A DNA stretch of 64,000 bases from Candidatus Cryptobacteroides sp. (GTDB lineage Bacteria; Bacteroidota; Bacteroidia; Bacteroidales; UBA932). Of the stretch, positions 1 through 64,000 are shown in pieces (the first letter of the stretch is position 1; the number at the start of each line of letters is the position of its first letter). Location: assembly GCA_051870255.1 (NCBI GenBank), contig JBJEBR010000064.1, positions 15,642-79,641 of the forward strand, in the 5' to 3' direction. A model generated the notes under the pieces. The model did not search any database, was not told where the DNA came from, and saw only the letters and a list, made by a program, of their open reading frames with translations. The position numbers were made by a program, and so were the translations under genes.

Positions 1-123
1 GTCAAATCCATCACGGGAGGCACGGAGATGATAGCCGACCTGAGGAAGCGGACTGCAAACCTCCAGCTCATGTTCTCCGTGATGCTGGCACTCTCCCTGT
101 TTTTGGCAGGACTATCCAACTGA
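1..123 (+). CDS. 3' end of a membrane protein (partial), possibly MenA-type prenyltransferase
   Basis: Frame 1 reads VKSITGGTEMIADLRKRTANLQLMFSVMLALSLFLAGLSN-stop, ending in a hydrophobic helix reminiscent of MenA C-termini. Only 40 codons are visible. Confidence 0.4.
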   Translation, partial: VKSITGGTEMIADLRKRTANLQLMFSVMLALSLFLAGLSN

Positions 124-142
124 TGACAGGTCTATGAAAACG

Positions 143-174
143 AAAAAGCCATCGGGAATCCCGATGGCTTTTTT
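143..174. terminator. Bidirectional intrinsic terminator between the partial CDS and tsf
   Basis: aaaaagccatcggg-aat-cccgatggcttttt: 14-bp stem with A/T tracts on both sides, between convergent genes. Confidence 0.9.
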
Positions 175-191
175 CTTTCTTGTCTGACAAA

Positions 192-1187
192 TTAGTCAGC
201 GAGTGATATCCTCTTGAATGAGAGCACTTTGGCTTCCTTGTCAGCTGACTTGATGACATCCTTGACAGGAGTCTTGCCATCGAGCATCTGGTAGCCCTGC
301 TCCTCAAGGGTCTGCTCCTTGAAGAATTTCTGGAGACGGCCTTTTGCGATATTCGCAACCATCTGCTCTGGAAGGTTTGCAGCCTTCTCCTCTGAAACGG
401 TCTTGATTATCTCGCGAGCCTGCTGTGCCTGCTCAGGAGTGAGCCATCCTTTGGCAGTGTTGGACTCGATGTGAGCCTCGCTGTCAACATGTGCCGGGTT
501 GATACCGGCCTTGGTGAGAGCTGCATCGACAGCTTTCTTCACAAGCTCTTCCTTGGTCTTCTCTGTTGCAGTCTTAAGCTCGTTGTCGATTACGTTCTGC
601 GGAACGACATCGGCTGAAACAGCCACAGGGTTCATGGATGCAACCTGCATAGCCACACCTTTGGCAACCTGCTCGTCGAAAGCCTTGTTGAAACCTACGA
701 TTGCTCCGAGCTTACCGTTGATCTTGTGGATGTATGCTGAGATATATGGAGCCTCAAGGGTCTCATAACCTACGATGACATGTTTCTCGCCAGTCTTTCC
801 GGTCTGCTCTGTAACGGCAGCCTCGACTGTCCTTCCGTCTGCGAGGACACAGGCTTTGAGAGCCTCGGCATCTGCAGGGAAACTGTTGATAGCGGTCTCT
901 GCGATAGCCTCTGCAAGAGCCTGGAATTCAGCGTTCTTTGACACGAAATCAGTCTCGCATCCAAGGCATACGAGGATTGCCTTGTTGCCGTTTACCTTGG
1001 CGATTACCGCACCCTCTGAAGTCTCGCGGTCAGCCCTCTTGGCTGCAACGAGCTTTCCTTTCTCGCGGATGATTGCCTTTGCACGCTCAAAATCACCTTC
1101 TGCCTCGACGAGGGCCTTCTTGCAGTCCATCATTCCGGCACCGGTCATCTGACGAAGTTTTGCAACTTCTGCTGCTTTGATTTCCAT
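192..1187 (-). CDS. tsf: Translation elongation factor Ts
   Basis: N-terminal VAKLRQMTGAGMMDCKKAL, ETDFV motif, directly downstream of rpsB. Confidence 0.98.
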   Translation of the reverse strand: MEIKAAEVAKLRQMTGAGMMDCKKALVEAEGDFERAKAIIREKGKLVAAKRADRETSEGAVIAKVNGNKAILVCLGCETDFVSKNAEFQALAEAIAETAINSFPADAEALKACVLADGRTVEAAVTEQTGKTGEKHVIVGYETLEAPYISAYIHKINGKLGAIVGFNKAFDEQVAKGVAMQVASMNPVAVSADVVPQNVIDNELKTATEKTKEELVKKAVDAALTKAGINPAHVDSEAHIESNTAKGWLTPEQAQQAREIIKTVSEEKAANLPEQMVANIAKGRLQKFFKEQTLEEQGYQMLDGKTPVKDVIKSADKEAKVLSFKRISLAD

Positions 1188-1223
1188 TTCGAAATTAGAT
1201 TAAAAGATTAGTACTTCAGATGG

Positions 1224-2072
1224 TTACTCGGCAGCAGCCTCTGCTGCAGGTTCCTCAGCGGCAACCGGAGCCTCCTCTGCTGCAGGAGCCTCGGCCTCCT
1301 CAGCCTTGGCACCCTTGCGGGCACGGAGCTTCTTGCCTGCAGGCTTTTCCTCTACCTGCTCAGGAGCCTCTTTTTCCTTCTCGAGCTTCCTCTCTTCCAG
1401 TCCCTCCTTGATTGCGCCGCAAAGTGCATCCATGATGTATGAGATGGACTTGGTGGCATCGTCGTTAGCCGGAATCACATAATCGATCGGAGTAGGATCG
1501 CAACAAGTATCAACCATGGCGATAACCGGGATGTTAAGACGATTTGCCTCCTTAACGGCATTCATCTCCTTCTGGACATCAACGATGAACAGTGCGGAAG
1601 GGAGACGGCTGAGGTCCCTGATGGAACCGAGGTTCTTCTCCAATTTGGCTCTCTGACGGGTGATCTGGAGACGCTCACGCTTTGCGAGAGTGTCGAAAGT
1701 ACCGTCCTCAATCATCTTGTCGATGGTATTCATTTTCTTGACAGCCTTGCGGATGGTCGGGAAGTTGGTAAGCATTCCGCCCGGCCAGCGCTCTGTCACA
1801 TAAGGCATGTTGACTGATGCAGCCTTCTCTGCTACAATCTCTTTTGCCTGTTTCTTCGTGGCTACGAAAAGCACCTTGCGGCCTGAACGCGCAAGCTGCT
1901 TCAACACATTTGCAGCCTCGTCAATCTTGACTATACTTTTATGCAGGTCGATGATATGGATCCCGTTTTTCTGGTCGAAGATATAAGGGGCCATCTTAGG
2001 ATTCCATTTTCTCGCCAAGTGTCCGAAGTGAACACCTGCATCAAGCAATTCCTGGAAATTTGTTCTTGGCAT
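1224..2072 (-). CDS. rpsB: 30S ribosomal protein S2
   Basis: LLDAGVHFGH...WNPKM, RWPGGMLTNF, DTCCDP..DYVIPANDDA; acidic Ala-rich tail. Confidence 0.99.
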   Translation of the reverse strand: MPRTNFQELLDAGVHFGHLARKWNPKMAPYIFDQKNGIHIIDLHKSIVKIDEAANVLKQLARSGRKVLFVATKKQAKEIVAEKAASVNMPYVTERWPGGMLTNFPTIRKAVKKMNTIDKMIEDGTFDTLAKRERLQITRQRAKLEKNLGSIRDLSRLPSALFIVDVQKEMNAVKEANRLNIPVIAMVDTCCDPTPIDYVIPANDDATKSISYIMDALCGAIKEGLEERKLEKEKEAPEQVEEKPAGKKLRARKGAKAEEAEAPAAEEAPVAAEEPAAEAAAE

Positions 2073-2089
2073 TGTTTTGTTTGTTTGTT

Positions 2090-2280
2090 GGTTTTTAATT
2101 TCCCGTCAGGCTATTGCCTTTGCCTGAAGGGCTGTTTCCGTCAATCCGGAGTAGCGGCCTGGCCGGTCTCCGAGATTTTTCGCAGCCTCAGCAATCATCG
2201 GGCAGCTCCGGAAGATTCGCATCTTCAAGAAGGTCTCGTGATTTGGAACCGGACTGCAATAATGTAAATCAGACTGTAAC
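2090..2280 (-). promoter_or_regulatory. Structured rpsB leader (probable S2 autoregulatory element)
   Basis: ~210-nt rpsI-rpsB spacer. Minus-strand stems: GAAGAT-GCGA-ATCTTC (GNRA loop), TCAGGC..GCCTGA, and long-range CAGTCCGG/CCGGATTG. rpsB leaders are known autoregulatory RNAs. Confidence 0.55.
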
Positions 2281-2282
2281 GA

Positions 2283-2672
2283 TTAACGTTTACTGAACTG
2301 GAAGCGTCTGCGTGCACCAGGCTGACCAGGTTTCTTCCTCTCGACTTCACGTGCGTCACGGGTGAGGAATCCTGCGGCCTTGAGGGCTGGACGATAAGCC
2401 TCTTTGTCCACCTCGCAAAGTGCGCGGGCGATACCGAGTCTCAAAGCCTCTGCCTGACCTTTGATTCCACCTCCGTCGAGGTTGGCCTTGACATCAAACT
2501 GAGCTGCCGTTCCTGTTACCTCGAAAGGCTGGTTGACAATGTAACGGAGGGTGTCCTCTTTGAAATAGTCATTGAGCTCACGGCCGTTGACAGTGATGTC
2601 ACCTTTTCCAGGCACGACATAAACGCGAGCAACTGCTGATTTACGTCTTCCAAGGGCGTTTACTTGTTTCAT
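2283..2672 (-). CDS. rpsI: 30S ribosomal protein S9
   Basis: [39 protein letters not shown]. Confidence 0.99.
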
Positions 2673-2679
2673 GCTCTGC

Positions 2680-3132
2680 TTAAATTTCGTTTAAAGTAAT
2701 GGTTTTAGGATTCTGTGCCTGATGCGGATGCTCGTTGCCTGTGTAAAGGTACAGGTTGTTGATGAGCTTTGCACCAAGACGGTTTTTAGGAAGCATGCCT
2801 TTGACAGCCATCCTTACGAGTTCGGTAGGTTTCTTTGCAAGAATCTCCTTAGGAGTGGTGAAGCGCTGTCCGCCCGGATAGCCGGTGTGGCGCACATACA
2901 CCCTGTCAGTCATTTTGTTTCCAGTGAGTCTTACCTTGTCCGCATTGAGGATGATGACATTGTCACCACAGTCCATGTGCGGAGTGAAAGACGGCTTGTT
3001 CTTACCGCGGAGGATAAGGGCAACCCTGGAAGCAAGACGACCGAGAACGAGGTCCGTTGCATCGATCACAACCCACTCTTTCTTGATATCCCCAGCTTTG
3101 AGGGATACCGTTTTGTAGCTTTGTGTGTCCAT
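2680..3132 (-). CDS. rplM: 50S ribosomal protein L13
   Basis: [34 protein letters not shown]. Confidence 0.99.
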
Positions 3133-3195
3133 CTTGTTCTTTTAAATGGTTAATACTTAAATTTTTAATGCGATCCCTACTCTACATAGGGGGCG

Positions 3196-3227
3196 CAAAG
3201 ATAGGAATAATTTTTCTTTTTGGCAAA
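3196..3227 (-). promoter_or_regulatory. Bacteroidetes housekeeping promoter for rplM-rpsI-rpsB-tsf
   Basis: Minus-strand TATCTTTG (-7 element) at 3196-3203, with TTTG (-33 element) at 3224-3227. Confidence 0.75.
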
Positions 3228-3245
3228 TTTTCCCGAAAACAACCA

Positions 3246-3806
3246 TCATTGAACATTCAGGATTTCCAGGTCTGAAGGCACTAGTTCCCTTCCGTAGGCA
3301 AGCTTCAAGTAATCTCCAAATACATTTTCTGAGTTATCCTGCATCGACTTCAGGTAGTATGCGCTATATGCCTTCTTCATCTGGTCCACAGTGGAGACCT
3401 CCGCTTCGAATCCGTCAGAGACAGACTGCAGACCGTCCAGGAACTCCTTTATATTACCGTTAAGTGGCGTCCCGCCGATGAAAATGTATTCATCTATTTT
3501 CACCCTCACCTTGCCCGGCTCGAGGGCAGCAGGAAGAAACATCCTGTCTGCAGGGGAATCCGGATTGCGGAATTCAATCACCACCATCTGAGGCATCTCC
3601 TGTACTTTGTCATATATGAAGCGGAATCCACCGTCGGAAGCACGGGCAGTGCTGTCTATCACGGAGCCGGCAATATCTACCATATATATATCTTCATATT
3701 GTGGATAAAGGACATAACCCTCTATAACACACGCATCTTTCGGCGTACATGAAAGGAAACAGACAAGGGCAGCGGCAAAGGCTGCCAAGGAAAGTTTAAT
3801 TTGCAT
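3246..3806 (-). CDS. DUF4369-like lipoprotein
   Basis: Lipobox FLSC; IEG...DSTA...GGFRF...LEPGKVRV...GGTPLN pattern typical of DUF4369 / redoxin N-terminal domains. Confidence 0.65.
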   Translation of the reverse strand: MQIKLSLAAFAAALVCFLSCTPKDACVIEGYVLYPQYEDIYMVDIAGSVIDSTARASDGGFRFIYDKVQEMPQMVVIEFRNPDSPADRMFLPAALEPGKVRVKIDEYIFIGGTPLNGNIKEFLDGLQSVSDGFEAEVSTVDQMKKAYSAYYLKSMQDNSENVFGDYLKLAYGRELVPSDLEILNVQ

Positions 3807-3831
3807 ATATCTCCAATTATCAAAACATAAA

Positions 3832-3867
3832 AAGGGTGACTAAGAAGCGAGCCTTTTAGTCACCCTT
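3832..3867. terminator. GGGTGACTAA-family hairpin (terminator-like)
   Basis: aagggtgactaa-N12-ttagtcaccctt, downstream of the beta-barrel gene; the same stem occurs at 18960. Confidence 0.7.
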
Positions 3868-3888
3868 GTCAATCATTCATTTACTGCA

Positions 3889-4734
3889 TCAGAACCTGAA
3901 ACCGAGTTTCAATACAGGTGTATCGAATACTCTCACGCTCTGGTGGGATGCCGTATAGACATCGAAGCCGCGCGGAGCCATCTGGATGATGTCATAGCGG
4001 TATGATGCAGGATGGAACTCGAAACCGAGGACCAGTCCCGGACATACGCTGTACTCTATTCCGGCCACCAGCGACGCCTTGCCGCAGAGGACCTGTCCGA
4101 TATTTGTTCCGGAAGAATAGAGATGGAGATCATCACCCTCGGCATTCTCACCGATGTATGGTTCCACGGTCACGAGCCTTGCCATCTGATAAGTCAGGGC
4201 AAGACCGACGAACGGATGGATTCTCGGGTTGCGCAGGTTGAAATAACGGTTGGTTCCCAATGTAACATACCAGTTGTGGGTGCTCTGGGCGTTGATGTAC
4301 TGCTGCTCCGGAATTATCATGTCCGGGGTAGTGTAGTCGCCCTCGACATATGACTTGGACGGTGTTATGTCGATATTGACGCCGAAGGAGGCGTTGAGCT
4401 CCCAATGGTCGGAGACAAAGACCTTGGTCTGGAGACCCACTATACTGAAATTCTGGTTGTTGAACCCTCCGATGTTGAGATATGAACTCATATCGCCTGA
4501 TGCATCGGTGCCTCCGTTGGGGAGTCCTACCGACCCGGCGGTATTGGAAACCGACGGAACTAGGTATGAATTCAGATTCTCATTGAAGAACCCGCTGTAA
4601 CCAGCCATCACAGAAACCTGCCACTGACCCTTGCGGGGAGTGTAGTCCGCATCCGTCGCCGTGCCCTTTGGCTGTGCCATCACAGGCACAGCCACAAGAG
4701 CCGTCAACAAGATTGTGCAAAGTTTCCTGATCAT
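3889..4734 (-). CDS. Outer-membrane beta-barrel protein, BT1926-like
   Basis: Sec signal (PVMA/Q), TPRKGQWQVSV N-terminal motif, amphipathic strands, C-terminal KLGFRF; directly downstream of the large coiled-coil lipoprotein. Confidence 0.75.
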   Translation of the reverse strand: MIRKLCTILLTALVAVPVMAQPKGTATDADYTPRKGQWQVSVMAGYSGFFNENLNSYLVPSVSNTAGSVGLPNGGTDASGDMSSYLNIGGFNNQNFSIVGLQTKVFVSDHWELNASFGVNIDITPSKSYVEGDYTTPDMIIPEQQYINAQSTHNWYVTLGTNRYFNLRNPRIHPFVGLALTYQMARLVTVEPYIGENAEGDDLHLYSSGTNIGQVLCGKASLVAGIEYSVCPGLVLGFEFHPASYRYDIIQMAPRGFDVYTASHQSVRVFDTPVLKLGFRF

Positions 4735-4759
4735 TGCGATTGTTTTATCTTGTTATCAA

Positions 4760-7700
4760 TTACGCAGCAGGAGTCTCTGCAGTTGATTCACCTATGCGGG
4801 CAATTGCAGCCTCAAGCTCTGCTGCAGCTTCCTCGAGAGCCTTGAGAGCATCTGCAAGTTCTGCGGCGATCTTGTCGTATTGCTTCTGTGCAGCCTCTAC
4901 AGGTGTGGTATCACCGGCCAATACGGCTGCCAGTGCATCCTGAGCATCTTCGAGATCATACTCGGCGTCCTGAACATTATCAAGTGCCTGCTCATAAACA
5001 GTCTCAAGACTTGCTACAAATGCTTCAACGTCTGAGGAACCGATATACAGTTCTATCATTTCAGTCAGATAGGTAACCATCTTGTCAATCTCATTGAGTT
5101 CTGCATAATATGCATCCTGCTCGGCAACCATTTCATCCCAAGCCTCAGATATTTCAGCCCAGTTCTCCTCGACATATGTGCGGAGGGCGTCAATCTCAGC
5201 AGTCTTGGCCTCTACGAATGCCACGAACTCAGCCTTGGCAGCCTCAAGAGCGCGGATGAAGTCAGGAAGAAGAGCGAGGTCGGCTTTCTTGGCTTCAAGT
5301 TTGGCTATTTCATTCAGACAATCATATTTCTGAGCATACGACGCACTGGTATATAGTATTGTATAACTGTTACGCGGTTCATATCCTAACGAATAAACCT
5401 GATTGCAAATATCGGTCAATGCTTGTTCTTTGCAGGTCTCTATCCAAGCAGCATATTCTTCACCGGAAGGAAGGACGAGCGGCATAGTCTCACCATAATT
5501 ATAATAGTACCAATCAGACAGACTACCAAGATAATTTCCCTCATTATCATATGCATAGGCTCTAGCATACACATTGATGCTAACAAGAGCACCTGCAAGA
5601 TCCGCTACTTTAGTCTCAAGGAAATACTCTGCATCGAACAGATCGGCAGACTTGATGGTTTTCAGGGTCTGTGTCTCTTCATCTACCAGATAATCAGGAG
5701 CCGAACCAGACCATGTACCATTTCCATAAGGATAGATAATCTCAGCGTCAGTTGTTGCAAGGCAGACATATGTATTAAGAGCAGAGATACTGTTGAACAG
5801 GGTATATTGAGCTTCGTAGAATTTATCGTTCACAGAGTACCAATAGGCATCATCAACAGGATATGTTGCAGAAACATTAAGATCTTCCAAAGCATCCTCC
5901 CGCTTCTGAACTGCAGCGGATACTGCAGCATTGTATGTTTCGTCAGCTATATTTTTTGCCTCACTATATGTATTTTGGGCTTTGGTCCATGCATCGTCGG
6001 CGGCAGTCCATGCATCTTTAGCGGCATCCATTGCCTTCTGTGCAGGAGAAAGTTGTTCAAGAGCGGCCTTGTTCTTCTGATAAGCCTCGGTATCTGAAGC
6101 AGTCGGATCTGCGAGTGCCTCATAAGCAGCGATTGCTGCTTCAAGATCAGCAACTGTCGAGTATCCGGTAGAAGTATAGACGGCGTCAACAACAGCGTTA
6201 TAAGTCCTTTGCGCTCTTTGATGTGCCAAGTCTGCCTTCTTGTACTCAATCTCTGCCGCTGAACGAACATCCCGAGCATCCTGATAGGCCTTTACCTTTG
6301 CAGCGTAGGCAGCATTCACTGTGGCGTTATACTCCTCCCAAATGGCAGCCTCCTCATCATCATGGCCTTCAGGGTATTTTTTCTTATAAACTTCATTGTA
6401 AGTCTCGAGAGCGCTCAAGAAATCGGCAAGTGCGGCATTGTACTCGGCAACAGGAGTATCTACGTCCCAATTCTCATCCATTGCCTTGTAATAAGCGGTG
6501 ACATCGCCTGACTTATATGCAGCTACCGCAGCATCGTATTCTGCAAGCTCTGCCTCGGCAGACTCTTCAATGGCAGCTATCGTCGAATTGACCATCTCAA
6601 TCTGGGTGTCAAAGTAAGTTTCAGAGAGAGAACCAAGGCCCTCGATACGAGCGTCAAAAATAGCATAGGCATCATCCTCGTGCCCATATTGGAAATATAT
6701 GCCATTCTCATAACAGAAATCACCAGCGAAGAGTTTATTGCCATCGGCATCAACTGGGGCTTCAACATAGATCCTGTCAGAATAGTATTTAGTGCCATAG
6801 TAAGAATCCTGAGGTAAGAGCGAGAATAGGCCAGTGTTACGATTGAAAGTGTAGCCAGTAGCCAGCTCGTATTCCTCAATTGCAGCATTCAATTCAGCAG
6901 TAGCATCATCGAGCTCTTCAACGGCAGCACTTTCTTCATAAGATGCTTCTGCTTTTGCCTTCTCCAAAGTCTCTTTCAGAGCTTTGAGTTCATCTCTCTT
7001 CGCTGCCCAGTCTGTGACCTTAGGGTCGAGTTCCAGAGCAGCCTTTGCCTCTTCAGCAGCTTCCTGTGCTCCGGCAAGCCTCTTCTGCGCAAGGGCTACG
7101 GCCTTCTCTGCATTACGGATTGCCTGCTTGTCGGCCTTCTGTGCATCAAGGGTGGCGATAGCGGCAGCAAGATTATCAGCGGCCTGCTCCAGCCGGCTGT
7201 TAAGGTCATCCACATCTGCTTCAGCCAACATGACATTCAAATAATACTCAGCAAGATATGCCTGCTGGTTCGGAGTCAAAGAAACCTTGGCAAGAGCCAG
7301 GTCTTTGAGAGCAACTTCATACTTGGCCTGTGCTTCAAGAAGTTTTACCTGAATCTGCTGGAGTTCAAGCTCAAGTTCTGCTGCAGCTTTCTTTGCTGCG
7401 TTCTCGGCCTGTGCAAGCAACTGGGCACTCTCTGCCAAGTATCTTTCGAGCTCGGCAACTCTCATATTGTGCTCATCTTCCTGCTCCTTGGCATAGGCTT
7501 CATTCACAAGTTTCTGGTACTCAGCCTGATACTGAGCCTGAAGAGCCAACGCTTCCTGATAGGCAACCTCTGCCTCCACCTGTTTCACTTTGGCTTCTTC
7601 AACCTTTGCCTGAGCAAGGATGAGAGCAGCCTCTGCCTCAACTTTTGCTGCCTGAGCTGCCTGGAGAGCTGTCTGTGCCCTCAGAAGGTCAGCTTTGGCT

Positions 7701-7810
7701 CCGCGTAGGTCGGAAATTCCAGCTGGTTCAAGGTTTTCGATACAGCCGGACAAAGAAAATACCCCTGCCGTCAAAATTGAGGCAAGAATAAGTTTTGACA
7801 TTTTTTTCAT
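4760..7810 (-). CDS. Large coiled-coil surface lipoprotein, BT1927-like S-layer family (1016 aa)
   Basis: Lipobox LSGC followed by IENLEPAGISDLRGAKADLLRA, resembling the N-terminus I recall for Bacteroides S-layer lipoproteins. Ala/Glu heptad-rich termini with a Tyr/Asn-rich centre; paired with a beta-barrel. Confidence 0.7.
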   Translation of the reverse strand: MKKMSKLILASILTAGVFSLSGCIENLEPAGISDLRGAKADLLRAQTALQAAQAAKVEAEAALILAQAKVEEAKVKQVEAEVAYQEALALQAQYQAEYQKLVNEAYAKEQEDEHNMRVAELERYLAESAQLLAQAENAAKKAAAELELELQQIQVKLLEAQAKYEVALKDLALAKVSLTPNQQAYLAEYYLNVMLAEADVDDLNSRLEQAADNLAAAIATLDAQKADKQAIRNAEKAVALAQKRLAGAQEAAEEAKAALELDPKVTDWAAKRDELKALKETLEKAKAEASYEESAAVEELDDATAELNAAIEEYELATGYTFNRNTGLFSLLPQDSYYGTKYYSDRIYVEAPVDADGNKLFAGDFCYENGIYFQYGHEDDAYAIFDARIEGLGSLSETYFDTQIEMVNSTIAAIEESAEAELAEYDAAVAAYKSGDVTAYYKAMDENWDVDTPVAEYNAALADFLSALETYNEVYKKKYPEGHDDEEAAIWEEYNATVNAAYAAKVKAYQDARDVRSAAEIEYKKADLAHQRAQRTYNAVVDAVYTSTGYSTVADLEAAIAAYEALADPTASDTEAYQKNKAALEQLSPAQKAMDAAKDAWTAADDAWTKAQNTYSEAKNIADETYNAAVSAAVQKREDALEDLNVSATYPVDDAYWYSVNDKFYEAQYTLFNSISALNTYVCLATTDAEIIYPYGNGTWSGSAPDYLVDEETQTLKTIKSADLFDAEYFLETKVADLAGALVSINVYARAYAYDNEGNYLGSLSDWYYYNYGETMPLVLPSGEEYAAWIETCKEQALTDICNQVYSLGYEPRNSYTILYTSASYAQKYDCLNEIAKLEAKKADLALLPDFIRALEAAKAEFVAFVEAKTAEIDALRTYVEENWAEISEAWDEMVAEQDAYYAELNEIDKMVTYLTEMIELYIGSSDVEAFVASLETVYEQALDNVQDAEYDLEDAQDALAAVLAGDTTPVEAAQKQYDKIAAELADALKALEEAAAELEAAIARIGESTAETPAA

Positions 7811-7936
7811 ACCGAAAAAAAATGACCTGCTTTGTTAATACTAACACGGGAGAGTTACAGGTCTTTACACCCCCCCCCATGCTGATTTATAAATAATTGA
7901 GTGGATTCAAAGCATCATTATGTCACACAACTGGCG

Positions 7937-7973
7937 CGAAGTTAAAAAATATTTTCTAAAAATGCATTTTTAG
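7937..7973 (-). promoter_or_regulatory. Putative promoter of the surface-layer operon with a palindromic operator
   Basis: Minus-strand TAACTTCG (-7 variant) at 7937-7944; perfect 18-bp palindrome ctaaaaatgcatttttag at 7956-7973 over the -33 region. Confidence 0.55.
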
Positions 7974-8039
7974 TTTCAATTTTCTCATACGAAGAAATAG
8001 GGTTGGCTGGGTGATTCCGCAGGTGGAGAACCAAAAGTC

Positions 8040-8081
8040 TGTCATGTCGAGCGAAACACGAAGTGCGTAGTCGAGATGACA
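8040..8081. repeat. REP-like palindromic element (TGTCAT..TCGAG family)
   Basis: tgtcatgtcgagcgaa...gtcgagatgaca with terminal inverted repeats TGTCAT/ATGACA; related copies elsewhere in the window. Confidence 0.75.
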
Positions 8082-8110
8082 TCAAAGGGGCTTTTAGTCA
8101 GCCCCTTTGA
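8082..8110. terminator. Intrinsic terminator downstream of malQ
   Basis: tcaaaggggct-tttagtc-agcccctttga, 11-bp stem. Confidence 0.8.
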
Positions 8111-8129
8111 AATTAGATCCGGGCCGGGA

Positions 8130-10532
8130 TTATGCCCTGCCGCTGGCAGCAATCATCGAGGCAACGGTGGCATTGAATTCCTCCGCAGACTGAAGCTGCT
8201 CCAAGGTCAGATGCATACGGTAACGCCAATAGTGGCGGGAGTTGGCCGGAACGTTTATCCTTTCCTCGTTCGGGTTTTCCCTGCGCAGAGCTCCGTCCAT
8301 TGAGAGCCAGTCCTGAAGCGGAAGGATTGTCAGCATGGCCGGAGACCACAGGTGCTGCTCGAGAATCCTTCGGCATATCCAAGGCTCGCAGAATCGAGGC
8401 GTCTCGCCCTGCCCTCCGATCATGGTGTGATAGAAGCGGTCCGTGACGGCGGAATCCTCTTCCCACCATGCCCTGACAGGGTTCATGTCGTGGGTAGAAG
8501 TGGTGCAGACAGACAGATATGGATAATGTGCCGGATGCGCAAACTCCTCTTCAATGCTCTTAGGCATACGCTGGATTTCAAGGGAAAGTATCCGGAGGTC
8601 GGACATTACCTGAGGCACCGTGGCAGGAATCATTCCGAGGTCCTCACCGCAGGCCAGCATTCCGGTTGAGTCGAGAAGGGCCGGGAGTTTCTGCATCGCC
8701 TTGTCCTTCCAGAACTCATTGTTGCGGCGATAGAAGAAGTCATCATAGAGCCTGTCGAAGGCGCCGCGGCGTCCAGGATCGAGGGATGCGTAAGATGCCG
8801 TTGAACGGGCACCGATCTTCGGGTGGTACATTCCTTCCTTGCGAGGGTCCTCGAGGAAGAGACCGTCATCCGACGGGTCCATGCCAAGATAACGCAATTC
8901 ATGCTCCTGATATGGCAGAGCAGGACTGAAATGACCCTCCAGGCCGCTCTTGTATTGCAGAGGAATCTCCCATATACGGAAGAATCCGAGGATATGGTCG
9001 ATACGGAACGCGTCGAAATACTCCGACATCTTGCCAAGACGGGCCTTCCACCAGGCATAGCCGTCCTGGGCCATCCTCTCCCAATTGTAGGTCGGGAATC
9101 CCCAGTTCTGTCCGTCGGCAGAGAAGGCATCTGGCGGTGCGCCGGCCTGTGAGTCCATATGGAAGAGCTCAGGGTAGAGCCAGGCATCGACGCTGGTGCG
9201 GCTTATGCCGATAGGGAGGTCACCCTTGAACACAACGCCTTTGGAATGGGCGTAGGCGCAGACCTCCGAGAGCTGTCTGTCAAGATGATATTGTACGAAG
9301 CACCAGAAGTCGATGTCGTTCCTGTGCTCGTCACAGAACGCTGCGACCTTCTTCCTGCTGTATTTGGCGAATCCTTTCCATTTGGAGAAGTCCGGTGTGC
9401 CGTTGATGTCACGGAGCACGCAGAATGCAGCATATGGCATGAGCCAGTCATTGTTCTTGCGGACGAACTCCTGATAATCCTTTGTCTGTGAGAGTCTCGC
9501 GAAGGTCTTTCCATATGCTTTCCTCAGAAGTCCGAGCTTCGCGTCGTTCACTCTCTCGTAATCAATCTGGTCAAGGGCGTTCAGCTCGGCCTGAAGTTCC
9601 CGGTATGCCTTGTCCACCCGTACCCCTGCTGCAGGAAGGTTGATATACTGCGGATGCAGGGCGAATGTGGAATTCGGGTTGTATGGATATGAATCCTCCC
9701 AGGTGTGGAGCATGGTGGTGTCGTTGATAGGCAGGAGCTGGAGTATGCTCTGGCCCGTGGATGCCGCCCAGTCCACCATTTTCCTGAGGTCATAGAACTC
9801 GCCCACACCGAAGTCGTCCTCGCTGCGCAGGGAGAACACTGGGACTGCTGTACCTGCGCCTTTCCAGTTCCTGACCTTGAAGCGAGGGAAAAGGTCGGCG
9901 ATGACACGGAACTCTCCTTTCTCGGGCACCGCGCTGAACCATCTGTCAGCACCGGTCTCCCATTCAACAGGTTCGAGGGTGTCCTTGTTTACAATCAGGA
10001 ACTTGTATGAGAACTGCTCCTTGACTTCCATCAGGAGGTTCATCACAGGGAAAGCGGAGTCACAGAAAACCACCGGCTTGGTCCAGTTCTTCAGGGATCT
10101 GCCGTTTCCTGCAAGTGCAAGCGCCTCGTTCGGGCGGAGCTGCGGGAAGGCGACCTTGAGGAGGACATTCGGAGACTTTGGAGCCTTGGAGGCCTTGCCC
10201 GGTTTCCTTCCGAAAATGGCTCCTGTGAAGGCTGAGGACCAGAAAGGGGAATCCGCAGGGCGGTCGTTCCATTTGTCGTCCACGGCAAGCTGCGAGAACG
10301 AAGCCCCTTCAGGAAGGACGATTGAATGTCCTTTCCATTCGTTACGCACGGTGGCGCCATCCCTGAGCACTTCATAATGATAGTCGGCGAGGGCCGGGAG
10401 CGGGATGCGAGATAACTCGCATTTCCACAGTCCTTCCGTAACGTAGGTCATAGGGTGACGCTTGCCCGCAATGCAGAGGGCGAGGCTTTCTCCCCAGGAA
10501 GTCCTGTATTCAATACTGAAATTCAGTGTCAT
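8130..10532 (-). CDS. malQ: 4-alpha-glucanotransferase (GH77, DPE2-type with N-terminal CBM20-like domains)
   Basis: GAGTAVPVFSLRS, LLPINDT, KGDLPIG, GAPPDAFSADGQNWGFPTYNW, FRIDHILGFFRIW, CGEDLG, STHD, ERINVP..HYWRYR. Confidence 0.95.
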   Translation of the reverse strand: MTLNFSIEYRTSWGESLALCIAGKRHPMTYVTEGLWKCELSRIPLPALADYHYEVLRDGATVRNEWKGHSIVLPEGASFSQLAVDDKWNDRPADSPFWSSAFTGAIFGRKPGKASKAPKSPNVLLKVAFPQLRPNEALALAGNGRSLKNWTKPVVFCDSAFPVMNLLMEVKEQFSYKFLIVNKDTLEPVEWETGADRWFSAVPEKGEFRVIADLFPRFKVRNWKGAGTAVPVFSLRSEDDFGVGEFYDLRKMVDWAASTGQSILQLLPINDTTMLHTWEDSYPYNPNSTFALHPQYINLPAAGVRVDKAYRELQAELNALDQIDYERVNDAKLGLLRKAYGKTFARLSQTKDYQEFVRKNNDWLMPYAAFCVLRDINGTPDFSKWKGFAKYSRKKVAAFCDEHRNDIDFWCFVQYHLDRQLSEVCAYAHSKGVVFKGDLPIGISRTSVDAWLYPELFHMDSQAGAPPDAFSADGQNWGFPTYNWERMAQDGYAWWKARLGKMSEYFDAFRIDHILGFFRIWEIPLQYKSGLEGHFSPALPYQEHELRYLGMDPSDDGLFLEDPRKEGMYHPKIGARSTASYASLDPGRRGAFDRLYDDFFYRRNNEFWKDKAMQKLPALLDSTGMLACGEDLGMIPATVPQVMSDLRILSLEIQRMPKSIEEEFAHPAHYPYLSVCTTSTHDMNPVRAWWEEDSAVTDRFYHTMIGGQGETPRFCEPWICRRILEQHLWSPAMLTILPLQDWLSMDGALRRENPNEERINVPANSRHYWRYRMHLTLEQLQSAEEFNATVASMIAASGRA

Positions 10533-10543
10533 GGTATTATGTG

Positions 10544-11932
10544 TTAATTGTTGTTTCCGTAATCAGGTCTGTTCTGCATCTTCTTCCAGTTCAAGACAGG
10601 AAGGATGAAGGACACCAACGAGGCCGCAAGCCAGAACCAGGAGACGGGTCCGAAGTCATAGACATCCACACCGGATACCGTCGCCGTATTGTACTGTATC
10701 AGATAGCCGCTCGTTATATCCTGAAGTCCTGCAGCCAGGTAGCTCGATATGCCCACGACTCCGAGGGCGGCTCCCGTAGCCTTCCTTGGCACGATGTCAA
10801 CCGCCATCAGGCCTGCCACGATGCAATATAGCACCCCTACCGCAAGACTGAACAAAGATACATAAAAGATATTCAAAACATAGCTTCCCCCGACAAAAAG
10901 AAAAAGCACGAGGGACAGGAAACCGACAAGTCCCGAAAGAATCGCAGGATTCACCCTGTCGCCGGAGAAGACCGTGTCGGACAGCCAGCCTGCAAGTACG
11001 GTCCCGAGTACCCCGAACGCGGAGGAGAATGCGATTATCTGGGTCGCTTCGCCCAAAGAGAAATCCCTGGCTTTCTGGAGGAACAGCACGCCCCAGCCGG
11101 CTATGGCATATTTGGTGATGTAGATGAAGGCGCTCGAAAGGGCGATTATCCAGATTCCGGGATGCCTGAGGACCTGCCTCTGGAGTTCCCTGGTCGGCAT
11201 CTTGTCTTCCTTTGTAATGGTTTCGCCCGAAAGGGTCTGCACCGAAGGCAGTCCGCAGCTCTCAGGCGTGTCAGAGACGAATATCAGGATGATTGCCGAG
11301 CCTATCAGACCTGCCACTGCGGCTACGATGAATCCATAAACCCAGCCGAACGCGCCCACCACGGCACCGGTGATGATGAATGACATGAATTCTCCCAGAT
11401 ACGGGGTGGAGCTGAATATGCTGTAGAAAGTACCGCGCTTGGATTTCGGGAACCACCGGGAGAGGCTGATGACTCCGGGAGGGGAGCCCATCGACTGCAT
11501 CCATCCGTTCACGCCCCAGAGGATGGCGAAGGATATGAATATGAGCAGTCCGGGAAGTCCGGCAGGACCACGGAGGAATCCGAGGGCCCCCATAATGAGG
11601 TTGACCAAGGAGGAGATGAGCAGCCCCGTGGCCATGAAACGGCGGATGTTGCAATAGTCAGCGATGAAGCCGTTCAGGAATTTTCCGACCGCATAGACGA
11701 ACAGCAGGGCAGAGCCAATGACGCCGAGCTGGCCGGCTGTCAGGACACCCTCGTCGATGAGAGGCTGCTTGACGACGCTGAGGCTCATGCGGCAGACATA
11801 GTAAAGGCTGTATGCCACTGTTGCGCCCCAGAATGTCTTGTTTCTCAAAGACTTGTATGTGTCCTGTATTTTTTCCTCAGGCACTTTCGAAGCGGAGGGC
11901 TTGCTTATTCTGTAATATGAGTATAAACTCAT
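10544..11932 (-). CDS. MFS organophosphate:Pi antiporter family (UhpT/GlpT-like)
   Basis: YYVCRMSLSVVK, YAVGKFLNG..AD, WFPKSKRGT, GWLSD. Start moved to MSLYSYY (11932) because a TAACTTTG promoter at 11957-11964 overlaps the longer ORF start. Confidence 0.85.
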   Translation of the reverse strand: MSLYSYYRISKPSASKVPEEKIQDTYKSLRNKTFWGATVAYSLYYVCRMSLSVVKQPLIDEGVLTAGQLGVIGSALLFVYAVGKFLNGFIADYCNIRRFMATGLLISSLVNLIMGALGFLRGPAGLPGLLIFISFAILWGVNGWMQSMGSPPGVISLSRWFPKSKRGTFYSIFSSTPYLGEFMSFIITGAVVGAFGWVYGFIVAAVAGLIGSAIILIFVSDTPESCGLPSVQTLSGETITKEDKMPTRELQRQVLRHPGIWIIALSSAFIYITKYAIAGWGVLFLQKARDFSLGEATQIIAFSSAFGVLGTVLAGWLSDTVFSGDRVNPAILSGLVGFLSLVLFLFVGGSYVLNIFYVSLFSLAVGVLYCIVAGLMAVDIVPRKATGAALGVVGISSYLAAGLQDITSGYLIQYNTATVSGVDVYDFGPVSWFWLAASLVSFILPVLNWKKMQNRPDYGNNN

Positions 11933-12023
11933 AAAGTTCCTGTATTGGTTTGATTGCAAAGTTATAAAAAGATAGATTATATTTGTACTTTTGTTTGGAT
12001 AATGAGAAAGGAGTGAATGGGAA

Positions 12024-12053
12024 CAGATATCTCGACTTCGCTCGATATGACAG
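12024..12053 (-). repeat. REP-like element (TGTCAT..TCGAG family)
   Basis: Reverse complement ctgtcatatcgagcgaagtcgagatatctg; partial second copy ctcaatatgacag at ~12078. Confidence 0.75.
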
Positions 12054-12159
12054 TTCGGGAGAGGCAGGAAGAAGGGCTCAATATGACAGATTGAGGGGTT
12101 CGGGAGGATGGTTTTCTGTCGGTTATGGGAATTGACTGGATGTATAAAAATATATAAAA

Positions 12160-13254
12160 ATGAAAAGGATTTCAGCTATTTTAGCGCTGGTCAGCCTCAC
12201 GATGGCAGCCATGGCACAGACTCCAAAGGATGTCGAATACAAGTTCACGGAGGCATCCGGCCTCAACCTGATCGGCAAACTGTTCAATGACACCCCTAAT
12301 CCATACCATAGGGTGGACACCGTGAAATTCAAGGGTTTCACCAAGGGGGAGAACAATCAGGTCAGATGCCCTGCAGGTATTGCCGTGCTGTTCAAGACAA
12401 ATTCAAGCACGATTTCGGTAAAGACCGTATTCGGATATGAATATGAAAATGTCAATACGATGCCGATTTCATATCGTGGATATGACCTTTATATAAAGAA
12501 GGACGGGGAATGGCTATGGGCAGCCTCCGGAGCCACCAAGCCTGGTGCACACAGCCAGGACAACAAGGTCCTGATCAAGGATATGGACAGGAGCGAGAAG
12601 GAGTGTATGCTCTACCTTCCGATTTACAGCGAAGTCTATTCTGTCAAGATCGGAGTGGAGAACGGAGCTGACATCGAGGCAATGGAGTCACCTTTCCGCC
12701 ACAGGGTCGGCATATTCGGGTCCAGCTACACCCAGGGCATAAGCACCAGCCGCCCGGGAATGAGCTATCCAATGCAGCTGATGCGCCACACGGGAATCCA
12801 GATTCTCAGTCTGGGGTGCAGCGGAAACTGCAAGATGCAGCCATATTTCGCGGATGTCCTGTGCGCGGCGGATGTCGATGCGCTCATCTTCGACCCGTTC
12901 TCCAATCCTGGAGCGGATATGATAAGGGAGAGGCTGTTCCCGTTCATAGAGAGAATCCAGCAGGCGCATCCTGACATTCCTCTGATCTTCCAGCAGACGA
13001 TCTATCGCGAGAGCCGCAATTTCAGCATATCCAACAACAGGAACGAACAGGCCAAGCAGGATGCCGCTGCGGAATTGATGAAGGAGGCCTGCAAGAAATA
13101 CAAGAATGTCTATTTCATCCAGACCAACGCCACGGACGAGAATCATGAGACCTCGGTGGACGGCACTCACCCGAATGATTACGGCTATACTCTCTGGGCA
13201 CGTTCAATCGAGAAGCCAATCCTGAAAATCCTCCGCAAATACGGTATCAGATAA
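12160..13254 (+). CDS. Secreted SGNH/GDSL hydrolase (esterase) with N-terminal GxDLY-type domain
   Basis: Signal peptide, GYDLYI, FGSSYTQG (block I), LGCSGN, DGTHPNDYG (block V). Confidence 0.88.
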   Translation: MKRISAILALVSLTMAAMAQTPKDVEYKFTEASGLNLIGKLFNDTPNPYHRVDTVKFKGFTKGENNQVRCPAGIAVLFKTNSSTISVKTVFGYEYENVNTMPISYRGYDLYIKKDGEWLWAASGATKPGAHSQDNKVLIKDMDRSEKECMLYLPIYSEVYSVKIGVENGADIEAMESPFRHRVGIFGSSYTQGISTSRPGMSYPMQLMRHTGIQILSLGCSGNCKMQPYFADVLCAADVDALIFDPFSNPGADMIRERLFPFIERIQQAHPDIPLIFQQTIYRESRNFSISNNRNEQAKQDAAAELMKEACKKYKNVYFIQTNATDENHETSVDGTHPNDYGYTLWARSIEKPILKILRKYGIR

Positions 13255-13551
13255 TCATTTAACCACTTCTATCCTCATCCCAAGCGCATCAATCAATCTA
13301 TAGAATGTTGCTACGCTTGGGGTGATTGTTCCGTGCTCAATCTTTGATATATATGATTTGGTGGTATTAGTTCTGCGAGCAAGTTCAGCTTGAGTCATGC
13401 GGACCTCTTTCCTCGCATCGTGCAGAATATGACCTGAGTAAAACGAGTATGCCGCCTCTTCAGCCATAGTTCTTTCAGGAGTTCCCTCCTTGCCAAATCT
13501 TGCGTCAAGTACTTTGTCATAATCCACAATTTCGTGATTGTTTATCTGCAT
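13255..13551 (-). CDS. XRE-family HTH antitoxin (HigA-like)
   Basis: LHDARKEVRMTQAELARRTNTTKSYISKIEHG; overlaps the toxin stop. Confidence 0.85.
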   Translation of the reverse strand: MQINNHEIVDYDKVLDARFGKEGTPERTMAEEAAYSFYSGHILHDARKEVRMTQAELARRTNTTKSYISKIEHGTITPSVATFYRLIDALGMRIEVVK

Positions 13552-13864
13552 AATAGTCCTCCTTTATTCTTAATGCTTTCTGGATTTCATTTTTTGGTGT
13601 TTTCTGACTTTTCTTATTGAATCCGTTGAATAAGACCACAATATTTCCTTCATCAAAGATAAAGAACACCCGAAATATATTACCAGCATACTCAGTCCTC
13701 AATTCATATAACCCATTCCTTATATGCCTGATGAATTTTTGTGGGAGCCGTCCCTGGGTCTTCAGCAAAAGCAATCCATATTGTATCTTTTCCTGCTCCT
13801 TCTCTGTCAATCCCTGCATAAAAGCCTCAAAATAACCGCCATAAGTCAGAACCCTTCGTTTCAT
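13517..13864 (-). CDS. RelE/ParE-superfamily toxin (HigB / Gp49-like)
   Basis: GLYELRTEYAGNIFRVFFIFDEGNIVVLFNGFNKKSQKTPKNEIQKA; toxin-first order. Confidence 0.88.
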   Translation of the reverse strand: MKRRVLTYGGYFEAFMQGLTEKEQEKIQYGLLLLKTQGRLPQKFIRHIRNGLYELRTEYAGNIFRVFFIFDEGNIVVLFNGFNKKSQKTPKNEIQKALRIKEDYYADKQSRNCGL

Positions 13865-13868
13865 ATCG

Positions 13869-13901
13869 CAAATATATTAAAAGTTGTAAAATATTACAAC
13901 T
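13869..13901 (-). promoter_or_regulatory. TA promoter and operator
   Basis: TATATTTG at 13869-13876; inverted repeat agttgtaa-aata-ttacaact at 13882-13901. Confidence 0.7.
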
Positions 13902-14045
13902 AATGTTTATATCCACAAAGGTCGGGACGATTATCCGTGTAATGAAATTTTATTCGGTTAAATTCAAAAATCGGCATCCAGAATATCCCAGAGGCACATT
14001 CGGAAGATAAAATTTGTTTGAAAACGTATGCAAACCGAAACAAAT

Positions 14046-15476
14046 TCACATACGGTCCATCGTTCCAAGAATGGAACGGCGGTAGTGGCAGGTCAGGTGG
14101 ATGGTGCGGGCGAGAAGGTGGGCGAAATAGGCGGCCATCAGGATGTGCATAGCGATCATGTCGTGTGACGATGCGGATGCGTCCGGCCGGTCCATGATGC
14201 CGGGAAGCAGGGCTGCAAGATATCCCGAATCAAGGACGGACAGGCCTGCAAAATAAACGGCAAAGAAAGCCACCGTGGCCCAGAGCATAGAATCACGCAT
14301 CTTCCGTGAGGCTGTCGCACCTATGTATATGCCATCCCAGGTGAATGCAGCACATCCGGCAAGAGGCATGAGCAGGAGCCATGGAAGATAATCCACCGCC
14401 ATCCTCACAACCGATTCGTCAGAAGTCATTATTCCGAGCATCCATTCCCCGCCGAACAGGTAGATTGCCATGAACAGGGCTGCGAGCCCCATGCTCCATA
14501 CAAATGTCCATTGCACGGTACGGCGGAGCATCCTGGCATCACCGGCACCAATGTATCTGCCCGTGAGCGCCTCCGCCGCATATGCGAACCCGTCCGTGAA
14601 ATATGAGAATATCATCAGAAGCTTCATCATGATTGAGCCTGTGGCGAGAAGAAGGTCCCCATATCCCGCAGATATGGTCGTGAACCCTATATATATAGCT
14701 ATGAAGCACAGTGACCTGACGAACAGATCCACATTCATCACGAAGAACCTGCGGGTCTGCCCCCCGGCGAACACATGACGGATTTCCCCCGCGCCCAAGC
14801 CTGCGAAGACCTTCCTGCGGTATTTCACAAGCATTATCAGGGAAGCCGTCAGAAGACCGGTGTATTGCGCGAGGACAGTCCCTGCCGCTATTCCACTGAA
14901 TCCCAGTCCTTTCCATCCGAGCGCAGGGATGCCGAGCGCAAGGACTATGCTTGCCGCTATGTTCATTCCATTGACAACGATGTCGGTCACCATAGGGCTG
15001 ACACTGTCCTGCATCCCGATGAACCACCCCTTGAAAGCCATCAGGCTGAGTGTCGCCGGGGCGGCCCATATCCTTATGTAGAAATACCTTGAAGCCAGTT
15101 CCCTGACCTGAGGGGTGCAGTCAACGACGAGGAAGGCGCCCTGAACGAAAAGCCATTGGACCGCTATCAGGGCAAGGGCACAGGCAAGGGCTATTCCGGC
15201 TGCACGGATGAAGATTCTCGCCGACTCCTTCATGTCACCCTTTCCGAATGCCTGGGCCGTCAGTCCTCCCGTCCCTACGCGCAGGAATCCGAAATTCCAA
15301 TACAGCAGGTCGAACAACATCGAGCCCACAGCTATGCCTCCTATAAGAGTGGCAGCCTCCGCACCGAGATTGCCGGCCACGGCTATGTCCGCCATACCCA
15401 CCAAAGGCACGGTGATGTTTGCGAGAATGCTCGGGAGGGCAAGTTTCAGTATGTCAGCATTGAGTGAGCGCATCAT
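14046..15476 (-). CDS. MATE family efflux transporter (DinF-like)
   Basis: LALPSILANITVPLVGMADIAVAG, FLRVGTGGLTAQAFG, DGFAYAAEALTGRYIG; multiple TM segments. Confidence 0.93.
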   Translation of the reverse strand: MMRSLNADILKLALPSILANITVPLVGMADIAVAGNLGAEAATLIGGIAVGSMLFDLLYWNFGFLRVGTGGLTAQAFGKGDMKESARIFIRAAGIALACALALIAVQWLFVQGAFLVVDCTPQVRELASRYFYIRIWAAPATLSLMAFKGWFIGMQDSVSPMVTDIVVNGMNIAASIVLALGIPALGWKGLGFSGIAAGTVLAQYTGLLTASLIMLVKYRRKVFAGLGAGEIRHVFAGGQTRRFFVMNVDLFVRSLCFIAIYIGFTTISAGYGDLLLATGSIMMKLLMIFSYFTDGFAYAAEALTGRYIGAGDARMLRRTVQWTFVWSMGLAALFMAIYLFGGEWMLGIMTSDESVVRMAVDYLPWLLLMPLAGCAAFTWDGIYIGATASRKMRDSMLWATVAFFAVYFAGLSVLDSGYLAALLPGIMDRPDASASSHDMIAMHILMAAYFAHLLARTIHLTCHYRRSILGTMDRM

Positions 15477-16483
15477 CTGTATTTGCCTTCGTCGTCGAGC
15501 ATCCCGAGATAGGAAGAATATCGTTCATAGCTTATGATCCCCTGCTCCACAGCCTCTTTCACTGCGCATCCCGGCTCGTGGGTATGGGTGCATGGAGTGA
15601 AACGACATTGCTTGGAAGCCTCCAGCATCTCAGGGAAATACAGGGCGATCTCCTCCTTTGCAAGGTCCACGAGGCCGAATCCGCGCAGGCCGGGAGTGTC
15701 GATTATGAAGCCTCCGGTACCGAGACGATACATCTCATAGAAAGTGGTCGTATGCTTGCCCTGGAGATGCACGTCGGAAATCGCCCCCACCTTGGGGTCG
15801 AGCGCAGGGTCGAGGGCCTTTATCAGAGACGATTTCCCCACTCCCGACACACCTGAGAACAGCGACAGCCTGCCTTTGCAGGCCTCCCTCAGTTCCTCTA
15901 TACCCTCTCCTGTGAGGGCAGAGACCTCCATTACCGGGTAACCGGCGCCCTCATATATGTCATGGAATGCTTCGAGCATTTCAGCGTGGGAGTCGCGGTA
16001 GAGGTCAACTTTGTTCAGGACTATGGTTACGGGGATGTTGTAAACTTCGCAGGTCACGAGGATGCGGTCGAGGAAAGGGAGTTTAACCTCCGGGAAGTCG
16101 ATGGTGGCGATGATGAAGGCCATGTCGAGGTTTGCGGCTATGACATGGGCCTGACGGGAGAGGTTCGTGGATTTGCGGATGATGTAGTTCTTCCTTGGGA
16201 GTACGGATGTGATGACAGCGGGATTCTGGGGGGATATGGCTGCCAGGGTCTCCTGAGACAGGTCACCGTTGGCAGGTTCATTTGCTGCCACGAGGGTGTC
16301 CTGGGGCAGTTCCGCCTCGAATGCCACCCTGTCACCGACCGCCACGGGGTTGGTGGATGAACTGCCTTTCAGACGGATTTTCCCCCTGAGGACTGCCGGG
16401 AACAAATCCCATTGCGGAAGACACGAAAGCAGGTAGTGGCTTCCCGTATGTTTGACAACCGTCGCTTCGCCTTTTACTGTCAT
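15473..16483 (-). CDS. rsgA: Ribosome small subunit-dependent GTPase A
   Basis: NKVD, GVSGVGKSSLI, GKHTTT, IDTPG, zinc finger CRFTPCTHTHEPGC. Confidence 0.97.
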   Translation of the reverse strand: MTVKGEATVVKHTGSHYLLSCLPQWDLFPAVLRGKIRLKGSSSTNPVAVGDRVAFEAELPQDTLVAANEPANGDLSQETLAAISPQNPAVITSVLPRKNYIIRKSTNLSRQAHVIAANLDMAFIIATIDFPEVKLPFLDRILVTCEVYNIPVTIVLNKVDLYRDSHAEMLEAFHDIYEGAGYPVMEVSALTGEGIEELREACKGRLSLFSGVSGVGKSSLIKALDPALDPKVGAISDVHLQGKHTTTFYEMYRLGTGGFIIDTPGLRGFGLVDLAKEEIALYFPEMLEASKQCRFTPCTHTHEPGCAVKEAVEQGIISYERYSSYLGMLDDEGKYR

Positions 16484-16564
16484 TATCTTATAGCCTGTAA
16501 TTTACCAATCGAACTAAAGCACGAAGTGCATGGTCGAGACATCTATTTGCCCCGGACGTGGATG

Positions 16565-16600
16565 CAAAGATAATTATTTTAAGAATTTATAGTAAATTTG
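16565..16600. promoter_or_regulatory. Back-to-back divergent promoters (rsgA / prenyl synthase)
   Basis: Minus TATCTTTG at 16565-16572 and plus TAAATTTG at 16593-16600. Confidence 0.7.
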
Positions 16601-16609
16601 CGAACCTAT

Positions 16610-17623
16610 ATGAATAACATGATCACAGAAAGACAGATTGAAGAGTCCTTGGTGAGGATTTTCAAGGAATTGAGTTTCAAGCAGGGCCCGGAAGGGCTTT
16701 ATGACCCGTTGAGATATATGATGAACATAGGAGGCAAGAGGGTTCGTCCACGGCTTTGCCTGCTTGCATACTCGTTGTTCAAGGACAGCATCGGCGAGGA
16801 AATCCTGGCTCCGGCGGCAGCCCTTGAGGTGTTCCACAGCTTCACCCTCATCCACGACGACATAATGGACAAGGCCGATGTCAGACGCGGAATGCCGACC
16901 GTTTACAGGAAATGGAACGAGAACACAGCCATCCTTTCCGGAGACGTGATGTCCATTGAAAGCTACAGGCTCATAGCCAGGACTCCTGCCCAGGCGCTTC
17001 CTAAGGTGCTGGAGCTGTTCTCACGGACGGCGGCCCAGGTCTGCGAGGGACAGCAGTATGACATGGATTTCGAAGATCTGGAGCAGGTGCCGATGGAGGA
17101 CTACATGAAGATGATCGGACTGAAGACCGCCGTGCTGATTGCCTGCGCGGCAAAGATGGGAGCGTTGGTTGCACAGGCACCTGAGCGCGACTGCGACCTT
17201 CTGTACAGCTACGGATATGACCTCGGGCTTGCGTTCCAGATTGCCGATGACTGGCTCGACACCTACGGAGACCCGAAGGTTTTCGGCAAGGCAATCGGAG
17301 GCGACATCCTCAACAACAAGAAAAGCTGGCTGCTCACCCGTGCCTTCGAAAAGAGCGAGGCCGGGGACGCTCCTCAGGGATGCAGGCGTGCTGACCTGGT
17401 AGCCGCGATGGCGATGCCTGTCGGGACAGATGCAGAAAAGGCAGCCAAGATAGCGGAGGTCAAGAGAATCTACGGTGCCCTGAACGTGGGCGTGGATGCC
17501 AAGGCGGAAATCGTAAGGCTCCATACGCAGGCCCTCGGATATGCCGACAGGCTCGGACTTGCGCCTGAGCGCCACACGATGCTGCGCGACTATGCAAACA
17601 GCCTTGTCGGACGTTCCAAATAA
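16610..17623 (+). CDS. Polyprenyl diphosphate synthase (IspA/IspB family)
   Basis: GGKRVRP, LIHDDIMDKADVRRG (FARM), GQQYD, KTA, FQIADD (SARM). Start placed at ATG 16610, after the promoter. Confidence 0.93.
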   Translation: MNNMITERQIEESLVRIFKELSFKQGPEGLYDPLRYMMNIGGKRVRPRLCLLAYSLFKDSIGEEILAPAAALEVFHSFTLIHDDIMDKADVRRGMPTVYRKWNENTAILSGDVMSIESYRLIARTPAQALPKVLELFSRTAAQVCEGQQYDMDFEDLEQVPMEDYMKMIGLKTAVLIACAAKMGALVAQAPERDCDLLYSYGYDLGLAFQIADDWLDTYGDPKVFGKAIGGDILNNKKSWLLTRAFEKSEAGDAPQGCRRADLVAAMAMPVGTDAEKAAKIAEVKRIYGALNVGVDAKAEIVRLHTQALGYADRLGLAPERHTMLRDYANSLVGRSK

Positions 17624-17632
17624 ATCAAGACA

Positions 17633-18955
17633 ATGCAGTACGACAAATTGGAAATAATGGCTCCGGCAGGCAATTTCGAATGTCTGCACGCTGCTATCCA
17701 GGGAGGGGCCGACTCGGTGTATTTCGGGGTGGAACGCCTCAACATGAGGTCACACTCCGCAAACAACTTCAGGATGGAGGACCTTGGGGAGATCGTTAGA
17801 ATCTGCTCCGAGGCCGGGGTCAAGACATATCTCACCCTCAACATAATCCTCTACAACGAGGACCTCGAAGATATGCGCAAGACGCTCGATGCCGCCAAGA
17901 AAGCCGGAATCAGCGCCGTGATAGCATCGGACATGGCCGCTATAATGTATGCGCGGCAGATCGGAGTCGAGGTGCATATCTCCACGCAGCTGAGCATCTC
18001 GAATGCGGAGGCGCTGAGGTTCTACGCACAATTCGCCGATGTAATCGTCCTGGCGAGGGAGCTCAATCTCTCTCAGGTCAAGGAAATAAAGTCCGTAATC
18101 GACAGGGACAACATCTGCGGGCCGTCAGGAAGACGGGTGGAAATCGAGATGTTCGCACACGGGGCGCTCTGCATGGCAATATCGGGGAAATGTTACCTGA
18201 GCCTTCACGAGTACGGGGCTTCGGCCAACAGGGGGTCCTGCTATCAGATTTGCCGCAGGGGATATGAGGTCAAGGATGTCGAGACAGGGAACACGCTCCT
18301 GGTGGACAACAAATATATAATGTCCCCGAAGGACCTTTGCACCATCGAATTCATGGACAGGATAATAGACGCCGGAGTGACGGTGTTCAAGATCGAAGGC
18401 AGGGCGAGGTCCGCGGAATATGTCAAGAAGGTGGCATCTTGCTATCGCAGGGCAGCCGACGCCGTATGTGAGGGCCGCTATACACCGGAACTCGCGGCAA
18501 GCCTGAAGGCGGAGCTTGGGGAAGTGTTCAACCGGGGATTCTGGGACGGATACTATCAGGGAGCCCGTCTCGGGGAGTGGAGCGAGGTTTATGGCAGCAA
18601 GGCCACAAAGCGGAAAGTCTATTGCGGCAAGGTCACGAATTGGTTCGGGAAGCTCGGGGTGGCCGAGGTGCTGGTGGAGTCGGCGTCCCTGAAGGTCGGG
18701 GACAGGATATTGATCATAGGGCCGACATCAGGGGTTGTGGAATATACGGTTCCTGAAATCCGCGTGGACCTGAAACCTGTCCAGGAGGCCACCAAAGGCA
18801 CATTCTGTTCCATCTTCATTGATTGGAGCAAGGTAGCGCCCGGGGCAAGGGAAGAGAAGCAGGGCCTGTGCGGGGATGGTTGCAGCGAGACAGCCTGTCG
18901 CGCCATCGAGGAAGAAAGGCTGCGGCGTTCCGACAAGGTATATCTCTGGGAATAA
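17633..18955 (+). CDS. U32 family protein (TrhP/PrtC-like Fe-S hydroxylase)
   Basis: APAG, GADSVYFG, HISTQ, HGALCMAISGKC, NRGSCYQICRR, SPKDL, KIEGR. Confidence 0.9.
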   Translation: MQYDKLEIMAPAGNFECLHAAIQGGADSVYFGVERLNMRSHSANNFRMEDLGEIVRICSEAGVKTYLTLNIILYNEDLEDMRKTLDAAKKAGISAVIASDMAAIMYARQIGVEVHISTQLSISNAEALRFYAQFADVIVLARELNLSQVKEIKSVIDRDNICGPSGRRVEIEMFAHGALCMAISGKCYLSLHEYGASANRGSCYQICRRGYEVKDVETGNTLLVDNKYIMSPKDLCTIEFMDRIIDAGVTVFKIEGRARSAEYVKKVASCYRRAADAVCEGRYTPELAASLKAELGEVFNRGFWDGYYQGARLGEWSEVYGSKATKRKVYCGKVTNWFGKLGVAEVLVESASLKVGDRILIIGPTSGVVEYTVPEIRVDLKPVQEATKGTFCSIFIDWSKVAPGAREEKQGLCGDGCSETACRAIEEERLRRSDKVYLWE

Positions 18956-18959
18956 AAGA

Positions 18960-18988
18960 GGGTGACTAAAAACGATTTTTAGTCACCC
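18960..18988. terminator. Bidirectional terminator (GGGTGACTAA family)
   Basis: gggtgactaaaaa-cga-tttttagtcaccc, 13-bp stem between convergent U32 and S41 genes. Confidence 0.85.
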
Positions 18989-19016
18989 CTTGTTTTTCTT
19001 CGGGAAAGTGAACCTC

Positions 19017-20645
19017 TTACTTCATTTCGGTCCCGAGGGCCTTCTTCAGCTGGGTGTCATAGCGAAGGCGAATCCTGATGCCGGCTTCCTGATACCAGTA
19101 ACGGGTGACGATTTCCTCCTCTATGAACGGTATGATTTCGTCTTTCTTCAGCCTTATGAAACGCTCCTTGTCCATCTGGATTGCATTTTCGAGAGCGTCA
19201 AGCTCGGAAGCCATGGCCTCTGCGAGCCCGTCTTTCTTCAACTCGGCCTTCATCTGGTCGAACAATGTCTTGGCGCTGCTGCGGTAGTCGAACTCCTGAG
19301 TCTTGGCGAAGCGGATGAAATCCTCGAAATCCTCATCGGTGAAATGGTAATCATCCACGGCAGCAATGCTCTCATGCTTGCGCGCATAGTCCAGCACATA
19401 TTGGTCGAGCACTCCGCCGAACACGAGAGAATACACGAGCCTGCTGTATGACGGCGATTCGATTTCGACATCCGGAGTGATTCCACCGCCGTCCCTGACT
19501 ATCCTGCCTGAAGCCGTGCGGAATTCCTTGGTGAGGGAGTCCGGAATATGTCCCACGCTGCCGTCCTCGTTCCTCTGGGCATAGTCGATTGCCTGGACGC
19601 ACCTGCCGCTCGGAGTGTAATATTTTGCGGTCGTGATTTTCATCTGCCCGTTGTATGGAAGAGGCCTGATGGACTGCACCAATCCCTTGCCATAGCTCCT
19701 CTTGCCCATGACTACCGCCCTGTCGAGGTCCTGAAGCGCACCGGTGACAATCTCCGATGAAGACGCGCTTCCGGAGTCAATCATCACTATTATAGGCATT
19801 TCCGTGTCAATAGGTTCCTTGGTCGTGCGGTATTCCCTGCGGGAGTCTTCGGTATTTCCCTTGGCCGTCACCACCAGCGAGCCTTTAGGGACGAAGAGGG
19901 AGACTATCTCCACGGCCTCGCTCATGAGCCCGCCTCCGTTTCCGCGCAGGTCGAGAACAAGTCTTTTCATACCCTGTCCCTTCAGCTGGAGGACTTTTTC
20001 ACGAAGTTCACCTGACACATTGTCAGTGAATCCACTCTGACATATGTATCCTGTCGTGTCATCTACCATTCCTGCATATTCGATGTCAGGGAAATGGATT
20101 CTTTCGCGGGTGATCTTCACATCGACGGTGTCACCTGAATGGACCTTCTTCACCTTGAAGCTGACAACCGTACCTGGCTTGCCCTTCATCCTGTCGCTGC
20201 TTTCCTTGGTCTGGAGGCCTACCGTAGGCACTCCGTCTATGGACAGGATTTCATCGCCGCAGACAAGGCCGTTCTTCCAGGCCGGAGAACCGTAGTACGG
20301 TTCGTTTATGACGACATTCCCGTCAACTTTCTTGTATATGATGGCCCCAATGCCCCCATAAGTCTTGGAGAGCATCATCTGGAGGTCCTCATTCTCCTCC
20401 TCAGGTATATATATGGTATAAGGGTCGAGTTCTTCAAGCATGGCATCTATGCCGGCCCTCATTATCCTGTCCACAGGAAGCGAGTCGACATAGGACCTGT
20501 TGAGTTCCTTCACTATGGCACCCTGGATTTCCGCCCACTGCCCCATACGGAAGGTCTTGCTCTGTGAATATGCTGTAAATGAGGATAATATAATGGCGGC
20601 AAGCGCCGGAATCAATGCAAGAATTCTGTGTCTGTTCATCGTCAT
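19017..20645 (-). CDS. C-terminal processing protease, S41A family (CtpA/Prc-like)
   Basis: LDPYT, YGGIGA (PDZ), LDLRGNGGG, SASSSEIVTGALQD, GKGLVQ, TTAKYYTPSGRCVQ. Confidence 0.95.
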   Translation of the reverse strand: MTMNRHRILALIPALAAIILSSFTAYSQSKTFRMGQWAEIQGAIVKELNRSYVDSLPVDRIMRAGIDAMLEELDPYTIYIPEEENEDLQMMLSKTYGGIGAIIYKKVDGNVVINEPYYGSPAWKNGLVCGDEILSIDGVPTVGLQTKESSDRMKGKPGTVVSFKVKKVHSGDTVDVKITRERIHFPDIEYAGMVDDTTGYICQSGFTDNVSGELREKVLQLKGQGMKRLVLDLRGNGGGLMSEAVEIVSLFVPKGSLVVTAKGNTEDSRREYRTTKEPIDTEMPIIVMIDSGSASSSEIVTGALQDLDRAVVMGKRSYGKGLVQSIRPLPYNGQMKITTAKYYTPSGRCVQAIDYAQRNEDGSVGHIPDSLTKEFRTASGRIVRDGGGITPDVEIESPSYSRLVYSLVFGGVLDQYVLDYARKHESIAAVDDYHFTDEDFEDFIRFAKTQEFDYRSSAKTLFDQMKAELKKDGLAEAMASELDALENAIQMDKERFIRLKKDEIIPFIEEEIVTRYWYQEAGIRIRLRYDTQLKKALGTEMK

Positions 20646-20670
20646 GGACCTGTTTTTGTAATAATCTATG

Positions 20671-20697
20671 CAAAAATATGAAAAATTTATACCTTTG
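20671..20697. promoter_or_regulatory. Divergent promoters (S41 / rdgB-recO)
   Basis: Minus TATTTTTG at 20671-20678 and plus TACCTTTG at 20690-20697. Confidence 0.65.
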
Positions 20698-20731
20698 CAG
20701 CGGTTTTTTAGTAGTAATAATAGGCAGTTTT

Positions 20732-21385
20732 ATGATGAATTTGGTTTTTGCGACGGGCAATAGTGGTAAACTGCGTGAAGCATCTGAGATTTTGGGAAAG
20801 GGGTTCAAGCTCGTCACCCCGATGAAAGTTGGGATTTCCGAGGAAATTCCTGAGACTGGAAAGACATTGAAAGCTAATTCTTTACAGAAAGCGCAGTATA
20901 TTTTTGACAAGAGTGGAAGCAATTGTTTCGCTGACGACACAGGACTTGAAGTCGATGCACTCGGAGGCGCTCCGGGAGTCTATACGGCAAGATATGCAGG
21001 AGATGACAAGGACTTCGACAAGAACATGGACAAGGTCCTGAGGGAACTTCAGGTTCGCGAATGTGAGGCCAACATGGCGGCTGCCATGGGTCTGAAAGTA
21101 AAGAAATTTTCACGGAAGGCACGCTTCAGGAGCGTCATCACATTGATTTACAACGGAGAGAAACACTTTTTTGAAGGCACTCTCGAAGGCACCATCGCGC
21201 GCACCAAGTCAGGCAACGGAGGATTCGGATACGACCCGATTTTCCTGTCGGAGGACTATCCGGGAATGACTCTCGCTGACATCACGGAAGAACAAAAGAA
21301 TGAAATATCCCACAGGGGAAAGGCTCTCCGTGCCATGGCAGACTGGTTCGCGCAGCAGGAGAAGTCCGAGGCAGTCGCCAAGTAA
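20732..21385 (+). CDS. rdgB: Non-canonical purine NTP pyrophosphatase (RdgB/HAM1)
   Basis: ATGNSGKLRE, ETGKT, ADDTGL, GAPGVYTARYAG, GFGYDPIF, KNEISHRGKA. Start moved to 20732. Confidence 0.93.
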   Translation: MMNLVFATGNSGKLREASEILGKGFKLVTPMKVGISEEIPETGKTLKANSLQKAQYIFDKSGSNCFADDTGLEVDALGGAPGVYTARYAGDDKDFDKNMDKVLRELQVRECEANMAAAMGLKVKKFSRKARFRSVITLIYNGEKHFFEGTLEGTIARTKSGNGGFGYDPIFLSEDYPGMTLADITEEQKNEISHRGKALRAMADWFAQQEKSEAVAK

Positions 21386-21394
21386 CCTGAAGAT

Positions 21395-22048
21395 ATGATC
21401 GTAAATACAGGACTGATAGTCTTACATTCGACAAAATTCGGAGACAGCTCCGCCGTTCTTCATACCCTCAGCAGGGAGTATGGACGGCGGAGTTTTCTTG
21501 TGCGCAGTGTCGGGAAGAAGGCGGTCACCACCCTGTTCCAGCCCCTGAACATCCTTGAGGCCGACATCCAGGAGACATCCAGATCGAAACTATATACGGC
21601 AAGGAACCTTTCGTGCCAGTACCCGCTTTCGGGGATAAGGGGCAACATCTACAAGAATACGATGACGCTTTTCCTGAGCGAAGTACTTTACCGTGCCGTC
21701 AAGGACGGGACCTCTGAGGAGGGGCTGTATGACTGGTGCGAGAAAAACATCCTCCTTCTGGATGCGGTCACTTCTGATTTCAGCAATTTCCATATCCGGT
21801 TCCTTCTCGAACTGTCGGTCGTACTGGGGTTCAGTCCCCATGTGGAGGATCTGATGCCTTTCGTGGGCGGACATATGGACGTGGTCTCCAGCTTCATGAC
21901 ACTCCCATTCGCAGAATCGATGCTCATCCCGCTTTCGGGACAGGTCAGGAACGAGATAGCAGACGAAATCCTACGCTATCTCGAATATCACCTCGATTCA
22001 TCCCTCAACATTAATTCACTGAAAGTCCTGCGCGAACTGTTCGCATAG
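21395..22048 (+). CDS. recO: DNA repair protein RecO
   Basis: GLIVLHSTKFGDSS..LSREYGR, LFQPL OB-fold, Bacteroidetes-type C-terminus (YLEYHL..INSLKVLRELF). Confidence 0.88.
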   Translation: MIVNTGLIVLHSTKFGDSSAVLHTLSREYGRRSFLVRSVGKKAVTTLFQPLNILEADIQETSRSKLYTARNLSCQYPLSGIRGNIYKNTMTLFLSEVLYRAVKDGTSEEGLYDWCEKNILLLDAVTSDFSNFHIRFLLELSVVLGFSPHVEDLMPFVGGHMDVVSSFMTLPFAESMLIPLSGQVRNEIADEILRYLEYHLDSSLNINSLKVLRELFA

Positions 22049-22090
22049 GCTGATTCCGGATTTACAGACCCACACCTGTCCGGATGAGCC

Positions 22091-22891
22091 TCAGCGTACA
22101 AGGCAGATGGATAATTCATACAGCAGATACAGCGGCAGGAACACGAGCATCAGGGTGAACGGGTCGCCTGTCGGAGTGATGGCTGCGGCGAGCACGAGCA
22201 GGACGACCACGGCGTGTCTGCGGTATTTCTTCAGGAAATCCTTCTTTATGAGCCCAAGTTTCGACAGTATCCATGCAAGCAGGGGCATCTCGAACACGAC
22301 ACCCATGATGAACACCATCATCAGGAAGCTCCCCATATAGGAATTGAGGCTTATCTGGTTGGTGATGTCTCCGCTGAGCTGATATTCGGTCAGGAAGCGG
22401 AAGGTAAACGGGAATATGAAACAGTAGCCCACGGCACAGCCGACGAAGAACATGATGGTTCCGAAAAGGAAGGCCACCCTGACTGATGATTTCTCTGTAT
22501 CATAGAGAGCAGGGCTTATGAACCTCCAGATTTCGAACACCGCATACGGGAAAGCCAGCACGAGGGCGAACCAGAAGGAAGTGGTTATGTGCGTCATGAA
22601 CTGCGAGGCGACATTGATGTTGATGATGTCAACCTTGTAGTCATCTGCCGAGAAATCCGGCATCAATGGAACGGAACCGAGCTTGGCGAACCATCTGTAC
22701 AGGAAGAAGTCAGAACTCGTCGGGCCGAGCACGAAGGAACTGAATATGTCCGGCATTATCAGGAAGAATGCAATCATCAGGACGAGGACTACGGCTGCAA
22801 TCCTCACCAATGACCACCTCAACACTTCGAGATGGCCCCAGAACGACATTTCCTGCCCCTGAGGGGACTCTTCAGGCCTGTTGTCCTCCAT
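22091..22891 (-). CDS. tatC: Twin-arginine translocase subunit TatC
   Basis: MSFWGHLEVLR, EIWRFISPALY, FEMP, ITPTGDPF. Confidence 0.96.
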   Translation of the reverse strand: MEDNRPEESPQGQEMSFWGHLEVLRWSLVRIAAVVLVLMIAFFLIMPDIFSSFVLGPTSSDFFLYRWFAKLGSVPLMPDFSADDYKVDIININVASQFMTHITTSFWFALVLAFPYAVFEIWRFISPALYDTEKSSVRVAFLFGTIMFFVGCAVGYCFIFPFTFRFLTEYQLSGDITNQISLNSYMGSFLMMVFIMGVVFEMPLLAWILSKLGLIKKDFLKKYRRHAVVVLLVLAAAITPTGDPFTLMLVFLPLYLLYELSICLVR

Positions 22892-22892
22892 C

Positions 22893-23087
22893 CTATTTCT
22901 TGTCCTCTCCTTCGTCGGTGATTTCCTTCTCGATCTCGTTCATTCCGTCCTTGAAGCTCTTGACTCCCTTGCCGAGCCCTTTCATGAGCTCAGGAATCTT
23001 CTTGCCTCCGAAAATGAGAAGGACGACCAAAGCGATTATGATTATCTCACCTGTACCGATGTTTCCGAGAAAAAGTAAATTTCCCAT
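22893..23087 (-). CDS. tatA: Twin-arginine translocase TatA/E
   Basis: [37 protein letters not shown]; start at MGNLL (23087). Confidence 0.95.
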
Positions 23088-23117
23088 ATCCTTATTATTA
23101 TAAATTAACAATATCCT

Positions 23118-23804
23118 TTATTTGCCATCCCAGCCTGTTCCAGCCGGCAGATTGCATTTCAGGGTGTCAGGAATGCTGAACTCGCAGCCGCAGTAAAGCT
23201 GGTTGTAGAAGTTCTGCTCCTTTATGATCTGCGACCTGCGCTCCTGCAGGCCGCCCTTGCGCCAGTTCCTGTCCCACCATACGGGGGCGGAGGCCATTGC
23301 GGCACCATCCTTCCCGGCGTCATCAGGAGATTGGGCGGCAATCCGTTCCGCCACCTGTGCGCATGCCCACATTCCGGCTTCGTTTATCTGGTCGAGGGAC
23401 TTCCATCGCGACGATGCCAATGTGGTCGTCAACACCCTGAAGCCGTTTGCGGCAGCATATTCCGCAGCCCTCAGAAGCCTGAACCTGAAGCATCTGAGGC
23501 AGCGGCCTCCCCTTTCCGGCTCATTTTCCAGGCCTTTCACATCCTCCAGCCAGAGGTCGTGGTCATAGTCGTCATCCACGATTTCCAGACCCAGCGAAGC
23601 GGCATATCGGGAACATTCGCCCTTGCGGATTTCATATTCCCGATAGGGGTAGATGTTCGGGTTGCAATAATATATGACGGGGGTGACACCTTCCTGCATC
23701 AAGCGTTCGATTATCGCTCCGGAGCAAGGCGCGCAGCAGGTGTGGAGCAAGACGCGGCTTTCTCCGAAGGGCACCTGCAGGGTATCGTCCTTTTTTTTCG
23801 TCAT
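23118..23804 (-). CDS. queH: Epoxyqueuosine reductase QueH (DUF208)
   Basis: LLHTCCAPCS, NPNIYP, PERGGRCLRCF, TTLASSRWK, QLYCGCEFS. Start at MTKKK (23804), 6 nt after TAAGTTTG. Confidence 0.92.
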   Translation of the reverse strand: MTKKKDDTLQVPFGESRVLLHTCCAPCSGAIIERLMQEGVTPVIYYCNPNIYPYREYEIRKGECSRYAASLGLEIVDDDYDHDLWLEDVKGLENEPERGGRCLRCFRFRLLRAAEYAAANGFRVLTTTLASSRWKSLDQINEAGMWACAQVAERIAAQSPDDAGKDGAAMASAPVWWDRNWRKGGLQERRSQIIKEQNFYNQLYCGCEFSIPDTLKCNLPAGTGWDGK

Positions 23805-23882
23805 ATTCTGCAAACTTACATAAAACTTATGAAACTGCCTACAGGAAATGCGGTGAAATGGCATAGGCGGAACGCTTCCGCC

Positions 23883-24027
23883 CTCAGATTCCTCGTCGCT
23901 GCGCTCGCTCGGAATGACAGTTCCGATTGGAGGGACGGAGGATGTCTGAACCGGTTTCTCAGATTCCTCGTCGCTGCGCTCGCTCGGAATGACAGGGTAA
24001 ATGTCATTTCGAACGAAGTGAGAAATC
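23883..24027. repeat. REP-like cluster: two identical 38-bp repeats plus an inverted degenerate copy
   Basis: ctcagattcctcgtcgctgcgctcgctcggaatgacag at 23883-23920 and 23958-23995; tgtcatttcgaacgaagtgagaaatc at 24002-24027. Confidence 0.85.
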
Positions 24028-24045
24028 CGAGGGTGAGGACGGAAG

Positions 24046-24074
24046 AAGGCCGGCGGGACAAGTCCGTCGGCCTT
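24046..24074 (-). terminator. GC-rich hairpin downstream of the FISUMP lipoprotein gene
   Basis: aaggccggcgggac-aa-gtccgtcggcctt. Confidence 0.6.
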
Positions 24075-24102
24075 CCTTTATAACACATCTTTCAATTCCA
24101 AT

Positions 24103-26313
24103 CTACTCGACGGATTTCACGCAGCGGACGGAATAGCCAGGATAACTGTCTCCATCAATTGTTCTTACCACAGCTTCATTCTTCTTATATGACGTATTCT
24201 CTCCGGTGATATTATAGGCAGTAAAATCCATATATGAATAATTTCGGTAGCCTTCGTAGTATTGATCTTCAGTAGTATCTGAGGCCCAATATTGTCCACT
24301 TGCAGAATCTGAATCATAGCGGCTCAATGCCGCATTATTCATATTCTTGAAATACTCTTCATCATTAAAATATGCGCAGGTAATTGATCCCGCAACGCAA
24401 AATTCAAGCGCTGCACCCGTCTGCTCATCCCACAAATCCCACACTGCTGCCTTTCCTGATGAGGTCTTGCCTTCGAAACTTGCCACCCCGTGCAACTTGT
24501 CCTTCAAACCAACCGTTGACCGGCACCCATAAGAAGAAATCAATTTTGAAAGAGCTTTCCACTCGGCAGTTGTTGGGACACGCCATCCTTCCGGGCAAGG
24601 ATTGCCCATTCCCAAATATGGAGAATCATCAGTTTCAGGCCAGTTGAAATCAACGGTAGGCGAATCTGTTTCAGGATCATCGTATTTGAACCAGTTGTTG
24701 CTTGCTGCATAATAAGTATTATCATCAACAGCTTTTATAGCTCCGGCATCATCATACTCAGAATAAGCGAATTTGGTGGTATTGTCTTCATAATAAGGAT
24801 ATTGCCCTGCACGGCGGCCCCACTGGTAATATTTGCCGAACGGATGATCGAGGTCGAACCCGAGGTTGCAAGGATACCACAGCAGTCCTGCCATCTCAAC
24901 CGGGTCTCCAGTCCAATCACCGATGACAACCTCGCCGTCACCATCGCTCTGAAGAATCGAAATCGATGAACCAAGTACCGATGTCCCCTCGGAAGTCACA
25001 TCTATACCAATTGTTCCCTCAATCTTGATGGTGCGCGAATGATTTTCCTTGTGTACAGCATAGCATTTGAACACATTCCATCCTCTTGAATCAATGGTAA
25101 TATTTTCCCAATCGTAATAAACGCTCATCAAATTCGGAAAAGAACTGTAATCAAAAGACACATCATTCCCTGCATTGGTCCTGATATAGAACTCCGTCAC
25201 CCCGGCAGTCCTCGGAAGCTCCAGATAACCGACAGGGTCTCCGTCAGAAGTCATCGCCAACTCGTATTCATATGGAGTAAATACGGCGTCTGCCATCGAT
25301 ATCGTCAGGGTGGAAAGCTTGTTCTTCTCGAACTTTATGCCTCCCTCCCTTGCCGTAATCTGTCTTGAAACGCATCCGGACTCATTCTGGAGGCTTATTG
25401 TAAGGGGTTGTCCCTCTGCAATCTCTATCGGCTGGGTGCAGAACCACAAATCGAATGTCCCGTCCACGACTTCACCTGGAAGGGCGGCAGACTTCACTTC
25501 CTTCTCCGCCTCCCCGGATGTGTAATTCAGCACGACATAATTCTGGTTTAATTTGTCATCCCCACCGAATTCCTTCCCAAGCACATTGATGTAATATATT
25601 CCTGCCATCGTGCATCCTTCGGGAGCCGTGATGACCGCCTTGGTGATATTTGTCATCGCTGCCGGAATGCCGGTAAGGGTTATCTTGCCGTGGGTGACCA
25701 GACGGTCGAACACCATAGGGATTTCCATACCAGAGGTCACTTCGGTATATTCCTGCTGGGATATTCCGAGCATTACATCCGCGTTCGGGTCATAGCTGGT
25801 GGCTGACGGGTATTGTCCGCTGTAATCAGGCCTTGTCCCGACGAATATCAGCCAGTCCCATATACTGTAATTCCCGAGTCCGCAGGAGGCCGATGCCGGA
25901 TAGACTGAATGGAAACGGTATTTCCCCTCGCCTGACGGGAAAGTGATACCATATTCAGCATTTTCGGTCAACGAGAACTTTGCAGTCTTTCCGTCAGCGG
26001 ACACTACTGCCTCGTTTGATTGCAGGATGCCGTTCAAAGCGCGTTTTGGAACCTGCACATTCTCGTCATACCTTTCTCCCTCTGTCTCGGCACTGTTGGA
26101 CATCGCCACCATCATATATTCTCCGGACGCGCTCCAGAGTATGGCGTCCGATACCGGGTCATAATAGGTCTTGGTGTCCGATGCCGTCGCAGGCTTTTCT
26201 CCGGTAAAGTACAATGTAATTCTTTCTCCGGCAGATTCATGGTCCGGGATTATCGTCATTTCGCAGGCGGCGGACATTAGCAGGGCCGCAAGCATCAATA
26301 TTTCCTTTTTCAT
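24103..26313 (-). CDS. Lipoprotein with type V pilin/fimbrillin-like N-terminus and C-terminal FISUMP (Fibrobacter succinogenes major paralogous) domain
   Basis: Lipobox SAAC; TKT...LW pilin-type start, FDRLVTHGKITL; C-terminal GKYYQWGR, NPCPEGWRVPT..EW, GQYWAS, GYSVRCVK. Confidence 0.78.
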   Translation of the reverse strand: MKKEILMLAALLMSAACEMTIIPDHESAGERITLYFTGEKPATASDTKTYYDPVSDAILWSASGEYMMVAMSNSAETEGERYDENVQVPKRALNGILQSNEAVVSADGKTAKFSLTENAEYGITFPSGEGKYRFHSVYPASASCGLGNYSIWDWLIFVGTRPDYSGQYPSATSYDPNADVMLGISQQEYTEVTSGMEIPMVFDRLVTHGKITLTGIPAAMTNITKAVITAPEGCTMAGIYYINVLGKEFGGDDKLNQNYVVLNYTSGEAEKEVKSAALPGEVVDGTFDLWFCTQPIEIAEGQPLTISLQNESGCVSRQITAREGGIKFEKNKLSTLTISMADAVFTPYEYELAMTSDGDPVGYLELPRTAGVTEFYIRTNAGNDVSFDYSSFPNLMSVYYDWENITIDSRGWNVFKCYAVHKENHSRTIKIEGTIGIDVTSEGTSVLGSSISILQSDGDGEVVIGDWTGDPVEMAGLLWYPCNLGFDLDHPFGKYYQWGRRAGQYPYYEDNTTKFAYSEYDDAGAIKAVDDNTYYAASNNWFKYDDPETDSPTVDFNWPETDDSPYLGMGNPCPEGWRVPTTAEWKALSKLISSYGCRSTVGLKDKLHGVASFEGKTSSGKAAVWDLWDEQTGAALEFCVAGSITCAYFNDEEYFKNMNNAALSRYDSDSASGQYWASDTTEDQYYEGYRNYSYMDFTAYNITGENTSYKKNEAVVRTIDGDSYPGYSVRCVKSVE

Positions 26314-26408
26314 ACTGTCAAAATTTTTTTACAATTTTTTGAGAGGATGATAGCCGTTCGCTATCGTTCACTCTCACGATGAAAACCATTAGATATCGCC
26401 CTTGGGCG
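26314..26408 (-). repeat. Conserved structured 5' leader, copy 1
   Basis: Near-identical to 60003-60105 (see findings). Confidence 0.85.
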
Positions 26409-26442
26409 CATCCTGGTCACTACGCTTTCACAGTCCGGCAAA

Positions 26443-26625
26443 TCAATATGAACCGTTGTCAATCGATCCATAGCCGTTGTTGGCACTGTCAAGGTCGCCG
26501 TCAATGAAACCAGCTTCACCAACGGAAAATCCGAAAGAGCTTTCACAAAGCACGCTTGCCGGAATGATGTCAACTTGCAGTATTTGCGGAGCTGCGTAAT
26601 GTCTTATGTCTGTCATGTCTTTCAT
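26443..26625 (-). CDS. Small protein (60 aa) with YxxP...LCxS leader-like N-terminus
   Basis: MKDMTDIRHYAAPQILQVDIIPASVLCESSFGFSVGEAGFIDGDLDSANNGYGSIDNGSY; co-oriented between the AraC and FISUMP genes. I recall this motif type in many small Bacteroidales ORFs. Confidence 0.6.
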   Translation of the reverse strand: MKDMTDIRHYAAPQILQVDIIPASVLCESSFGFSVGEAGFIDGDLDSANNGYGSIDNGSY

Positions 26626-26739
26626 GGCGCAATTGTTTATATTTCCGGGCTTGAAGATAAAAAGAAAATGATGTCCCCCGTTTTGATTAAGGAACATCAT
26701 CTTTTGTTTAAAGAACAAATCCGGCATTCAGGATGGGTT

Positions 26740-28416
26740 TCAGGCATTCCTGAACTGCACGGGAGTGCAACCTACGGTCTTTTTGAAAAGGGTACTGAAA
26801 TAGGCATGGTCACTGAACCCGCATCTTTGGGCGACCTCCCATACAGGGAGAGAAGTACCGCGAAGCAGTTCCTTGGCCCTGGATATCCTGATGGCAAGGA
26901 TGAAATCCGTGGTGGTGCATCCGGCTGAGGCTCTGACCTTGCGGTTGAGATGGGCTCTTGAGACGCACATCCGGGATGCAATGAGTTCGTAGTCCACATT
27001 GCCGGTCGGTATGACTTCAAGGGCTACCTCGGTAAGGCGGCGGAGAAAATCATTGTCTGAATCCTGCTTCTCATCGGAATTGGTGTCCGGTTTCTGGTTG
27101 CTTGAGGAAGATTCTTCCAGTTCTGCAATGCGCGCCATGGCCTTGGCCAATGATTTTCTTGTATTCTTCATCCGTCTCAATACGATGAACAAGGATATGG
27201 AAACAATCAATCCGACGAGGATTCCAGCCATAGTCATCCATCTGCGGACTTTCCTGTCATGCTCCATTTTTTCCTGCAGCAGGTCGTTGCGGTACAATGC
27301 GTGATATTCGTTCAGCCCGCGATTCATCTCGCTGTTGTAGAGGCTGTCACGGATTTCGGTGTATCGCATCATGTGAGCTGCGGCTCCGGACGGGTCGGTC
27401 GGCATAAGGGATTTGGCCAGCCCGTAGTGTGAGCGGCTCATGTTGTAGGAGTCGCCTTTCGATTCGAAAAAGCGCAAAGCCTGCCTGAAATATCCGGCTG
27501 CGGCTGCCGGGTCGCCTTTCTCCAGGAGGAGTTCGCCCATCTGATTGGAGGCGATGGCCAGAGACTGGATATTGCCGTATTTCTCAAGCACCGGCATCGC
27601 TTCCAAGAGCCACTTTTCCGCTTGGGATTCGTTGCCCAATGACTTTGCAGCCGAGGCCATCTGGACGAGTCTCACGGCAGCCTTGTCCCTCTGGCCGAGG
27701 GCGGTGCTGACATCGTAGGCCCGTTTTGCATATTCGAGGCTTTTTTCATCCTGGCCCATGGCGTGGTATATCTCGGATGCCATTCCGAGGCGCACCGAGA
27801 GCATGACGGAGTCGCGTTCCTGTTCGCAGATTCCGATGGCTTCAAGTATGTATTGTTCACCTTGAGCGGGCTGCCGTGAGGCAAGGCTGATTCCGGCTAT
27901 GGTGTTGAGTGCGTAAGCCATACGCTCTTTGTCCTCAAGTTTCCTTGCCAGACTGAGGGACCTTTTGGAGTATTCCAAGGCTTTGACAAAGTCGGACTGG
28001 CGGAAATATGCTATGGATATCAGATTGGTGCAATCCGCCTCGAGAACAGGGGAATCCACCTTGCAGTCAAGCAGTTCCATTGCCTTGATGGCGTAGCCGA
28101 GGGATGTCGTGTAGTCCTGACGGTCGTAATACCATTCTCCTGCCCAATACATTGTCAGGGCCATCATACTGTCCCGGGGGCATTTGTCGGGAATTATTAT
28201 TCTGCCTTCGGTAAAGCCTTCATTGTCGAGGATATCCAGGATTTTTTGGGATATGCTTTTTGCTTCGGAAGCATTGCAGGTCTGCAACCGGGACATGAGA
28301 GAGTCCACGATTGGAGCAGTGGAGGCGGCCCCGTCCGCAATGGCTGGCAGGGCAAGGAGTGGCAGGGCTATGATGATTGCTGCTATATACAGTTTGTGGG
28401 CTATTCTCATAGGCAT
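26740..28416 (-). CDS. Membrane-anchored TPR-repeat AraC-family regulator
   Basis: Signal-like N-terminus, multiple TPR-like helices, TM segment WMTMAGILVGLIVSISLFIVL, C-terminal IASRMCVSRAHLNRKV...VAQRCGFSDHAYFSTLFKK. Confidence 0.9.
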   Translation of the reverse strand: MPMRIAHKLYIAAIIIALPLLALPAIADGAASTAPIVDSLMSRLQTCNASEAKSISQKILDILDNEGFTEGRIIIPDKCPRDSMMALTMYWAGEWYYDRQDYTTSLGYAIKAMELLDCKVDSPVLEADCTNLISIAYFRQSDFVKALEYSKRSLSLARKLEDKERMAYALNTIAGISLASRQPAQGEQYILEAIGICEQERDSVMLSVRLGMASEIYHAMGQDEKSLEYAKRAYDVSTALGQRDKAAVRLVQMASAAKSLGNESQAEKWLLEAMPVLEKYGNIQSLAIASNQMGELLLEKGDPAAAAGYFRQALRFFESKGDSYNMSRSHYGLAKSLMPTDPSGAAAHMMRYTEIRDSLYNSEMNRGLNEYHALYRNDLLQEKMEHDRKVRRWMTMAGILVGLIVSISLFIVLRRMKNTRKSLAKAMARIAELEESSSSNQKPDTNSDEKQDSDNDFLRRLTEVALEVIPTGNVDYELIASRMCVSRAHLNRKVRASAGCTTTDFILAIRISRAKELLRGTSLPVWEVAQRCGFSDHAYFSTLFKKTVGCTPVQFRNA

Positions 28417-28474
28417 GGGTGCTTCCGTTCATGCAAATATATCAAATTTAAGATTAATCTTATGGAAACCCATT

Positions 28475-28510
28475 CAGATTCATTGTCGGTTCCCTCTGTC
28501 GGAATGACAG
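28475..28510 (-). repeat. Degenerate REP-like element
   Basis: cagattcattgtcggttccctctgtcggaatgacag shares agatt..tcggaatgacag ends with the 23883 repeat. Confidence 0.6.
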
Positions 28511-28572
28511 AAAAGCGAATTTTTAGTAATTTTGCCGGGGTTTAATAAAAGGAAGTTGAAAAGACAGGGATT

Positions 28573-29925
28573 ATGGGGATAATACCGGACAAATATATAT
28601 CGGAACTTTCGCGCAAAATGCGTGAGAGTCTGGAGAAATACGAAGGAACGACTGTCGGCGGATGGCTTGCGCTAAGCCCCCTTGTGGTTTTCCTCGTCAT
28701 ATATCTTCTGTCTTCGGTGCTGGCCGGGGATTTCTACAAGATTCCTATCTCTGCGGTATTCCTGATAGCATCGGTATGGGCCGTGTTCATATGCAAGGGC
28801 AAGAACATCGATGAGAAAATCGCAGTGTTCTCGGAGGGGGCAGGCGACAAGAACGTGCTCCTTATGATATGGATATTCGTGCTGGCAGGGGCTTTTGCCG
28901 CCACTGCGAAGGAAATAGGCGCCATAGACGCGACAGTGAACCTGACCTTGCGGATTTTGCCTGGCAGGCTGCTCTTTGCAGGGCTTTTCCTTGCCGCTTG
29001 CTTCATATCAATGTCTGTCGGGACGAGCGTGGGTACGATTGTGGCGATGGTGCCCGTGGCAGCCGGAATTGCCGGGGAGATCGGGGGCAGCGTGCCTATG
29101 ATAACAGCAATAATCGTGGGCGGGGCATTCTTCGGGGACAACCTTTCATTCATATCGGACACCACCATTGCAGCCACGAGGACGCAGAACTGCTCGATGT
29201 CGGACAAGTTCAAGGCCAATCTTTATATCGCTGCTCCTGCGGCGGCAATCGTGGCAGTCATATATATCGTGATGGGGGCTTCCGTTTCATTCAGTCCGGA
29301 GGCCGGGGCCGTAGACTGGGTGCTGCTGATTCCGTATATCCTGATTATCGCACTGTCCATATCGGGGATGAATGTGTCCGCCGTCCTGCTCTGTGGTCTC
29401 GTAGTCAATGCAATCATAGGGTTCACGAGGGGTAGCATCGGTTGGAGCGGATTTCTCGCTGCTGCCGGAGAGGGCATCGGCGGAATGGGAGACCTGATAA
29501 TCGTCACGATGCTGGCAGGAGGTATGTTGGAGGTCATACGCCACAACGGGGGACTTGATTTCATTGTGAACGGGCTTACACGCCATATCCGTGGCAAGAG
29601 AGGCGCGGAACTGAGCATCGCTGGGCTTGTGTCGCTCGCAAACCTGTGCACCGCGAACAACACGATTGCCATCATCACTACCGGGCGGATTGCGAGGGAG
29701 CTTACGGAGAAATTCGGGCTTGACCCGAGAAAGAGTGCCAGCATCCTCGATACTTTCTCATGTCTGGTGCAGGGGTTGATTCCTTACGGGGCGCAGTTGC
29801 TGATGGCTTCTGGTCTGGCGGGGATTTCTTCGGTGTCGATAATTGCATACCTTTATTATCCGTTCGCGCTTGGGGTCATTGCTTTGGGGGCAATTTTGCT
29901 GAGGTTTCCCCGCCAGTATTCCTGA
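28573..29925 (+). CDS. NhaC-family Na+/H+ antiporter-like transporter
   Basis: ISMSVGTSVGT, GGAFFGDNLSFISDTTI, ANNTIAI, SILDTFSC; promoter TAATTTTG at 28527. Confidence 0.88.
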   Translation: MGIIPDKYISELSRKMRESLEKYEGTTVGGWLALSPLVVFLVIYLLSSVLAGDFYKIPISAVFLIASVWAVFICKGKNIDEKIAVFSEGAGDKNVLLMIWIFVLAGAFAATAKEIGAIDATVNLTLRILPGRLLFAGLFLAACFISMSVGTSVGTIVAMVPVAAGIAGEIGGSVPMITAIIVGGAFFGDNLSFISDTTIAATRTQNCSMSDKFKANLYIAAPAAAIVAVIYIVMGASVSFSPEAGAVDWVLLIPYILIIALSISGMNVSAVLLCGLVVNAIIGFTRGSIGWSGFLAAAGEGIGGMGDLIIVTMLAGGMLEVIRHNGGLDFIVNGLTRHIRGKRGAELSIAGLVSLANLCTANNTIAIITTGRIARELTEKFGLDPRKSASILDTFSCLVQGLIPYGAQLLMASGLAGISSVSIIAYLYYPFALGVIALGAILLRFPRQYS

Positions 29926-29955
29926 TTTTGCCTTAGGCTGACTCATTAGAAAATG

Positions 29956-30043
29956 ATTTGGTGTAAAAAAGGGCTGATTTTTACACCGTTTTTGTCTTCG
30001 AAAGCATTTGGTGCAAAAAAAGGCTGTTTTTTGCACCGTTTTG
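29956..30043. repeat. Tandem pair of palindromes (50-bp period)
   Basis: GGTGTAAAAA..TTTTTACACC and GGTGCAAAAAA..TTTTTTGCACC, each flanked by atttg and gttttg. Confidence 0.8.
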
Positions 30044-30051
30044 AAGGGAAG

Positions 30052-30121
30052 GGAGCCTGCAGGAAGGAAGGAGACTTCAGGAAGAAGGAGCCTGCAGGAA
30101 GGAAGGAGACTACAGGAAGAG
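30052..30121. repeat. 2 x 35-bp tandem repeat overlapping the feoB stop
   Basis: ggagcctgcaggaaggaaggagact(t/a)caggaaga(a/g) twice. Confidence 0.85.
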
Positions 30122-32500
30122 GGAGGCGATGTGGAAGGTGGCGAAGGCGAAAACCCATGCTACCAGGATGGTGTAAACGGCGGTGAATATCGCCCATTTC
30201 CAGCCACCGGCTTCCTGCTTTATCGCCACGAAAGTCGCAATGCACGGGAAATACAGCAGGATGAATACCATGAAGGCAAGCGCCGCGGCAGGCGTGACGG
30301 AACGGAGCAGAGCCCTCTGCAACCTGGTCTCGTCACCGTTTGCGACATTTCCATCTATAGGCTCATCATCGGCATACATAACTCCCAATGTACTGACCAC
30401 CAATTCCTTTGCTCCGACTCCGGCTATAATTCCAACACCCATACGCCAGTCAAATCCCAACGGTTTCAGGACAGGCTCCATAGCCTTGCCGACATATCCT
30501 ATGAATGAATGTTCCTGCTGATCGGCGACAGAATCGTAGGCATCGTGGTTCGGGAAATAGCCGAGGAACCATATTGCAACCGAACAGATGAGTATAATTC
30601 CGCTCATCTTGTGCAGATACTGCTTGCCTTTCTCCCAGGTGTGGCGGAACACGGATATGGCGGTCGGTACCCTGTACGGAGGAAGTTCCATCACGAAAGG
30701 CAGGTCGTCTTCCTTGAAGAAACGGCTCATGATCTTGGCTGCGAGCACTGCAACGGCTATTCCGAAGGCATATAATCCGAGGAGTACCAATCCTGCCTTG
30801 CCCGGGAAGAATGCTCCGGCAATCAGGATGAAAACGGGCATACGGCCTGAACAGGACATGAACGGGATTATCAGCATGGTGATGATCCTGCTCTTTCGGC
30901 TCTCAATCGCCCTTGTAGCCATTATGGCCGGGACATTGCATCCGAATCCCATTATCATAGGAATGAAAGACTTGCCGTGGAGTCCCATCTTGTGCATAAG
31001 GCGGTCCATGATGAAGGCCGCCCTCGCCATATATCCCGAATCCTCCATCAATGACAGGAAAAGATACAGAAGCAGGATGTTCGGAAGGAAAACAAGTACG
31101 CTTCCAACTCCGCCGATGACTCCATCCACAATCAGGTCCTTCAGCCATCCGTCCTTCATCACCGAGGCCACGAACGAGCCGAACGCCGACACGAGCCATT
31201 CTATCCATTGCATCGGGTAGTCTCCGATTGCGAATGTCCCTTCGAAGACGAGGTAGAGCAGGAAGAAGAATATCGGGAATGCCAGCCATTTGTTGGTCAC
31301 CACGGCGTCAATCTTGTCCGTGAGCGTATGCCTGTTGCGTTTGGCGTTGCTCTGCTGCCAGGTCTCGGCAAGGGCTCCCTGCACGAATGCATATTTCGCA
31401 TCCACGATGGCGGATTCCAGATTGGTCCCAAGCAGGGATTTGATGCGTTTCTGTTCCTCGAAACGGGCGGATATGATTTCGTCCCTCTGGGGCAGCGACT
31501 CAACGACCTTCTCTATCTCCGAGTCGTTCTCCAGATATTTAATTGCAAGGTAACGGGTTGAGTATCTGTGCCTTATATTTGGATTCTGCTGAATGAGCAG
31601 CTTGATGCGGTCTATACTGTGCTCAAGTTCCGAACCGTGATTGACATGGATGTGGCGGGACAGGTGGGGGTCGGAATTCTCGTATATCTGGATTACGGTG
31701 TCGAAAAGGTTGTCAATCCCCTCGCCGGAGCGGCTCACTGTAGGCACGATTGGCATTCCGAGAAGGTAGCCGAGCTGGCGCATGTCGAGCTTGTCACCCT
31801 TGGCCTTGAGTTCATCGAACATGTTCAGGGCCATCACCACCCTGAGGTTCATGTCTATGAGCTGGGTGGTGAGGTAGAGGTTGCGCTGGAGATTGGAGGC
31901 GTCCACCACATTGACGACCACATCGGGGACATCCTCTATAAGGTTCTTGCGGACATAGCGTTCTTCCGGGCTGTAGGCCGAAAGCGAATATGTTCCGGGG
32001 AGATCAACTATTATGAATTTGTATCCGCCGTGCTCGAAATAGCCCTCCTTGGCATCTACCGTTACGCCGCTGTAGTTTCCTACATGTTCGTGGCTGCCGG
32101 AAGCACGGTTGAAAAGGGATGTCTTGCCGCAGTTCGGGTTGCCGACGAGGGCCACCTTGATTTCTTTTCGGCGCTTGGAGGCAAGGTCTTCCATCTGCCT
32201 TTCGACCTCTATGTCGCTGCATTTCGGGGCCTCCAGGGCAGGCAGCAATTCGGCCTTCATTACGGCTACCGTCTCGCTTTCGCCTATGACTTCTATCATT
32301 TCGGCTTCCTCCCGGCGGAGGGAAATCTTGTATCCTATGATTTCGTACTCAATCGGGTCTTTCAGAGGGGCGTTGAGAATGACCTTGACCTTGTTTCCTT
32401 TCACAAAGCCCATCTCTATGATCCTTTTGCGGAAACTTCCGTGTCCGTGGACCTTCACTATCACTCCACGCTCACCCGTCCTGAGTTCAGACAGTTTCAT
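30110..32500 (-). CDS. feoB: Ferrous iron transporter, FeoA-FeoB fusion
   Basis: N-terminal FeoA (RKRIIEMGFVKG..APLKDP), GNPNCGKTSLFN, DLPGTYSL, NMFD, GFGCNVPA, FMELPPY. Confidence 0.96.
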   Translation of the reverse strand: MKLSELRTGERGVIVKVHGHGSFRKRIIEMGFVKGNKVKVILNAPLKDPIEYEIIGYKISLRREEAEMIEVIGESETVAVMKAELLPALEAPKCSDIEVERQMEDLASKRRKEIKVALVGNPNCGKTSLFNRASGSHEHVGNYSGVTVDAKEGYFEHGGYKFIIVDLPGTYSLSAYSPEERYVRKNLIEDVPDVVVNVVDASNLQRNLYLTTQLIDMNLRVVMALNMFDELKAKGDKLDMRQLGYLLGMPIVPTVSRSGEGIDNLFDTVIQIYENSDPHLSRHIHVNHGSELEHSIDRIKLLIQQNPNIRHRYSTRYLAIKYLENDSEIEKVVESLPQRDEIISARFEEQKRIKSLLGTNLESAIVDAKYAFVQGALAETWQQSNAKRNRHTLTDKIDAVVTNKWLAFPIFFFLLYLVFEGTFAIGDYPMQWIEWLVSAFGSFVASVMKDGWLKDLIVDGVIGGVGSVLVFLPNILLLYLFLSLMEDSGYMARAAFIMDRLMHKMGLHGKSFIPMIMGFGCNVPAIMATRAIESRKSRIITMLIIPFMSCSGRMPVFILIAGAFFPGKAGLVLLGLYAFGIAVAVLAAKIMSRFFKEDDLPFVMELPPYRVPTAISVFRHTWEKGKQYLHKMSGIILICSVAIWFLGYFPNHDAYDSVADQQEHSFIGYVGKAMEPVLKPLGFDWRMGVGIIAGVGAKELVVSTLGVMYADDEPIDGNVANGDETRLQRALLRSVTPAAALAFMVFILLYFPCIATFVAIKQEAGGWKWAIFTAVYTILVAWVFAFATFHIASLFL

Positions 32501-35115
32501 CTTTTTGTCCTCCGATTCTTTCTCTGCTGCTCCCTTTCCAGCTTCTTCTGATACCTTTGACGATATTTTTCAAGTGCCTGTGCATCCTTCTCCGCCTGAC
32601 GGGCAGCATCCATTATGGCCTTGCGCTTCTTCTCGCGCAGTTTCTGCTGTTTCTTTTCCTCTCTGAGCCTCAGCTTCTCGGCATCTCTTTTGTCAAGTTC
32701 GGCCCATTTGGCTTCCTGCCTTGCCTGTCTGGCATCGCGCTGAGTCTGCCGTTGGGCAGCCGCTTTCTCTTTCTGTGCCTGACGTTCGGCCTTCTGCTGT
32801 TCCTTGGACGATGGGGCATCAGCCTGGACCTTATCGGTAGCGACATTGGCAAGGGAATCCTGTCTGCCGATGCTGTCCTTCGTTGCGAGGGAGTCCGCAA
32901 GGACTACCGAGCCCGCATTGCCGAGGGAGTCGGCGAGGGCTGGCACGAGGGAATCGGCTGAGGATTGGGCGAGGGAGTCGGCGAGGGCGATGCTGTCAAG
33001 GCGTTCCCTGTCAAGACGCATCTGCTCCCTGCGGGCCGCTTCGCGTTCCCGGACCACACGGAGGGAGTCGCGTACCCGTATCTGGCGCTGGATGTCGCCG
33101 ATATAACCCGGGAAATAGATTTCCGTCTGGGTGAATTTTGCCCTCGGACGGGATGAATACATCTTTCTCTGGCTTGGTCTGAGCGAAAGAGGAGTCACCG
33201 CGTTGCGGTCGGCAGGGCGGAGCTCGGGATTCCATTTGAATCCTTTGAGACGCTGTTCCTCCCTCGTAAGCTGTACGACAGGATAGCCGTCGTTCTTTGC
33301 CTCGTCATAATAGTGCACCTTCTGAATCTGGCCATCCTTGAAGACCGCCGACAACATCTTTGATTCAGCCTTGTTGACAGTCGCAAGTGCCTGGTTTTCC
33401 TCTATGAAGAATACCGCCGAAGCACCTCCGAGCACATCGAAGCGCTCCAATGTGGACTTCTCCCCGAAATATGCCAGCATCTCCGTTCCCTTTATCTGGT
33501 CGAAATGGAGAGTATCCTCCTTGATGGTGATGAAGGCATTGGACATGAGGCTGGCCTTGTCTATGGTTCCCTTGCTGACGGCCACGGAAATGCTGTCTGC
33601 AGAATACTGGCGCACACTTTCCTGCCATATCATCGGGTCATTGAACATCCTCGCAAGGGAATCGAGGTCGCTGTACAGAAGCGAATCACATACGACCTGC
33701 ATATCCTTCTTGAATATCTTGACCTTGCTGATGGCCTGCAGGAAGCCTATCTTGGTGGTATCCTTCGGTTCTTCTGGGACTACTGTCAGAGAATCCGTGG
33801 CGACGCCCGATGAATCAGAAGCCATGGCCAGGGAATCCCGTGGGGGCATCGGGCTGGCTGCAAGCGAATCCGGTGCGGCACCCGTCCTGGCAGGAGGAGC
33901 CGTCCTGTCCCCGGGACCAGGCTGCTTCGGAGCTCCGGCAGGTTTGGAATCAGGAGCCTGCGGCATGTTCTGATTCTTTCCGGAATCTCCCTTCGGCCTG
34001 TAATTCGGATCGTTCTTCGCCGCCTCCTCCGCTGCCTTTGCCGCAGCTTCCGCCGCTTTCTTCCTGTAGTTCCCTACCGGGTCAACCTGCATCGCGGAGA
34101 GCCTCTCGTTTGCAAGTACGAGTTCAAGGCTGTCCACATCGCACATCATCACAGTCCGGTACACTAGCTTGTCAGCTCCTAGATAAACGGTATCAACTGA
34201 GCCGTCCACCTCCTCGGTCTGCGTAATCACAGCCGGTTTGCGCGTAAGCGTGACACGGGAGGACGAGTCATTGTAATGGATGCGTCCTGCTATAGCGAAT
34301 ACATTCCTCGTGGTGTCGCTGACCTGGACATTGCCCAGCATCTCGACATCCGAGGTAGCCCTGTAGAAGAACAGGCTGTCGCTCCAGCCCTCCTGCTGCT
34401 CAGACATGACATGCACATTCTCCCGGAAAAAGAACAGTTCCCTGCCCCGGTCATACCATCCCCTCGACGATGAAAGCATGTTGTCATCCTTCCAGGCGTC
34501 GGTACCGGATGAGAAAGTGGCAAGGTCGAGGTCCGACTCATATTTCAGAAATCCAGTCTTGACGAATATCGAGTCCGTAAACATGTTCACGTCCTCAGAG
34601 AATGTGAATGTCTTTATCTTGGAGTCATATGTCCCGTCACGACTCTCGATTATCTGACCGTCCTTGTCCCTCATGGAGCCTCCGTCGCGGAATATGGCTA
34701 CGGAATCCTTGGTATTATAATCCAGATGCCTGGTCCTGAGCGTATTATAATCCTTGTCCTGGAGTTGGACAGTCGTACCCCTGAACTGTGCCAGGTCCTC
34801 ATCTATGATATAGGTAAGCTTGTCGCTGTCCAGCACCGTCTCCTCCTGGAGTATGCGGACATTCCCCCATGCCTCAATTATGCGGGTATCAATATTCCAC
34901 AGCGCGGTGTCACATATCAGAAATGTACCGTTATGAAGGAACCTTGCCGGTCCGACAATCTTCCTGTAGCTCGCACCCTCCACATCCACGGTCTGCGCGG
35001 ACTTTGCACTCATGAGTATCACAAGACTGTCCCTCTGCTCCTGCCCTTTGAGTGTAAGGCACAGAAGGAAGGACGCCACGAATGACAAAAGATATGGAAG
35101 TGAAGCCGGCCTCAT
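32497..35115 (-). CDS. OstA/LptA-like periplasmic beta-jellyroll protein with long low-complexity linkers
   Basis: Repeated beta strands (LICDTAL, LDSDKL, GWSDSL), CDSLLYSDLDS; follows surA; charged coiled-coil tail. Confidence 0.75.
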   Translation of the reverse strand: MRPASLPYLLSFVASFLLCLTLKGQEQRDSLVILMSAKSAQTVDVEGASYRKIVGPARFLHNGTFLICDTALWNIDTRIIEAWGNVRILQEETVLDSDKLTYIIDEDLAQFRGTTVQLQDKDYNTLRTRHLDYNTKDSVAIFRDGGSMRDKDGQIIESRDGTYDSKIKTFTFSEDVNMFTDSIFVKTGFLKYESDLDLATFSSGTDAWKDDNMLSSSRGWYDRGRELFFFRENVHVMSEQQEGWSDSLFFYRATSDVEMLGNVQVSDTTRNVFAIAGRIHYNDSSSRVTLTRKPAVITQTEEVDGSVDTVYLGADKLVYRTVMMCDVDSLELVLANERLSAMQVDPVGNYRKKAAEAAAKAAEEAAKNDPNYRPKGDSGKNQNMPQAPDSKPAGAPKQPGPGDRTAPPARTGAAPDSLAASPMPPRDSLAMASDSSGVATDSLTVVPEEPKDTTKIGFLQAISKVKIFKKDMQVVCDSLLYSDLDSLARMFNDPMIWQESVRQYSADSISVAVSKGTIDKASLMSNAFITIKEDTLHFDQIKGTEMLAYFGEKSTLERFDVLGGASAVFFIEENQALATVNKAESKMLSAVFKDGQIQKVHYYDEAKNDGYPVVQLTREEQRLKGFKWNPELRPADRNAVTPLSLRPSQRKMYSSRPRAKFTQTEIYFPGYIGDIQRQIRVRDSLRVVREREAARREQMRLDRERLDSIALADSLAQSSADSLVPALADSLGNAGSVVLADSLATKDSIGRQDSLANVATDKVQADAPSSKEQQKAERQAQKEKAAAQRQTQRDARQARQEAKWAELDKRDAEKLRLREEKKQQKLREKKRKAIMDAARQAEKDAQALEKYRQRYQKKLEREQQRKNRRTKR

Positions 35116-35124
35116 ATATGGGGA

Positions 35125-36522
35125 CTATTCTGCCTTGCGGAATTTCTGCTCCCAGCCGTCGCGGTCGAATGCGCAGTCCTTGAACAGAGGATCCAGCACT
35201 ATGTATGTCGATTGGATTTTGGAATCGATGAACTTGTCTATGGCCGCCGAGGATGCTTCCTGCTTGGCATGTTCGAGAAGCAGGTTGTAATCCGTTGAAA
35301 ACGAGGCTGTATGGGACGGGATGATCTTGTCGAGACGGATGATCTTGTAAACAAGGTTACCGCTGCGGCCCTCATTGTCAAGGGATTCGAGCGGAGAGGA
35401 AATCTCTCCTTCCTTCAGGTCCCTGATCGCATAGTAATCCTGAGGCTTGAGCTGGTCTATCTCGAAATAAGATGAACCTGTGTTCGGGTCTGCCATCTGC
35501 CCTCCGTTGGTCCTTGTGGCAGGGTCCTCGGAGAAGAATCTCGCCGCGAGGTCGAATGCGATGTTGCCTTTGATGATTTCATTGCGGAGGCTGTCAAGTA
35601 CCTTGAAACCCTTCTCCCTGTCATCGGATGTGTATTCCGGCTTGAGAAGGATATGCCTTGCATTGAACATATCGCCCTTCTTGTCAAGCACCTCTATGAT
35701 ATGGAATCCGTCAGGAGTCTCAACTATCTGTGACACAACCCCTGGCTTGAGGGACATCGCTGCATCGGAGAAGGCCGGCCAGAAGATGGACTTGGAGGCC
35801 ATGCCGAGCTCACCTCCCCTTCTCGCGCTGCCCGGATCCTGGGAGTAGATTCGGGCAAGAGTGGAGAATTTCTCCCCGTTCATGATACGTTCACGGATGG
35901 CAAGAAGGCGTTCTTTGACGGCAAGATTGGCCGCCTCGCGGTCAGGATATACGCAAATCTGGCTGAGCTGGTATTTGACCGGGACAATCGGCAGGTCGTC
36001 CTTGTCGGCTGCTTCCACATAATTCTGGACATCATATGGAGTAAGTTCAGGTATGTTGGCTGCTACCTTGCCCTGCATCTGCTGGGTAAGGCTCATCTCC
36101 TGAAGAGATTCCCTCCATTCCTGGCGGAGCTTGTACAGAGGCTTGCCGAAGTATTTCTCTACCTCCTCGTCTCCACCAAGCTGGGTGCGGATTTGGTCGA
36201 TCCTGTTGCGCATCTCGCCCTCAACCATATCGTTGTTCACCGTAAGGGAGTCAAGGCGGGCCTGCATCAGGAACAGCTTGGAGACCAGCATCTGCTCCAG
36301 GATTTCACAGCGCATGTTCCTGTCGGACATCATGCCCTGCGCCCTCATCATCTGCACTTCCTCCTCCAGTTGGGACAACATTATCATTTCGTTGCCGACT
36401 ACCGCTATGGATTTGTCTATTATCCCGTCGGGATATTTCTGCGCAGACATCTGCACTGCAACGAGGGCAAGCGCAACGGCTGCCAGAGCTTTCAAGGGAT
36501 GGGTGTATTTCATATTCATCAA
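35125..36522 (-). CDS. surA: SurA-like peptidyl-prolyl isomerase chaperone
   Basis: IDKSIAVVGNE, YSQDPGSARRGGELG, VETPDGFHII, ARHILLKP. Confidence 0.85.
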   Translation of the reverse strand: MMNMKYTHPLKALAAVALALVAVQMSAQKYPDGIIDKSIAVVGNEMIMLSQLEEEVQMMRAQGMMSDRNMRCEILEQMLVSKLFLMQARLDSLTVNNDMVEGEMRNRIDQIRTQLGGDEEVEKYFGKPLYKLRQEWRESLQEMSLTQQMQGKVAANIPELTPYDVQNYVEAADKDDLPIVPVKYQLSQICVYPDREAANLAVKERLLAIRERIMNGEKFSTLARIYSQDPGSARRGGELGMASKSIFWPAFSDAAMSLKPGVVSQIVETPDGFHIIEVLDKKGDMFNARHILLKPEYTSDDREKGFKVLDSLRNEIIKGNIAFDLAARFFSEDPATRTNGGQMADPNTGSSYFEIDQLKPQDYYAIRDLKEGEISSPLESLDNEGRSGNLVYKIIRLDKIIPSHTASFSTDYNLLLEHAKQEASSAAIDKFIDSKIQSTYIVLDPLFKDCAFDRDGWEQKFRKAE

Positions 36523-37379
36523 TATATCACAAATGTTCCGTTTTCGCGGGCATCCTTAAGCAAGTCCCGTTCCAAACCTGAAATCAGGGCCTGCTTGCGC
36601 GAACTTAAAATTATATCCTTTATCTTTTCCGAGCTGAACTCTATCGGGGCAACATTGCCTGCCTGCACGAAGTCGGCGATATATGCAGCATGGAGAATAC
36701 CTGTCGTGTCCGTCTGGCTTATCCAATTGCCTTTCATTGCGGAAAGCACTGTCTTCCAGTCCGTCCCGAACTCACGGGCAAGTACATTGGCATCTATCCA
36801 CCTGTCACCCCACCAGGTGAACTTCATTGCTGAGGAATAGGCAAGGCTGTCTGCCTCCACGATGTCATCCGGAATATCTGACGACATCTTGCGGCGGATC
36901 GGCTCCAGGACGGGCGAGTCCGCAAGTATTCGGAGATAACGAGCCTTCACCACCGGCCGTTCGAGAATGAACTTGTCCTGATGGGCGTTGTAGTATTCCT
37001 CAACCTTGTCCTCAGTCACGGATGTATCCAGTCTCTGGTTCACATAAAGCTGCTCGTATCTGTATTTCAGGAGGGAGTTGCGGTAATCCTCAAGCTCCCT
37101 GGTGACATCCTTCTCCGCCTTGGAAAGCTGCTCCATGGCAATCGTATAGAAAACCCGGTCAGATGCCCAGGTGTTTATGTATTGGAGAGCCAGCCTGGTG
37201 CTGTCCTGAGGGGACAGACCCTTTGGAATAACTTCTTCCAGATCATGACGATAGAGTTTTTCTGTACCGACCCTGGCCACAACTTCATCATCGTGCAGAA
37301 AGGATGAAATCGCCCTGCACGACACCAAAGCCGGCAGGACGACTGCAATGATTGAAGCGATATGTATAAAACGCCTCAT
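36519..37379 (-). CDS. PPIase-associated lipoprotein (SurA N-domain-like)
   Basis: Lipobox LVSC, VVARVGTEKLY, YRNSLLKYRYEQ; lies between guaB and surA. Confidence 0.65.
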   Translation of the reverse strand: MRRFIHIASIIAVVLPALVSCRAISSFLHDDEVVARVGTEKLYRHDLEEVIPKGLSPQDSTRLALQYINTWASDRVFYTIAMEQLSKAEKDVTRELEDYRNSLLKYRYEQLYVNQRLDTSVTEDKVEEYYNAHQDKFILERPVVKARYLRILADSPVLEPIRRKMSSDIPDDIVEADSLAYSSAMKFTWWGDRWIDANVLAREFGTDWKTVLSAMKGNWISQTDTTGILHAAYIADFVQAGNVAPIEFSSEKIKDIILSSRKQALISGLERDLLKDARENGTFVIY

Positions 37380-37384
37380 CTATC

Positions 37385-38917
<1,533 letters not shown>

Positions 38918-38996
38918 TCATAGGGAGATGAGACAATGGCTGTTCCCCGTTCCTGAGAGTCAATTCACCGATTGCGCAGGCAATCATGGTATGCCG

Positions 38997-40748
38997 TCAT
39001 TTTATTTCGCCGTATGATATCACATAACCGTCCTTGTCGACGACATTCCCATCCTTTTCATAGAGTTTCTCACCCGCCGGGATCTCTACGACAAGCAGGA
39101 CTCCCCTGCCAGGAATCTGCACCTGACATTTGCCTGAGGCCCCTTTTGCCACAAAGGTACCTGATATCACATCGTACAGGTCATATTCCCCATTTGCATA
39201 TTGCATTCTCCCGTATGTGAGATGATTGTTGTCATATGTGAATCCCATATCGTTGGAATACGGATTGTAATAAAGGTTCACAGGATATTTCCTTGGTGTG
39301 TAGAAGTCGGTCACATTGCAGTCCAGGCGGATTATTCCTTCAACATCGGAAGGACTTATTATGGAGCCGAATATTCCGACAGGCGAACTGCTGTACAGTG
39401 AAAACATCGTTATCGTCCCGTTGGCCGAGGTCCAGGACGGGCCGTCCCCTTCTGCAACAGGGCACACCGATGCCGGATACACCCCGTACCGGTCGCGTTT
39501 CTTCAGGCCCTCATAGCCGATGACACCTCCGGCATGAGCCTTCAGCTCCGGAGCGAATTGGTTGGCATCGTCTATATGTTCCGGATAGAAAAGACGGGTG
39601 GCACTGGCTGCATGGTACATCCATTTTGCTATGGTATGGGCATACTGAGGAGCATATTTCACCAGAGGGACCAGAGGCATGGCCATTTCGAAGCTGTTCA
39701 TGAGAAATGCATAGCCTCCGCCGTCACTCCAGCTCCCCTGAAGGCCATACACGTCATATTGTCCCCATTTTTCATTTATTACGCCCCATCCGTAGCGTCC
39801 GGAATATGACTTGCATCCGTCGAATGTCCAGTCAAGCATCTTCAGCACATCGTACGAGGTGCCTGCAGTGGCGTTCAGATATGCCGCGCAATAGGCTCCG
39901 TATGGGAGCAATATTTCATACAGACGGCTTTCCGTCTGTGAATCAAGTGCTTCTATCGCACTCTTCGCTGCATCGAGATATGTTTCGTCCCCAAACTTGA
40001 GGTAGGAATGAAGGAGGACATATCCGTGACCGCCGGCGGCATCCTCCTGTTTGGGAATGTTGTTGTCTATCGGGCTCATATTCGCGAAGTTGAAGGCGGA
40101 ATGGGAGTAATTGCCGCCCAGGGCCTCCTCCGCGCGGACAAACTGGTCCGCAATGTTTCGCTGTATCTCATCGGAGCCTTCGACATCCGGGAACACATCA
40201 CAGACAGCGCTGTACAGGACATTCGGAAGAATGTTGTACCACCAGTCAGAGGAATAACCGGAGGTGTTGTTCAACATTATGCGCCATCCACTGCGCTTTC
40301 CGTAATATTGCTGGAGCATACGGGGGTAATTAAAGCCATCCTGATTCGTCTTGTCAATCCCCACGAGGCCGGCTCCGAGAACGGCGGCCATCGTATTTAT
40401 GGCTTCATGTGCTCCTGGTTTCTGCGGTCCCTGACGGCTGTCTCCCACGGTAGTATAGAGGCCGAAACCGTCAAAGCTGACATTGTTGTGGCTTGCATCG
40501 GTCCACACCAACGGACGATATTCATCGGTTGCATTCCTGTCGAACACGAAAGCATCGTAGCCGCGAGCCAGACCGTACCAGTCAATAAGTTGGTAAGTTC
40601 CTGATATATAAGGCATATACAGAACACGGCCAATCTGCTGCTGAGGGATGTTGCGTCCCTCTGCAATCTCGGGCATTTCTGGTTCAAGGGAATTATTGCA
40701 TGATGCAAGCACGGTCATACATGCAACCAATAGAAAGAAGTTCTTCAT
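38997..40748 (-). CDS. PUL lipoprotein of unknown family, paralog 2 (candidate glycoside hydrolase)
   Basis: Lipobox LASC; colinear with 46369-48111 (FGLYT, GIDKT, DWWY, DAAGGHG, ESR.YEILLP, GYEGL, GDGP). Confidence 0.8.
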   Translation of the reverse strand: MKNFFLLVACMTVLASCNNSLEPEMPEIAEGRNIPQQQIGRVLYMPYISGTYQLIDWYGLARGYDAFVFDRNATDEYRPLVWTDASHNNVSFDGFGLYTTVGDSRQGPQKPGAHEAINTMAAVLGAGLVGIDKTNQDGFNYPRMLQQYYGKRSGWRIMLNNTSGYSSDWWYNILPNVLYSAVCDVFPDVEGSDEIQRNIADQFVRAEEALGGNYSHSAFNFANMSPIDNNIPKQEDAAGGHGYVLLHSYLKFGDETYLDAAKSAIEALDSQTESRLYEILLPYGAYCAAYLNATAGTSYDVLKMLDWTFDGCKSYSGRYGWGVINEKWGQYDVYGLQGSWSDGGGYAFLMNSFEMAMPLVPLVKYAPQYAHTIAKWMYHAASATRLFYPEHIDDANQFAPELKAHAGGVIGYEGLKKRDRYGVYPASVCPVAEGDGPSWTSANGTITMFSLYSSSPVGIFGSIISPSDVEGIIRLDCNVTDFYTPRKYPVNLYYNPYSNDMGFTYDNNHLTYGRMQYANGEYDLYDVISGTFVAKGASGKCQVQIPGRGVLLVVEIPAGEKLYEKDGNVVDKDGYVISYGEIK

Positions 40749-40772
40749 TTTTGTCCAATGGCATTTACATGG

Positions 40773-40804
40773 GATCCGGCTGCGGCATCACCCGCAGCCG
40801 GATC
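40773..40804. other. Intra-operon 13-bp GC-rich hairpin
   Basis: gatccggctgcgg-catcac-ccgcagccggatc, no U-tract on the coding strand. Confidence 0.7.
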
Positions 40805-40816
40805 AGGAAAGTGAGA

Positions 40817-41836
40817 TTATTTCTCGCTGTTGTAAAGTTTTGAAACCTGTCCTGCAGTGAGGGCGATGTTGTAAACCTTGAACTCGTCAAGAAGTCCCCA
40901 GAAGCAAGACCAGTTGGTCTCGTTTGCATCTGCAGGGTTGAACCAGTCATCCTTGCATGCAGTCTCCCATGAGCACTGCTGGCCGATGCAGAGGTAGTTG
41001 TCGTCGAAGGTCGGGATGGTTCCCTTCACCTTGTTCTCCCAAGCCTTTGTGAGCTGGCCGTCAACATAGAAATTGACTGTTCCGGCTGTAAGGTCTGATG
41101 ATACTACGACATGGTGCCACTCGTTTGCAGGGCAGCTGTTGTCAGTCTCATTGTCCATGTCGGCAATTCCGCCAGTGTAGGCAAGAGTCATGAAAGGCTT
41201 GCTGCCGTCCTGGAGCTGGAACTTCCATGAATCCCAGCGGTTGAATGAAATGATGTAGTTGTTTGCATAGACCTTTGAAGGGTTTACCCAAACTGCGATT
41301 GAAAGGGCCGAACCTGCAAGAGAAGCCGGATTGAAGCCTTTGACATTGAAGTTTGCTCCCTTCTCGAGTTTCACAGCCTTGCCAACCTTTCCGTCAACAT
41401 ATGTAGGGTAAGTTGCAGTAGGGAATACTTCCTTTGGACCGCAAGCTGCCTCAAGAGTCCAGGCGTTTGCACCGGTGGTCTTGTCTGCCTCTCCGTCGAA
41501 TTTGCACTCCATTGTCAGGGCTGCCGCAGGAATTGCATCATAAGCTGCTGCCTTGAAGGTTTCAATGGCAGCCTTGAGGTTGCTGACGATGTTGTCGATC
41601 TGTGTCTGGGTTGATGCTGCTTCTGCTGCTGTCTTTGCATTGCTGATTGCAGTCTTGAAAGTAGAGATTGCAGAGTCAGGATAATCATCGGTTGTAGCGG
41701 CATTTGCAATAGCTTCTGCCTCAGCTACGACAGCATTGAATTCTGTCTTGTCAAGGTCAGATCCAACTTTGGTCTGACATGCTGCAAATGAAAGTGCAGC
41801 GATTGCCATGATGGCGATTGTCTTTAAAGATTTCAT
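40817..41836 (-). CDS. Surface glycan-binding lipoprotein (FIVAR-like helical domain + LamG/ConA-like domain)
   Basis: Lipobox FAAC; LDKTEF..FKTAISNAK helical repeat; DGKVGKAV, SIAVWVNP, EWHHVVV, FYVDGQL, LDEFKVYNIALT. Confidence 0.82.
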   Translation of the reverse strand: MKSLKTIAIMAIAALSFAACQTKVGSDLDKTEFNAVVAEAEAIANAATTDDYPDSAISTFKTAISNAKTAAEAASTQTQIDNIVSNLKAAIETFKAAAYDAIPAAALTMECKFDGEADKTTGANAWTLEAACGPKEVFPTATYPTYVDGKVGKAVKLEKGANFNVKGFNPASLAGSALSIAVWVNPSKVYANNYIISFNRWDSWKFQLQDGSKPFMTLAYTGGIADMDNETDNSCPANEWHHVVVSSDLTAGTVNFYVDGQLTKAWENKVKGTIPTFDDNYLCIGQQCSWETACKDDWFNPADANETNWSCFWGLLDEFKVYNIALTAGQVSKLYNSEK

Positions 41837-41870
41837 GATGTTTGATTGATAAAAAGTGATTGGTGTTTGA

Positions 41871-43289
41871 TTATTTTATTGAAGTATTAATATCCGTTTC
41901 AGACTGTGGCAGAGGGAAATAATATCTTTCTGCATTCCATGGGAGATCCGGAAGAGCTGTGGTTGCATACTCCTTCCCGTAACGCATCAGGTCGAAGAAT
42001 CTTTGGAATTCGAAGCTTAGCTCCCTGCGGCGTTCCTTGCGGATGAGCACACGCATCTGGTCCTGTGACAAGCCGCTTACCTGTGCGAGGTTGGCGCGCG
42101 ACCTTACCCTGTTGAGCGGAATTTCTGCACCGGCCTGGCTGCTCTCATTGAGGGCTTCGGCCTTCATCAGGAGCACATCGGCATATCTGAGTATGTGCTG
42201 CGGGATGGTACTCTGTGAGATTGCTTCTCCTTCAGGAAGAGCTTCGTGGTATTTCTTCACGAGATAACCTGTTGCCTCTGACCAGCTTGAAGAGAATGTA
42301 GTGCCGAACCATGGTTGACCTTCCCTTCCGATTGAAGCATCAAGGCGAGGGTCTGTCTCCCCGTTGACTGTGGATTCGTCAAATGTCCTCACGAAGTCTT
42401 CTGTAGGAGCATTGAAGTAATATCCTCCTTCAGGAGATGGAGCAAACCATACGTTGAGGTTGTTTCCGAGCTGAGCTGTAGTGTTGTTTGCATATCGTAT
42501 TGCGAACATGCTCTCCACACTGTCTTCTCCACCCCTCATGAACAGGTCGCTGAAGTTCTGCTCCAAATCATAGATGTCCAGCTGTTCAATCTGTGATATG
42601 GCTCCAAGGCAGGCATTGTAGTCTTTTTGATAGAGTTTGCTCTTTGCAAGAAGGGCTAAGGCAGCTCCACGGGTAACACGGCCCGCTTCTGATGGAGTAT
42701 ATTCCTCCGGAAGGACTGTCACTGCATCGGCAAGATCCTTGTCGATCTGCTCATAGATTTTGTCTATACCTGAAAGGCCCACATGGATGGCATCATGGTT
42801 GTCCTGCGGCAAAAGCTTTAGAGGTACTTGTCCGAATATGTTCACCAGATTGAAGTATGAATATGCCCTGAAGAACTTGCTCTGTGCCACATAGGATGCC
42901 TTTGTCTGCTCGTTGATATTCATCTTCTGAACATTGGTGATGACATTGTTGGCACGCGTAATCGTCTCGTATGTATGCTGCCAGAACTCATTAATTGGGC
43001 CATTGTCGGCAGTAGCGGAAAAATTGTCGATACTGTTGATGTCAGCCTGGTCACCTGCATTTCCCCCTTTGACTGCATCATCGGAAGCGACATCCGTGAA
43101 AATCCACAGTTTGTGATCGTACAGGGAGTTGTAAACCCCGTTTACGGCCATTTCGGCATTTTTGGCATCCTTGTAGAAACTCTCCGAAGTATATCCGCCT
43201 TTGAGCTCTTCGTCAAGGAAGTTGCATGATGTTGCCCACATGGCAGCAGATGCAATCAATATGCTGTATGTTAACTTTTTCATTTTCAT
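41871..43289 (-). CDS. SusD/RagB family lipoprotein
   Basis: ATSC, FRAYSYFNLVNIFGQVPL, RYADVLLMKAEALNE, ERRRELSFEFQRFFDLMR. Confidence 0.95.
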   Translation of the reverse strand: MKMKKLTYSILIASAAMWATSCNFLDEELKGGYTSESFYKDAKNAEMAVNGVYNSLYDHKLWIFTDVASDDAVKGGNAGDQADINSIDNFSATADNGPINEFWQHTYETITRANNVITNVQKMNINEQTKASYVAQSKFFRAYSYFNLVNIFGQVPLKLLPQDNHDAIHVGLSGIDKIYEQIDKDLADAVTVLPEEYTPSEAGRVTRGAALALLAKSKLYQKDYNACLGAISQIEQLDIYDLEQNFSDLFMRGGEDSVESMFAIRYANNTTAQLGNNLNVWFAPSPEGGYYFNAPTEDFVRTFDESTVNGETDPRLDASIGREGQPWFGTTFSSSWSEATGYLVKKYHEALPEGEAISQSTIPQHILRYADVLLMKAEALNESSQAGAEIPLNRVRSRANLAQVSGLSQDQMRVLIRKERRRELSFEFQRFFDLMRYGKEYATTALPDLPWNAERYYFPLPQSETDINTSIK

Positions 43290-46200
43290 TAGAATGTAAT
43301 ATTAAGTCCAAGAGTGATGCTCCTTGCCACAGGATATGTTCCCCAGTCGATGCCGTTGGCCCTGTCACCTTCAGATGCGGAGTTCGTACTTACGGTCATC
43401 TCCGGATCCAGTCCTGAATAGCCGGTCAGGGTGAAAAGGTTCGAACCTGCGAGATAGAGGCGGCAGTTTGAGACTGCGCATCCTTCCGGAGTTTTGAAAT
43501 TGTATCCCACCTGCACGTTCTTGAGCCTTACATAAGAGCCGTCTTCAAGGAACCTGGTAGATGCCTTCACGTTGTTGGTCTTTCCGCTCCAGGATGCACG
43601 AGGCTGGGTGTTCGAGTGGTTGGACTCGGTCCAGTGCTCATCGTAATAACGCTTGGTGAGGTTGAATCCTCGGTAATATCCCTCGATGTCATAATTGATC
43701 TGTGAGAATATTTTCTGTCCGAAAGCTCCCTGGAAGAACATTGAAATGTCCCAGTTCTTTATATTGAAGCTAAGGTTCAGACCGGCCGTGAATTTCGGGA
43801 TGGCACTTCCGCAATATGTACGGTCCTTCTCATCTATCTTTCCGTCTTCATTCACATCCACATATTTGACATCTCCCGGCTTGATGCTGCCAGCCGGTCC
43901 CTGGTTTGCGCTCATCATGATCTCGGTTTCGTTCTGGAAGATTCCATCCATTTTGTAAAGGAAGAACGAACCTATCGGATAACCTACCTGGGTGAGGGTC
44001 GCATATACTCCTGAATCGACACGTCCGCTCTGAATCGGGGCATTGAGCGACAGCACCTCGTTGTGGAGATAACCTCCGTTCAGGGTGATGTTGAATCCCC
44101 AGTTCTCAAAGTTACGGCGGTAGAAGATTTCAAGGTCCACACCCGTATTCAGTACGGAACCGTTGTTGATCCATGGAGCGGAAAGATATCCGACTGATGA
44201 TGGTACGGATTCCTGCACGAGCATATCCTTTGTAACTTTATAATAGTAATCCACACTCACCCCGAAAGTGTTCCTGAACCCTTCAAAATCGATTCCGGCA
44301 TTGAACTGGTTTGAAGTTTCCCATTTCAGGTTTTCGTTTGCAAGAGCAGTCTGTGCATATCCGTTCGACACTCCTGAGCCGAAAGCATAATAGTAGTTAG
44401 GATTGTAGCGGTCGTTATAGGCATAAAGTCCTATGTTCTGGTTACCGATTGAACCGTATCCAAGACGAAGTTTCAGTTTGTTAATCTTATCAGTGTTGGA
44501 TTTGATGAATGATTCCTCTTCGATGTTCCAGCCTGCGGAAACTGAGTAGAACGTTCCCCATCTGTTTTTCTTGCTGAACCGGGATGATCCGTCCTCGCGG
44601 ATTATTGCCGAAGCATAATATCTGTTGTCATAATTGTAGTTTGCAGATGCAAAGAATGACATGAGAGCCGATCCGGACTCTCCCTGAACCGCACGGTTAA
44701 TACCGTTTCCGAGTCCTACATAGAGAAGATTGTCGGAAGTGTCGGAGAATATTGTGTCGGACACACCGGTGGTACGTGCATGATTCTTTACAAGCTCGAC
44801 ACCGACGAGATAATTTATGGAGTTTTTGCCTGCGGAAATCCTGTGGTTGAAGGTACTATTGAACGTCCAGTTGATATTGTTCTCCGAATTTACGTCAAGA
44901 CTGTTGGAGCTGTTGATCCTGTTGTTGCTTCCCCATGTAGGATTGAATGTACGGATTGAATAGTCGCGATAATCTACACCGGCTGTCGTATTCCAGAAAA
45001 TATCCTTTGTGAAATTGATGAGGATATTTCCCGTTGCAAGCAAGGATGCGGTGCGGCTGGTCCGGTCTGTATTCTCAATCAGGCCTTCTGGGCTGTAACC
45101 GTCTCCAAAAAACGTATTATAAACAGGATTGCCATAGTATTCGCTCGGAAGGTCCACATAATTGCCATTTTCATCATATACGGGTATGGCCGGGTTGCGA
45201 AAGAATGCATATCTAACCACTGAACCGCCCTCAGACGAACCGTATCCGTCTCCTGAACTCGAAACCATTCTCTGGTTGGAGATTGATCCGTTCACATTGA
45301 GGCTGACCTTGAGCCAGTCTTTAACCTGGGAAGATACATTGGAACGGATGCTTCCCCTCTGATAATTGGTGGATTTGATGATACCGTCCTGCCTGTAATA
45401 AGAACCGCTGATGATGTACTGGGTCTTTTCGGTTCCACCGCTGAGCGAGAGCTCGTGCGAAGTGATAGGTGCCACACGGAAGATTTCCTTGACATGGTTC
45501 ACGTCTGCAAAGTCCTTGACGTAATCGCCTTCTATGAGGGGACGCTTCACCACTGATGAGGCATTGTCCGAAGCAGCCGCCTCATTGTACATTTCTATAT
45601 ACTGGGCAGTATTGCACATCGGTGTCAGGTGGCCGTGCATCTGGATACCGGTCTGCATGTTGTAAGATATCCTTGACGTTCCTTTAGAACCGCCTTTGGT
45701 TGTGACAAGAACGACTCCGTTGCTTGCACGTGATCCATAGATCGCAGCAGACGAGGCATCCTTGAGGACGGTGATGTTGTCGATGTCGTTAGGTGAAATG
45801 TTATTCAGACCTGATTCCACTGGGATTCCGTCCACGATGTAGAGAGGTTCGTTGCTGGAGCTGATGGAGCTTGAACCACGCACACGGACAGATATTGCCG
45901 ATCCCGGAGCTCCTGTCTGGTTCGTTACCTCAACGCCAGAGATACGGCCCTGGAGAGACTGTGAGATTGAAGCGACGGGAACCCTGTTGAGATCCTCTCC
46001 GCCCACCTTGCTCACAGCTCCGAGCACATCGCGCTTTTTCTGCACGGAGTAACCTACGACGACCACGTCGTCGAGGAAGTTGGTGGCGGTTGTCATTTCG
46101 ACATTGATTTCGCTGCGGCCCTTAACCACCACTTCAATGTCGGAATAGCCCACGCAAGTGAATTCAAGGACGGACTCATTGGAAGGAACAGTGATTTCAT

Positions 46201-46369
46201 AACGTCCGTCGAGGTCTGTGATTGTACCGGAAGTCGTGCCTTTTATGACGACTCCGGCTCCGATTACCGGCTCATTGTTGGTCGGATCGATGACCACACC
46301 GCTCACCTTGATCTGCGCGAAAAGCGAGACAGGGAGAAGAGCCAGAATGAGCATGATTAGTCGTTTCAT
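43289..46369 (-). CDS. SusC/RagA family TonB-dependent transporter
   Basis: VVVGYSVQKK, PLYIVDG, LKDASSAAIYGSRASNGVVLVTTKGG, LKWETS, FLEDGSYVRLKN, YPVAR..GLNITF. Confidence 0.97.
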   Translation of the reverse strand: MKRLIMLILALLPVSLFAQIKVSGVVIDPTNNEPVIGAGVVIKGTTSGTITDLDGRYEITVPSNESVLEFTCVGYSDIEVVVKGRSEINVEMTTATNFLDDVVVVGYSVQKKRDVLGAVSKVGGEDLNRVPVASISQSLQGRISGVEVTNQTGAPGSAISVRVRGSSSISSSNEPLYIVDGIPVESGLNNISPNDIDNITVLKDASSAAIYGSRASNGVVLVTTKGGSKGTSRISYNMQTGIQMHGHLTPMCNTAQYIEMYNEAAASDNASSVVKRPLIEGDYVKDFADVNHVKEIFRVAPITSHELSLSGGTEKTQYIISGSYYRQDGIIKSTNYQRGSIRSNVSSQVKDWLKVSLNVNGSISNQRMVSSSGDGYGSSEGGSVVRYAFFRNPAIPVYDENGNYVDLPSEYYGNPVYNTFFGDGYSPEGLIENTDRTSRTASLLATGNILINFTKDIFWNTTAGVDYRDYSIRTFNPTWGSNNRINSSNSLDVNSENNINWTFNSTFNHRISAGKNSINYLVGVELVKNHARTTGVSDTIFSDTSDNLLYVGLGNGINRAVQGESGSALMSFFASANYNYDNRYYASAIIREDGSSRFSKKNRWGTFYSVSAGWNIEEESFIKSNTDKINKLKLRLGYGSIGNQNIGLYAYNDRYNPNYYYAFGSGVSNGYAQTALANENLKWETSNQFNAGIDFEGFRNTFGVSVDYYYKVTKDMLVQESVPSSVGYLSAPWINNGSVLNTGVDLEIFYRRNFENWGFNITLNGGYLHNEVLSLNAPIQSGRVDSGVYATLTQVGYPIGSFFLYKMDGIFQNETEIMMSANQGPAGSIKPGDVKYVDVNEDGKIDEKDRTYCGSAIPKFTAGLNLSFNIKNWDISMFFQGAFGQKIFSQINYDIEGYYRGFNLTKRYYDEHWTESNHSNTQPRASWSGKTNNVKASTRFLEDGSYVRLKNVQVGYNFKTPEGCAVSNCRLYLAGSNLFTLTGYSGLDPEMTVSTNSASEGDRANGIDWGTYPVARSITLGLNITF

Positions 46370-48111
46370 TACCTATAAGATATTATATTGTTATTTACCA
46401 AAAGTTTACCGTTATCCTCAACGATTTCGGCACCGGCGGGCAGTTCGACGACCACTGCGGCAGTATCACCTCCGAGACTTATCCTGCATTTGCCTTTCAC
46501 GTTTTTAGCGAGATATGTCTTTGAGACAATATCGAAAAGATCAGTATTCTCCGAAGACAGTTCGTATGTCACTTTCCTGGACTGGCCGAACGGATTGTAC
46601 ATGAGGTTGACCGCGTAAGGACGCTCTGAATAAAAGTCGGTCGCATTGCAGTTCAACTTGAGGATACCTTCGACATCAGTCGGAGTCACGATCGCTCCGA
46701 GAATTCCGCAGGCTGAAGTGCTGTACAGGGAGAACATGCTTTCCTTAGGATTGGTCGGATACCAGAGCGGGCCGTCGCCGAGGGCCACCGGATGAACTCC
46801 TTCCGGCACAGCTGAGTATTTTTCGTTCTTTGTGCTGAGGATGTTCTCAAAACGGAGTCCCTCATAACCTACGATGCTGTTGGTGTAGTCCTGCATGCCC
46901 GGGAGGCACTGGTTTTCGTCAGGGAGCTGGTCAGGGAAAAAGAGACGGCAGTTGTTGGCAAGATTCAGCATCCATTTTCCGATTGCGCGTGCATATTGAG
47001 GCTGGTATTTTGCCACCGGCACGAAAGGCCATGCCACATCTATGCTGTTCATCAGGAAAGCATATCCGCCGCCGTCAACAAGGCTGCCCTGAAGGCCGCT
47101 GATCTCATAATCTCCCCACTTGCCGGCAGTTATTCCCCATCCTGTCCTGCTGTTCACAGGATTCGTACATCCGTCAAACACCCATGAGAACATCTTTGCA
47201 AGATCGTAGTCGCAGCCATACTGTGCATTAAGGCGTGCTGCGGTATAGATGCCCATCGGGAGGAGGATTTCATAAAAACGGCTTTCCTTCTGGGAGTCGA
47301 GAGCCGCTATTGCACTCTTTGCCCTTTCGAGATAACGTTCGTCACCGTATTTTTCATAAGCGGCGAGAAGAACCCATCCATGTCCTCCGGCGGCATCCTG
47401 CTGGAGGGGAATCCAGTTCACCATTCCCTTCATCCTGGAATAGTCGAAATATGAATAGTCATAATTGCCGTCCAGGACTTCATCTGCTTTTGCAAACTGC
47501 TCCGCAACGGTATATTGGATTGCCTCAGCACCTTCAACACCTGGGAAAAGTTCGCAGACTGCATAATAGAGGATGTTCGGATACACGTCATACCACCAGT
47601 CCCTGCCGTATCCGCCGCCGAGAAGTGCAACATCCGGACAGGTGTTGTTCATGACGATGTTCCAGCCGTTGTCCTTGTTGAAATAGTTCTGCACCATCTT
47701 CACATAGTTGTATCCTTCCGGTGAAGATGTCTTGTCTATTCCCATCAGGCCTGCGCTGATAAGAGCATGGAGAGTGTTGAGACTCTCATGGAACTCCCCG
47801 TTGTTGCGGTCCGGTCCCTGACGGTCATCGGCCATAGCAGTATAGAGGCCGAAAGTCGGCTGAGGGAAATTCCTCTGTGCGTTGTCAATCCAGATTACCG
47901 GGCCGGCTGGAAGCGTGGAGTTGAAATCGAATGCGTAGGCATCGTAGTCAAGAGCTTTCTGTTTCCAGTCGAGCATCTTGTAAGGCTGAGGAAAATCGGC
48001 CATCATATCAACGCGTGAAATCGGTTCCTGTTCTACTGGCTGACCTATAGGGGTCTGGGCACATGAGCAGGCTGCAAGGGCAGCAACTGCCATGATTGTG
48101 GTCTGTTTCAT
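46369..48111 (-). CDS. PUL lipoprotein of unknown family, paralog 1 (candidate glycoside hydrolase)
   Basis: Lipobox LAAC/SC; helical-barrel-like segment DAAGGHGWVLLAAYEKYGDERYLERAK; paralog of 38997-40748. Confidence 0.8.
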   Translation of the reverse strand: MKQTTIMAVAALAACSCAQTPIGQPVEQEPISRVDMMADFPQPYKMLDWKQKALDYDAYAFDFNSTLPAGPVIWIDNAQRNFPQPTFGLYTAMADDRQGPDRNNGEFHESLNTLHALISAGLMGIDKTSSPEGYNYVKMVQNYFNKDNGWNIVMNNTCPDVALLGGGYGRDWWYDVYPNILYYAVCELFPGVEGAEAIQYTVAEQFAKADEVLDGNYDYSYFDYSRMKGMVNWIPLQQDAAGGHGWVLLAAYEKYGDERYLERAKSAIAALDSQKESRFYEILLPMGIYTAARLNAQYGCDYDLAKMFSWVFDGCTNPVNSRTGWGITAGKWGDYEISGLQGSLVDGGGYAFLMNSIDVAWPFVPVAKYQPQYARAIGKWMLNLANNCRLFFPDQLPDENQCLPGMQDYTNSIVGYEGLRFENILSTKNEKYSAVPEGVHPVALGDGPLWYPTNPKESMFSLYSTSACGILGAIVTPTDVEGILKLNCNATDFYSERPYAVNLMYNPFGQSRKVTYELSSENTDLFDIVSKTYLAKNVKGKCRISLGGDTAAVVVELPAGAEIVEDNGKLLVNNNIISYR

Positions 48112-49391
48112 TACTTCAAGTCTTTATAGTCAGTGTCAATAACTTTGATTATGTGTTTTGCAAGCGGGAGGGAAATCAGCTGGATTGCGCCAACGATGAG
48201 CAGGGCGTAACGCAGTGCCGAATCCTCTGAGAAAACAGCGGCAATCACGATGAAGAGGAGCATTCCGAGAGCCCTTCCTGCGAAGAGGCCCAGCTCATGG
48301 GAAAGTATGTATGTGTATCCGTCCCTCTTCTCAATTGCCGAAACAGTGTCGATTGTCTTCATCATGGTTGGATAATATGCCAGGTCATGGATCGGCTGGA
48401 AGAAGATTTTGCAGATGATGAAGATATATGCTCCGGCTGCGGAGAAAAGAATGCTGTTTGCAAGACAGCCTGCAAAGAAGACGAAGAGTCCGGTACCGAA
48501 TATTGCCATCCTGTGCTGCGGTTTGGCAACACGGCCGAGGACATACACTATTACAGCCGTAAGCGCTCCTCCTATGCCCTGGATGAGGCCGAGTTCACCC
48601 TCTCCGCCAATGAACTTGAGGATGAGGATTGACGGCGCCGTCACAAGAAAGCCCTGAACCATACCCTTGAGCGAGGCGAGTGAAAGCATCTCGTTCCACA
48701 GCTTGTGGAATTTGACATGGAAGAAATTCTTGCTTTCAGGCTGCTTGAAATCTCCCCTTGAAAGTGCCACGCATGCGAGGACGGAGATGACCAGCGCACA
48801 CACGGTGACTATCTGGTAGCCGTTCTGGATGTTGAGCGTATGTCCGAATACCACTGCTCCGTCAACATTGGCTAACAGAGCACCGACAGCCACCGGTATT
48901 ACAATGTTCCAGAATGAGAAGAAGAAAGACTCGAAACCGAAGAAGTAGTTCCTGCCCTCGTCATTGGTCGAATAGAGGGTAAGAAGGTAACGGTTGGTCC
49001 AGAAGAAACCTGTTGTAAGACCAAGGAGAAAGCCGGTTCCGCATATCATTGTGGTGTTCACATTCTTTATGAACATCATTATCATCAGCGCCACGGCAGA
49101 AAACAGGATACCGAAACTGTATAGCACCTTCACATTGATTTTCTTGAGAAGCATGCCGTTTACCACGGCAGAAAGGGCGACACCGATATACATGCACAGC
49201 TGATAGACAATCACCATTGATGCGGCTCCTGTGTTGCGCATGATGTATGCTCCGGCAAAGATTTCCACAATCGGGAGAACCATCGCAAAGAGAAGGTTGG
49301 TCACAAGCAAGGTCTTTACAGCCTTCGGCTGTGAAAGAAAGAATTTAATTTCACCAGTTCCTTTCATCCCGATATTATTTAAGGCTCGCAA
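48111..49391 (-). CDS. MFS transporter (probable oligosaccharide importer)
   Basis: About 12 TM segments, GLTTGFFWTNR; coupled to the GH130 and paralog 1 genes. Confidence 0.82.
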   Translation of the reverse strand: MRALNNIGMKGTGEIKFFLSQPKAVKTLLVTNLLFAMVLPIVEIFAGAYIMRNTGAASMVIVYQLCMYIGVALSAVVNGMLLKKINVKVLYSFGILFSAVALMIMMFIKNVNTTMICGTGFLLGLTTGFFWTNRYLLTLYSTNDEGRNYFFGFESFFFSFWNIVIPVAVGALLANVDGAVVFGHTLNIQNGYQIVTVCALVISVLACVALSRGDFKQPESKNFFHVKFHKLWNEMLSLASLKGMVQGFLVTAPSILILKFIGGEGELGLIQGIGGALTAVIVYVLGRVAKPQHRMAIFGTGLFVFFAGCLANSILFSAAGAYIFIICKIFFQPIHDLAYYPTMMKTIDTVSAIEKRDGYTYILSHELGLFAGRALGMLLFIVIAAVFSEDSALRYALLIVGAIQLISLPLAKHIIKVIDTDYKDLK

Positions 49392-50421
49392 GAATTTCCT
49401 TGATTGAGAACTCAGCGCTGCATATTACCTCGTCAGATGCTCCATAGAATATTCTGACCGTATCATCATCAATCAGATACTGCCCGTTGGTGAAAACGAC
49501 ATTTCCGAAGAAACCTGTCTTCTCATAGTCGGCTATCGGCTCCATTATAGGTTCTTCGCTGCGTGCAAGGACTTTCGTAGGGTCATTGATATCGAGAAGA
49601 AGTGCGCCGAGGCAGTAGCGGTTTTCCGCATTGGCTCCATGATATATTTCAAGCCACCCTTCTTCCGTTCTTATAGGGGCGGCACCGGCGCCTACGCGGG
49701 TACAGTCCCATTTTCCCGGACGGGTAGTCGCAATGCAGACATGTTTGCCCCAGTGGATTCTGTCGGGTGATTCTGCCACCCAGATGTAATTGCCGCCAAG
49801 TTCCGGACTGCTCGGTCTGTGGAACGCATAATATTTGTCACCGATTTTCTCCTCGAACAATGCACAATCCTTGTTGTGAGGTGGGAAAATCATACCATGA
49901 CGGGTGATTGTCCTGAAATCCTTCGTTTCAATCAGGCCGACTCCGACGGCTACCGGTGAGACTTCCGTGAAAGTGAGGAAGAATCCGTCCTCAGTTGTCG
50001 CCACCCTGCAGTCCTCGATACCGAAAGACTCCTGGAAGCCCGCTCCGAAGATAGGCTTGATCTCAGGGTCCTCATAGAAGTGGACGTCATCGTCGCTGCA
50101 TACAGGACGGAGATAGGAAAGGGTCGTAAGATAGTTCTGCCCCTTGTAATTGATTACACGTGCATCTGAAGCATCAAGAGAAGGATCATCCTTGTCAAAA
50201 CAGAGCACCTCAATTTCCCCTTTGTCATTATAGATAGGGAAACTGATTTTTCCTTCCTGCTGGAGGGGCCTTTCGGCGACACGCAACAGAAGCCATGTCT
50301 TGCCGTTCATCTTGAATACACCGGGGTTCAGAAGGCAGGTAATTTCCATACCTGGGATGCATGCCTTCAGATCAGAAGGGCGGAGAATTGGATTATTCTC
50401 ATTTCTTTTTGCAATATCCAT
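49375..50421 (-). CDS. GH130 mannoside phosphorylase (beta-1,2-oligomannan phosphorylase-like), cytoplasmic
   Basis: LLNPGV..LLLRVAERP, YLTTLSYLR, FGIEDCRV, HNKD, HRP, RVGAGAAPI, YHGA, GFFGNVVF. True start MDIAKR at 50421; no signal peptide. Confidence 0.9.
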   Translation of the reverse strand: MDIAKRNENNPILRPSDLKACIPGMEITCLLNPGVFKMNGKTWLLLRVAERPLQQEGKISFPIYNDKGEIEVLCFDKDDPSLDASDARVINYKGQNYLTTLSYLRPVCSDDDVHFYEDPEIKPIFGAGFQESFGIEDCRVATTEDGFFLTFTEVSPVAVGVGLIETKDFRTITRHGMIFPPHNKDCALFEEKIGDKYYAFHRPSSPELGGNYIWVAESPDRIHWGKHVCIATTRPGKWDCTRVGAGAAPIRTEEGWLEIYHGANAENRYCLGALLLDINDPTKVLARSEEPIMEPIADYEKTGFFGNVVFTNGQYLIDDDTVRIFYGASDEVICSAEFSIKEILASLK

Positions 50422-50455
50422 ATTTTGTTGTGTTTTAGTGTCTGTGGAACGGTGG

Positions 50456-50526
50456 CAAAGGTATAATGTCACGCCCCTGCCATGGTGTACATTTTTTTCA
50501 AAGAGGTGTACTTTTTTATATCTTTG
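50456..50526. promoter_or_regulatory. Divergent PUL/HTCS promoters with phased direct repeat
   Basis: Minus TACCTTTG 50456-50463; plus TATCTTTG 50519-50526; GGTGTAC(A)TTTTTT at 50484 and 50505. Confidence 0.75.
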
Positions 50527-50540
50527 CAAAAAAGTGTACC

Positions 50541-53500
50541 ATGAAAGCGTATCTGAAATTGTTCTTTTTAATTTCAGCATTCTTCCTGCCGGTCTGTATG
50601 AAAGCCGACATCAGTTATCTCTCAAACAGGGACGGTCTGTCCAACAGCAGCGTCATCTGCATATATCAGGACAGCCAGGGATTCATGTGGTTCGGCACAT
50701 GGGACGGCCTGAACAGGTATGACGGGCGCCAGTTTGACATATACAGGCCGACTCTCGAGGACAATTCCATAAGCAGCAGCATCGTCAGGGATGTCATAGA
50801 AGACAGGGAGCACAACCTGTGGGTCGTCAGTGACCGTGGTATCGACCGTTTCGACAGGCAGAGAAACACTTTCAAAAGATATTTTTCCGACATAGCCCGC
50901 CTCGGACTCAAAGGGGAAAGGTCATTTTTCCTCAGCTGCGACTCAAGCGGTCAGGTCCTGGCGACAGTGTCCGGATACGGAGAATTCATATATGACATGA
51001 AGACTGACTCATTCAGGCAGGTTTCCGCCACTCCGGTTTCAGTGAAATATCAGGATTTTGATTTTACCTCAAAATTATGGACAAGGACGGATACTGAACT
51101 TACGGACGGAGATAATTCATATCATGATATCGAATTCTCCCAATTGAACCGGGAAGGGAACATAATCTGGGTGAAATACAGGGACAGCCATTCCCTGACG
51201 GGGATAGATGTAAAGAGCGGCACGGCAATGGCAGACATCCCTCTTCCTGGCGATGCCGGGAAAATCCAGTGTACAGAGGAATGGGAAGGATATGTATATG
51301 TCGGATTCAGTGAAGGTCTGTACCGGTTCTCTCCTGAAGGCTGCTCGGTGGAAATCCGGGGCGTTTCAATCCTTTCACTTTTCGGGCAGGATCAGATACT
51401 GTGGGTCGGTACGGACATGGACGGTCTCATTGTAATCAGCGAGAAGGAAAAACTGTTCAAATCCCTGACCTCCGACCGATGTCCGGCATTTTCAAACGCG
51501 GCTGTCCGGTCATTCTATCAGGAAACCCCTTCACTCATGTGGGTCGGGACAAAAGGTAACGGGCTTGTTCTGACGGACCTGCCCTCAGGCAGGGTGATCG
51601 AGTCTTTGGGGACAGCCAACGGACTGCCGGACAACAATGTGTATTCGTTATGCGAGGGTGATGAAATCGTATGGGTCGGAACCGACGGCGACGGGCTATA
51701 TTACATTGACAAGAAGCATCATGGCGTACACCGGCTCATCACTCCTGCTGAAGTGAAAATCAAGTCGGTATATGCGATTCTGCAGAGCGAGAGGAATGTC
51801 TTGTGGGTCGGGACCAGCGGATACGGTCTTTACCGTCTCACAATATCAAGGAGGAAGAATGACGATTACGAGGTGGTCTCATACCAGCATTTCTCAAAGG
51901 GAAACGGTCTGGAATCGGATATAATATATGCTTTGGGCAAGGATAAAGGAGGCCTGATATGGGTAGGCAGCAGAGGCGGAGGAATCAGGAATTTTAGTTA
52001 TGACGGATGTCCGGTTGAAATCGCCGTACAGCCTGAATATGAGGATGCCCTGAAAGAAATGACATGCATCCATGTATCGGAACAGGGTACGGTATGGATG
52101 GGGACAAGCCTTGGAGTATTCAGCTATATGGACGGCGAATTCGAACGACTGGACTCAAGGTATATCGCAGGAAGCAGCGTACACGGGATCATCGAGGACA
52201 TCAACGGCATGCTGTGGGTGAGCACAAACAACGGTCTGGTCCGGATTGACCGGACACGGCACCCTCTCGCCGAGACAAAATATGCAGTCGAGGACGGCCT
52301 GCAGAACAATGAGTTCTCCGACGGCGCCTTCTACCGGAGTCCCTACAACAATGAACTGTTCTTCGGAGGCATTTCCGGATTCAGCCATTTCAATTCTTTC
52401 CTTACAGGCAATTCGTCAGTTTTTCCGCCAATGAACATCAAATATGTGATGATTGACAATCAGAGGTCATACGACAGCCTTACGGAAAAGAACGGCAAAC
52501 TCGAACTCGTGATAGAACCGGGACACAAGACCCTGACCCTGGAATTCGCGACAATGGATTATCTGTCTGCGGAAAAATGCGAGTTATCCTATATGCTTGA
52601 GGGATATACCGACGGATGGGTGTACCTCGGGACTTCAATGAACATTGCATTCTCGAATCTCTCTCATGGTGATTACACTCTCAAGGTCAGGCATTCCAAT
52701 TCCGACAAACTCTGGAGTGATGACATCTATTCGATGGACATACGGGTCCTGCCGCAATGGTATGAGACCCTCTGGGCCAAGATGGCCTTCGCGGCGGCCA
52801 TATCCATTGCCTTAATCCTATTTATTGTAGGAATACAATCGCGGCGCCGTGCAAAGAAGATGGCTCAGGAAGAGGAAGCCCAACGGCAGAAGACAAACGA
52901 AATCCATGAAGCCAAACTGCGTTTCTTCACCAACATCGCCCATGAGTTCTCCAACTCCCTGACCCTCATCTACGGTCCGTGCAAAGAGATGCAGAAAATG
53001 AATTCCCTGCCTCCGAAAGGCAGGAAATACCTTGACTACATAGCAACCAACAGTTCGCGTATGCTCGGCCTGATCCAGCAGCTGATTGATTTCAGGAAGG
53101 CCGAAACGGACCATCTGAGCATACATCCCGAAGAAGTGGACATAAACGCCCTTGTAGAGCGCACGGAAAACTATTTTAAAGGGAAGATGGAGGAAAAGTC
53201 CATCAGGCTCGTTACGGACATCCGTTCGGATGACATCAAATGGGTGACAGACCTCGACAGCATCGAAAAGATTTTCTTCAACCTGCTTTCCAACGCGACG
53301 AAATATACGCCTGCCGGCGGACAGATTGACATCATCTGTTTCATCAGCGACGGCAAGCTGACGGTAGAGGTCAGGAACACAGGCCTGGGCATACCCCAGG
53401 AAAAACTCGATGCCATATTCGACAGGTTCGAGGTTCTCGACAGGTTCGAATCCAACATAAAGAAGGGAAAGATCAGCAACGGCATTGGTCTGTCCCTGTG

Positions 53501-54482
53501 CAAGACTCTTGTGGAAATCATGAACGGAAACATCTGGGTGGAAAGTGACGGCAGCACCTATGCCTCCTTCATTTTTTCGCTTCCGATGCTTCAGGCGGAT
53601 GAGAAGCCGAACGATTTTGTAAAACCGTCCATCTTCGAGCTCGACACGACTGCGGACCAGGAAGAGGAGCCCGGGGCAGAAAGGGCTTCACGGGCGACAA
53701 GCGGGAAAAGAATCCTCATTGTGGACGATGACGAGAATCTCAGGCATTTCGTAACGGACCTTCTTTCTGACAAATACGTGATGCTGGAAGCAGGCGACGG
53801 TCTTGAAGGTCTGGAATGTATCCAGAAAAATTTGCCTGACCTGGTGATATCTGATGTATCCATGCCTCAGATGGACGGTTTCCAGCTGCTCAAGAGGGTG
53901 AGGCAGGACAAGGCTCTGGAGCATATTCCCATTGTCCTGCTGACATCAAGCAATTCCGACGACAGCAAGAGGATGGGACTTGACCACGGTGCGGATGCCT
54001 TCATCAGCAAGCCTTTCAGCCCAGACATTCTCCTGTCGCTCATTTCCAACAAACTTGGCCGCGACGAGGCAATCCTGAGATATACCAATTCTCCATACAG
54101 CGCAATGGACAGATTCAGAGGGATTGAGATGAAGAAGGAGGACAAGGAGGCGCTGACAAAGATGACCGACATCATCCAGAAACACATTGACAGCGAGAGC
54201 CTTTGCATGGATTTCATAGCGGATGAGATGTCAATGAGCAAGATGAAGCTCTACCGTATGGTGAAATCGTGCCTTGGAACCACGCCAGTGGAATACATCA
54301 AGACACTGCGTCTGGAAAAAGCGGCAAAACTGCTGGTCGGGACCTCACAGACCGTCCAGCAGATAATGTATGAATGCGGATTCAACACCAAGACCTATTT
54401 CTACAGGGAATTCGACAAGAAATACGGCTGCACTCCGAAACAATACAGGGATGAAGCCAAGGAAAACATTCACAACGAATAA
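50541..54482 (+). CDS. Hybrid two-component sensor/regulator (HTCS)
   Basis: Beta-propeller repeats (GLSNSSV, MWFGTWDGLNRYDG), Y_Y_Y, TM, FFTNIAHEF (HisKA), NLLSNATKYT, GIGLSL, receiver (ISDVSMPQMDG), AraC HTH. Start at MKAYL (50541). Confidence 0.97.
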   Translation: MKAYLKLFFLISAFFLPVCMKADISYLSNRDGLSNSSVICIYQDSQGFMWFGTWDGLNRYDGRQFDIYRPTLEDNSISSSIVRDVIEDREHNLWVVSDRGIDRFDRQRNTFKRYFSDIARLGLKGERSFFLSCDSSGQVLATVSGYGEFIYDMKTDSFRQVSATPVSVKYQDFDFTSKLWTRTDTELTDGDNSYHDIEFSQLNREGNIIWVKYRDSHSLTGIDVKSGTAMADIPLPGDAGKIQCTEEWEGYVYVGFSEGLYRFSPEGCSVEIRGVSILSLFGQDQILWVGTDMDGLIVISEKEKLFKSLTSDRCPAFSNAAVRSFYQETPSLMWVGTKGNGLVLTDLPSGRVIESLGTANGLPDNNVYSLCEGDEIVWVGTDGDGLYYIDKKHHGVHRLITPAEVKIKSVYAILQSERNVLWVGTSGYGLYRLTISRRKNDDYEVVSYQHFSKGNGLESDIIYALGKDKGGLIWVGSRGGGIRNFSYDGCPVEIAVQPEYEDALKEMTCIHVSEQGTVWMGTSLGVFSYMDGEFERLDSRYIAGSSVHGIIEDINGMLWVSTNNGLVRIDRTRHPLAETKYAVEDGLQNNEFSDGAFYRSPYNNELFFGGISGFSHFNSFLTGNSSVFPPMNIKYVMIDNQRSYDSLTEKNGKLELVIEPGHKTLTLEFATMDYLSAEKCELSYMLEGYTDGWVYLGTSMNIAFSNLSHGDYTLKVRHSNSDKLWSDDIYSMDIRVLPQWYETLWAKMAFAAAISIALILFIVGIQSRRRAKKMAQEEEAQRQKTNEIHEAKLRFFTNIAHEFSNSLTLIYGPCKEMQKMNSLPPKGRKYLDYIATNSSRMLGLIQQLIDFRKAETDHLSIHPEEVDINALVERTENYFKGKMEEKSIRLVTDIRSDDIKWVTDLDSIEKIFFNLLSNATKYTPAGGQIDIICFISDGKLTVEVRNTGLGIPQEKLDAIFDRFEVLDRFESNIKKGKISNGIGLSLCKTLVEIMNGNIWVESDGSTYASFIFSLPMLQADEKPNDFVKPSIFELDTTADQEEEPGAERASRATSGKRILIVDDDENLRHFVTDLLSDKYVMLEAGDGLEGLECIQKNLPDLVISDVSMPQMDGFQLLKRVRQDKALEHIPIVLLTSSNSDDSKRMGLDHGADAFISKPFSPDILLSLISNKLGRDEAILRYTNSPYSAMDRFRGIEMKKEDKEALTKMTDIIQKHIDSESLCMDFIADEMSMSKMKLYRMVKSCLGTTPVEYIKTLRLEKAAKLLVGTSQTVQQIMYECGFNTKTYFYREFDKKYGCTPKQYRDEAKENIHNE

Positions 54483-55477
54483 AGCCTGCCCTGGAATGTA
54501 TTTCGTTCCGACAGGCGCCTGTCCAGCAGGCGGAGGAGTTCGACATTGCGGATGAGGCCCCAGGGAGTGGAGTTCACGAAGCGTGGCGGGACTTCTCCGG
54601 CGAAGCGTTCTATGAAAAGGTCGGGGCGGAGGCGCTCAAGCATGTCCACGAAGAAATCTATGTATTCATCGAGGGCGAAGCGTTCGAAATCCTGAGGACA
54701 TTCGGCGAATTCCTTTTCCATCCGGGTGCCCTTGACTATCTGAAGCTGATGGAATTTGGCTGACAGAATCGGCAACTCGTTTATCAGGGCACATTCCTCA
54801 AGCATCATCTGCCGGCTTTCGCCAGGCAGGCCGAGGATGAAATGCGCACCCATGTCGATGCCCCTTTCCGCCGTCATTGCCGCCGCCCTGCGGGCCGTAG
54901 CGAAATCATGCCCACGGTTGACCCGCTCCAAGGTCCTGTCATAGCACGATTCCACGCCATATTCCACAATCACCACCGGAGCCGTCCTCTCCACACCCTC
55001 GCCATTCTCTCCGGAGAGGGTCCTGCGCCACCGTGGCATTTGAGTACCGTCGGCAAGCGAGGCTATGAAATCAAGTTTCCTCTCGTCCACACAGTCAGGA
55101 CGCGTCCCGATGACGATTCCCACGACAGAAGGATGCGAGAGGGCTTCGAGATACAGTTCACGAAGCCTTTCCAAAGGGGCGTATGTATTGGAAAATGACT
55201 GGAAATACGCAAGATAATGCTCTGTCGTCCTGTAGCGGACACGGTGGAATTCGATGCCCTCGTTTATCTGCTGGTGGAGACTCTTGCCGGATGTGCTGTA
55301 TGCCGGATGGAATGCGGCATTGTCGCAGAACGCACACCCTCCCCTGCCGACCATGCCGTCCCTGTTTGGGCATGTAAAACCGGCATCGATCACGATTTTC
55401 TGAAGGCGTTCGCCGTATTTCTGTCTGAAATAGCCTACAAATGAGTTATATCTTTTGTCGTTTGGGAACATCAGCAT
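54470..55477 (-). CDS. TIGR01212 (YhcC-like) radical SAM protein
   Basis: DAGFTCPNRDG, GGCAFCDN, YFQSFSNTY, GTRPDC, HFILGLPGE. Confidence 0.9.
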   Translation of the reverse strand: MLMFPNDKRYNSFVGYFRQKYGERLQKIVIDAGFTCPNRDGMVGRGGCAFCDNAAFHPAYSTSGKSLHQQINEGIEFHRVRYRTTEHYLAYFQSFSNTYAPLERLRELYLEALSHPSVVGIVIGTRPDCVDERKLDFIASLADGTQMPRWRRTLSGENGEGVERTAPVVIVEYGVESCYDRTLERVNRGHDFATARRAAAMTAERGIDMGAHFILGLPGESRQMMLEECALINELPILSAKFHQLQIVKGTRMEKEFAECPQDFERFALDEYIDFFVDMLERLRPDLFIERFAGEVPPRFVNSTPWGLIRNVELLRLLDRRLSERNTFQGRLYSL

Positions 55478-55643
55478 CAGTAATTTATATCAGGCATGCA
55501 AAGATACAATTCTTAGATTAATAAATAAAGTTTCGCAAGCGGCACAACCTTCAGGATCTGAATTACATATCACTCGCGAAACTTTAATGAATAATTGCTA
55601 TATTCGCACGGCCAAACTGAAACTAATGGACAACCAAAATATT

Positions 55644-56618
55644 ATGTATCCTCTTAAATTCAAAAACATTTTCAAGTCCGTCGTATGGGGCGGCGAAAAG
55701 ATAGCTCCTTTCAAGGGAGTAAAGACAGAACAGAAGAACATCGGCGAAAGCTGGGAACTCTCAGGTGTCAAAGGAAATGAGTCAGTCGTAGCAGAGGGCC
55801 CGCTTGCAGGCAGGACAATCACCTCTCTCGCCGAGGAGTACAAGGGCAGCCTGCTTGGAGAGAAGGTCTATGCCGCCACCGGTACCGAATTCCCTCTTCT
55901 TATAAAGTTCATCGATGCACGCGATGACCTCTCGATTCAGGTTCATCCTGACGATAAGCTCGCGGCAGAAAGGCACAACGGCTCGAAAGGCAAGACAGAG
56001 ATGTGGTATGTAGTACAGGCTGATGAGAAGGCCCACCTGATGTCAGGCCTCAGCAAAGAAATCACGCCTGAGGAATATGCCGCCAAAGTTGCCGACAATA
56101 CTGTAACGGAGGTGCTCCACGACTACGATGTCCATGCAGGCGACGTATTCTTCCTGCCGGCAGGACGCATCCACAGCATCGGGAAAGGCTGTTTCATCGC
56201 AGAAATCCAGCAGACATCCGACATCACTTACAGAATCTACGACTTCGGAAGGGTCGGACTTGACGGCAAGCCGCGCGAGCTTCATACAGAACTCTCGAAG
56301 GCAGCCATCGACTATACCGTCCTGCCAGACTACAGGACCTCATACGAAAACAGGAAGGATCAGGAGAACGTCCTGGTTGACTGCAACTACTTCACGACAA
56401 GCCTTTATGATATCGACAAGGAGGTTACCAAGGACATGAGCGGGCTCGACTCATTCGTAATTGCCATCTGCATCGACGGTTCTGGTTCCCTGACAGACTC
56501 CGAGGGCAATGCAGTCAGCCTCCGTCAGGGAGAGACAGTCCTCATTCCGGCTTGTTCCCGCAGATTCACCCTTCAGCCGGAAGGCAGCATGAAGGTGCTT
56601 GCGAGCTACATCAGGTAG
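55644..56618 (+). CDS. manA: Mannose-6-phosphate isomerase, type I
   Basis: VWGGEKI, GESWELS, FPLLIKFIDA..DLSIQVHPDD, GKTEMWY, GRIHSIG, EIQQTSDITYRIYD. Start moved to MYPLKF (55644), after TATATTCG at 55599. Confidence 0.93.
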   Translation: MYPLKFKNIFKSVVWGGEKIAPFKGVKTEQKNIGESWELSGVKGNESVVAEGPLAGRTITSLAEEYKGSLLGEKVYAATGTEFPLLIKFIDARDDLSIQVHPDDKLAAERHNGSKGKTEMWYVVQADEKAHLMSGLSKEITPEEYAAKVADNTVTEVLHDYDVHAGDVFFLPAGRIHSIGKGCFIAEIQQTSDITYRIYDFGRVGLDGKPRELHTELSKAAIDYTVLPDYRTSYENRKDQENVLVDCNYFTTSLYDIDKEVTKDMSGLDSFVIAICIDGSGSLTDSEGNAVSLRQGETVLIPACSRRFTLQPEGSMKVLASYIR

Positions 56619-56619
56619 A

Positions 56620-56797
56620 TCTCTCCGCGCGCTTCGAATCCGACTGCCGTCGGCTGCTCGCTGCAAAAGCCCACTGGGCTGTTTGCTGACCGCTCACGAG
56701 GTCGAGATGACAAAGACGACCCCATCTCATTACGAGACAGGGTCGTCTTTTTTTGTCATGTCGAGCGAAGTCCCGCAGGGACGAAGTCGAGACATCT
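56620..56797. repeat. Composite intergenic element: structured repeat + terminator nested in REP halves
   Basis: ttcgaatcc, ccgac-tgcc-gtcgg and gcaaaagccc-act-gggctgtttgc hairpins; terminator aaagacgaccc..gggtcgtcttt (56712-56750) flanked by gtcgagatgaca and tgtcatgtcgagcgaag..gtcgagacatct. Confidence 0.7.
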
Positions 56798-56799
56798 GT

Positions 56800-58809
56800 T
56801 TAAAGCCCGCGCGCGCGAAGGAGCGCAGATGCATCAGGCTCAGCGCCTCTGAAGCGGCGATAGAGAACCATAGGCTCCTCGCTTCCGCCCTTCTCAAGAA
56901 TATTGCGGCGGAATGACATCGCAGTCTCCTTGTCGAAGATACCGTTCTTCTTGAACAGCTCGAAAGCATCCTTGTCGAGCACCTCTGCCCAAAGATAGCT
57001 GTAATAGCCTGCACTGTAGCCGGAACCACCGAAGATATGGTTGAAATAAGTACTGCGGTAACGCGGGATGATTTCACCGACCAGACCCATTTCCTCACAG
57101 CATTTCTTCTCGAAACCGGCAACGTCGATTCCCTCGACAGAACTCAGCTCATGCCATTTCATATCCAGGATGCTGGCAGCACAAAGCTCGCCCGTAGTGA
57201 ATCCCTGATTGAAATTCGAAGCAGCCTCAATCTTGGCAACCAGATCGTCAGGAATCAGTTCACCGGTCTGCCAGTGGAAAGCATATGTAGCAAGAACCTC
57301 TTTCTGGAAAGCCCAGTTCTCGTTGATCTGTGAAGGAAGCTCCACGAAATCACGCTTCACGGCAGTTCCGCTCACTGCCTTGTAATGGCACTGACTCAGA
57401 AGTCCGTGAAGAGCATGACCGAACTCATGGAATGCAGTCTCGACCTGGTCGATGCTCAGGAGCGACGGCTTGTCAGCAGAAGGAGCATTGAAGTTGCAGA
57501 CATTCACGATGACCGGACGTACCATATTGCCGTCCACATCGACATACTGCTCAACGAAATTGGTCATCCATGCACCTGCACGCTTGGTCTCGCGTGAGAA
57601 ATAGTCAGTTATGATGACACCAATGAGCGAGCCGTCAGCATCGGACACCTTGAACGCCTTTGCCTCCGGATTATAGAGAGCAACGCCCTCAATCGGCTCA
57701 AACTGAAGTCCGTAGAGACGGCCTGCAAGCGCGAATATGCCTCCGCGTACATTGTCCACCTGGAAATACTGCATAGCCTCGGACTCGTCGAGATTGAAAC
57801 GCGCGCGGCGCACACGCTCGGCATAATACATATAGTCCCACGGCTGGATGGTGGATCCTGCAGGAAGAAGTCCAGCCTTGATATCCTCATTCATAAGAGC
57901 CTGCATGTCGGCGATTTCCTCCTTGGCACGCTTCATGGCAGCAGCCATGATTCCGCTCAGGAAGTTGTCCACGGTCTGAGGATTACCGGCCATCTTGTCA
58001 TGCAGGATATGGGCTGCAGGAGTGTCATAGCCAAGAATCCTGGCCTTCTCTATGCGAAGTTCCATTATACGGAGAAGGGTGGCCTTGTTGTCATTGGCAT
58101 TGTCATTGTTGCCTCGGTTGGAATAGAGACGGAACATCTTCTCACGGAGTGCACGGTCGGAAACAGTGGCCATCTCGTCATAATAGTTGGACACCGATGA
58201 ACCGATTTCAGCCTTGTATGCATTGCTCTCTGCAAGAAGATTGTTGCCGAAGGTCAGACCGAGCGAAGACAATTCGCTGTTTATTTCACGAAGCCTGTTC
58301 TGGGAAGCCTCGTCCAGACCTATACCATTGTTGATGAAACTCTCGTAAAGATCTTTCAGGACCATCTGCTGCTCACGGTCAAGTCCGCTCTGGTCAGCCT
58401 CATAGACCGCCTTGACACGGGCAAACAGGTCCGGGTTCATATAAATCGCCGAACTGTGGTCGGACACCATCGGCATTGCCTCCTCGACAATCTTGTTGAT
58501 TTCATCGGATGCATCGCTCTCGCTAACGTTGAAAAGCACGCCGCACACCTTGCCGAGAAGCATTCCGCTATGGTCGAAAGCCGCCACGGTATTCTCAAAA
58601 TCCGGAGCCTCCTGATTGTCAATAATAGCCTGAATCTCAGCCTGCTGCCGGGCAATACCCTCCTTCACCGCAGGCATATAGTGCTTGACCTCGATCTTGT
58701 CGAAAGGAGGTATCCCATAAGGAGTATCCCACTCCTCGAAGAAGGGATTTGAACTGTTGCAAGAAACCAAAGCCATAAAAGCTAATGCTGAAACAATTGT
58801 CTTTTTCAT
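56800..58809 (-). CDS. M3 family metallopeptidase (Dcp-like), lipoprotein
   Basis: Lipobox LVSC, FHEFGHALHG, DFVELPSQINE, YSAGYYSYLWAEVLD; start MKKTIV. Confidence 0.93.
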   Translation of the reverse strand: MKKTIVSALAFMALVSCNSSNPFFEEWDTPYGIPPFDKIEVKHYMPAVKEGIARQQAEIQAIIDNQEAPDFENTVAAFDHSGMLLGKVCGVLFNVSESDASDEINKIVEEAMPMVSDHSSAIYMNPDLFARVKAVYEADQSGLDREQQMVLKDLYESFINNGIGLDEASQNRLREINSELSSLGLTFGNNLLAESNAYKAEIGSSVSNYYDEMATVSDRALREKMFRLYSNRGNNDNANDNKATLLRIMELRIEKARILGYDTPAAHILHDKMAGNPQTVDNFLSGIMAAAMKRAKEEIADMQALMNEDIKAGLLPAGSTIQPWDYMYYAERVRRARFNLDESEAMQYFQVDNVRGGIFALAGRLYGLQFEPIEGVALYNPEAKAFKVSDADGSLIGVIITDYFSRETKRAGAWMTNFVEQYVDVDGNMVRPVIVNVCNFNAPSADKPSLLSIDQVETAFHEFGHALHGLLSQCHYKAVSGTAVKRDFVELPSQINENWAFQKEVLATYAFHWQTGELIPDDLVAKIEAASNFNQGFTTGELCAASILDMKWHELSSVEGIDVAGFEKKCCEEMGLVGEIIPRYRSTYFNHIFGGSGYSAGYYSYLWAEVLDKDAFELFKKNGIFDKETAMSFRRNILEKGGSEEPMVLYRRFRGAEPDASALLRARGL

Positions 58810-58820
58810 AACCATAATAA

Positions 58821-60002
58821 TTATTCATACATTGGAGAACCATCCTCGTATGTAATATCTTCCAGACGGTTCACCACCATCTGGATACTTCCCTGATACA
58901 TACAGAGGACACCTGTGATATTGACTTTTTTCTTTCCTTCAAGAACATCATCAGGAATCCTGACATCAGCGAACTTGCTGAAGCCGCTAGTGCGAAGCTG
59001 AATGACCGTATTTCCCATCTTAAAGTAATGACTGACACTCTGCGCCGCGGCATTCTTGATGAGAAGTTCCTTGTATGTCATCAATGCGCCGTTTTCTTTT
59101 CGGCAATCCTTGAACATTCCGGTCTCGGAAACGGTATTTGTGATAGGGCCGAACTTCGTTGCACCACTGCCAATCTCCGCATGATCCCAATAACCTGCAT
59201 TCAAATGTTCTATGATATTGGTCTTCGACATCGCCCAGGTAAATACTTTCCAATTTCCTTTGTTGGAAATGACAGCTCCATTGTTGTCTGAGGACAGGAA
59301 CAAACGATTTTCAGGATCCGTACTTTCATGAGGACGATTTGAATCAGGGTACAGGAGCACGAATACCTGATCGGTATATGTCAGTCCCTTCAAAGTGACC
59401 AGCCTGCCGACATTTTTGTTGGTAGCCTGATTGTCAGCCTTGCCGGGCAACTGTGATTCCGGAACAACAACAGGCTCAACAGGATCACCCATTTCCCCCT
59501 GAAAAACATGAAGATCTATCATCAGCGGAGACTCAAGATAAGAAGTCTCATACTTTCCAGACGTATCTTCTGCTCCTATCTGAACCATTCCCTGACCGCC
59601 ATAAGAACCATCCTTATAGCCATACATTCCAAGCCACAAGTCATTGCACTTTATATAGACTGTCTGGCCTTCATGATAGTCGCTGTAGAGGCTGTTGCGC
59701 CCTATTTTAATCTCAATTCCAGCGGTCTCGTCCTGGAGGTAGAAACTCTTGTAGAAGTTGCCAGGCTGGTCAGTGCTTATGACCTTTCCAGCTATGACAT
59801 AACTGCCTGTCATTTTGTGCTGATTGCCATTGCTATAGGTCTTGCACAAATCCTGAATAGTTATGTTAGGTGTCATATAGACAGGTTCAAACTCCTCCGG
59901 CTTACTTCCCGAACCAAGGCCGAAAACCGGTCCCCACTCATCCTTTGGATTGCAACCAATCAGGATAGCAGCGGTCAATATAGCAAAATATATCTTTTTC
60001 AT
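58821..60002 (-). CDS. DUF5689-like OB-fold lipoprotein
   Basis: Lipobox LIGC (start 60002), IAGKVISTDQPGNFYKSFYLQDETAGI, GRLVTLKGL, TSGFSKFA, NITGVL. Confidence 0.72.
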   Translation of the reverse strand: MKKIYFAILTAAILIGCNPKDEWGPVFGLGSGSKPEEFEPVYMTPNITIQDLCKTYSNGNQHKMTGSYVIAGKVISTDQPGNFYKSFYLQDETAGIEIKIGRNSLYSDYHEGQTVYIKCNDLWLGMYGYKDGSYGGQGMVQIGAEDTSGKYETSYLESPLMIDLHVFQGEMGDPVEPVVVPESQLPGKADNQATNKNVGRLVTLKGLTYTDQVFVLLYPDSNRPHESTDPENRLFLSSDNNGAVISNKGNWKVFTWAMSKTNIIEHLNAGYWDHAEIGSGATKFGPITNTVSETGMFKDCRKENGALMTYKELLIKNAAAQSVSHYFKMGNTVIQLRTSGFSKFADVRIPDDVLEGKKKVNITGVLCMYQGSIQMVVNRLEDITYEDGSPMYE

Positions 60003-60105
60003 ACTATCAAAAATTTTTACATTTATAAAAATTTTGTGAGAGTATGATAGCCGTTCGCTATCGCTCACTCTCACGATGAAAATCATTTGATATCGCCCTT
60101 GGGCG
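60003..60105 (-). repeat. Conserved structured 5' leader, copy 2
   Basis: Near-identical to 26314-26408. Confidence 0.85.
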
Positions 60106-60145
60106 AAAATATATCAAAGATTTTCATGTTCGGTTTCATTATGTC

Positions 60146-63100
60146 TTAGAATCTGAAATAAAGGTTCAACATATAATTGATACCGGCCATGTAGAAGTAT
60201 TTGCTCTGGAAACGGTAATAAACATCCTTGCTGCTGCTGTTCTGCAGACGTGTCTGCTCATAGCCTCCGGTCTTGACACCGCGGTTGTTGGTAATGTTGT
60301 TGACCTGAAGCGAGAAACCGATCTGGTTGTTCTTTACATACCAACTCTTGCCTACGCTTGCGTTAAGAAGGAAAACGGGTTTGAACTCCTCCTGATCCGT
60401 CATATAATAGAAATGAGCAGAACCTCCCTTGTAAACATCCTCGTTGTATATGAGGTCTCCATATTCGTCAAAGCAACCTTTGCAGGCAAATTCAGTACGA
60501 TACAGAGGGTTCATGTCGAGATAGCTCTTCGCATAGCACTGAGCATTCAGTTCGAAGAACCAATAATTGATATTGTATTTAAGACCGAGCTGGGCAGCTA
60601 TCTGAGGAGTCGAAGGAACATAATGTTTCTTGTAGCCCGTCACGATCATGTTGCCGTCACCATCCCTGTCGAACTGGGTGATACCGGAAGCATCCTGATA
60701 TGTCGCATACAAAGGTACCTTGCTCCAGTAAGGAACGGTACTCTGCCTTATGACCTCCGCACTGTTGTCAATGGTCTGCACCATGTAAGGGTTGCTCGTG
60801 TATGTGTATTCACCAGCACTGAGGACACCCTCAAGCGACAATCCTGTCACAGGGAGAGGAACACTGAAACCGAGTTCAACACCGATATGCTGCTGATCTA
60901 TACCGGTCATTGCAAAGTTCGTGAATGAGTTCTGTGAGTCATCATAGAAGCTCATCACGTCACTCTGATTCTTAATCTTGGTGTAGAAGGCAGTAACACG
61001 GACGTTGTAGCCCTTGTTGCTGTACTGGTAGTTCAAATCAGCTGAGTATGTGAACTTGTTCTTCAGGTTGGAGATGATGCTGTTGCGAGTTCTCGGTGAA
61101 ATGAAGGCTTCGTTGAAAGTCGGAGCGTCAGAGAATACGCCCAGATTGGCATAAACACGATGACCACCCTTGAAAGAGCGGGAAGCATACACTTTTGCCG
61201 AACCAACCATGAATTGTTTCACCTGAGATTTCCCTTTGGACGTTACGGCATTGCCGTCAGGATCAAACACCGGAGTAAGCTGCTGTGAAGCCGGAAGCTT
61301 GGAATTGAGGACGGCGATTTCCTCCTCGGTTCCGGCAAAAAGGCCCTTACGCATCATTCCTTCACGCCAGAATGATTCATAGCCGATATTTCCGCTAACC
61401 TTGGCCTCCCAATTGTCCTTCTCCAGAGAATAGGCAGCCCAGACATTGGCCTTGACCACATTCGCAAAATAGTCATAACCATATTTCCCTCCCTTGGTAA
61501 TCTTTTCGGCAGTAAGGCCGTTGGCTATGTAATAATCCAAATCATTCTGAATCTTGGCCTCGTTCACTGCGAAATCACGCTCTGCAAAAGAGTCGACATT
61601 GAGGAAATATTCTCCTCCCAGAAGATCAGCGATCTTCTTGTAATATTCGGTTCGGTTATATTTAAGGTTCACTCCGCCGCTGAGAACCATGTTCTCGTTG
61701 ATCCTCCATTTGATATTCTCCACCAGATTGAGGTCATTCTGGTCAACATGACGCTGTTCCTGAGCATATTTACTGCGCCCGTCAACAGTGTTGTAGTTGA
61801 CATTGTACAGGCGATCCCAGTTGAGATGCTGGTACATTAAATAATCATTGCTGCGGGTTGTCCAGGCCTCATACATCAACTTACCCTTATCGCTGAGGTC
61901 ATCATATGAATAGTCATATCTGGCACTTTGGTCATCTCCCTCGGTTGAATTCGCAAAACTGTACGAAGGCAGATTGCGATAATAGTCAGGACGGGGGTCG
62001 GCTGCATCATACCAGTCAAGAGCCGTATAACCATTGAAACCTGTCCTCCACAAGAAAACGGTATTGGACTCGAAATCCGCTGACGGAGCATACTTGTATT
62101 TCAGAACCGTTACTGGCTCAAATGTCTTGCGGACACGGCTGTTGCGGACCTTACCGTTCTGATAGCCCCAATTGCTGTTGTACATGTTGTCCCCCATAAG
62201 GTCATAAACCTCCTGGGTAGATGCATTCTGGGCACCTCTCTCTCCCGGAGTGGCAAAATGCATCAGAGCCAGAGAATGCCCGTCACCGAATTTTTTCTCG
62301 GCTCCGAGATAATATGCAAAACTACGGTAATAGACTCCCTTTATCCAGTCGTTTCCTCCAAGACGCGCAGATGCACTGACAGCATAGCTCCATCCATTGT
62401 CGAGAGGACCACTGCCGTAGGTGAGCATCAGACGGAGACGGTACATTGCGCTGTTGGTCAGGACACTCGCACGAAGGCCACGGCGGACAGCCGAAGGAGT
62501 TCCATAGATGTTGGTGCTTCCATTATATCCGCCTGAGCCGTAATCTGAAGACTCGAGACCGGTGGAAGTATCCTTTGATCTTGTAACCTCATTGAGACCC
62601 GTCCACAAACTGTATGGAGAATATCCGGTAATGGCGTCATTCAGACGAACCCCGCTGAAATAGACATCCTGAGTTTCACTGTTGTATCCCCTGTTCTTGA
62701 ACCTGACATTGCTGAAGCCATAACCTGCAATGCTGTTGTAAGGGTCATTGTTGGAGAACAGGATTGTAGGATTATCATTGTAGCCGCTGTCATCCATGTC
62801 AAACTCCGTGAAATTGCTTGCATCAACGGATTCCACCTGCACATCCGGAGTCATTGTCATGAATATCATGTCTTTGACAAATCCGTTGTCCACAGTCACG
62901 TTGACACGAAGGTCCTTGTAGCCGTCTGCGGTAATCGTCATCTGGTACATTCCGTCTGCCAGAGCCTCAACAAGGAAACGTCCGTCACTTGCCGAACTTG
63001 AAGTGGCCACGGTCTGGCCGTCTTTCTGGATTATAAGGTTTGCTCCCGGGATAGGAAGCCTTCCGGCCCTGCTTACAACTGAGCCGGTAACTCCGCCTGT

Positions 63101-63166
63101 CGGTGTCTGTGCATAAAGAGCGGCAGAAACCACAATAAGCGAGAGTATGGAAACTAGTTTTTTCAT
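60146..63166 (-). CDS. TonB-dependent receptor-like outer-membrane protein with carboxypeptidase-regulatory-like N-domain
   Basis: Signal peptide, N-terminal beta-sandwich, FKNRGYN plug, many aromatic strands, C-terminal YMLNLYFRF. Confidence 0.8.
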   Translation of the reverse strand: MKKLVSILSLIVVSAALYAQTPTGGVTGSVVSRAGRLPIPGANLIIQKDGQTVATSSSASDGRFLVEALADGMYQMTITADGYKDLRVNVTVDNGFVKDMIFMTMTPDVQVESVDASNFTEFDMDDSGYNDNPTILFSNNDPYNSIAGYGFSNVRFKNRGYNSETQDVYFSGVRLNDAITGYSPYSLWTGLNEVTRSKDTSTGLESSDYGSGGYNGSTNIYGTPSAVRRGLRASVLTNSAMYRLRLMLTYGSGPLDNGWSYAVSASARLGGNDWIKGVYYRSFAYYLGAEKKFGDGHSLALMHFATPGERGAQNASTQEVYDLMGDNMYNSNWGYQNGKVRNSRVRKTFEPVTVLKYKYAPSADFESNTVFLWRTGFNGYTALDWYDAADPRPDYYRNLPSYSFANSTEGDDQSARYDYSYDDLSDKGKLMYEAWTTRSNDYLMYQHLNWDRLYNVNYNTVDGRSKYAQEQRHVDQNDLNLVENIKWRINENMVLSGGVNLKYNRTEYYKKIADLLGGEYFLNVDSFAERDFAVNEAKIQNDLDYYIANGLTAEKITKGGKYGYDYFANVVKANVWAAYSLEKDNWEAKVSGNIGYESFWREGMMRKGLFAGTEEEIAVLNSKLPASQQLTPVFDPDGNAVTSKGKSQVKQFMVGSAKVYASRSFKGGHRVYANLGVFSDAPTFNEAFISPRTRNSIISNLKNKFTYSADLNYQYSNKGYNVRVTAFYTKIKNQSDVMSFYDDSQNSFTNFAMTGIDQQHIGVELGFSVPLPVTGLSLEGVLSAGEYTYTSNPYMVQTIDNSAEVIRQSTVPYWSKVPLYATYQDASGITQFDRDGDGNMIVTGYKKHYVPSTPQIAAQLGLKYNINYWFFELNAQCYAKSYLDMNPLYRTEFACKGCFDEYGDLIYNEDVYKGGSAHFYYMTDQEEFKPVFLLNASVGKSWYVKNNQIGFSLQVNNITNNRGVKTGGYEQTRLQNSSSKDVYYRFQSKYFYMAGINYMLNLYFRF

Positions 63167-63176
63167 TATTATATAA

Positions 63177-64000
63177 TTATCTGCTTATTACGATATATGT
63201 CGGGAAATGGTCGGAATAGCCTCCGGCAAAAGTTCCGTTGCTGTAGGTGCGGAAAGGATATCCTTTGTACTGACCGCTTTGGGTTATCATGAACGGTTTG
63301 TGAAAAATACGTCCATAATATTTTTTCTTGACAATCGGCTGGATTTTATATCCTCCATCAGGTGCTGTCGCCAGATTGTAGTTAATCAGTTCCTGGTCAT
63401 ATATGCACCATGTACCACGATAGCAAAGCGAGCCATAACCGGCCTTGATCATTGAAAGATATGGATTGAAGAAATCTTCCGGGGTCATCTCTTCTATTGT
63501 TTCGCGGCCATGAAGCCACTTGGCCATAGAATCATCCAGAGGGTCATCATTCATATCGCCCATGCAGACAATCTTGATACCGGGATATTCCTTCTCAAGA
63601 GCACGAGCATGGTTATACATAATTTCTCCGCCACGGGAACGCAGGTCAAAACCCTTGCCACCAAGACGGGACGGAAGGTGAGCGACATAGAATGCGAACA
63701 TCTCCCCTCCTATCATACCGCGCACCATAAGGATGTCACGCGTTCTGAAATTCTCCTGAGCCTCCTTGTCCAAGGTGATTTCAACATTGGTTCCTTCAAA
63801 TGTAAACGGTATGGACTGGCTCTCGATAAAGTCAAATTTCTTCGGATCATATAGAAGTCCCACATCAACGCCACGACGGTCAGGCCCGTCATAATGAACA
63901 ATTTCAAAACCTGCATCTGCAATCTGAGGATCACTTACCAAATCTTCAAGTACCAGGCGGTTCTCAATTTCACTGACACCCAATATAGTATGGTAGCACC
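63177..64000 (-). CDS. Endonuclease/exonuclease/phosphatase (EEP) family nuclease, 5'-partial
   Basis: GVSEIEN, DRRGVDVGLLY, HLPSR, MGDMNDDP, YDQ, GGYSDHFP; frame open to the window edge. Confidence 0.88.
   Translation of the reverse strand, partial: CYHTILGVSEIENRLVLEDLVSDPQIADAGFEIVHYDGPDRRGVDVGLLYDPKKFDFIESQSIPFTFEGTNVEITLDKEAQENFRTRDILMVRGMIGGEMFAFYVAHLPSRLGGKGFDLRSRGGEIMYNHARALEKEYPGIKIVCMGDMNDDPLDDSMAKWLHGRETIEEMTPEDFFNPYLSMIKAGYGSLCYRGTWCIYDQELINYNLATAPDGGYKIQPIVKKKYYGRIFHKPFMITQSGQYKGYPFRTYSNGTFAGGYSDHFPTYIVISR

Follow-up and report, generated by a model that had tools for sequence, protein, structure and literature searches.

Introduction

The closest described analogue of the repeat analysed here appears to be REP2 of Neisseria, together with IR-A/IR-B of Borrelia, and the resemblance is architectural only. 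These repeats are 120-154 bp long, contain internal stem-loops and have no terminal inverted repeats (PMC3184786). They are found in dozens of copies that directly precede unrelated ORFs and extend into the initiation codon, so that 5' UTR, ribosome-binding region and ATG all come from the repeat, and their origin and mode of proliferation are given as not known in the same review (PMC3184786).

We analysed a stretch of 64,000 nucleotides of a Candidatus Cryptobacteroides contig (hereafter the window). A sequence-only reading had noticed here a structured leader of about 100 nt before two unrelated lipoprotein genes and had offered three explanations for it: an undescribed cis-regulatory RNA, a portable translation-initiation module, or a MITE that carries its own initiation region. 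Our analysis makes it likely that both leaders belong to one family of non-autonomous mobile repeats, 143-151 bp long, that insert at start codons in uncultured gut Bacteroidales (Candidatus Cryptobacteroides and relatives). The repeat family is apparently undescribed, and our literature searches found no described Bacteroidales start-codon repeat; its kind, fused to start codons and without terminal inverted repeats, is already known and poorly understood. Like REP2, the element (143-151 nt) has internal stem-loops, lacks terminal inverted repeats and is start-codon-fused before unrelated ORFs. Unlike REP2, it belongs to a different phylum, and its initiation region is A-rich and free of a Shine-Dalgarno (SD) sequence, whereas REP2 is reported to carry a promoter and a Shine-Dalgarno-type ribosome-binding site; an exact Bacteroidetes promoter box is absent from the element. 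It differs from REP2 also in having empty orthologous sites, a second, 5' ATGAAA that opens a uORF, and evident cross-species spread.

Results

The two copies in the window

Both copies are encoded on the minus strand. A 31-nt core occurs exactly twice in the window, with zero occurrences expected in shuffles, and the two copies are 93% identical over 76 nt, which bears out the near-identity that had been reported. The conservation up to both start codons is also confirmed: copy 1 ends on the ATG of the FISUMP gene (26313) and copy 2 on the ATG of the DUF5689 gene (60002). The unit is indeed structured and precedes two lipoprotein genes, but it is longer than the 100 nt first proposed. A third copy in the same genome (C61:99585-99727) matches copy 2 with 99% identity over 145 nt, therefore the unit extends further 5', and copy 2 reaches position 60139 with an ATGAAA of its own.

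The order of the unit is ATGAAA, hairpin H1, hairpin H2, the AT-rich hairpin H3 and TTTGATAGT, followed by the gene's own ATGAAA. Its 5' end is ATGAAACCGAAC and its 3' end is ...AAAAATTTTTGATAGT, always followed by ATGAA(A). Two subfamilies were distinguished with nhmmer, one of 151 nt (type A) and one of 143 nt (type B), to which the window copies belong. No terminal inverted repeats are present, since 5' ATGAAACCGAAC... and 3' ...TTTTGATAGT are not complementary. The inverted repeats of the element are all internal (H1, H2 and H3).

Copy 2 is full-length (60003..60139, minus strand, 137 nt, type B; nhmmer model positions 1-151) and runs from its own 5' ATGAAA to ...TTTTTGATAGT, with a covariance-model score of 173.7 bits. 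It is located between the stop codon of a TonB-dependent receptor-like gene (60146..63166, minus strand, with a CarboxypepD_reg N-terminal domain), which is outside the element and marks the insertion site, and the start codon of a DUF5689 lipoprotein gene (58821..60002, minus strand, 393 aa; Pfam PF18942, E 1.8e-41). The two genes lie in the same operon and the pair is conserved in the genus. At the orthologous loci the C-terminus of the receptor is conserved, and the DUF5689 orthologs begin at the same ATGAAAAAG. In 17 congeners the orthologous junction contains no element and reads ...TTCAGATTCTAA (TTCTAA), 0-8 nt, ATGAAAAAG. The window junction reads TAAGACATA-ATGAAA-(element)-ATGAAA-AAG or, with longer flanks, TTCTAAGACATA-ATGAAA-(CCGAAC...GATAGT)-ATGAAA-AAGATA, and the element with its ATGAAA at each side fills the intergenic gap of 143 nt almost wholly. 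Because the junction has 0-8 nt in the 17 congeners and 143 nt in the window, copy 2 is an insertion, young and intact, the nearest genomes with an 'empty' site sharing just 42-54% identity in the adjacent protein.

By this insertion the DUF5689 gene has been moved 137 nt downstream. The 5' ATGAAA of copy 2 lies at 60134..60139 (minus strand) and is now the start of a uORF. This hexamer is either the former start codon of DUF5689 or the element's own copy of the target hexamer. Two copies of the family have ATGAAT or ATGAAG as the 3' hexamer and ATGAAA as the 5' hexamer, so the 5' hexamer may be the element's own. The uORF of copy 2 (60083..60139, minus strand) has 18 codons and a stop, MKPNMKIFDIFSPKGDIK*, and runs from the displaced ATGAAA into the 3' arm of H1.

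In the MFE fold of copy 2, H1 (60076..60127, minus strand, positions 16-67 of the 146 nt) is formed by CATGAAAATCTTTGATAT pairing with ATATCAAATGATTTTCATC and carries an apical CGCC-CAAG-GGCG stem at its tip. The CGCCC-AA-GGGCG hairpin described earlier is therefore present, but as just the tip of the long H1. H2 (60036..60074, minus strand) consists of an outer stem GTGAGAG/CTCTCAC and an inner stem-loop GATAGC-GAACG-GCTATC. H3 (60010..60035, minus strand) contains A/T only, AAAATTTTTAT pairing with (A)TAAAAATTTT. The tail TGATAGT and the ATGAAA of the present DUF5689 start (59997..60009, minus strand) are unpaired in the same fold.

Copy 1 precedes a gene for a Fib_succ_major (FISUMP) lipoprotein of 736 aa (24103..26313, minus strand; Pfam PF09603). 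Its well-conserved part (26314..26411, minus strand; nhmmer model 32-151, E 7e-18) comprises the tip and 3' arm of H1, H2, a shortened H3 and TTTTGACAGT. An eroded 5' remnant (26412..26431, minus strand) was aligned by eye, with GTGAAAGCGTAGTGACCAGG... matching ATGAAACCGAACATGA...; in this alignment GTGAAAGCGTAGTGA at about 26431 corresponds to an eroded ATGAAACCGAACATGA, which puts the start of the remnant near 26431. The covariance model aligns the whole element over window positions 26308-26443 with 74.8 bits. Without an intact 5' arm of H1, copy 1 folds weakly (z -2.6). It has H2 and the tip of H1 in common with copy 2, but the 5' arm of H1 is lost or eroded and H3 is shortened. At the single ortholog of the FISUMP locus that was found (G263), the locus comprises an AraC/TPR regulator and a conserved small ORF, whose stop is 20 nt away from ATGAAA, and the element is missing. 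Because the eroded 5' part still aligns and the ortholog in G263 is free of the element, copy 1 reads as an older, decaying insertion with an eroded 5' end.

Further copies and short derivatives in this genome

Starting from a short-word BLAST search of the whole genome (2.55 Mb, 69 contigs, 51% GC), which found the copy on C61, the earlier count of only two copies could be corrected: there are about six long or partial copies, one internally deleted copy (on contig C39) and about 12 short forms of 33 nt. Besides the two window copies and that on C61, the genome contains a copy with 83% identity (C24:37946-38085), one with H2, H3 and tail only (C55:16806-16901) and one cut by a contig end (C58:1-53). 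The short forms, ATGAAACCGAACATGAAAATCTTTGA(T/C)AGT-ATG, adjoin other genes, which encode mostly lipoproteins or SusD-like proteins. The 33-nt form, ATGAAACCGAACATGAAAATCTTTGATAGT-ATG, is what remains of the long form once the stretch separating its internal direct repeats AAAATCTTTGA and AAAATTTTTGA is taken out, and would be a deletion derivative arisen between these repeats. It is in frame (30 nt), recurs in other species and is found only in genomes with the long form. Rare derivatives of another type have the first 45-60 nt of the element fused in frame to lipoprotein signal peptides.

Two other readings of the 33-nt motif were rejected. As a genus-wide promoter or leader that was interrupted by the long form it should not be absent from 199 of 201 family genomes, as it is; this reading is further contradicted by the motif's co-occurrence only with the long element and by its equality with that element minus the inter-repeat segment. 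A conserved N-terminal peptide, MKPNMKIFDS, does not explain it either, since the substitutions have no synonymous bias and frame-breaking variants exist.

Position, orientation and target site across the family

With each prokaryotic species represented by one genome, an exact scan for 24 nt of the element's 5' end brought up at least 116 stretches, a collection skewed toward the invariant 5' end by the exact 24-mer. They come from at least 19 species-level MAG assemblies, which with few exceptions bear the label Candidatus Cryptobacteroides or uncultured Bacteroidales. Among the matches listed, nhmmer identified 85 unique full-length copies, 82 of which have an ATG at their end, and no copy antisense to the abutting ATG was found. 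An ORF of at least 60 aa is opened by 72 of these 85 listed copies (85%), compared with 30% of the control ATGAAA sites found across this DNA. Behind the copies lie unrelated genes, among them those for lipoproteins and secreted proteins, SusD-like proteins, FabD, FabF, MurG, AckA (acetate kinase), FolD and PurE. A co-directional ORF ends within 150 nt upstream in 47 of the 85 copies listed and within 30 nt in 25, so close that many copies must lie in tight operon junctions.

ATGAA(A) adjoins every copy on both sides, and the target is already present at the empty sites. Tandem copies have one ATGAAA in common. The hexamer is the commonest start hexamer in this genome, opening 272 of 1339 long ORFs. 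These data show that the element inserts at ATGAA(A) in a single orientation and that surviving copies are nearly confined to start codons. Selection would remove insertions at internal ATGAAA sites and so leave the copies in front of genes. The coding sequence would stay intact, the insertion regenerating ATGAAA ahead of it.

Distribution and spread

The element is rare and patchy among relatives. BLAST with copy 2 against 60 relatives gave strong matches in two congeners, G024 (100% identity to copy 2, in another species) and G025 (91%, with a different H1). A 24-mer search with 3 mismatches allowed found it in 2 of 201 family genomes, G000, which is this genome (13 copies), and G099 (at least 38 copies), which belongs to another genus. 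The covariance model, built from 49 diverse copies, has strong matches in 3 of 301 family genomes. In G024 the element precedes fabD, and the FabD protein there is 68% identical to that of this genome, whose own fabD has no element. The repeat is near-identical in divergent hosts although its sites there are not orthologous, which indicates recent activity and horizontal transfer. The patchy distribution together with the near-identical copies in divergent species indicates horizontal spread, as judged from these comparisons. No copy was found in phage, plasmid and viral-contig collections.

Predicted fold and its conservation

The sense RNA of copy 2 is predicted to form three hairpins with -49 kcal/mol (z -7.5), and the antisense strand folds nearly as well (z -6.9). 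Over 49 copies, 88.9% of the cells in the alignment are paired, against 43-48% in controls with the pairing partners shifted by 1-3 columns. The pairing amounts to 89.9% of cells in H1 and 98.3% in the inner stem of H2. Two-sided changes are observed in H1, the H1 tip and H3. In H3, two pairs flip between AU and UA from subfamily A to subfamily B, and in the variants of G025 and G352 both arms of H1 are changed together. At the third position of the H2 inner stem most copies pair T with A; several have T-G, and the C55 copy and G352 have C-G, a series that extends across the family copies of alignment A3, the C55 copy of this genome and G352. Divergent copies thus appear to retain all three hairpins via compensatory change.

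One-sided changes in the well-aligned helices give G-U at 15 pairs (92 cells) and A-C at 8 pairs (10 cells). The excess of G-U over A-C variants favours folding of the sense strand, whether as RNA or as the top strand of DNA. We regard this G-U excess as suggestive, its high-frequency cases tracing to a few subfamily-defining events.

A predicted replacement translation-initiation region

Ribosome profiling and reporters in Flavobacterium johnsoniae have shown that A at -3, -6, -12 and -13 and low structure favour SD-less initiation (PMC6847099). The last 16 nt of the element (AAAAATTTTTGATAGT) provide A at -3 and, in the 3' arm of H3, an A-run from -12 to -16, which lies from -11 to -15 in type A. 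In this genome the profile upstream of start codons likewise peaks in A between -14 and -11. Apart from the biased 5' end, the best-conserved part of the element is formed by these 3' 16 nt and the unpaired tail, coinciding with the initiation determinants. The 3' end therefore matches the Bacteroidetes translation-initiation signature and is predicted to act as a replacement initiation region. To this extent the portable translation-initiation module that had been offered as one explanation agrees with our data.

The uORF differs between the subfamilies. It has 22 codons in type A (MKPNMKIFEISSSKLIYQRFSS*) and 18 in type B and terminates within H1 or H2; conservation of its peptide between the subfamilies stops at residue 8.

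Discussion

A working model

Based on these observations, an inserted element would be transcribed within the host mRNA. The displaced original ATGAAA would keep its native upstream context and open a uORF of 18-22 codons. The hairpins would fold the element body and its internal AUGs away from the new start, leaving the last approximately 13 nt single-stranded, and the gene would be translated from the element's own A/U-rich, SD-less region, in which position -3 is A and an A-run covers about -12 to -16. Insertions would be tolerated because the element brings its own initiation region. Some insertions may nevertheless lower expression, since the element adds AUGs, which Bacteroidetes normally avoid near start codons (PMC6847099).

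A further-reaching version of this model takes the element as a start-codon-homing unit, with a target specified by its structure and a gene 5' end insulated after landing, that spreads horizontally among gut Bacteroidales. The 3' arm of H1 contains TTTCAT, the complement of ATGAAA, through which the element might base-pair with the strand it targets, like the guides of IS200/IS605 or bridge RNAs. The uORF would capture ribosomes from the old start, the three hairpins would sequester the internal AUGs and the SD-less region would stay open. We put this version forward as a speculation that is rather improbable as a whole. If true, the element would correspond in nature to the synthetic 'bicistronic design' expression insulator and rewire the translation of dozens of genes per genome.

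Alternative explanations

A purely selfish DNA repeat without any RNA-level role is possible, though unlikely. Its hairpins would be kept as DNA, single-stranded or cruciform, for the mobilisation machinery, and the fit to initiation signals would be the minimum for surviving selection; it differs from the insertion reading preferred here in emphasis only. The near-identical young copies, the tandem arrays, the frequent internal deletions and the in-frame fusions are the dynamics of a repeat, the decay of copy 1 fits as well, and the tolerance of G-T could equally reflect single-stranded top-strand DNA. The coincidence of the conserved 3' 16 nt and unpaired tail with the initiation determinants argues against it. 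An RNA that is inherited vertically, be it a riboswitch, an attenuator or a leader bound by protein or sRNA, and that co-regulates surface lipoprotein genes would account for the stable fold, some covariation, the fixed place before the ATG and the many downstream genes of this genome that encode lipoproteins, a bias that can be ascribed to their ATGAAA (Met-Lys) starts. This explanation, the first of those offered in the sequence-only reading, is largely refuted and in our estimate very improbable: the element is absent from the orthologous DUF5689 and FISUMP loci, is patchy, with strong matches in so few family genomes, precedes unrelated genes in many species, including cytoplasmic housekeeping genes, and has copies of 99-100% identity across divergent species. 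Nor does it match a known RNA family. Rfam at gathering thresholds gave no match over the whole window, in line with the check proposed earlier, and permissive filters returned chance-level matches only (E 0.5-4, 26200-26800). That the whole pattern is an artefact of assembly or binning, with a chimeric repeat collapsed into the MAG, deserves almost no credence. Many copies are indeed located at contig ends, but contig breaks are expected at any multi-copy repeat, and independent Logan assemblies of other samples contain the same gene-element junctions for both window copies; their contigs break inside the 3' end of copy 2 and assemble through copy 1. Strain-level presence/absence polymorphism was not seen, and exact-protein look-ups led to other samples that carry the element too.

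A main effect on transcription, through a portable promoter or a terminator-plus-promoter cassette, would be compatible with mobility and seems doubtful to us. Read-through would be blocked by H2 and the AAAATTTTT that follows it, and a near-leaderless transcript would begin in the AT-rich 3' part, as described for Neisseria REP2 and Correia elements. Two sites are one mismatch off the Bacteroidetes -7 box consensus TAnnTTTG, AATCTTTG and AATTTTTG, the second of them 5 nt before the ATG; REP2, moreover, is reported with promoter, ribosome-binding site and ATG (PMC3184786). Against these points, neither subfamily A nor B contains an exact TAnnTTTG or a -33 TTTG when read from the sequence, and four A residues separate H2 from the T-run. 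Simple scans for terminators and for sigma-70 promoters, which are not Bacteroidetes promoters, gave nothing in copy 2 and no sense-strand match in either copy, with two 9-of-12 sigma-70 matches on the antisense (+) strand of copy 1 that are not clearly above shuffles. A start within the 3' box would produce a leaderless mRNA, whereas most transcripts of F. johnsoniae are reported to have a leader (PMC6847099). The copy in G024 has a native TAcTTTTG box upstream and would there be transcribed as a leader.

Mobilisation and relation to known repeat families

Our data do not point to a known mobiliser. PF01797 (Y1_Tnp; IS200/IS605/RAYT) has no match in G000 and G099, the two richest genomes available, or in G024, so that an IS200/IS605 or RAYT transposase is not supported as mobiliser, and matches to PF01797 occur in genomes without the element. 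A search for an autonomous parent revealed no ORF bracketed by the element's 5' and 3' ends; the partial copies could be traced to contig ends, to deletions within the element or to in-frame fusions. IS elements are often missing from MAGs.

The PATEs derived from IS200/IS605 resemble the element in their lack of terminal inverted repeats, hairpins near the ends, single orientation, short specific target and strand-specific structure. The element differs from them by ATGAA(A) on both sides, by the absence of a Y1 HUH transposase from the element-rich G000 and G099 and by the absence of any autonomous relative among the copies found. Many copies in random orientation, as expected for a plain REP, had been named as a finding against the earlier proposal; the copies are many, but their orientation is uniform among the matches listed. 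REP/BIME are GC-rich palindromes of 20-40 nt located mostly after genes, in both orientations, and linked to RAYT, while the element has 143-151 nt with AT-rich ends and stands before the ATG in sense. Its size, its position and the lack of a Y1/RAYT match led us to reject this class. Rickettsia palindromic elements are small palindromic repeats inside ORFs that are translated and preserve the frame and the gene. In contrast, our element stands before the start codon, and only rare deletion derivatives become translated N-terminal extensions.

The third option of the sequence-only reading, a MITE with its own initiation region, comes closest to the evidence and was the right choice of the three, except that the element has no terminal inverted repeats. 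With 143-151 nt, non-coding and interspersed in multiple copies, it falls below the size limit of MITEs (about 300 bp). Like Correia/NEMIS, ERIC, RUP and the Porphyromonas gingivalis BrickBuilt (PMC4596501), it is small, multi-copy and non-coding and spreads within and between genomes; those MITEs are co-transcribed with their neighbours and able to alter expression. However, they have terminal inverted repeats and short target duplications (TA) and lie intergenically in either orientation, whereas the element has internal repeats only, one orientation and ATGAA(A) as target. A classical MITE is thus rejected for the lack of terminal inverted repeats. Putative mobile promoters likewise are similar upstream regions before non-homologous genes, some of them shared between species (PMC3575422), but they are defined by upstream similarity alone, in contrast to the defined ends, structure and insertion site of the element, which has no evident promoter.

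Significance

The element is a clear case of start-codon-fused repeats without terminal inverted repeats, the origin of which has been in question since Neisseria REP2. What it adds to REP2-type repeats are clean empty-site comparisons and evidence of horizontal spread. In practice, MAG assemblies are broken by it at the starts of genes, and it gives rise to spurious uORFs and N-terminal extensions; genomes of Cryptobacteroides and its relatives are best annotated with the element masked. For expression engineering in Bacteroides it is a candidate part as well. Initiation in Bacteroidia does not use Shine-Dalgarno pairing, and the determinants of their start sites are still being worked out. 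Placed on the start codons of dozens of unrelated genes, which presumably continue to be expressed, the element would represent a natural experiment on the minimal portable initiation region of these bacteria.

Reading frames inside and beside the element

In copy 2, which precedes the DUF5689 lipoprotein gene, the stop codon of the uORF (the short frame opened by ATGAAA at the 5' end of the element) is overlapped by an ATG at window 60084-60086 on the minus strand (ATGA). This ATG lies in the frame of the DUF5689 gene with 28 stop-free codons between them, and a 421-aa ORF starting from it appears in the ORF listing (58821-60086, minus strand). Judged from sequence, initiation here could give a translationally coupled DUF5689 product with an N-terminal extension. 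However, the overlap may be a coincidence because it is absent from copy 1. Direct fusions are found in two deletion derivatives (L074, 1853-1793; L143, 696-656; both minus strand). In these loci the 5' 45-60 nt of the element are joined in frame with a lipoprotein signal peptide, e.g. MKPNMKIFDIFSPKGDIKGFFRALLTALVIIALIAC..., with the repeat now coding for an N-terminal extension.

An unannotated 60-aa ORF separates copy 1 from the AraC/TPR regulator (window 26443-26625, minus strand). This ORF is likely to be a genuine small gene, since genome G263 carries a counterpart in the equivalent position (MKTKTHYISPDLCLC...GLVDNGEY*) and independent Logan contigs likewise call it as a gene. No Pfam match was found for it.

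Insertion sites and assembly breaks

The third full-length copy in G000, the genome that holds the window, has no real gene behind it. Its terminal ATG opens just 44 codons, which cross a strong hairpin (CAGCGATACTCAGCCAAAATC...GATTTTGGCTGAGTATCGC) in the region just 3' of the copy (C61:99727-99800; locus L011, about 1640-1720), and the nearest signal-peptide gene begins ~130 nt downstream. The element seems here to have landed on an ATGAAA outside any gene, within a divergent promoter region. A divergent copy in G352 (C8:1649-1777; L214) carries compensatory changes in each of its three hairpins. It lies just 3' of a canonical Bacteroidetes -7 box (TACCTTTG) and is followed by ACGAAA in place of ATGAAA, with no ORF behind; possibly it is an old copy within a non-coding transcript. 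Head-to-tail tandem copies are found in G099 (C8:44985-45280; loci L041/L043) and likewise in L035 and L057. One ATGAAA is common to both neighbours, and therefore the element's own end can be used as an insertion target.

MAG contigs often stop within the element, as in many fetched loci (e.g. L059, L070, L087, L117 and L119) and at a contig terminus of G000 itself (C58:1-53). Short-read assemblies of element-bearing genomes are broken by the repeat right at gene starts.

Follow-up and report, generated by a model that had tools for sequence, protein, structure and literature searches.

The PUL described here joins a GH130 phosphorylase to two large lipoproteins, X1 and X2, and raises the question of what these two proteins do to the glycan that it consumes. 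It lies in a 64,000-nucleotide stretch of DNA from Candidatus Cryptobacteroides sp. (GCA_051870255.1 JBJEBR010000064.1:15642-79641), which we call the window. The first-pass annotation had taken X1 and X2 for a candidate new glycoside hydrolase family acting on mannosides. Judging from the sequences, the structural model and the genomic context, a new glycoside hydrolase family is the best reading of the pair, and the mannoside link has become stronger.

Organisation of the locus

The locus has the parts by which a Bacteroidota PUL is recognised, namely a SusC/SusD pair, a regulator and CAZyme(s), and its synteny is kept in 80 loci (Table 1). Both X genes are read from the minus strand; the plus-strand translation of either interval is stop-rich. 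The start codon of X1 and the stop codon of the MFS gene overlap as TAATG, and an MFS gene stands between GH130 and X1 in every related locus with enough flank. The HTCS gene is divergent from the operon and is kept upstream in related loci. X1 and X2 are the sole exported enzyme candidates in the PUL. Because the genome contains a single GH130 gene and no GH76, the PUL is self-contained.

Table 1. Genes and other features of the PUL and its surroundings, with positions counted from the first nucleotide of the window.
Feature	Position	Strand	Basis
X1, 580-aa lipoprotein, unnamed six-hairpin family (predicted fold)	46369..48111	-	ORF and translation
X2, 583-aa lipoprotein, X1 paralog, 46% identity	38997..40748	-	ORF and BLASTP
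GH130_4 β-1,2-mannobiose/triose phosphorylase ortholog, 348 aa, no signal peptide	49375..50421	-	phmmer vs PDB
MFS inner-membrane transporter, start codon uncertain	48111..49391	-	PF07690
SusC-type TonB-dependent transporter	43289..46369	-	CarbopepD_reg_2, Plug, TonB barrel domains
SusD-family lipoprotein	41871..43289	-	PF07980, PF14322
LamG (Laminin_G_3 / ConA-like) lipoprotein	40817..41836	-	PF13385
GC-rich hairpin, perfect 13 bp, 6-nt loop	40773..40804	-	sequence
Hybrid two-component system regulator (HTCS)	50466..54482	+	Reg_prop, Y_Y_Y, HisKA, HATPase_c, Response_reg, HTH_18
Mannose-6-phosphate isomerase, near the PUL	55455..56618	+	PF20511, PF21621

The LamG lipoprotein is a probable glycan-binding partner of the PUL; its domain, which is a separate protein here, is fused to the X domain in other genomes. 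Between the LamG stop codon and the X2 start codon sits a hairpin with arms GATCCGGCTGCGG and CCGCAGCCGGATC, and the 73-nt gap region folds at -30.6 kcal/mol (RNAfold). Most of 29 related loci have hairpins at the equivalent place, with differing sequences. The mannose-6-phosphate isomerase gene fits a downstream route for mannose, and adjoins the PUL in just 2 of 80 related loci.

X1 and X2 are paralogous lipoproteins

As the first-pass annotation had it, X1 and X2 are lipoproteins that align end to end. Their similarity is far beyond chance (BLASTP: 64% positives over ~575 residues, 538 bits, E = 0), and they share a small single clade in the family tree. The hydrophobic signal of each is followed by an SPII-type lipobox, LAAC at residues 12-15 of X1 and LASC at residues 14-17 of X2. 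Lipoboxes also occur in 109 of 121 X1 orthologs and 98 of 120 X2 orthologs, about 85% overall.

All of the motifs quoted for the pair (FGLYT..D.RQGP, HE, GIDKT, DWWY, Q[QE]DAAGGHG, ESR.YEILLP, GLQGS..DGGGYAFLMNS, GYEGL and GDGP) are present in both proteins, and X1 additionally contains YEKYGDERYLERAK. Several of them (RQGP, the H of HE, GGHG and ESR) are confined to the X1/X2 clade.

A division of labour had also been suggested, endo versus exo or surface versus periplasm, on the strength of the insert CPDVALLGG before DWWY in X1. The 8-residue indel is real (X1 NNTCPDVALLGGGYGRDWWY vs X2 NNTSGYSSDWWY), but the loop is specific to the X1 clade and is the sole low-confidence part of the X1 model (pLDDT <50, residues 163-167), and it lends no support to a division of roles. 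Nor is a surface/periplasm split visible, because the acidic lipoprotein-export signal is missing from both proteins. Scored as at least two D/E at positions +2 to +6 past the Cys, an imperfect motif rule, the signal occurs in 5% of the orthologs of X1 and in 3% of those of X2; this scarcity would argue against surface exposure of either.

The neighbouring GH130 is predicted to be a β-1,2-mannoside phosphorylase

The longest open reading frame of the GH130 gene extends to 50580, and the true start is M54. In a phmmer search against PDB sequences the protein matched Uhgb_MS (9EQQ) over residues 1-344 with ~80% identity (E 7e-181), its N-terminus MDIAKRNENNP aligning to residue 1. Uhgb_MS is a characterised β-1,2-mannobiose/triose phosphorylase (PMC12814180). 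Enzymes of GH130_4 with β-1,2 specificity are recognised by a proton-donor Asp and a β-1,2-specific Glu, which are E136/D137 of Uhgb_MS (PMC7660257, PMC12814180). The window protein has the motif GIEDCRV and keeps the equivalents of E136, D137 and R88. On its homology, its E/D motif and its lack of a signal peptide, we assign it as a GH130_4 β-1,2-mannobiose phosphorylase.

An N-glycan substrate might be proposed by analogy with the B. thetaiotaomicron cluster BT1033 (GH130)-BT1034 (MFS)-BT1035 (GH163). We rejected this reading, as the E/D motif and the ~80% identity to Uhgb_MS place the GH130 here with the β-1,2 type rather than with enzymes for Man-β1,4-GlcNAc, and a search with X gave no match to DUF4838/GH163.

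X belongs to a broad family with conserved carboxylates

The family was described as unrecognised, and so it proved: searches of Pfam and NCBIfam with X1 and X2 gave no match above threshold, and PDB sequences gave none with either single sequences or the family profile. Database names of its members are "hypothetical" or "uncharacterized". In the literature we found no endo-β-1,2-mannanase and no account of family X; matches to "1,2-mannanase", a term whose comma is not searchable, were all GH99 α-enzymes.

The family comprises ~1,000 clusters at 50% identity, in Bacteroidota, Firmicutes (Bacillota), Bipolaricaulota, Acidobacteriota, Verrucomicrobiota and Asgard archaea. Members often bear further modules, in the combinations CBM32 (F5/8C)+FN3+SLH, Ig/PKD+LamG+T9SS tail, CBM9, and dockerin. 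Most other genomes have as their second copy X3, a T9SS-secreted fusion of X with Ig/PKD, LamG and Por_Secre_tail, in place of a short X2. Other members have no signal peptide, for example one beside a GT108 gene (P0445), and therefore the family is not simply one of extracellular endo-mannanases.

Among 131 family representatives at ≤50% identity, E109, D239 (D/E), E281, E417 and D446 are ≥90% conserved, together with many aromatic residues, and X2 retains every one of the family-wide carboxylates. The claim of conserved carboxylates thus stands for these five positions and falls for the others. No His is conserved at ≥80% in the same sample, and no Cys reaches 50%. The conserved carboxylates are found where alternate barrel helices begin, at their N-termini, or in C-terminal loops. 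Judging by these positions, they presumably share one face of the barrel with the conserved W173, Y174, Y280, W325, Y350, Y369 and Y463. Catalysis is probably carried out by two of the five.

X is predicted to fold as a six-hairpin barrel

AlphaFold2 modelled full-length X1 with high confidence (pLDDT 90, pTM 0.91), as it did the barrel alone (pLDDT 91, pTM 0.93). In the full-length model, alternating helix pairs form a barrel at about residues 30-474, followed by a C-terminal β-sandwich at about 475-580. The predicted fold is thus an (α/α)6 six-hairpin barrel with a C-terminal β-sandwich, of the barrel type that the first-pass annotation had expected. Foldseek matches were nearly all six-hairpin carbohydrate enzymes, including GH127/146 (E 1e-6), GH88, GH116, GH76, GH37 and AGE isomerases, with a probability of ~1.0 to many of them. 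The comparison with GH76 and AGE folds that had been suggested as a check gave no close match: these two, like GH88 and GH116, resemble X through the barrel only (TM ≤0.5). A closer relative was sought with the barrel-only model and none was found, the best TM being 0.49. Because the predicted fold resembles every known family only weakly (TM ≤0.5), hydrolase chemistry is what we infer for X.

The top matches of the full-length model were the GH127/GH146 β-L-arabinofuranosidases (HypBA1, BT3674, BT0349; PF07944, DUF1680 fold), with 7EXW and others at E 1e-6 to 1e-4 and a probability of ~1.0. These exported enzymes of Bacteroidota PULs are similar to X in size and likewise have an (α/α)6 barrel followed by one or more β-sandwich domains. 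However, the TM scores are just 0.3-0.37, GH127 drops to rank 32 or lower when the barrel is used alone, and the substrate is an arabinofuranoside whereas the context of X is mannoside. We rejected membership of GH127/146 (clan GH-P). PF07944 did not match X even at E ≤ 1; in the genome-wide search it identified a different gene, on another contig (C11), and neither X1 nor X2. An hhalign comparison of family X with 12 GH127 sequences gave a probability of 4%. The catalytic Cys and Cys3-Glu Zn site of GH127, whose ExC and CC motifs are conserved in those 12 sequences (the GH127 of this genome included), have no counterpart in X.

With the barrel alone, the highest TM scores went to GH76 and related exported toroid proteins (BT3792, BT3782, YPO2471), with 0.49/0.58 for 4MU9 and 0.46/0.50 for 7TEM. 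GH76 enzymes are endo-acting α-1,6-mannanases that work on mannan in Bacteroides PULs, and like X they are exported six-hairpin proteins. In contrast to X they have no C-terminal β-sandwich, and the E-values were only 1e-3 to 1e-2. Membership of GH76 was rejected as well: PF03663 did not match, and the conserved acids of X are not adjacent, so there is no Asp-Asp catalytic pair.

X is linked to β-1,2-mannoside phosphorylases in unrelated lineages

Co-occurrence with GH130, another check that had been suggested, was counted in 201 Bacteroidales genomes. Of these, 16 had both X and the GH130_4 ortholog and 181 had neither, with 2 genomes having only the one and 2 only the other (Fisher p=1.2e-19). 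Where they occur together they are always on the same contig and within a few kb of each other. This co-occurrence is owed partly to the PUL being inherited or transferred as a single cassette. The order GH130-MFS-X is found in essentially all of the 80 loci with enough flank, and the PUL of B. xylanisolvens XB1A consists of GH130-MFS-X-SusC-SusD-HTCS and nothing more.

Outside Bacteroidales, X adjoins GH130_6 and GT108 β-1,2-mannoside phosphorylases in some loci. An operon in Bipolaricaulota reads X-SBP-permeases-GH130, its GH130 being closest to the β-1,2-oligomannan phosphorylase Teth514_1788 (E 5e-79). The genes flanking X in a Firmicute-like locus encode a Lin0857-type GH130 (2e-115) and a DUF1861/GT108 protein (3e-42), a homolog of the Leishmania mannogen phosphorylases. 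Bacillus and Paenibacillus have X in operons with LacI and a CUT1 importer that contain no other enzyme. Phosphorylase-linked members are scattered over the family tree. It is this co-localisation with GH130_4, GH130_6 and GT108 in unrelated lineages that, together with the close match to Uhgb_MS, strengthens the mannoside link. Of 8 contexts examined outside Bacteroidales, 5 had neither a GH130 nor a GT108 gene within 10 kb, so specificity may differ between clades. No glycosidase family other than the β-1,2-specific lineages recurred beside X in the loci examined.

A proposed pathway and its alternatives

We put it somewhat above an even chance that X is a new glycoside hydrolase family, with an (α/α)6 barrel and a β-sandwich, that depolymerises β-1,2-mannosides; this draws on the model, on the sequences and on the genomic linkage. 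The narrower proposal, that X is an ancient and widespread new CAZy family of endo-β-1,2-mannanases (depolymerases of mannogen or of Candida-type β-mannan), falls a little short of an even chance. We infer the β-1,2-mannoside specificity, the catalytic residues, the cellular side and any endo or exo action of X1 and X2.

In the proposed pathway, the LamG protein and SusD would bind a glycan or oligosaccharide bearing β-1,2-mannose, with uptake through SusC. X1 and/or X2, anchored in the outer membrane, would trim the β-1,2-mannoside chains to DP 2-3, and the MFS carrier would import these fragments. In the cytoplasm, GH130_4 would phosphorolyse them to α-mannose-1-phosphate and mannose, which would feed into glycolysis through phosphomannomutase and mannose-6-phosphate isomerase. 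The HTCS would sense an intermediate and switch the operon on. Since neither X1 nor X2 has a clear surface-export signal, this genome has no obvious surface enzyme.

It is not obvious that X is needed, because phosphorylases are able by themselves to break down linear β-1,2-mannan from its non-reducing end. X could instead cleave another linkage and so free β-1,2-mannoside chains. Its bond would then be one other than β-1,2-Man in a heteroglycan, such as the α-mannosyl or mannosyl-phosphate junction bearing the β-1,2-oligomannoside side chains of yeast phosphomannan, or the backbone of a bacterial heteromannan, with the phosphorylases consuming the freed fragments. We regard this as unlikely, though it is the best placed of the alternatives. 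A chain-freeing partner would be complementary to GH130_4/6 and GT108, which already shorten linear β-1,2 chains; many X members have no GH130 nearby; the PUL of B. intestinalis has an additional GH92/GH130 fusion protein, a sign of mixed α/β-mannosides; and most of the known natural β-1,2-Man caps heteromannosides of yeasts, moulds and bacteria or forms their side chains (PMC7660257). However, the minimal PULs and this genome, with its one GH130 and no GH76, have no means of dealing with the rest of a heteroglycan, and X is tied to three β-1,2-specific enzyme lineages, with no recurrence of other glycosidase families.

A quite improbable alternative to β-1,2-mannoside depolymerisation is that X is a non-catalytic, SGBP-like protein of the surface or periplasm that captures β-1,2-mannosides, which would be imported intact and degraded by phosphorolysis alone. 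Lipoprotein SGBPs are common beside SusC/D in PULs, X1 and X2 are both lipoproteins, and the catalytic residues proposed above are candidates. Yet six-hairpin barrels are folds of enzymes, whereas known SGBPs are β-sandwich or Ig-like, and the carboxylates are kept over ~1,000 clusters that span bacteria and archaea. X members themselves bear CBM32, CBM9, LamG and dockerin modules, which are normally found on secreted CAZymes rather than on binding proteins. Cytoplasmic members exist, and the Gram-positive operons already possess a dedicated SBP.

Slightly less probable still is a non-hydrolytic α/α-toroid enzyme (a polysaccharide lyase, an AGE/YihS-type epimerase or isomerase, or a transglycosylase): several PL families also combine a toroid with a β-sandwich, the barrel-only matches include YihS, mannose isomerase, cellobiose 2-epimerase and one PL, a C5-epim_C echo recurs below threshold and one UniRef automatic name reads "linalool dehydratase/isomerase domain", but no match came from the Pfam models for Ldi, PL and AGE, even at E ≤ 0.1-1. 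Membership of the AGE, YihS and cellobiose 2-epimerase group was rejected because such enzymes rely on conserved His residues, of which X has none at ≥80%, and are cytoplasmic, whereas X1 and X2 have lipoprotein signal peptides. For the toroid-type lyases (PL8/12/15/17/21-like), there was no Hepar_II_III or lyase Pfam match, and uronate-processing genes (GH88/105, KduI/D) occurred in no examined locus. The linalool name, given to one member, is treated as an automatic superfamily label, as Pfam was negative at E ≤ 0.1 and LDI structures were absent from the fold matches. The sub-threshold C5-epim_C and LanC-like matches all fall on one helix-turn-helix (AAGG..Y..GD.RYL), a generic toroid hairpin that says nothing about family membership.

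Comparable systems and significance

A pathway in which X depolymerises β-1,2-mannosides would follow the same logic as the GH144/GH162-GH94 systems. There, an exported (α/α)6 endo-β-1,2-glucanase (SGL) cuts a β-1,2 homopolymer into shorter pieces, which are taken up for phosphorolysis in the cytoplasm. The sugar is glucose and the phosphorylase GH94, in contrast to mannose and GH130/GT108 here. Because neither GH144 nor GH162 structures appear in the top 50 Foldseek matches of either model, X has no specific structural kinship with them.

The β-1,2-mannose enzymes known to us, namely GH130 hydrolases and phosphorylases and GT108 enzymes, are all exo-acting. Three main sources of β-1,2-mannose are known: Candida cell-wall mannan, in which it forms immunodominant caps; mannogen, which Leishmania and related trypanosomatids keep as a reserve; and various heteromannans of yeasts, moulds and bacteria. 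In Thermoanaerobacter (Teth514_1785-1796), in Listeria (Lin0857) and with Uhgb_MS, a terminal GH130 β-1,2-mannobiose/oligomannan phosphorylase follows a dedicated importer, as it does here. Studies of these clusters characterised the phosphorylases alone, describing no exported depolymerase and leaving the source of the substrate open (PMC4264767, PMC12814180). The present PUL differs from them in its importer, SusC/D plus MFS, and in the tight linkage of an unnamed exported family.

If the depolymerase reading is true, X would complete the β-1,2-mannoside pathway with an exported family, and would represent both a new CAZy family and a new EC activity. It would account for the presence of this PUL in Bacteroides of the human gut (B. 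xylanisolvens, B. intestinalis), in Bacteroidales of the rumen and in bacteria of anaerobic digesters, and would offer a tool for tailoring and analysing β-1,2-mannoside antigens. The breadth of the family, which extends to Asgard archaea, suggests an under-appreciated natural pool of β-1,2-mannosides, and would imply that β-1,2-mannans are a much commoner carbon source in the gut and the environment than the few known producers indicate.

Locus Organization

The lipoprotein genes X1 and X2 lie in a Bacteroidota polysaccharide-utilisation locus (PUL) ordered HTCS (hybrid two-component system regulator), GH130, MFS, X1, SusC, SusD, LamG/ConA-like lipoprotein, X2. As the first-pass annotation reported, both are intact reading frames, but they are read from the minus strand; the plus strand at the same coordinates translates into a frame full of stops. 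Over their whole length the two proteins are 46% identical (538 bits), and every motif quoted for them was found, including the lipoboxes (LAAC in X1, LASC in X2) and an 8-residue indel just before DWWY. Since X1 and X2 together form one small clade in the tree of their family, here called family X, they are recent paralogs.

Features of the PUL and its surroundings
Feature	Position	Strand	Remark
Mannose-6-phosphate isomerase	55455-56618	+	near PUL
HTCS regulator	50466-54482	+	divergent from operon
GH130	49375-50421	-	start set by Uhgb_MS alignment
MFS transporter			between GH130 and X1
X1	46369-48111	-	ORF, 580 aa
SusC, then SusD			between X1 and LamG lipoprotein
LamG/ConA-like lipoprotein			between SusD and X2
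Hairpin	40773-40804	-	perfect, 13 bp, GC-rich; between LamG stop codon and X2
X2	38997-40748	-	ORF, 583 aa
IMP dehydrogenase			after X2, beyond PUL

A TAATG overlap joins the end of the MFS gene to the start of X1, and X1/SusC and SusC/SusD have end coordinates in common, an arrangement that predicts translational coupling at all three junctions. In most of 29 related loci examined (among L005-L080), the gap between LamG and X2 or its counterpart X3 holds a hairpin comparable in strength to that of the window (11-17 bp) and different in sequence, and in some of them a T-run comes next. These features resemble a conserved element within the operon (a terminator, an attenuator or an mRNA stabiliser) by which X2/X3 would be expressed separately from SusC/D/LamG.

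The longest GH130 reading frame (49375-50580, 401 aa) is over-extended, crossing the HTCS start on the opposite strand. Because the alignment to Uhgb_MS, a characterised GH130_4 enzyme, begins at M54, we place the predicted true start there, at position 50421. With this start, the divergent promoter region between GH130 and HTCS is very short. From M54 onward the protein aligns position by position with Uhgb_MS (PDB 9EQQ, 9ERG, 9ERH; E 7e-181, about 80% identity), and the alignment covers the E136/D137 pair and R88 of Uhgb_MS. Experiments have characterised that enzyme as an inverting phosphorylase with specificity for β-1,2-mannobiose and -triose (PMC12814180). β-1,2-Mannoside phosphorylases have as their published hallmarks an E/K-type +1 subsite and the lack of a signal peptide (PMC7660257); the GH130 of the PUL has no signal peptide. 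A Uhgb_MS-like GH130 of this kind gives the pathway a well-defined predicted end, in which short β-1,2-mannosides would be imported and then phosphorolysed in the cytoplasm.

Family X and Its Predicted Fold

No Pfam or NCBIfam model scored above threshold against X1 or X2, and no PDB chain matched either single sequence or a 30-sequence family profile, in agreement with the earlier statement that the family was unrecognised. More than 3,500 homologs share words with it, and it counts 1,003 clusters at 50% identity (347 below E 1e-30). Members occur in Paenibacillus, Cohnella, Bacillus, Clostridia, Acidobacteriota, Verrucomicrobiota, Aerophobetes, Bipolaricaulota and Hodarchaeales, and are named 'hypothetical' throughout. 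Many are multidomain (X+CBM32+FN3+SLH, X+Ig/PKD+LamG+T9SS tail, X+CBM9, X+dockerin), which is the modularity of secreted CAZymes. A third subfamily, X3, carries an X domain, LamG and a T9SS sorting domain, and so amounts to the LamG and X2 genes, which are separate in the window, joined into one. Most carriers among 201 sampled Bacteroidales genomes have X1 and X3; X1 with a short X2 was seen in the window's genome only. The members from Hodarchaeales (Asgard archaea) include P0420, whose sequence has hydrophobic anchors at both termini, and P0430 (L091:10001-11914), which has no sugar-related neighbours within 10 kb.

AlphaFold2 modeling of X1 from a 30-sequence alignment (pLDDT 90, pTM 0.91) placed a helical barrel at residues about 49-474 and, C-terminal to it, a β-sandwich at 475-580. 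GH127/GH146 β-L-arabinofuranosidases, which share this succession of domains, were the top full-length Foldseek matches in the PDB (E 1e-6 to 1e-4, probability about 1), but at a TM of only 0.3-0.37. A barrel-only model built from 25 diverse sequences from the window and other loci (pLDDT 91, pTM 0.93) gave weak matches scattered over the six-hairpin superfamily, namely GH88, GH116, GH76, YihS/AGE isomerases, GH37 and GH127 (E about 1e-3, best TM 0.49). These models and matches support the (α/α)6 fold that had been proposed from sequence, and the suggested comparison with GH76 and AGE folds brought no known family close.

Across 131 divergent representatives, a polar core (E109, D239 as D/E, E281, E417 and D446, with N295, R322 and Q401) and many aromatics are conserved; no Cys or His is. 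Because most core residues in the X1 model lie at the start of alternate helices (those starting at residues 109, 172, 240 and 283) or in C-terminal loops, we infer that they lie on one face of the predicted barrel.

Membership of GH127 was rejected: hhalign of family X against 12 GH127 sequences gave a probability of 4%, and the ExC and CC zinc/nucleophile motifs conserved in those 12 have no counterpart. A genuine GH127 is encoded elsewhere in the window's genome. Family X also lacks the Asp-Asp pair of GH76 and the His residues of AGE-type isomerases, and matched no lyase profile in Pfam. That it is a new (α/α)6 carbohydrate-active enzyme family, set apart by Pfam, NCBIfam, PDB and fold comparison, is well supported computationally.

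Association with GH130

In 80 Bacteroidales loci from named genomes, every flank of sufficient length shows GH130-MFS-X-SusC-SusD(-LamG-X2/X3) in this order, across Bacteroidaceae, Paludibacteraceae, Dysgonomonadaceae, Prevotellaceae, Rikenellaceae and others. The PUL of B. xylanisolvens XB1A is minimal, so X is the only exported enzyme candidate there. The PUL is present in about 9% of Bacteroidales genera, and X and GH130_4 are both absent from one same-genus and one same-family genome (G000 versus G006/G152), consistent with a patchily distributed cassette that is gained or lost. Checked in the 201 genomes, as the first-pass annotation had advised, co-occurrence was strong: 16 have X and a GH130_4 ortholog, always on one contig and a few kb apart, 2 have X only, 2 GH130_4 only and 181 neither (Fisher's exact test, p = 1.2e-19, a value owed in part to the genes being linked in one transferable unit). 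Downstream of the X3 gene in B. intestinalis (L001:19467-21737) is a protein of >1,135 aa with GH92 (α-mannosidase) and GH130 domains, which hints at mixed α/β-mannosides as substrates of some variants of the PUL.

More telling than this co-occurrence is the association in other phyla. A Bipolaricaulota operon reads LacI-(185-aa protein)-X-SBP-permeases-GH130, its GH130 being closest (E 5e-79) to Teth514_1788, a GH130_6 β-1,2-oligomannan phosphorylase. A Firmicute-like contig combines a Lin0857-type GH130 (2e-115), an ABC importer, a signal-less X and a DUF1861 protein matching GT108 Leishmania mannogen mannosyltransferase/phosphorylases (3e-42). The GH130/GT108-linked X members belong to distant parts of the family tree, and thus three distinct β-1,2-mannoside enzyme lineages and three different import systems accompany X. 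Against the generality of the association, no GH130 lies within 10 kb of X in five other contexts (Paenibacillus, Bacillus, Cohnella, Hodarchaeales and one unassigned contig); two of the five are LacI/CUT1 sugar-uptake operons with X as their only enzyme.

A secreted protein of ~185 aa precedes X in Bacillus carboniphilus and Bipolaricaulota operons (L089:9418-9978, L090:9395-9946, L105:9352-9918). It has no Pfam match, is 30% identical between the two phyla (E 1e-8), and segments similar by eye are fused to X in Paenibacillus P0406 (C-terminus, twice) and P0417 (N-terminus); the protein could serve the system as an accessory or carbohydrate-binding module not yet described. The Firmicute-like β-1,2-mannoside locus also encodes a third, divergent GH130-family protein (L106:963-2066, 367 aa) that, unlike its Lin0857-like neighbour, has no PDB relative at E ≤ 1e-20 and may represent an uncharacterised GH130 subfamily. 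On an unassigned contig (L104:12404-14647), a WbsX-like glycosyltransferase-family/LamG protein comes after an X that has an additional domain at its N-terminus, with an apiosidase-like gene near and GH130 absent; this context suggests other specificities for some family X clades.

Location and Function

Orthologs of X1 and X2 are lipoproteins, and only 3-5% have ≥2 acidic residues at +2 to +6 after the Cys; judged by this, both may lack the usual Bacteroidota surface-export signal and face the periplasm. The T9SS-tailed X3 would be the obvious surface form in other genomes. That X1 and X2 divide surface and periplasmic, or endo and exo, roles between them, an idea tied earlier to the CPDVALLGG insert, is unsupported: few orthologs in either set have the acidic residues, and the insert is a low-confidence model loop specific to the X1 clade.

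The window's genome (98% complete) has one GH130, that of the PUL, two GH92 genes elsewhere and no GH76. With this gene content the genome is predicted to have no apparatus for the backbone of yeast α-mannan, and the PUL seems sufficient by itself for a substrate made of β-1,2-mannosides. The origin of such substrates was left open in the Teth514_1788/1789 and Uhgb_MS papers (PMC4264767, PMC12814180). Our literature searches found neither family X nor an endo-β-1,2-mannanase described; all '1,2-mannanase' matches were GH99 α-enzymes. We lean, if only somewhat, toward X being a β-1,2-mannoside depolymerase that feeds the GH130 phosphorylase. The main rival, a hydrolase that cuts another bond and so liberates β-1,2-mannoside chains, seems to us rather unlikely. 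If the β-1,2-mannoside reading is true, family X would add to a known kind of system a new family and probably a new activity.
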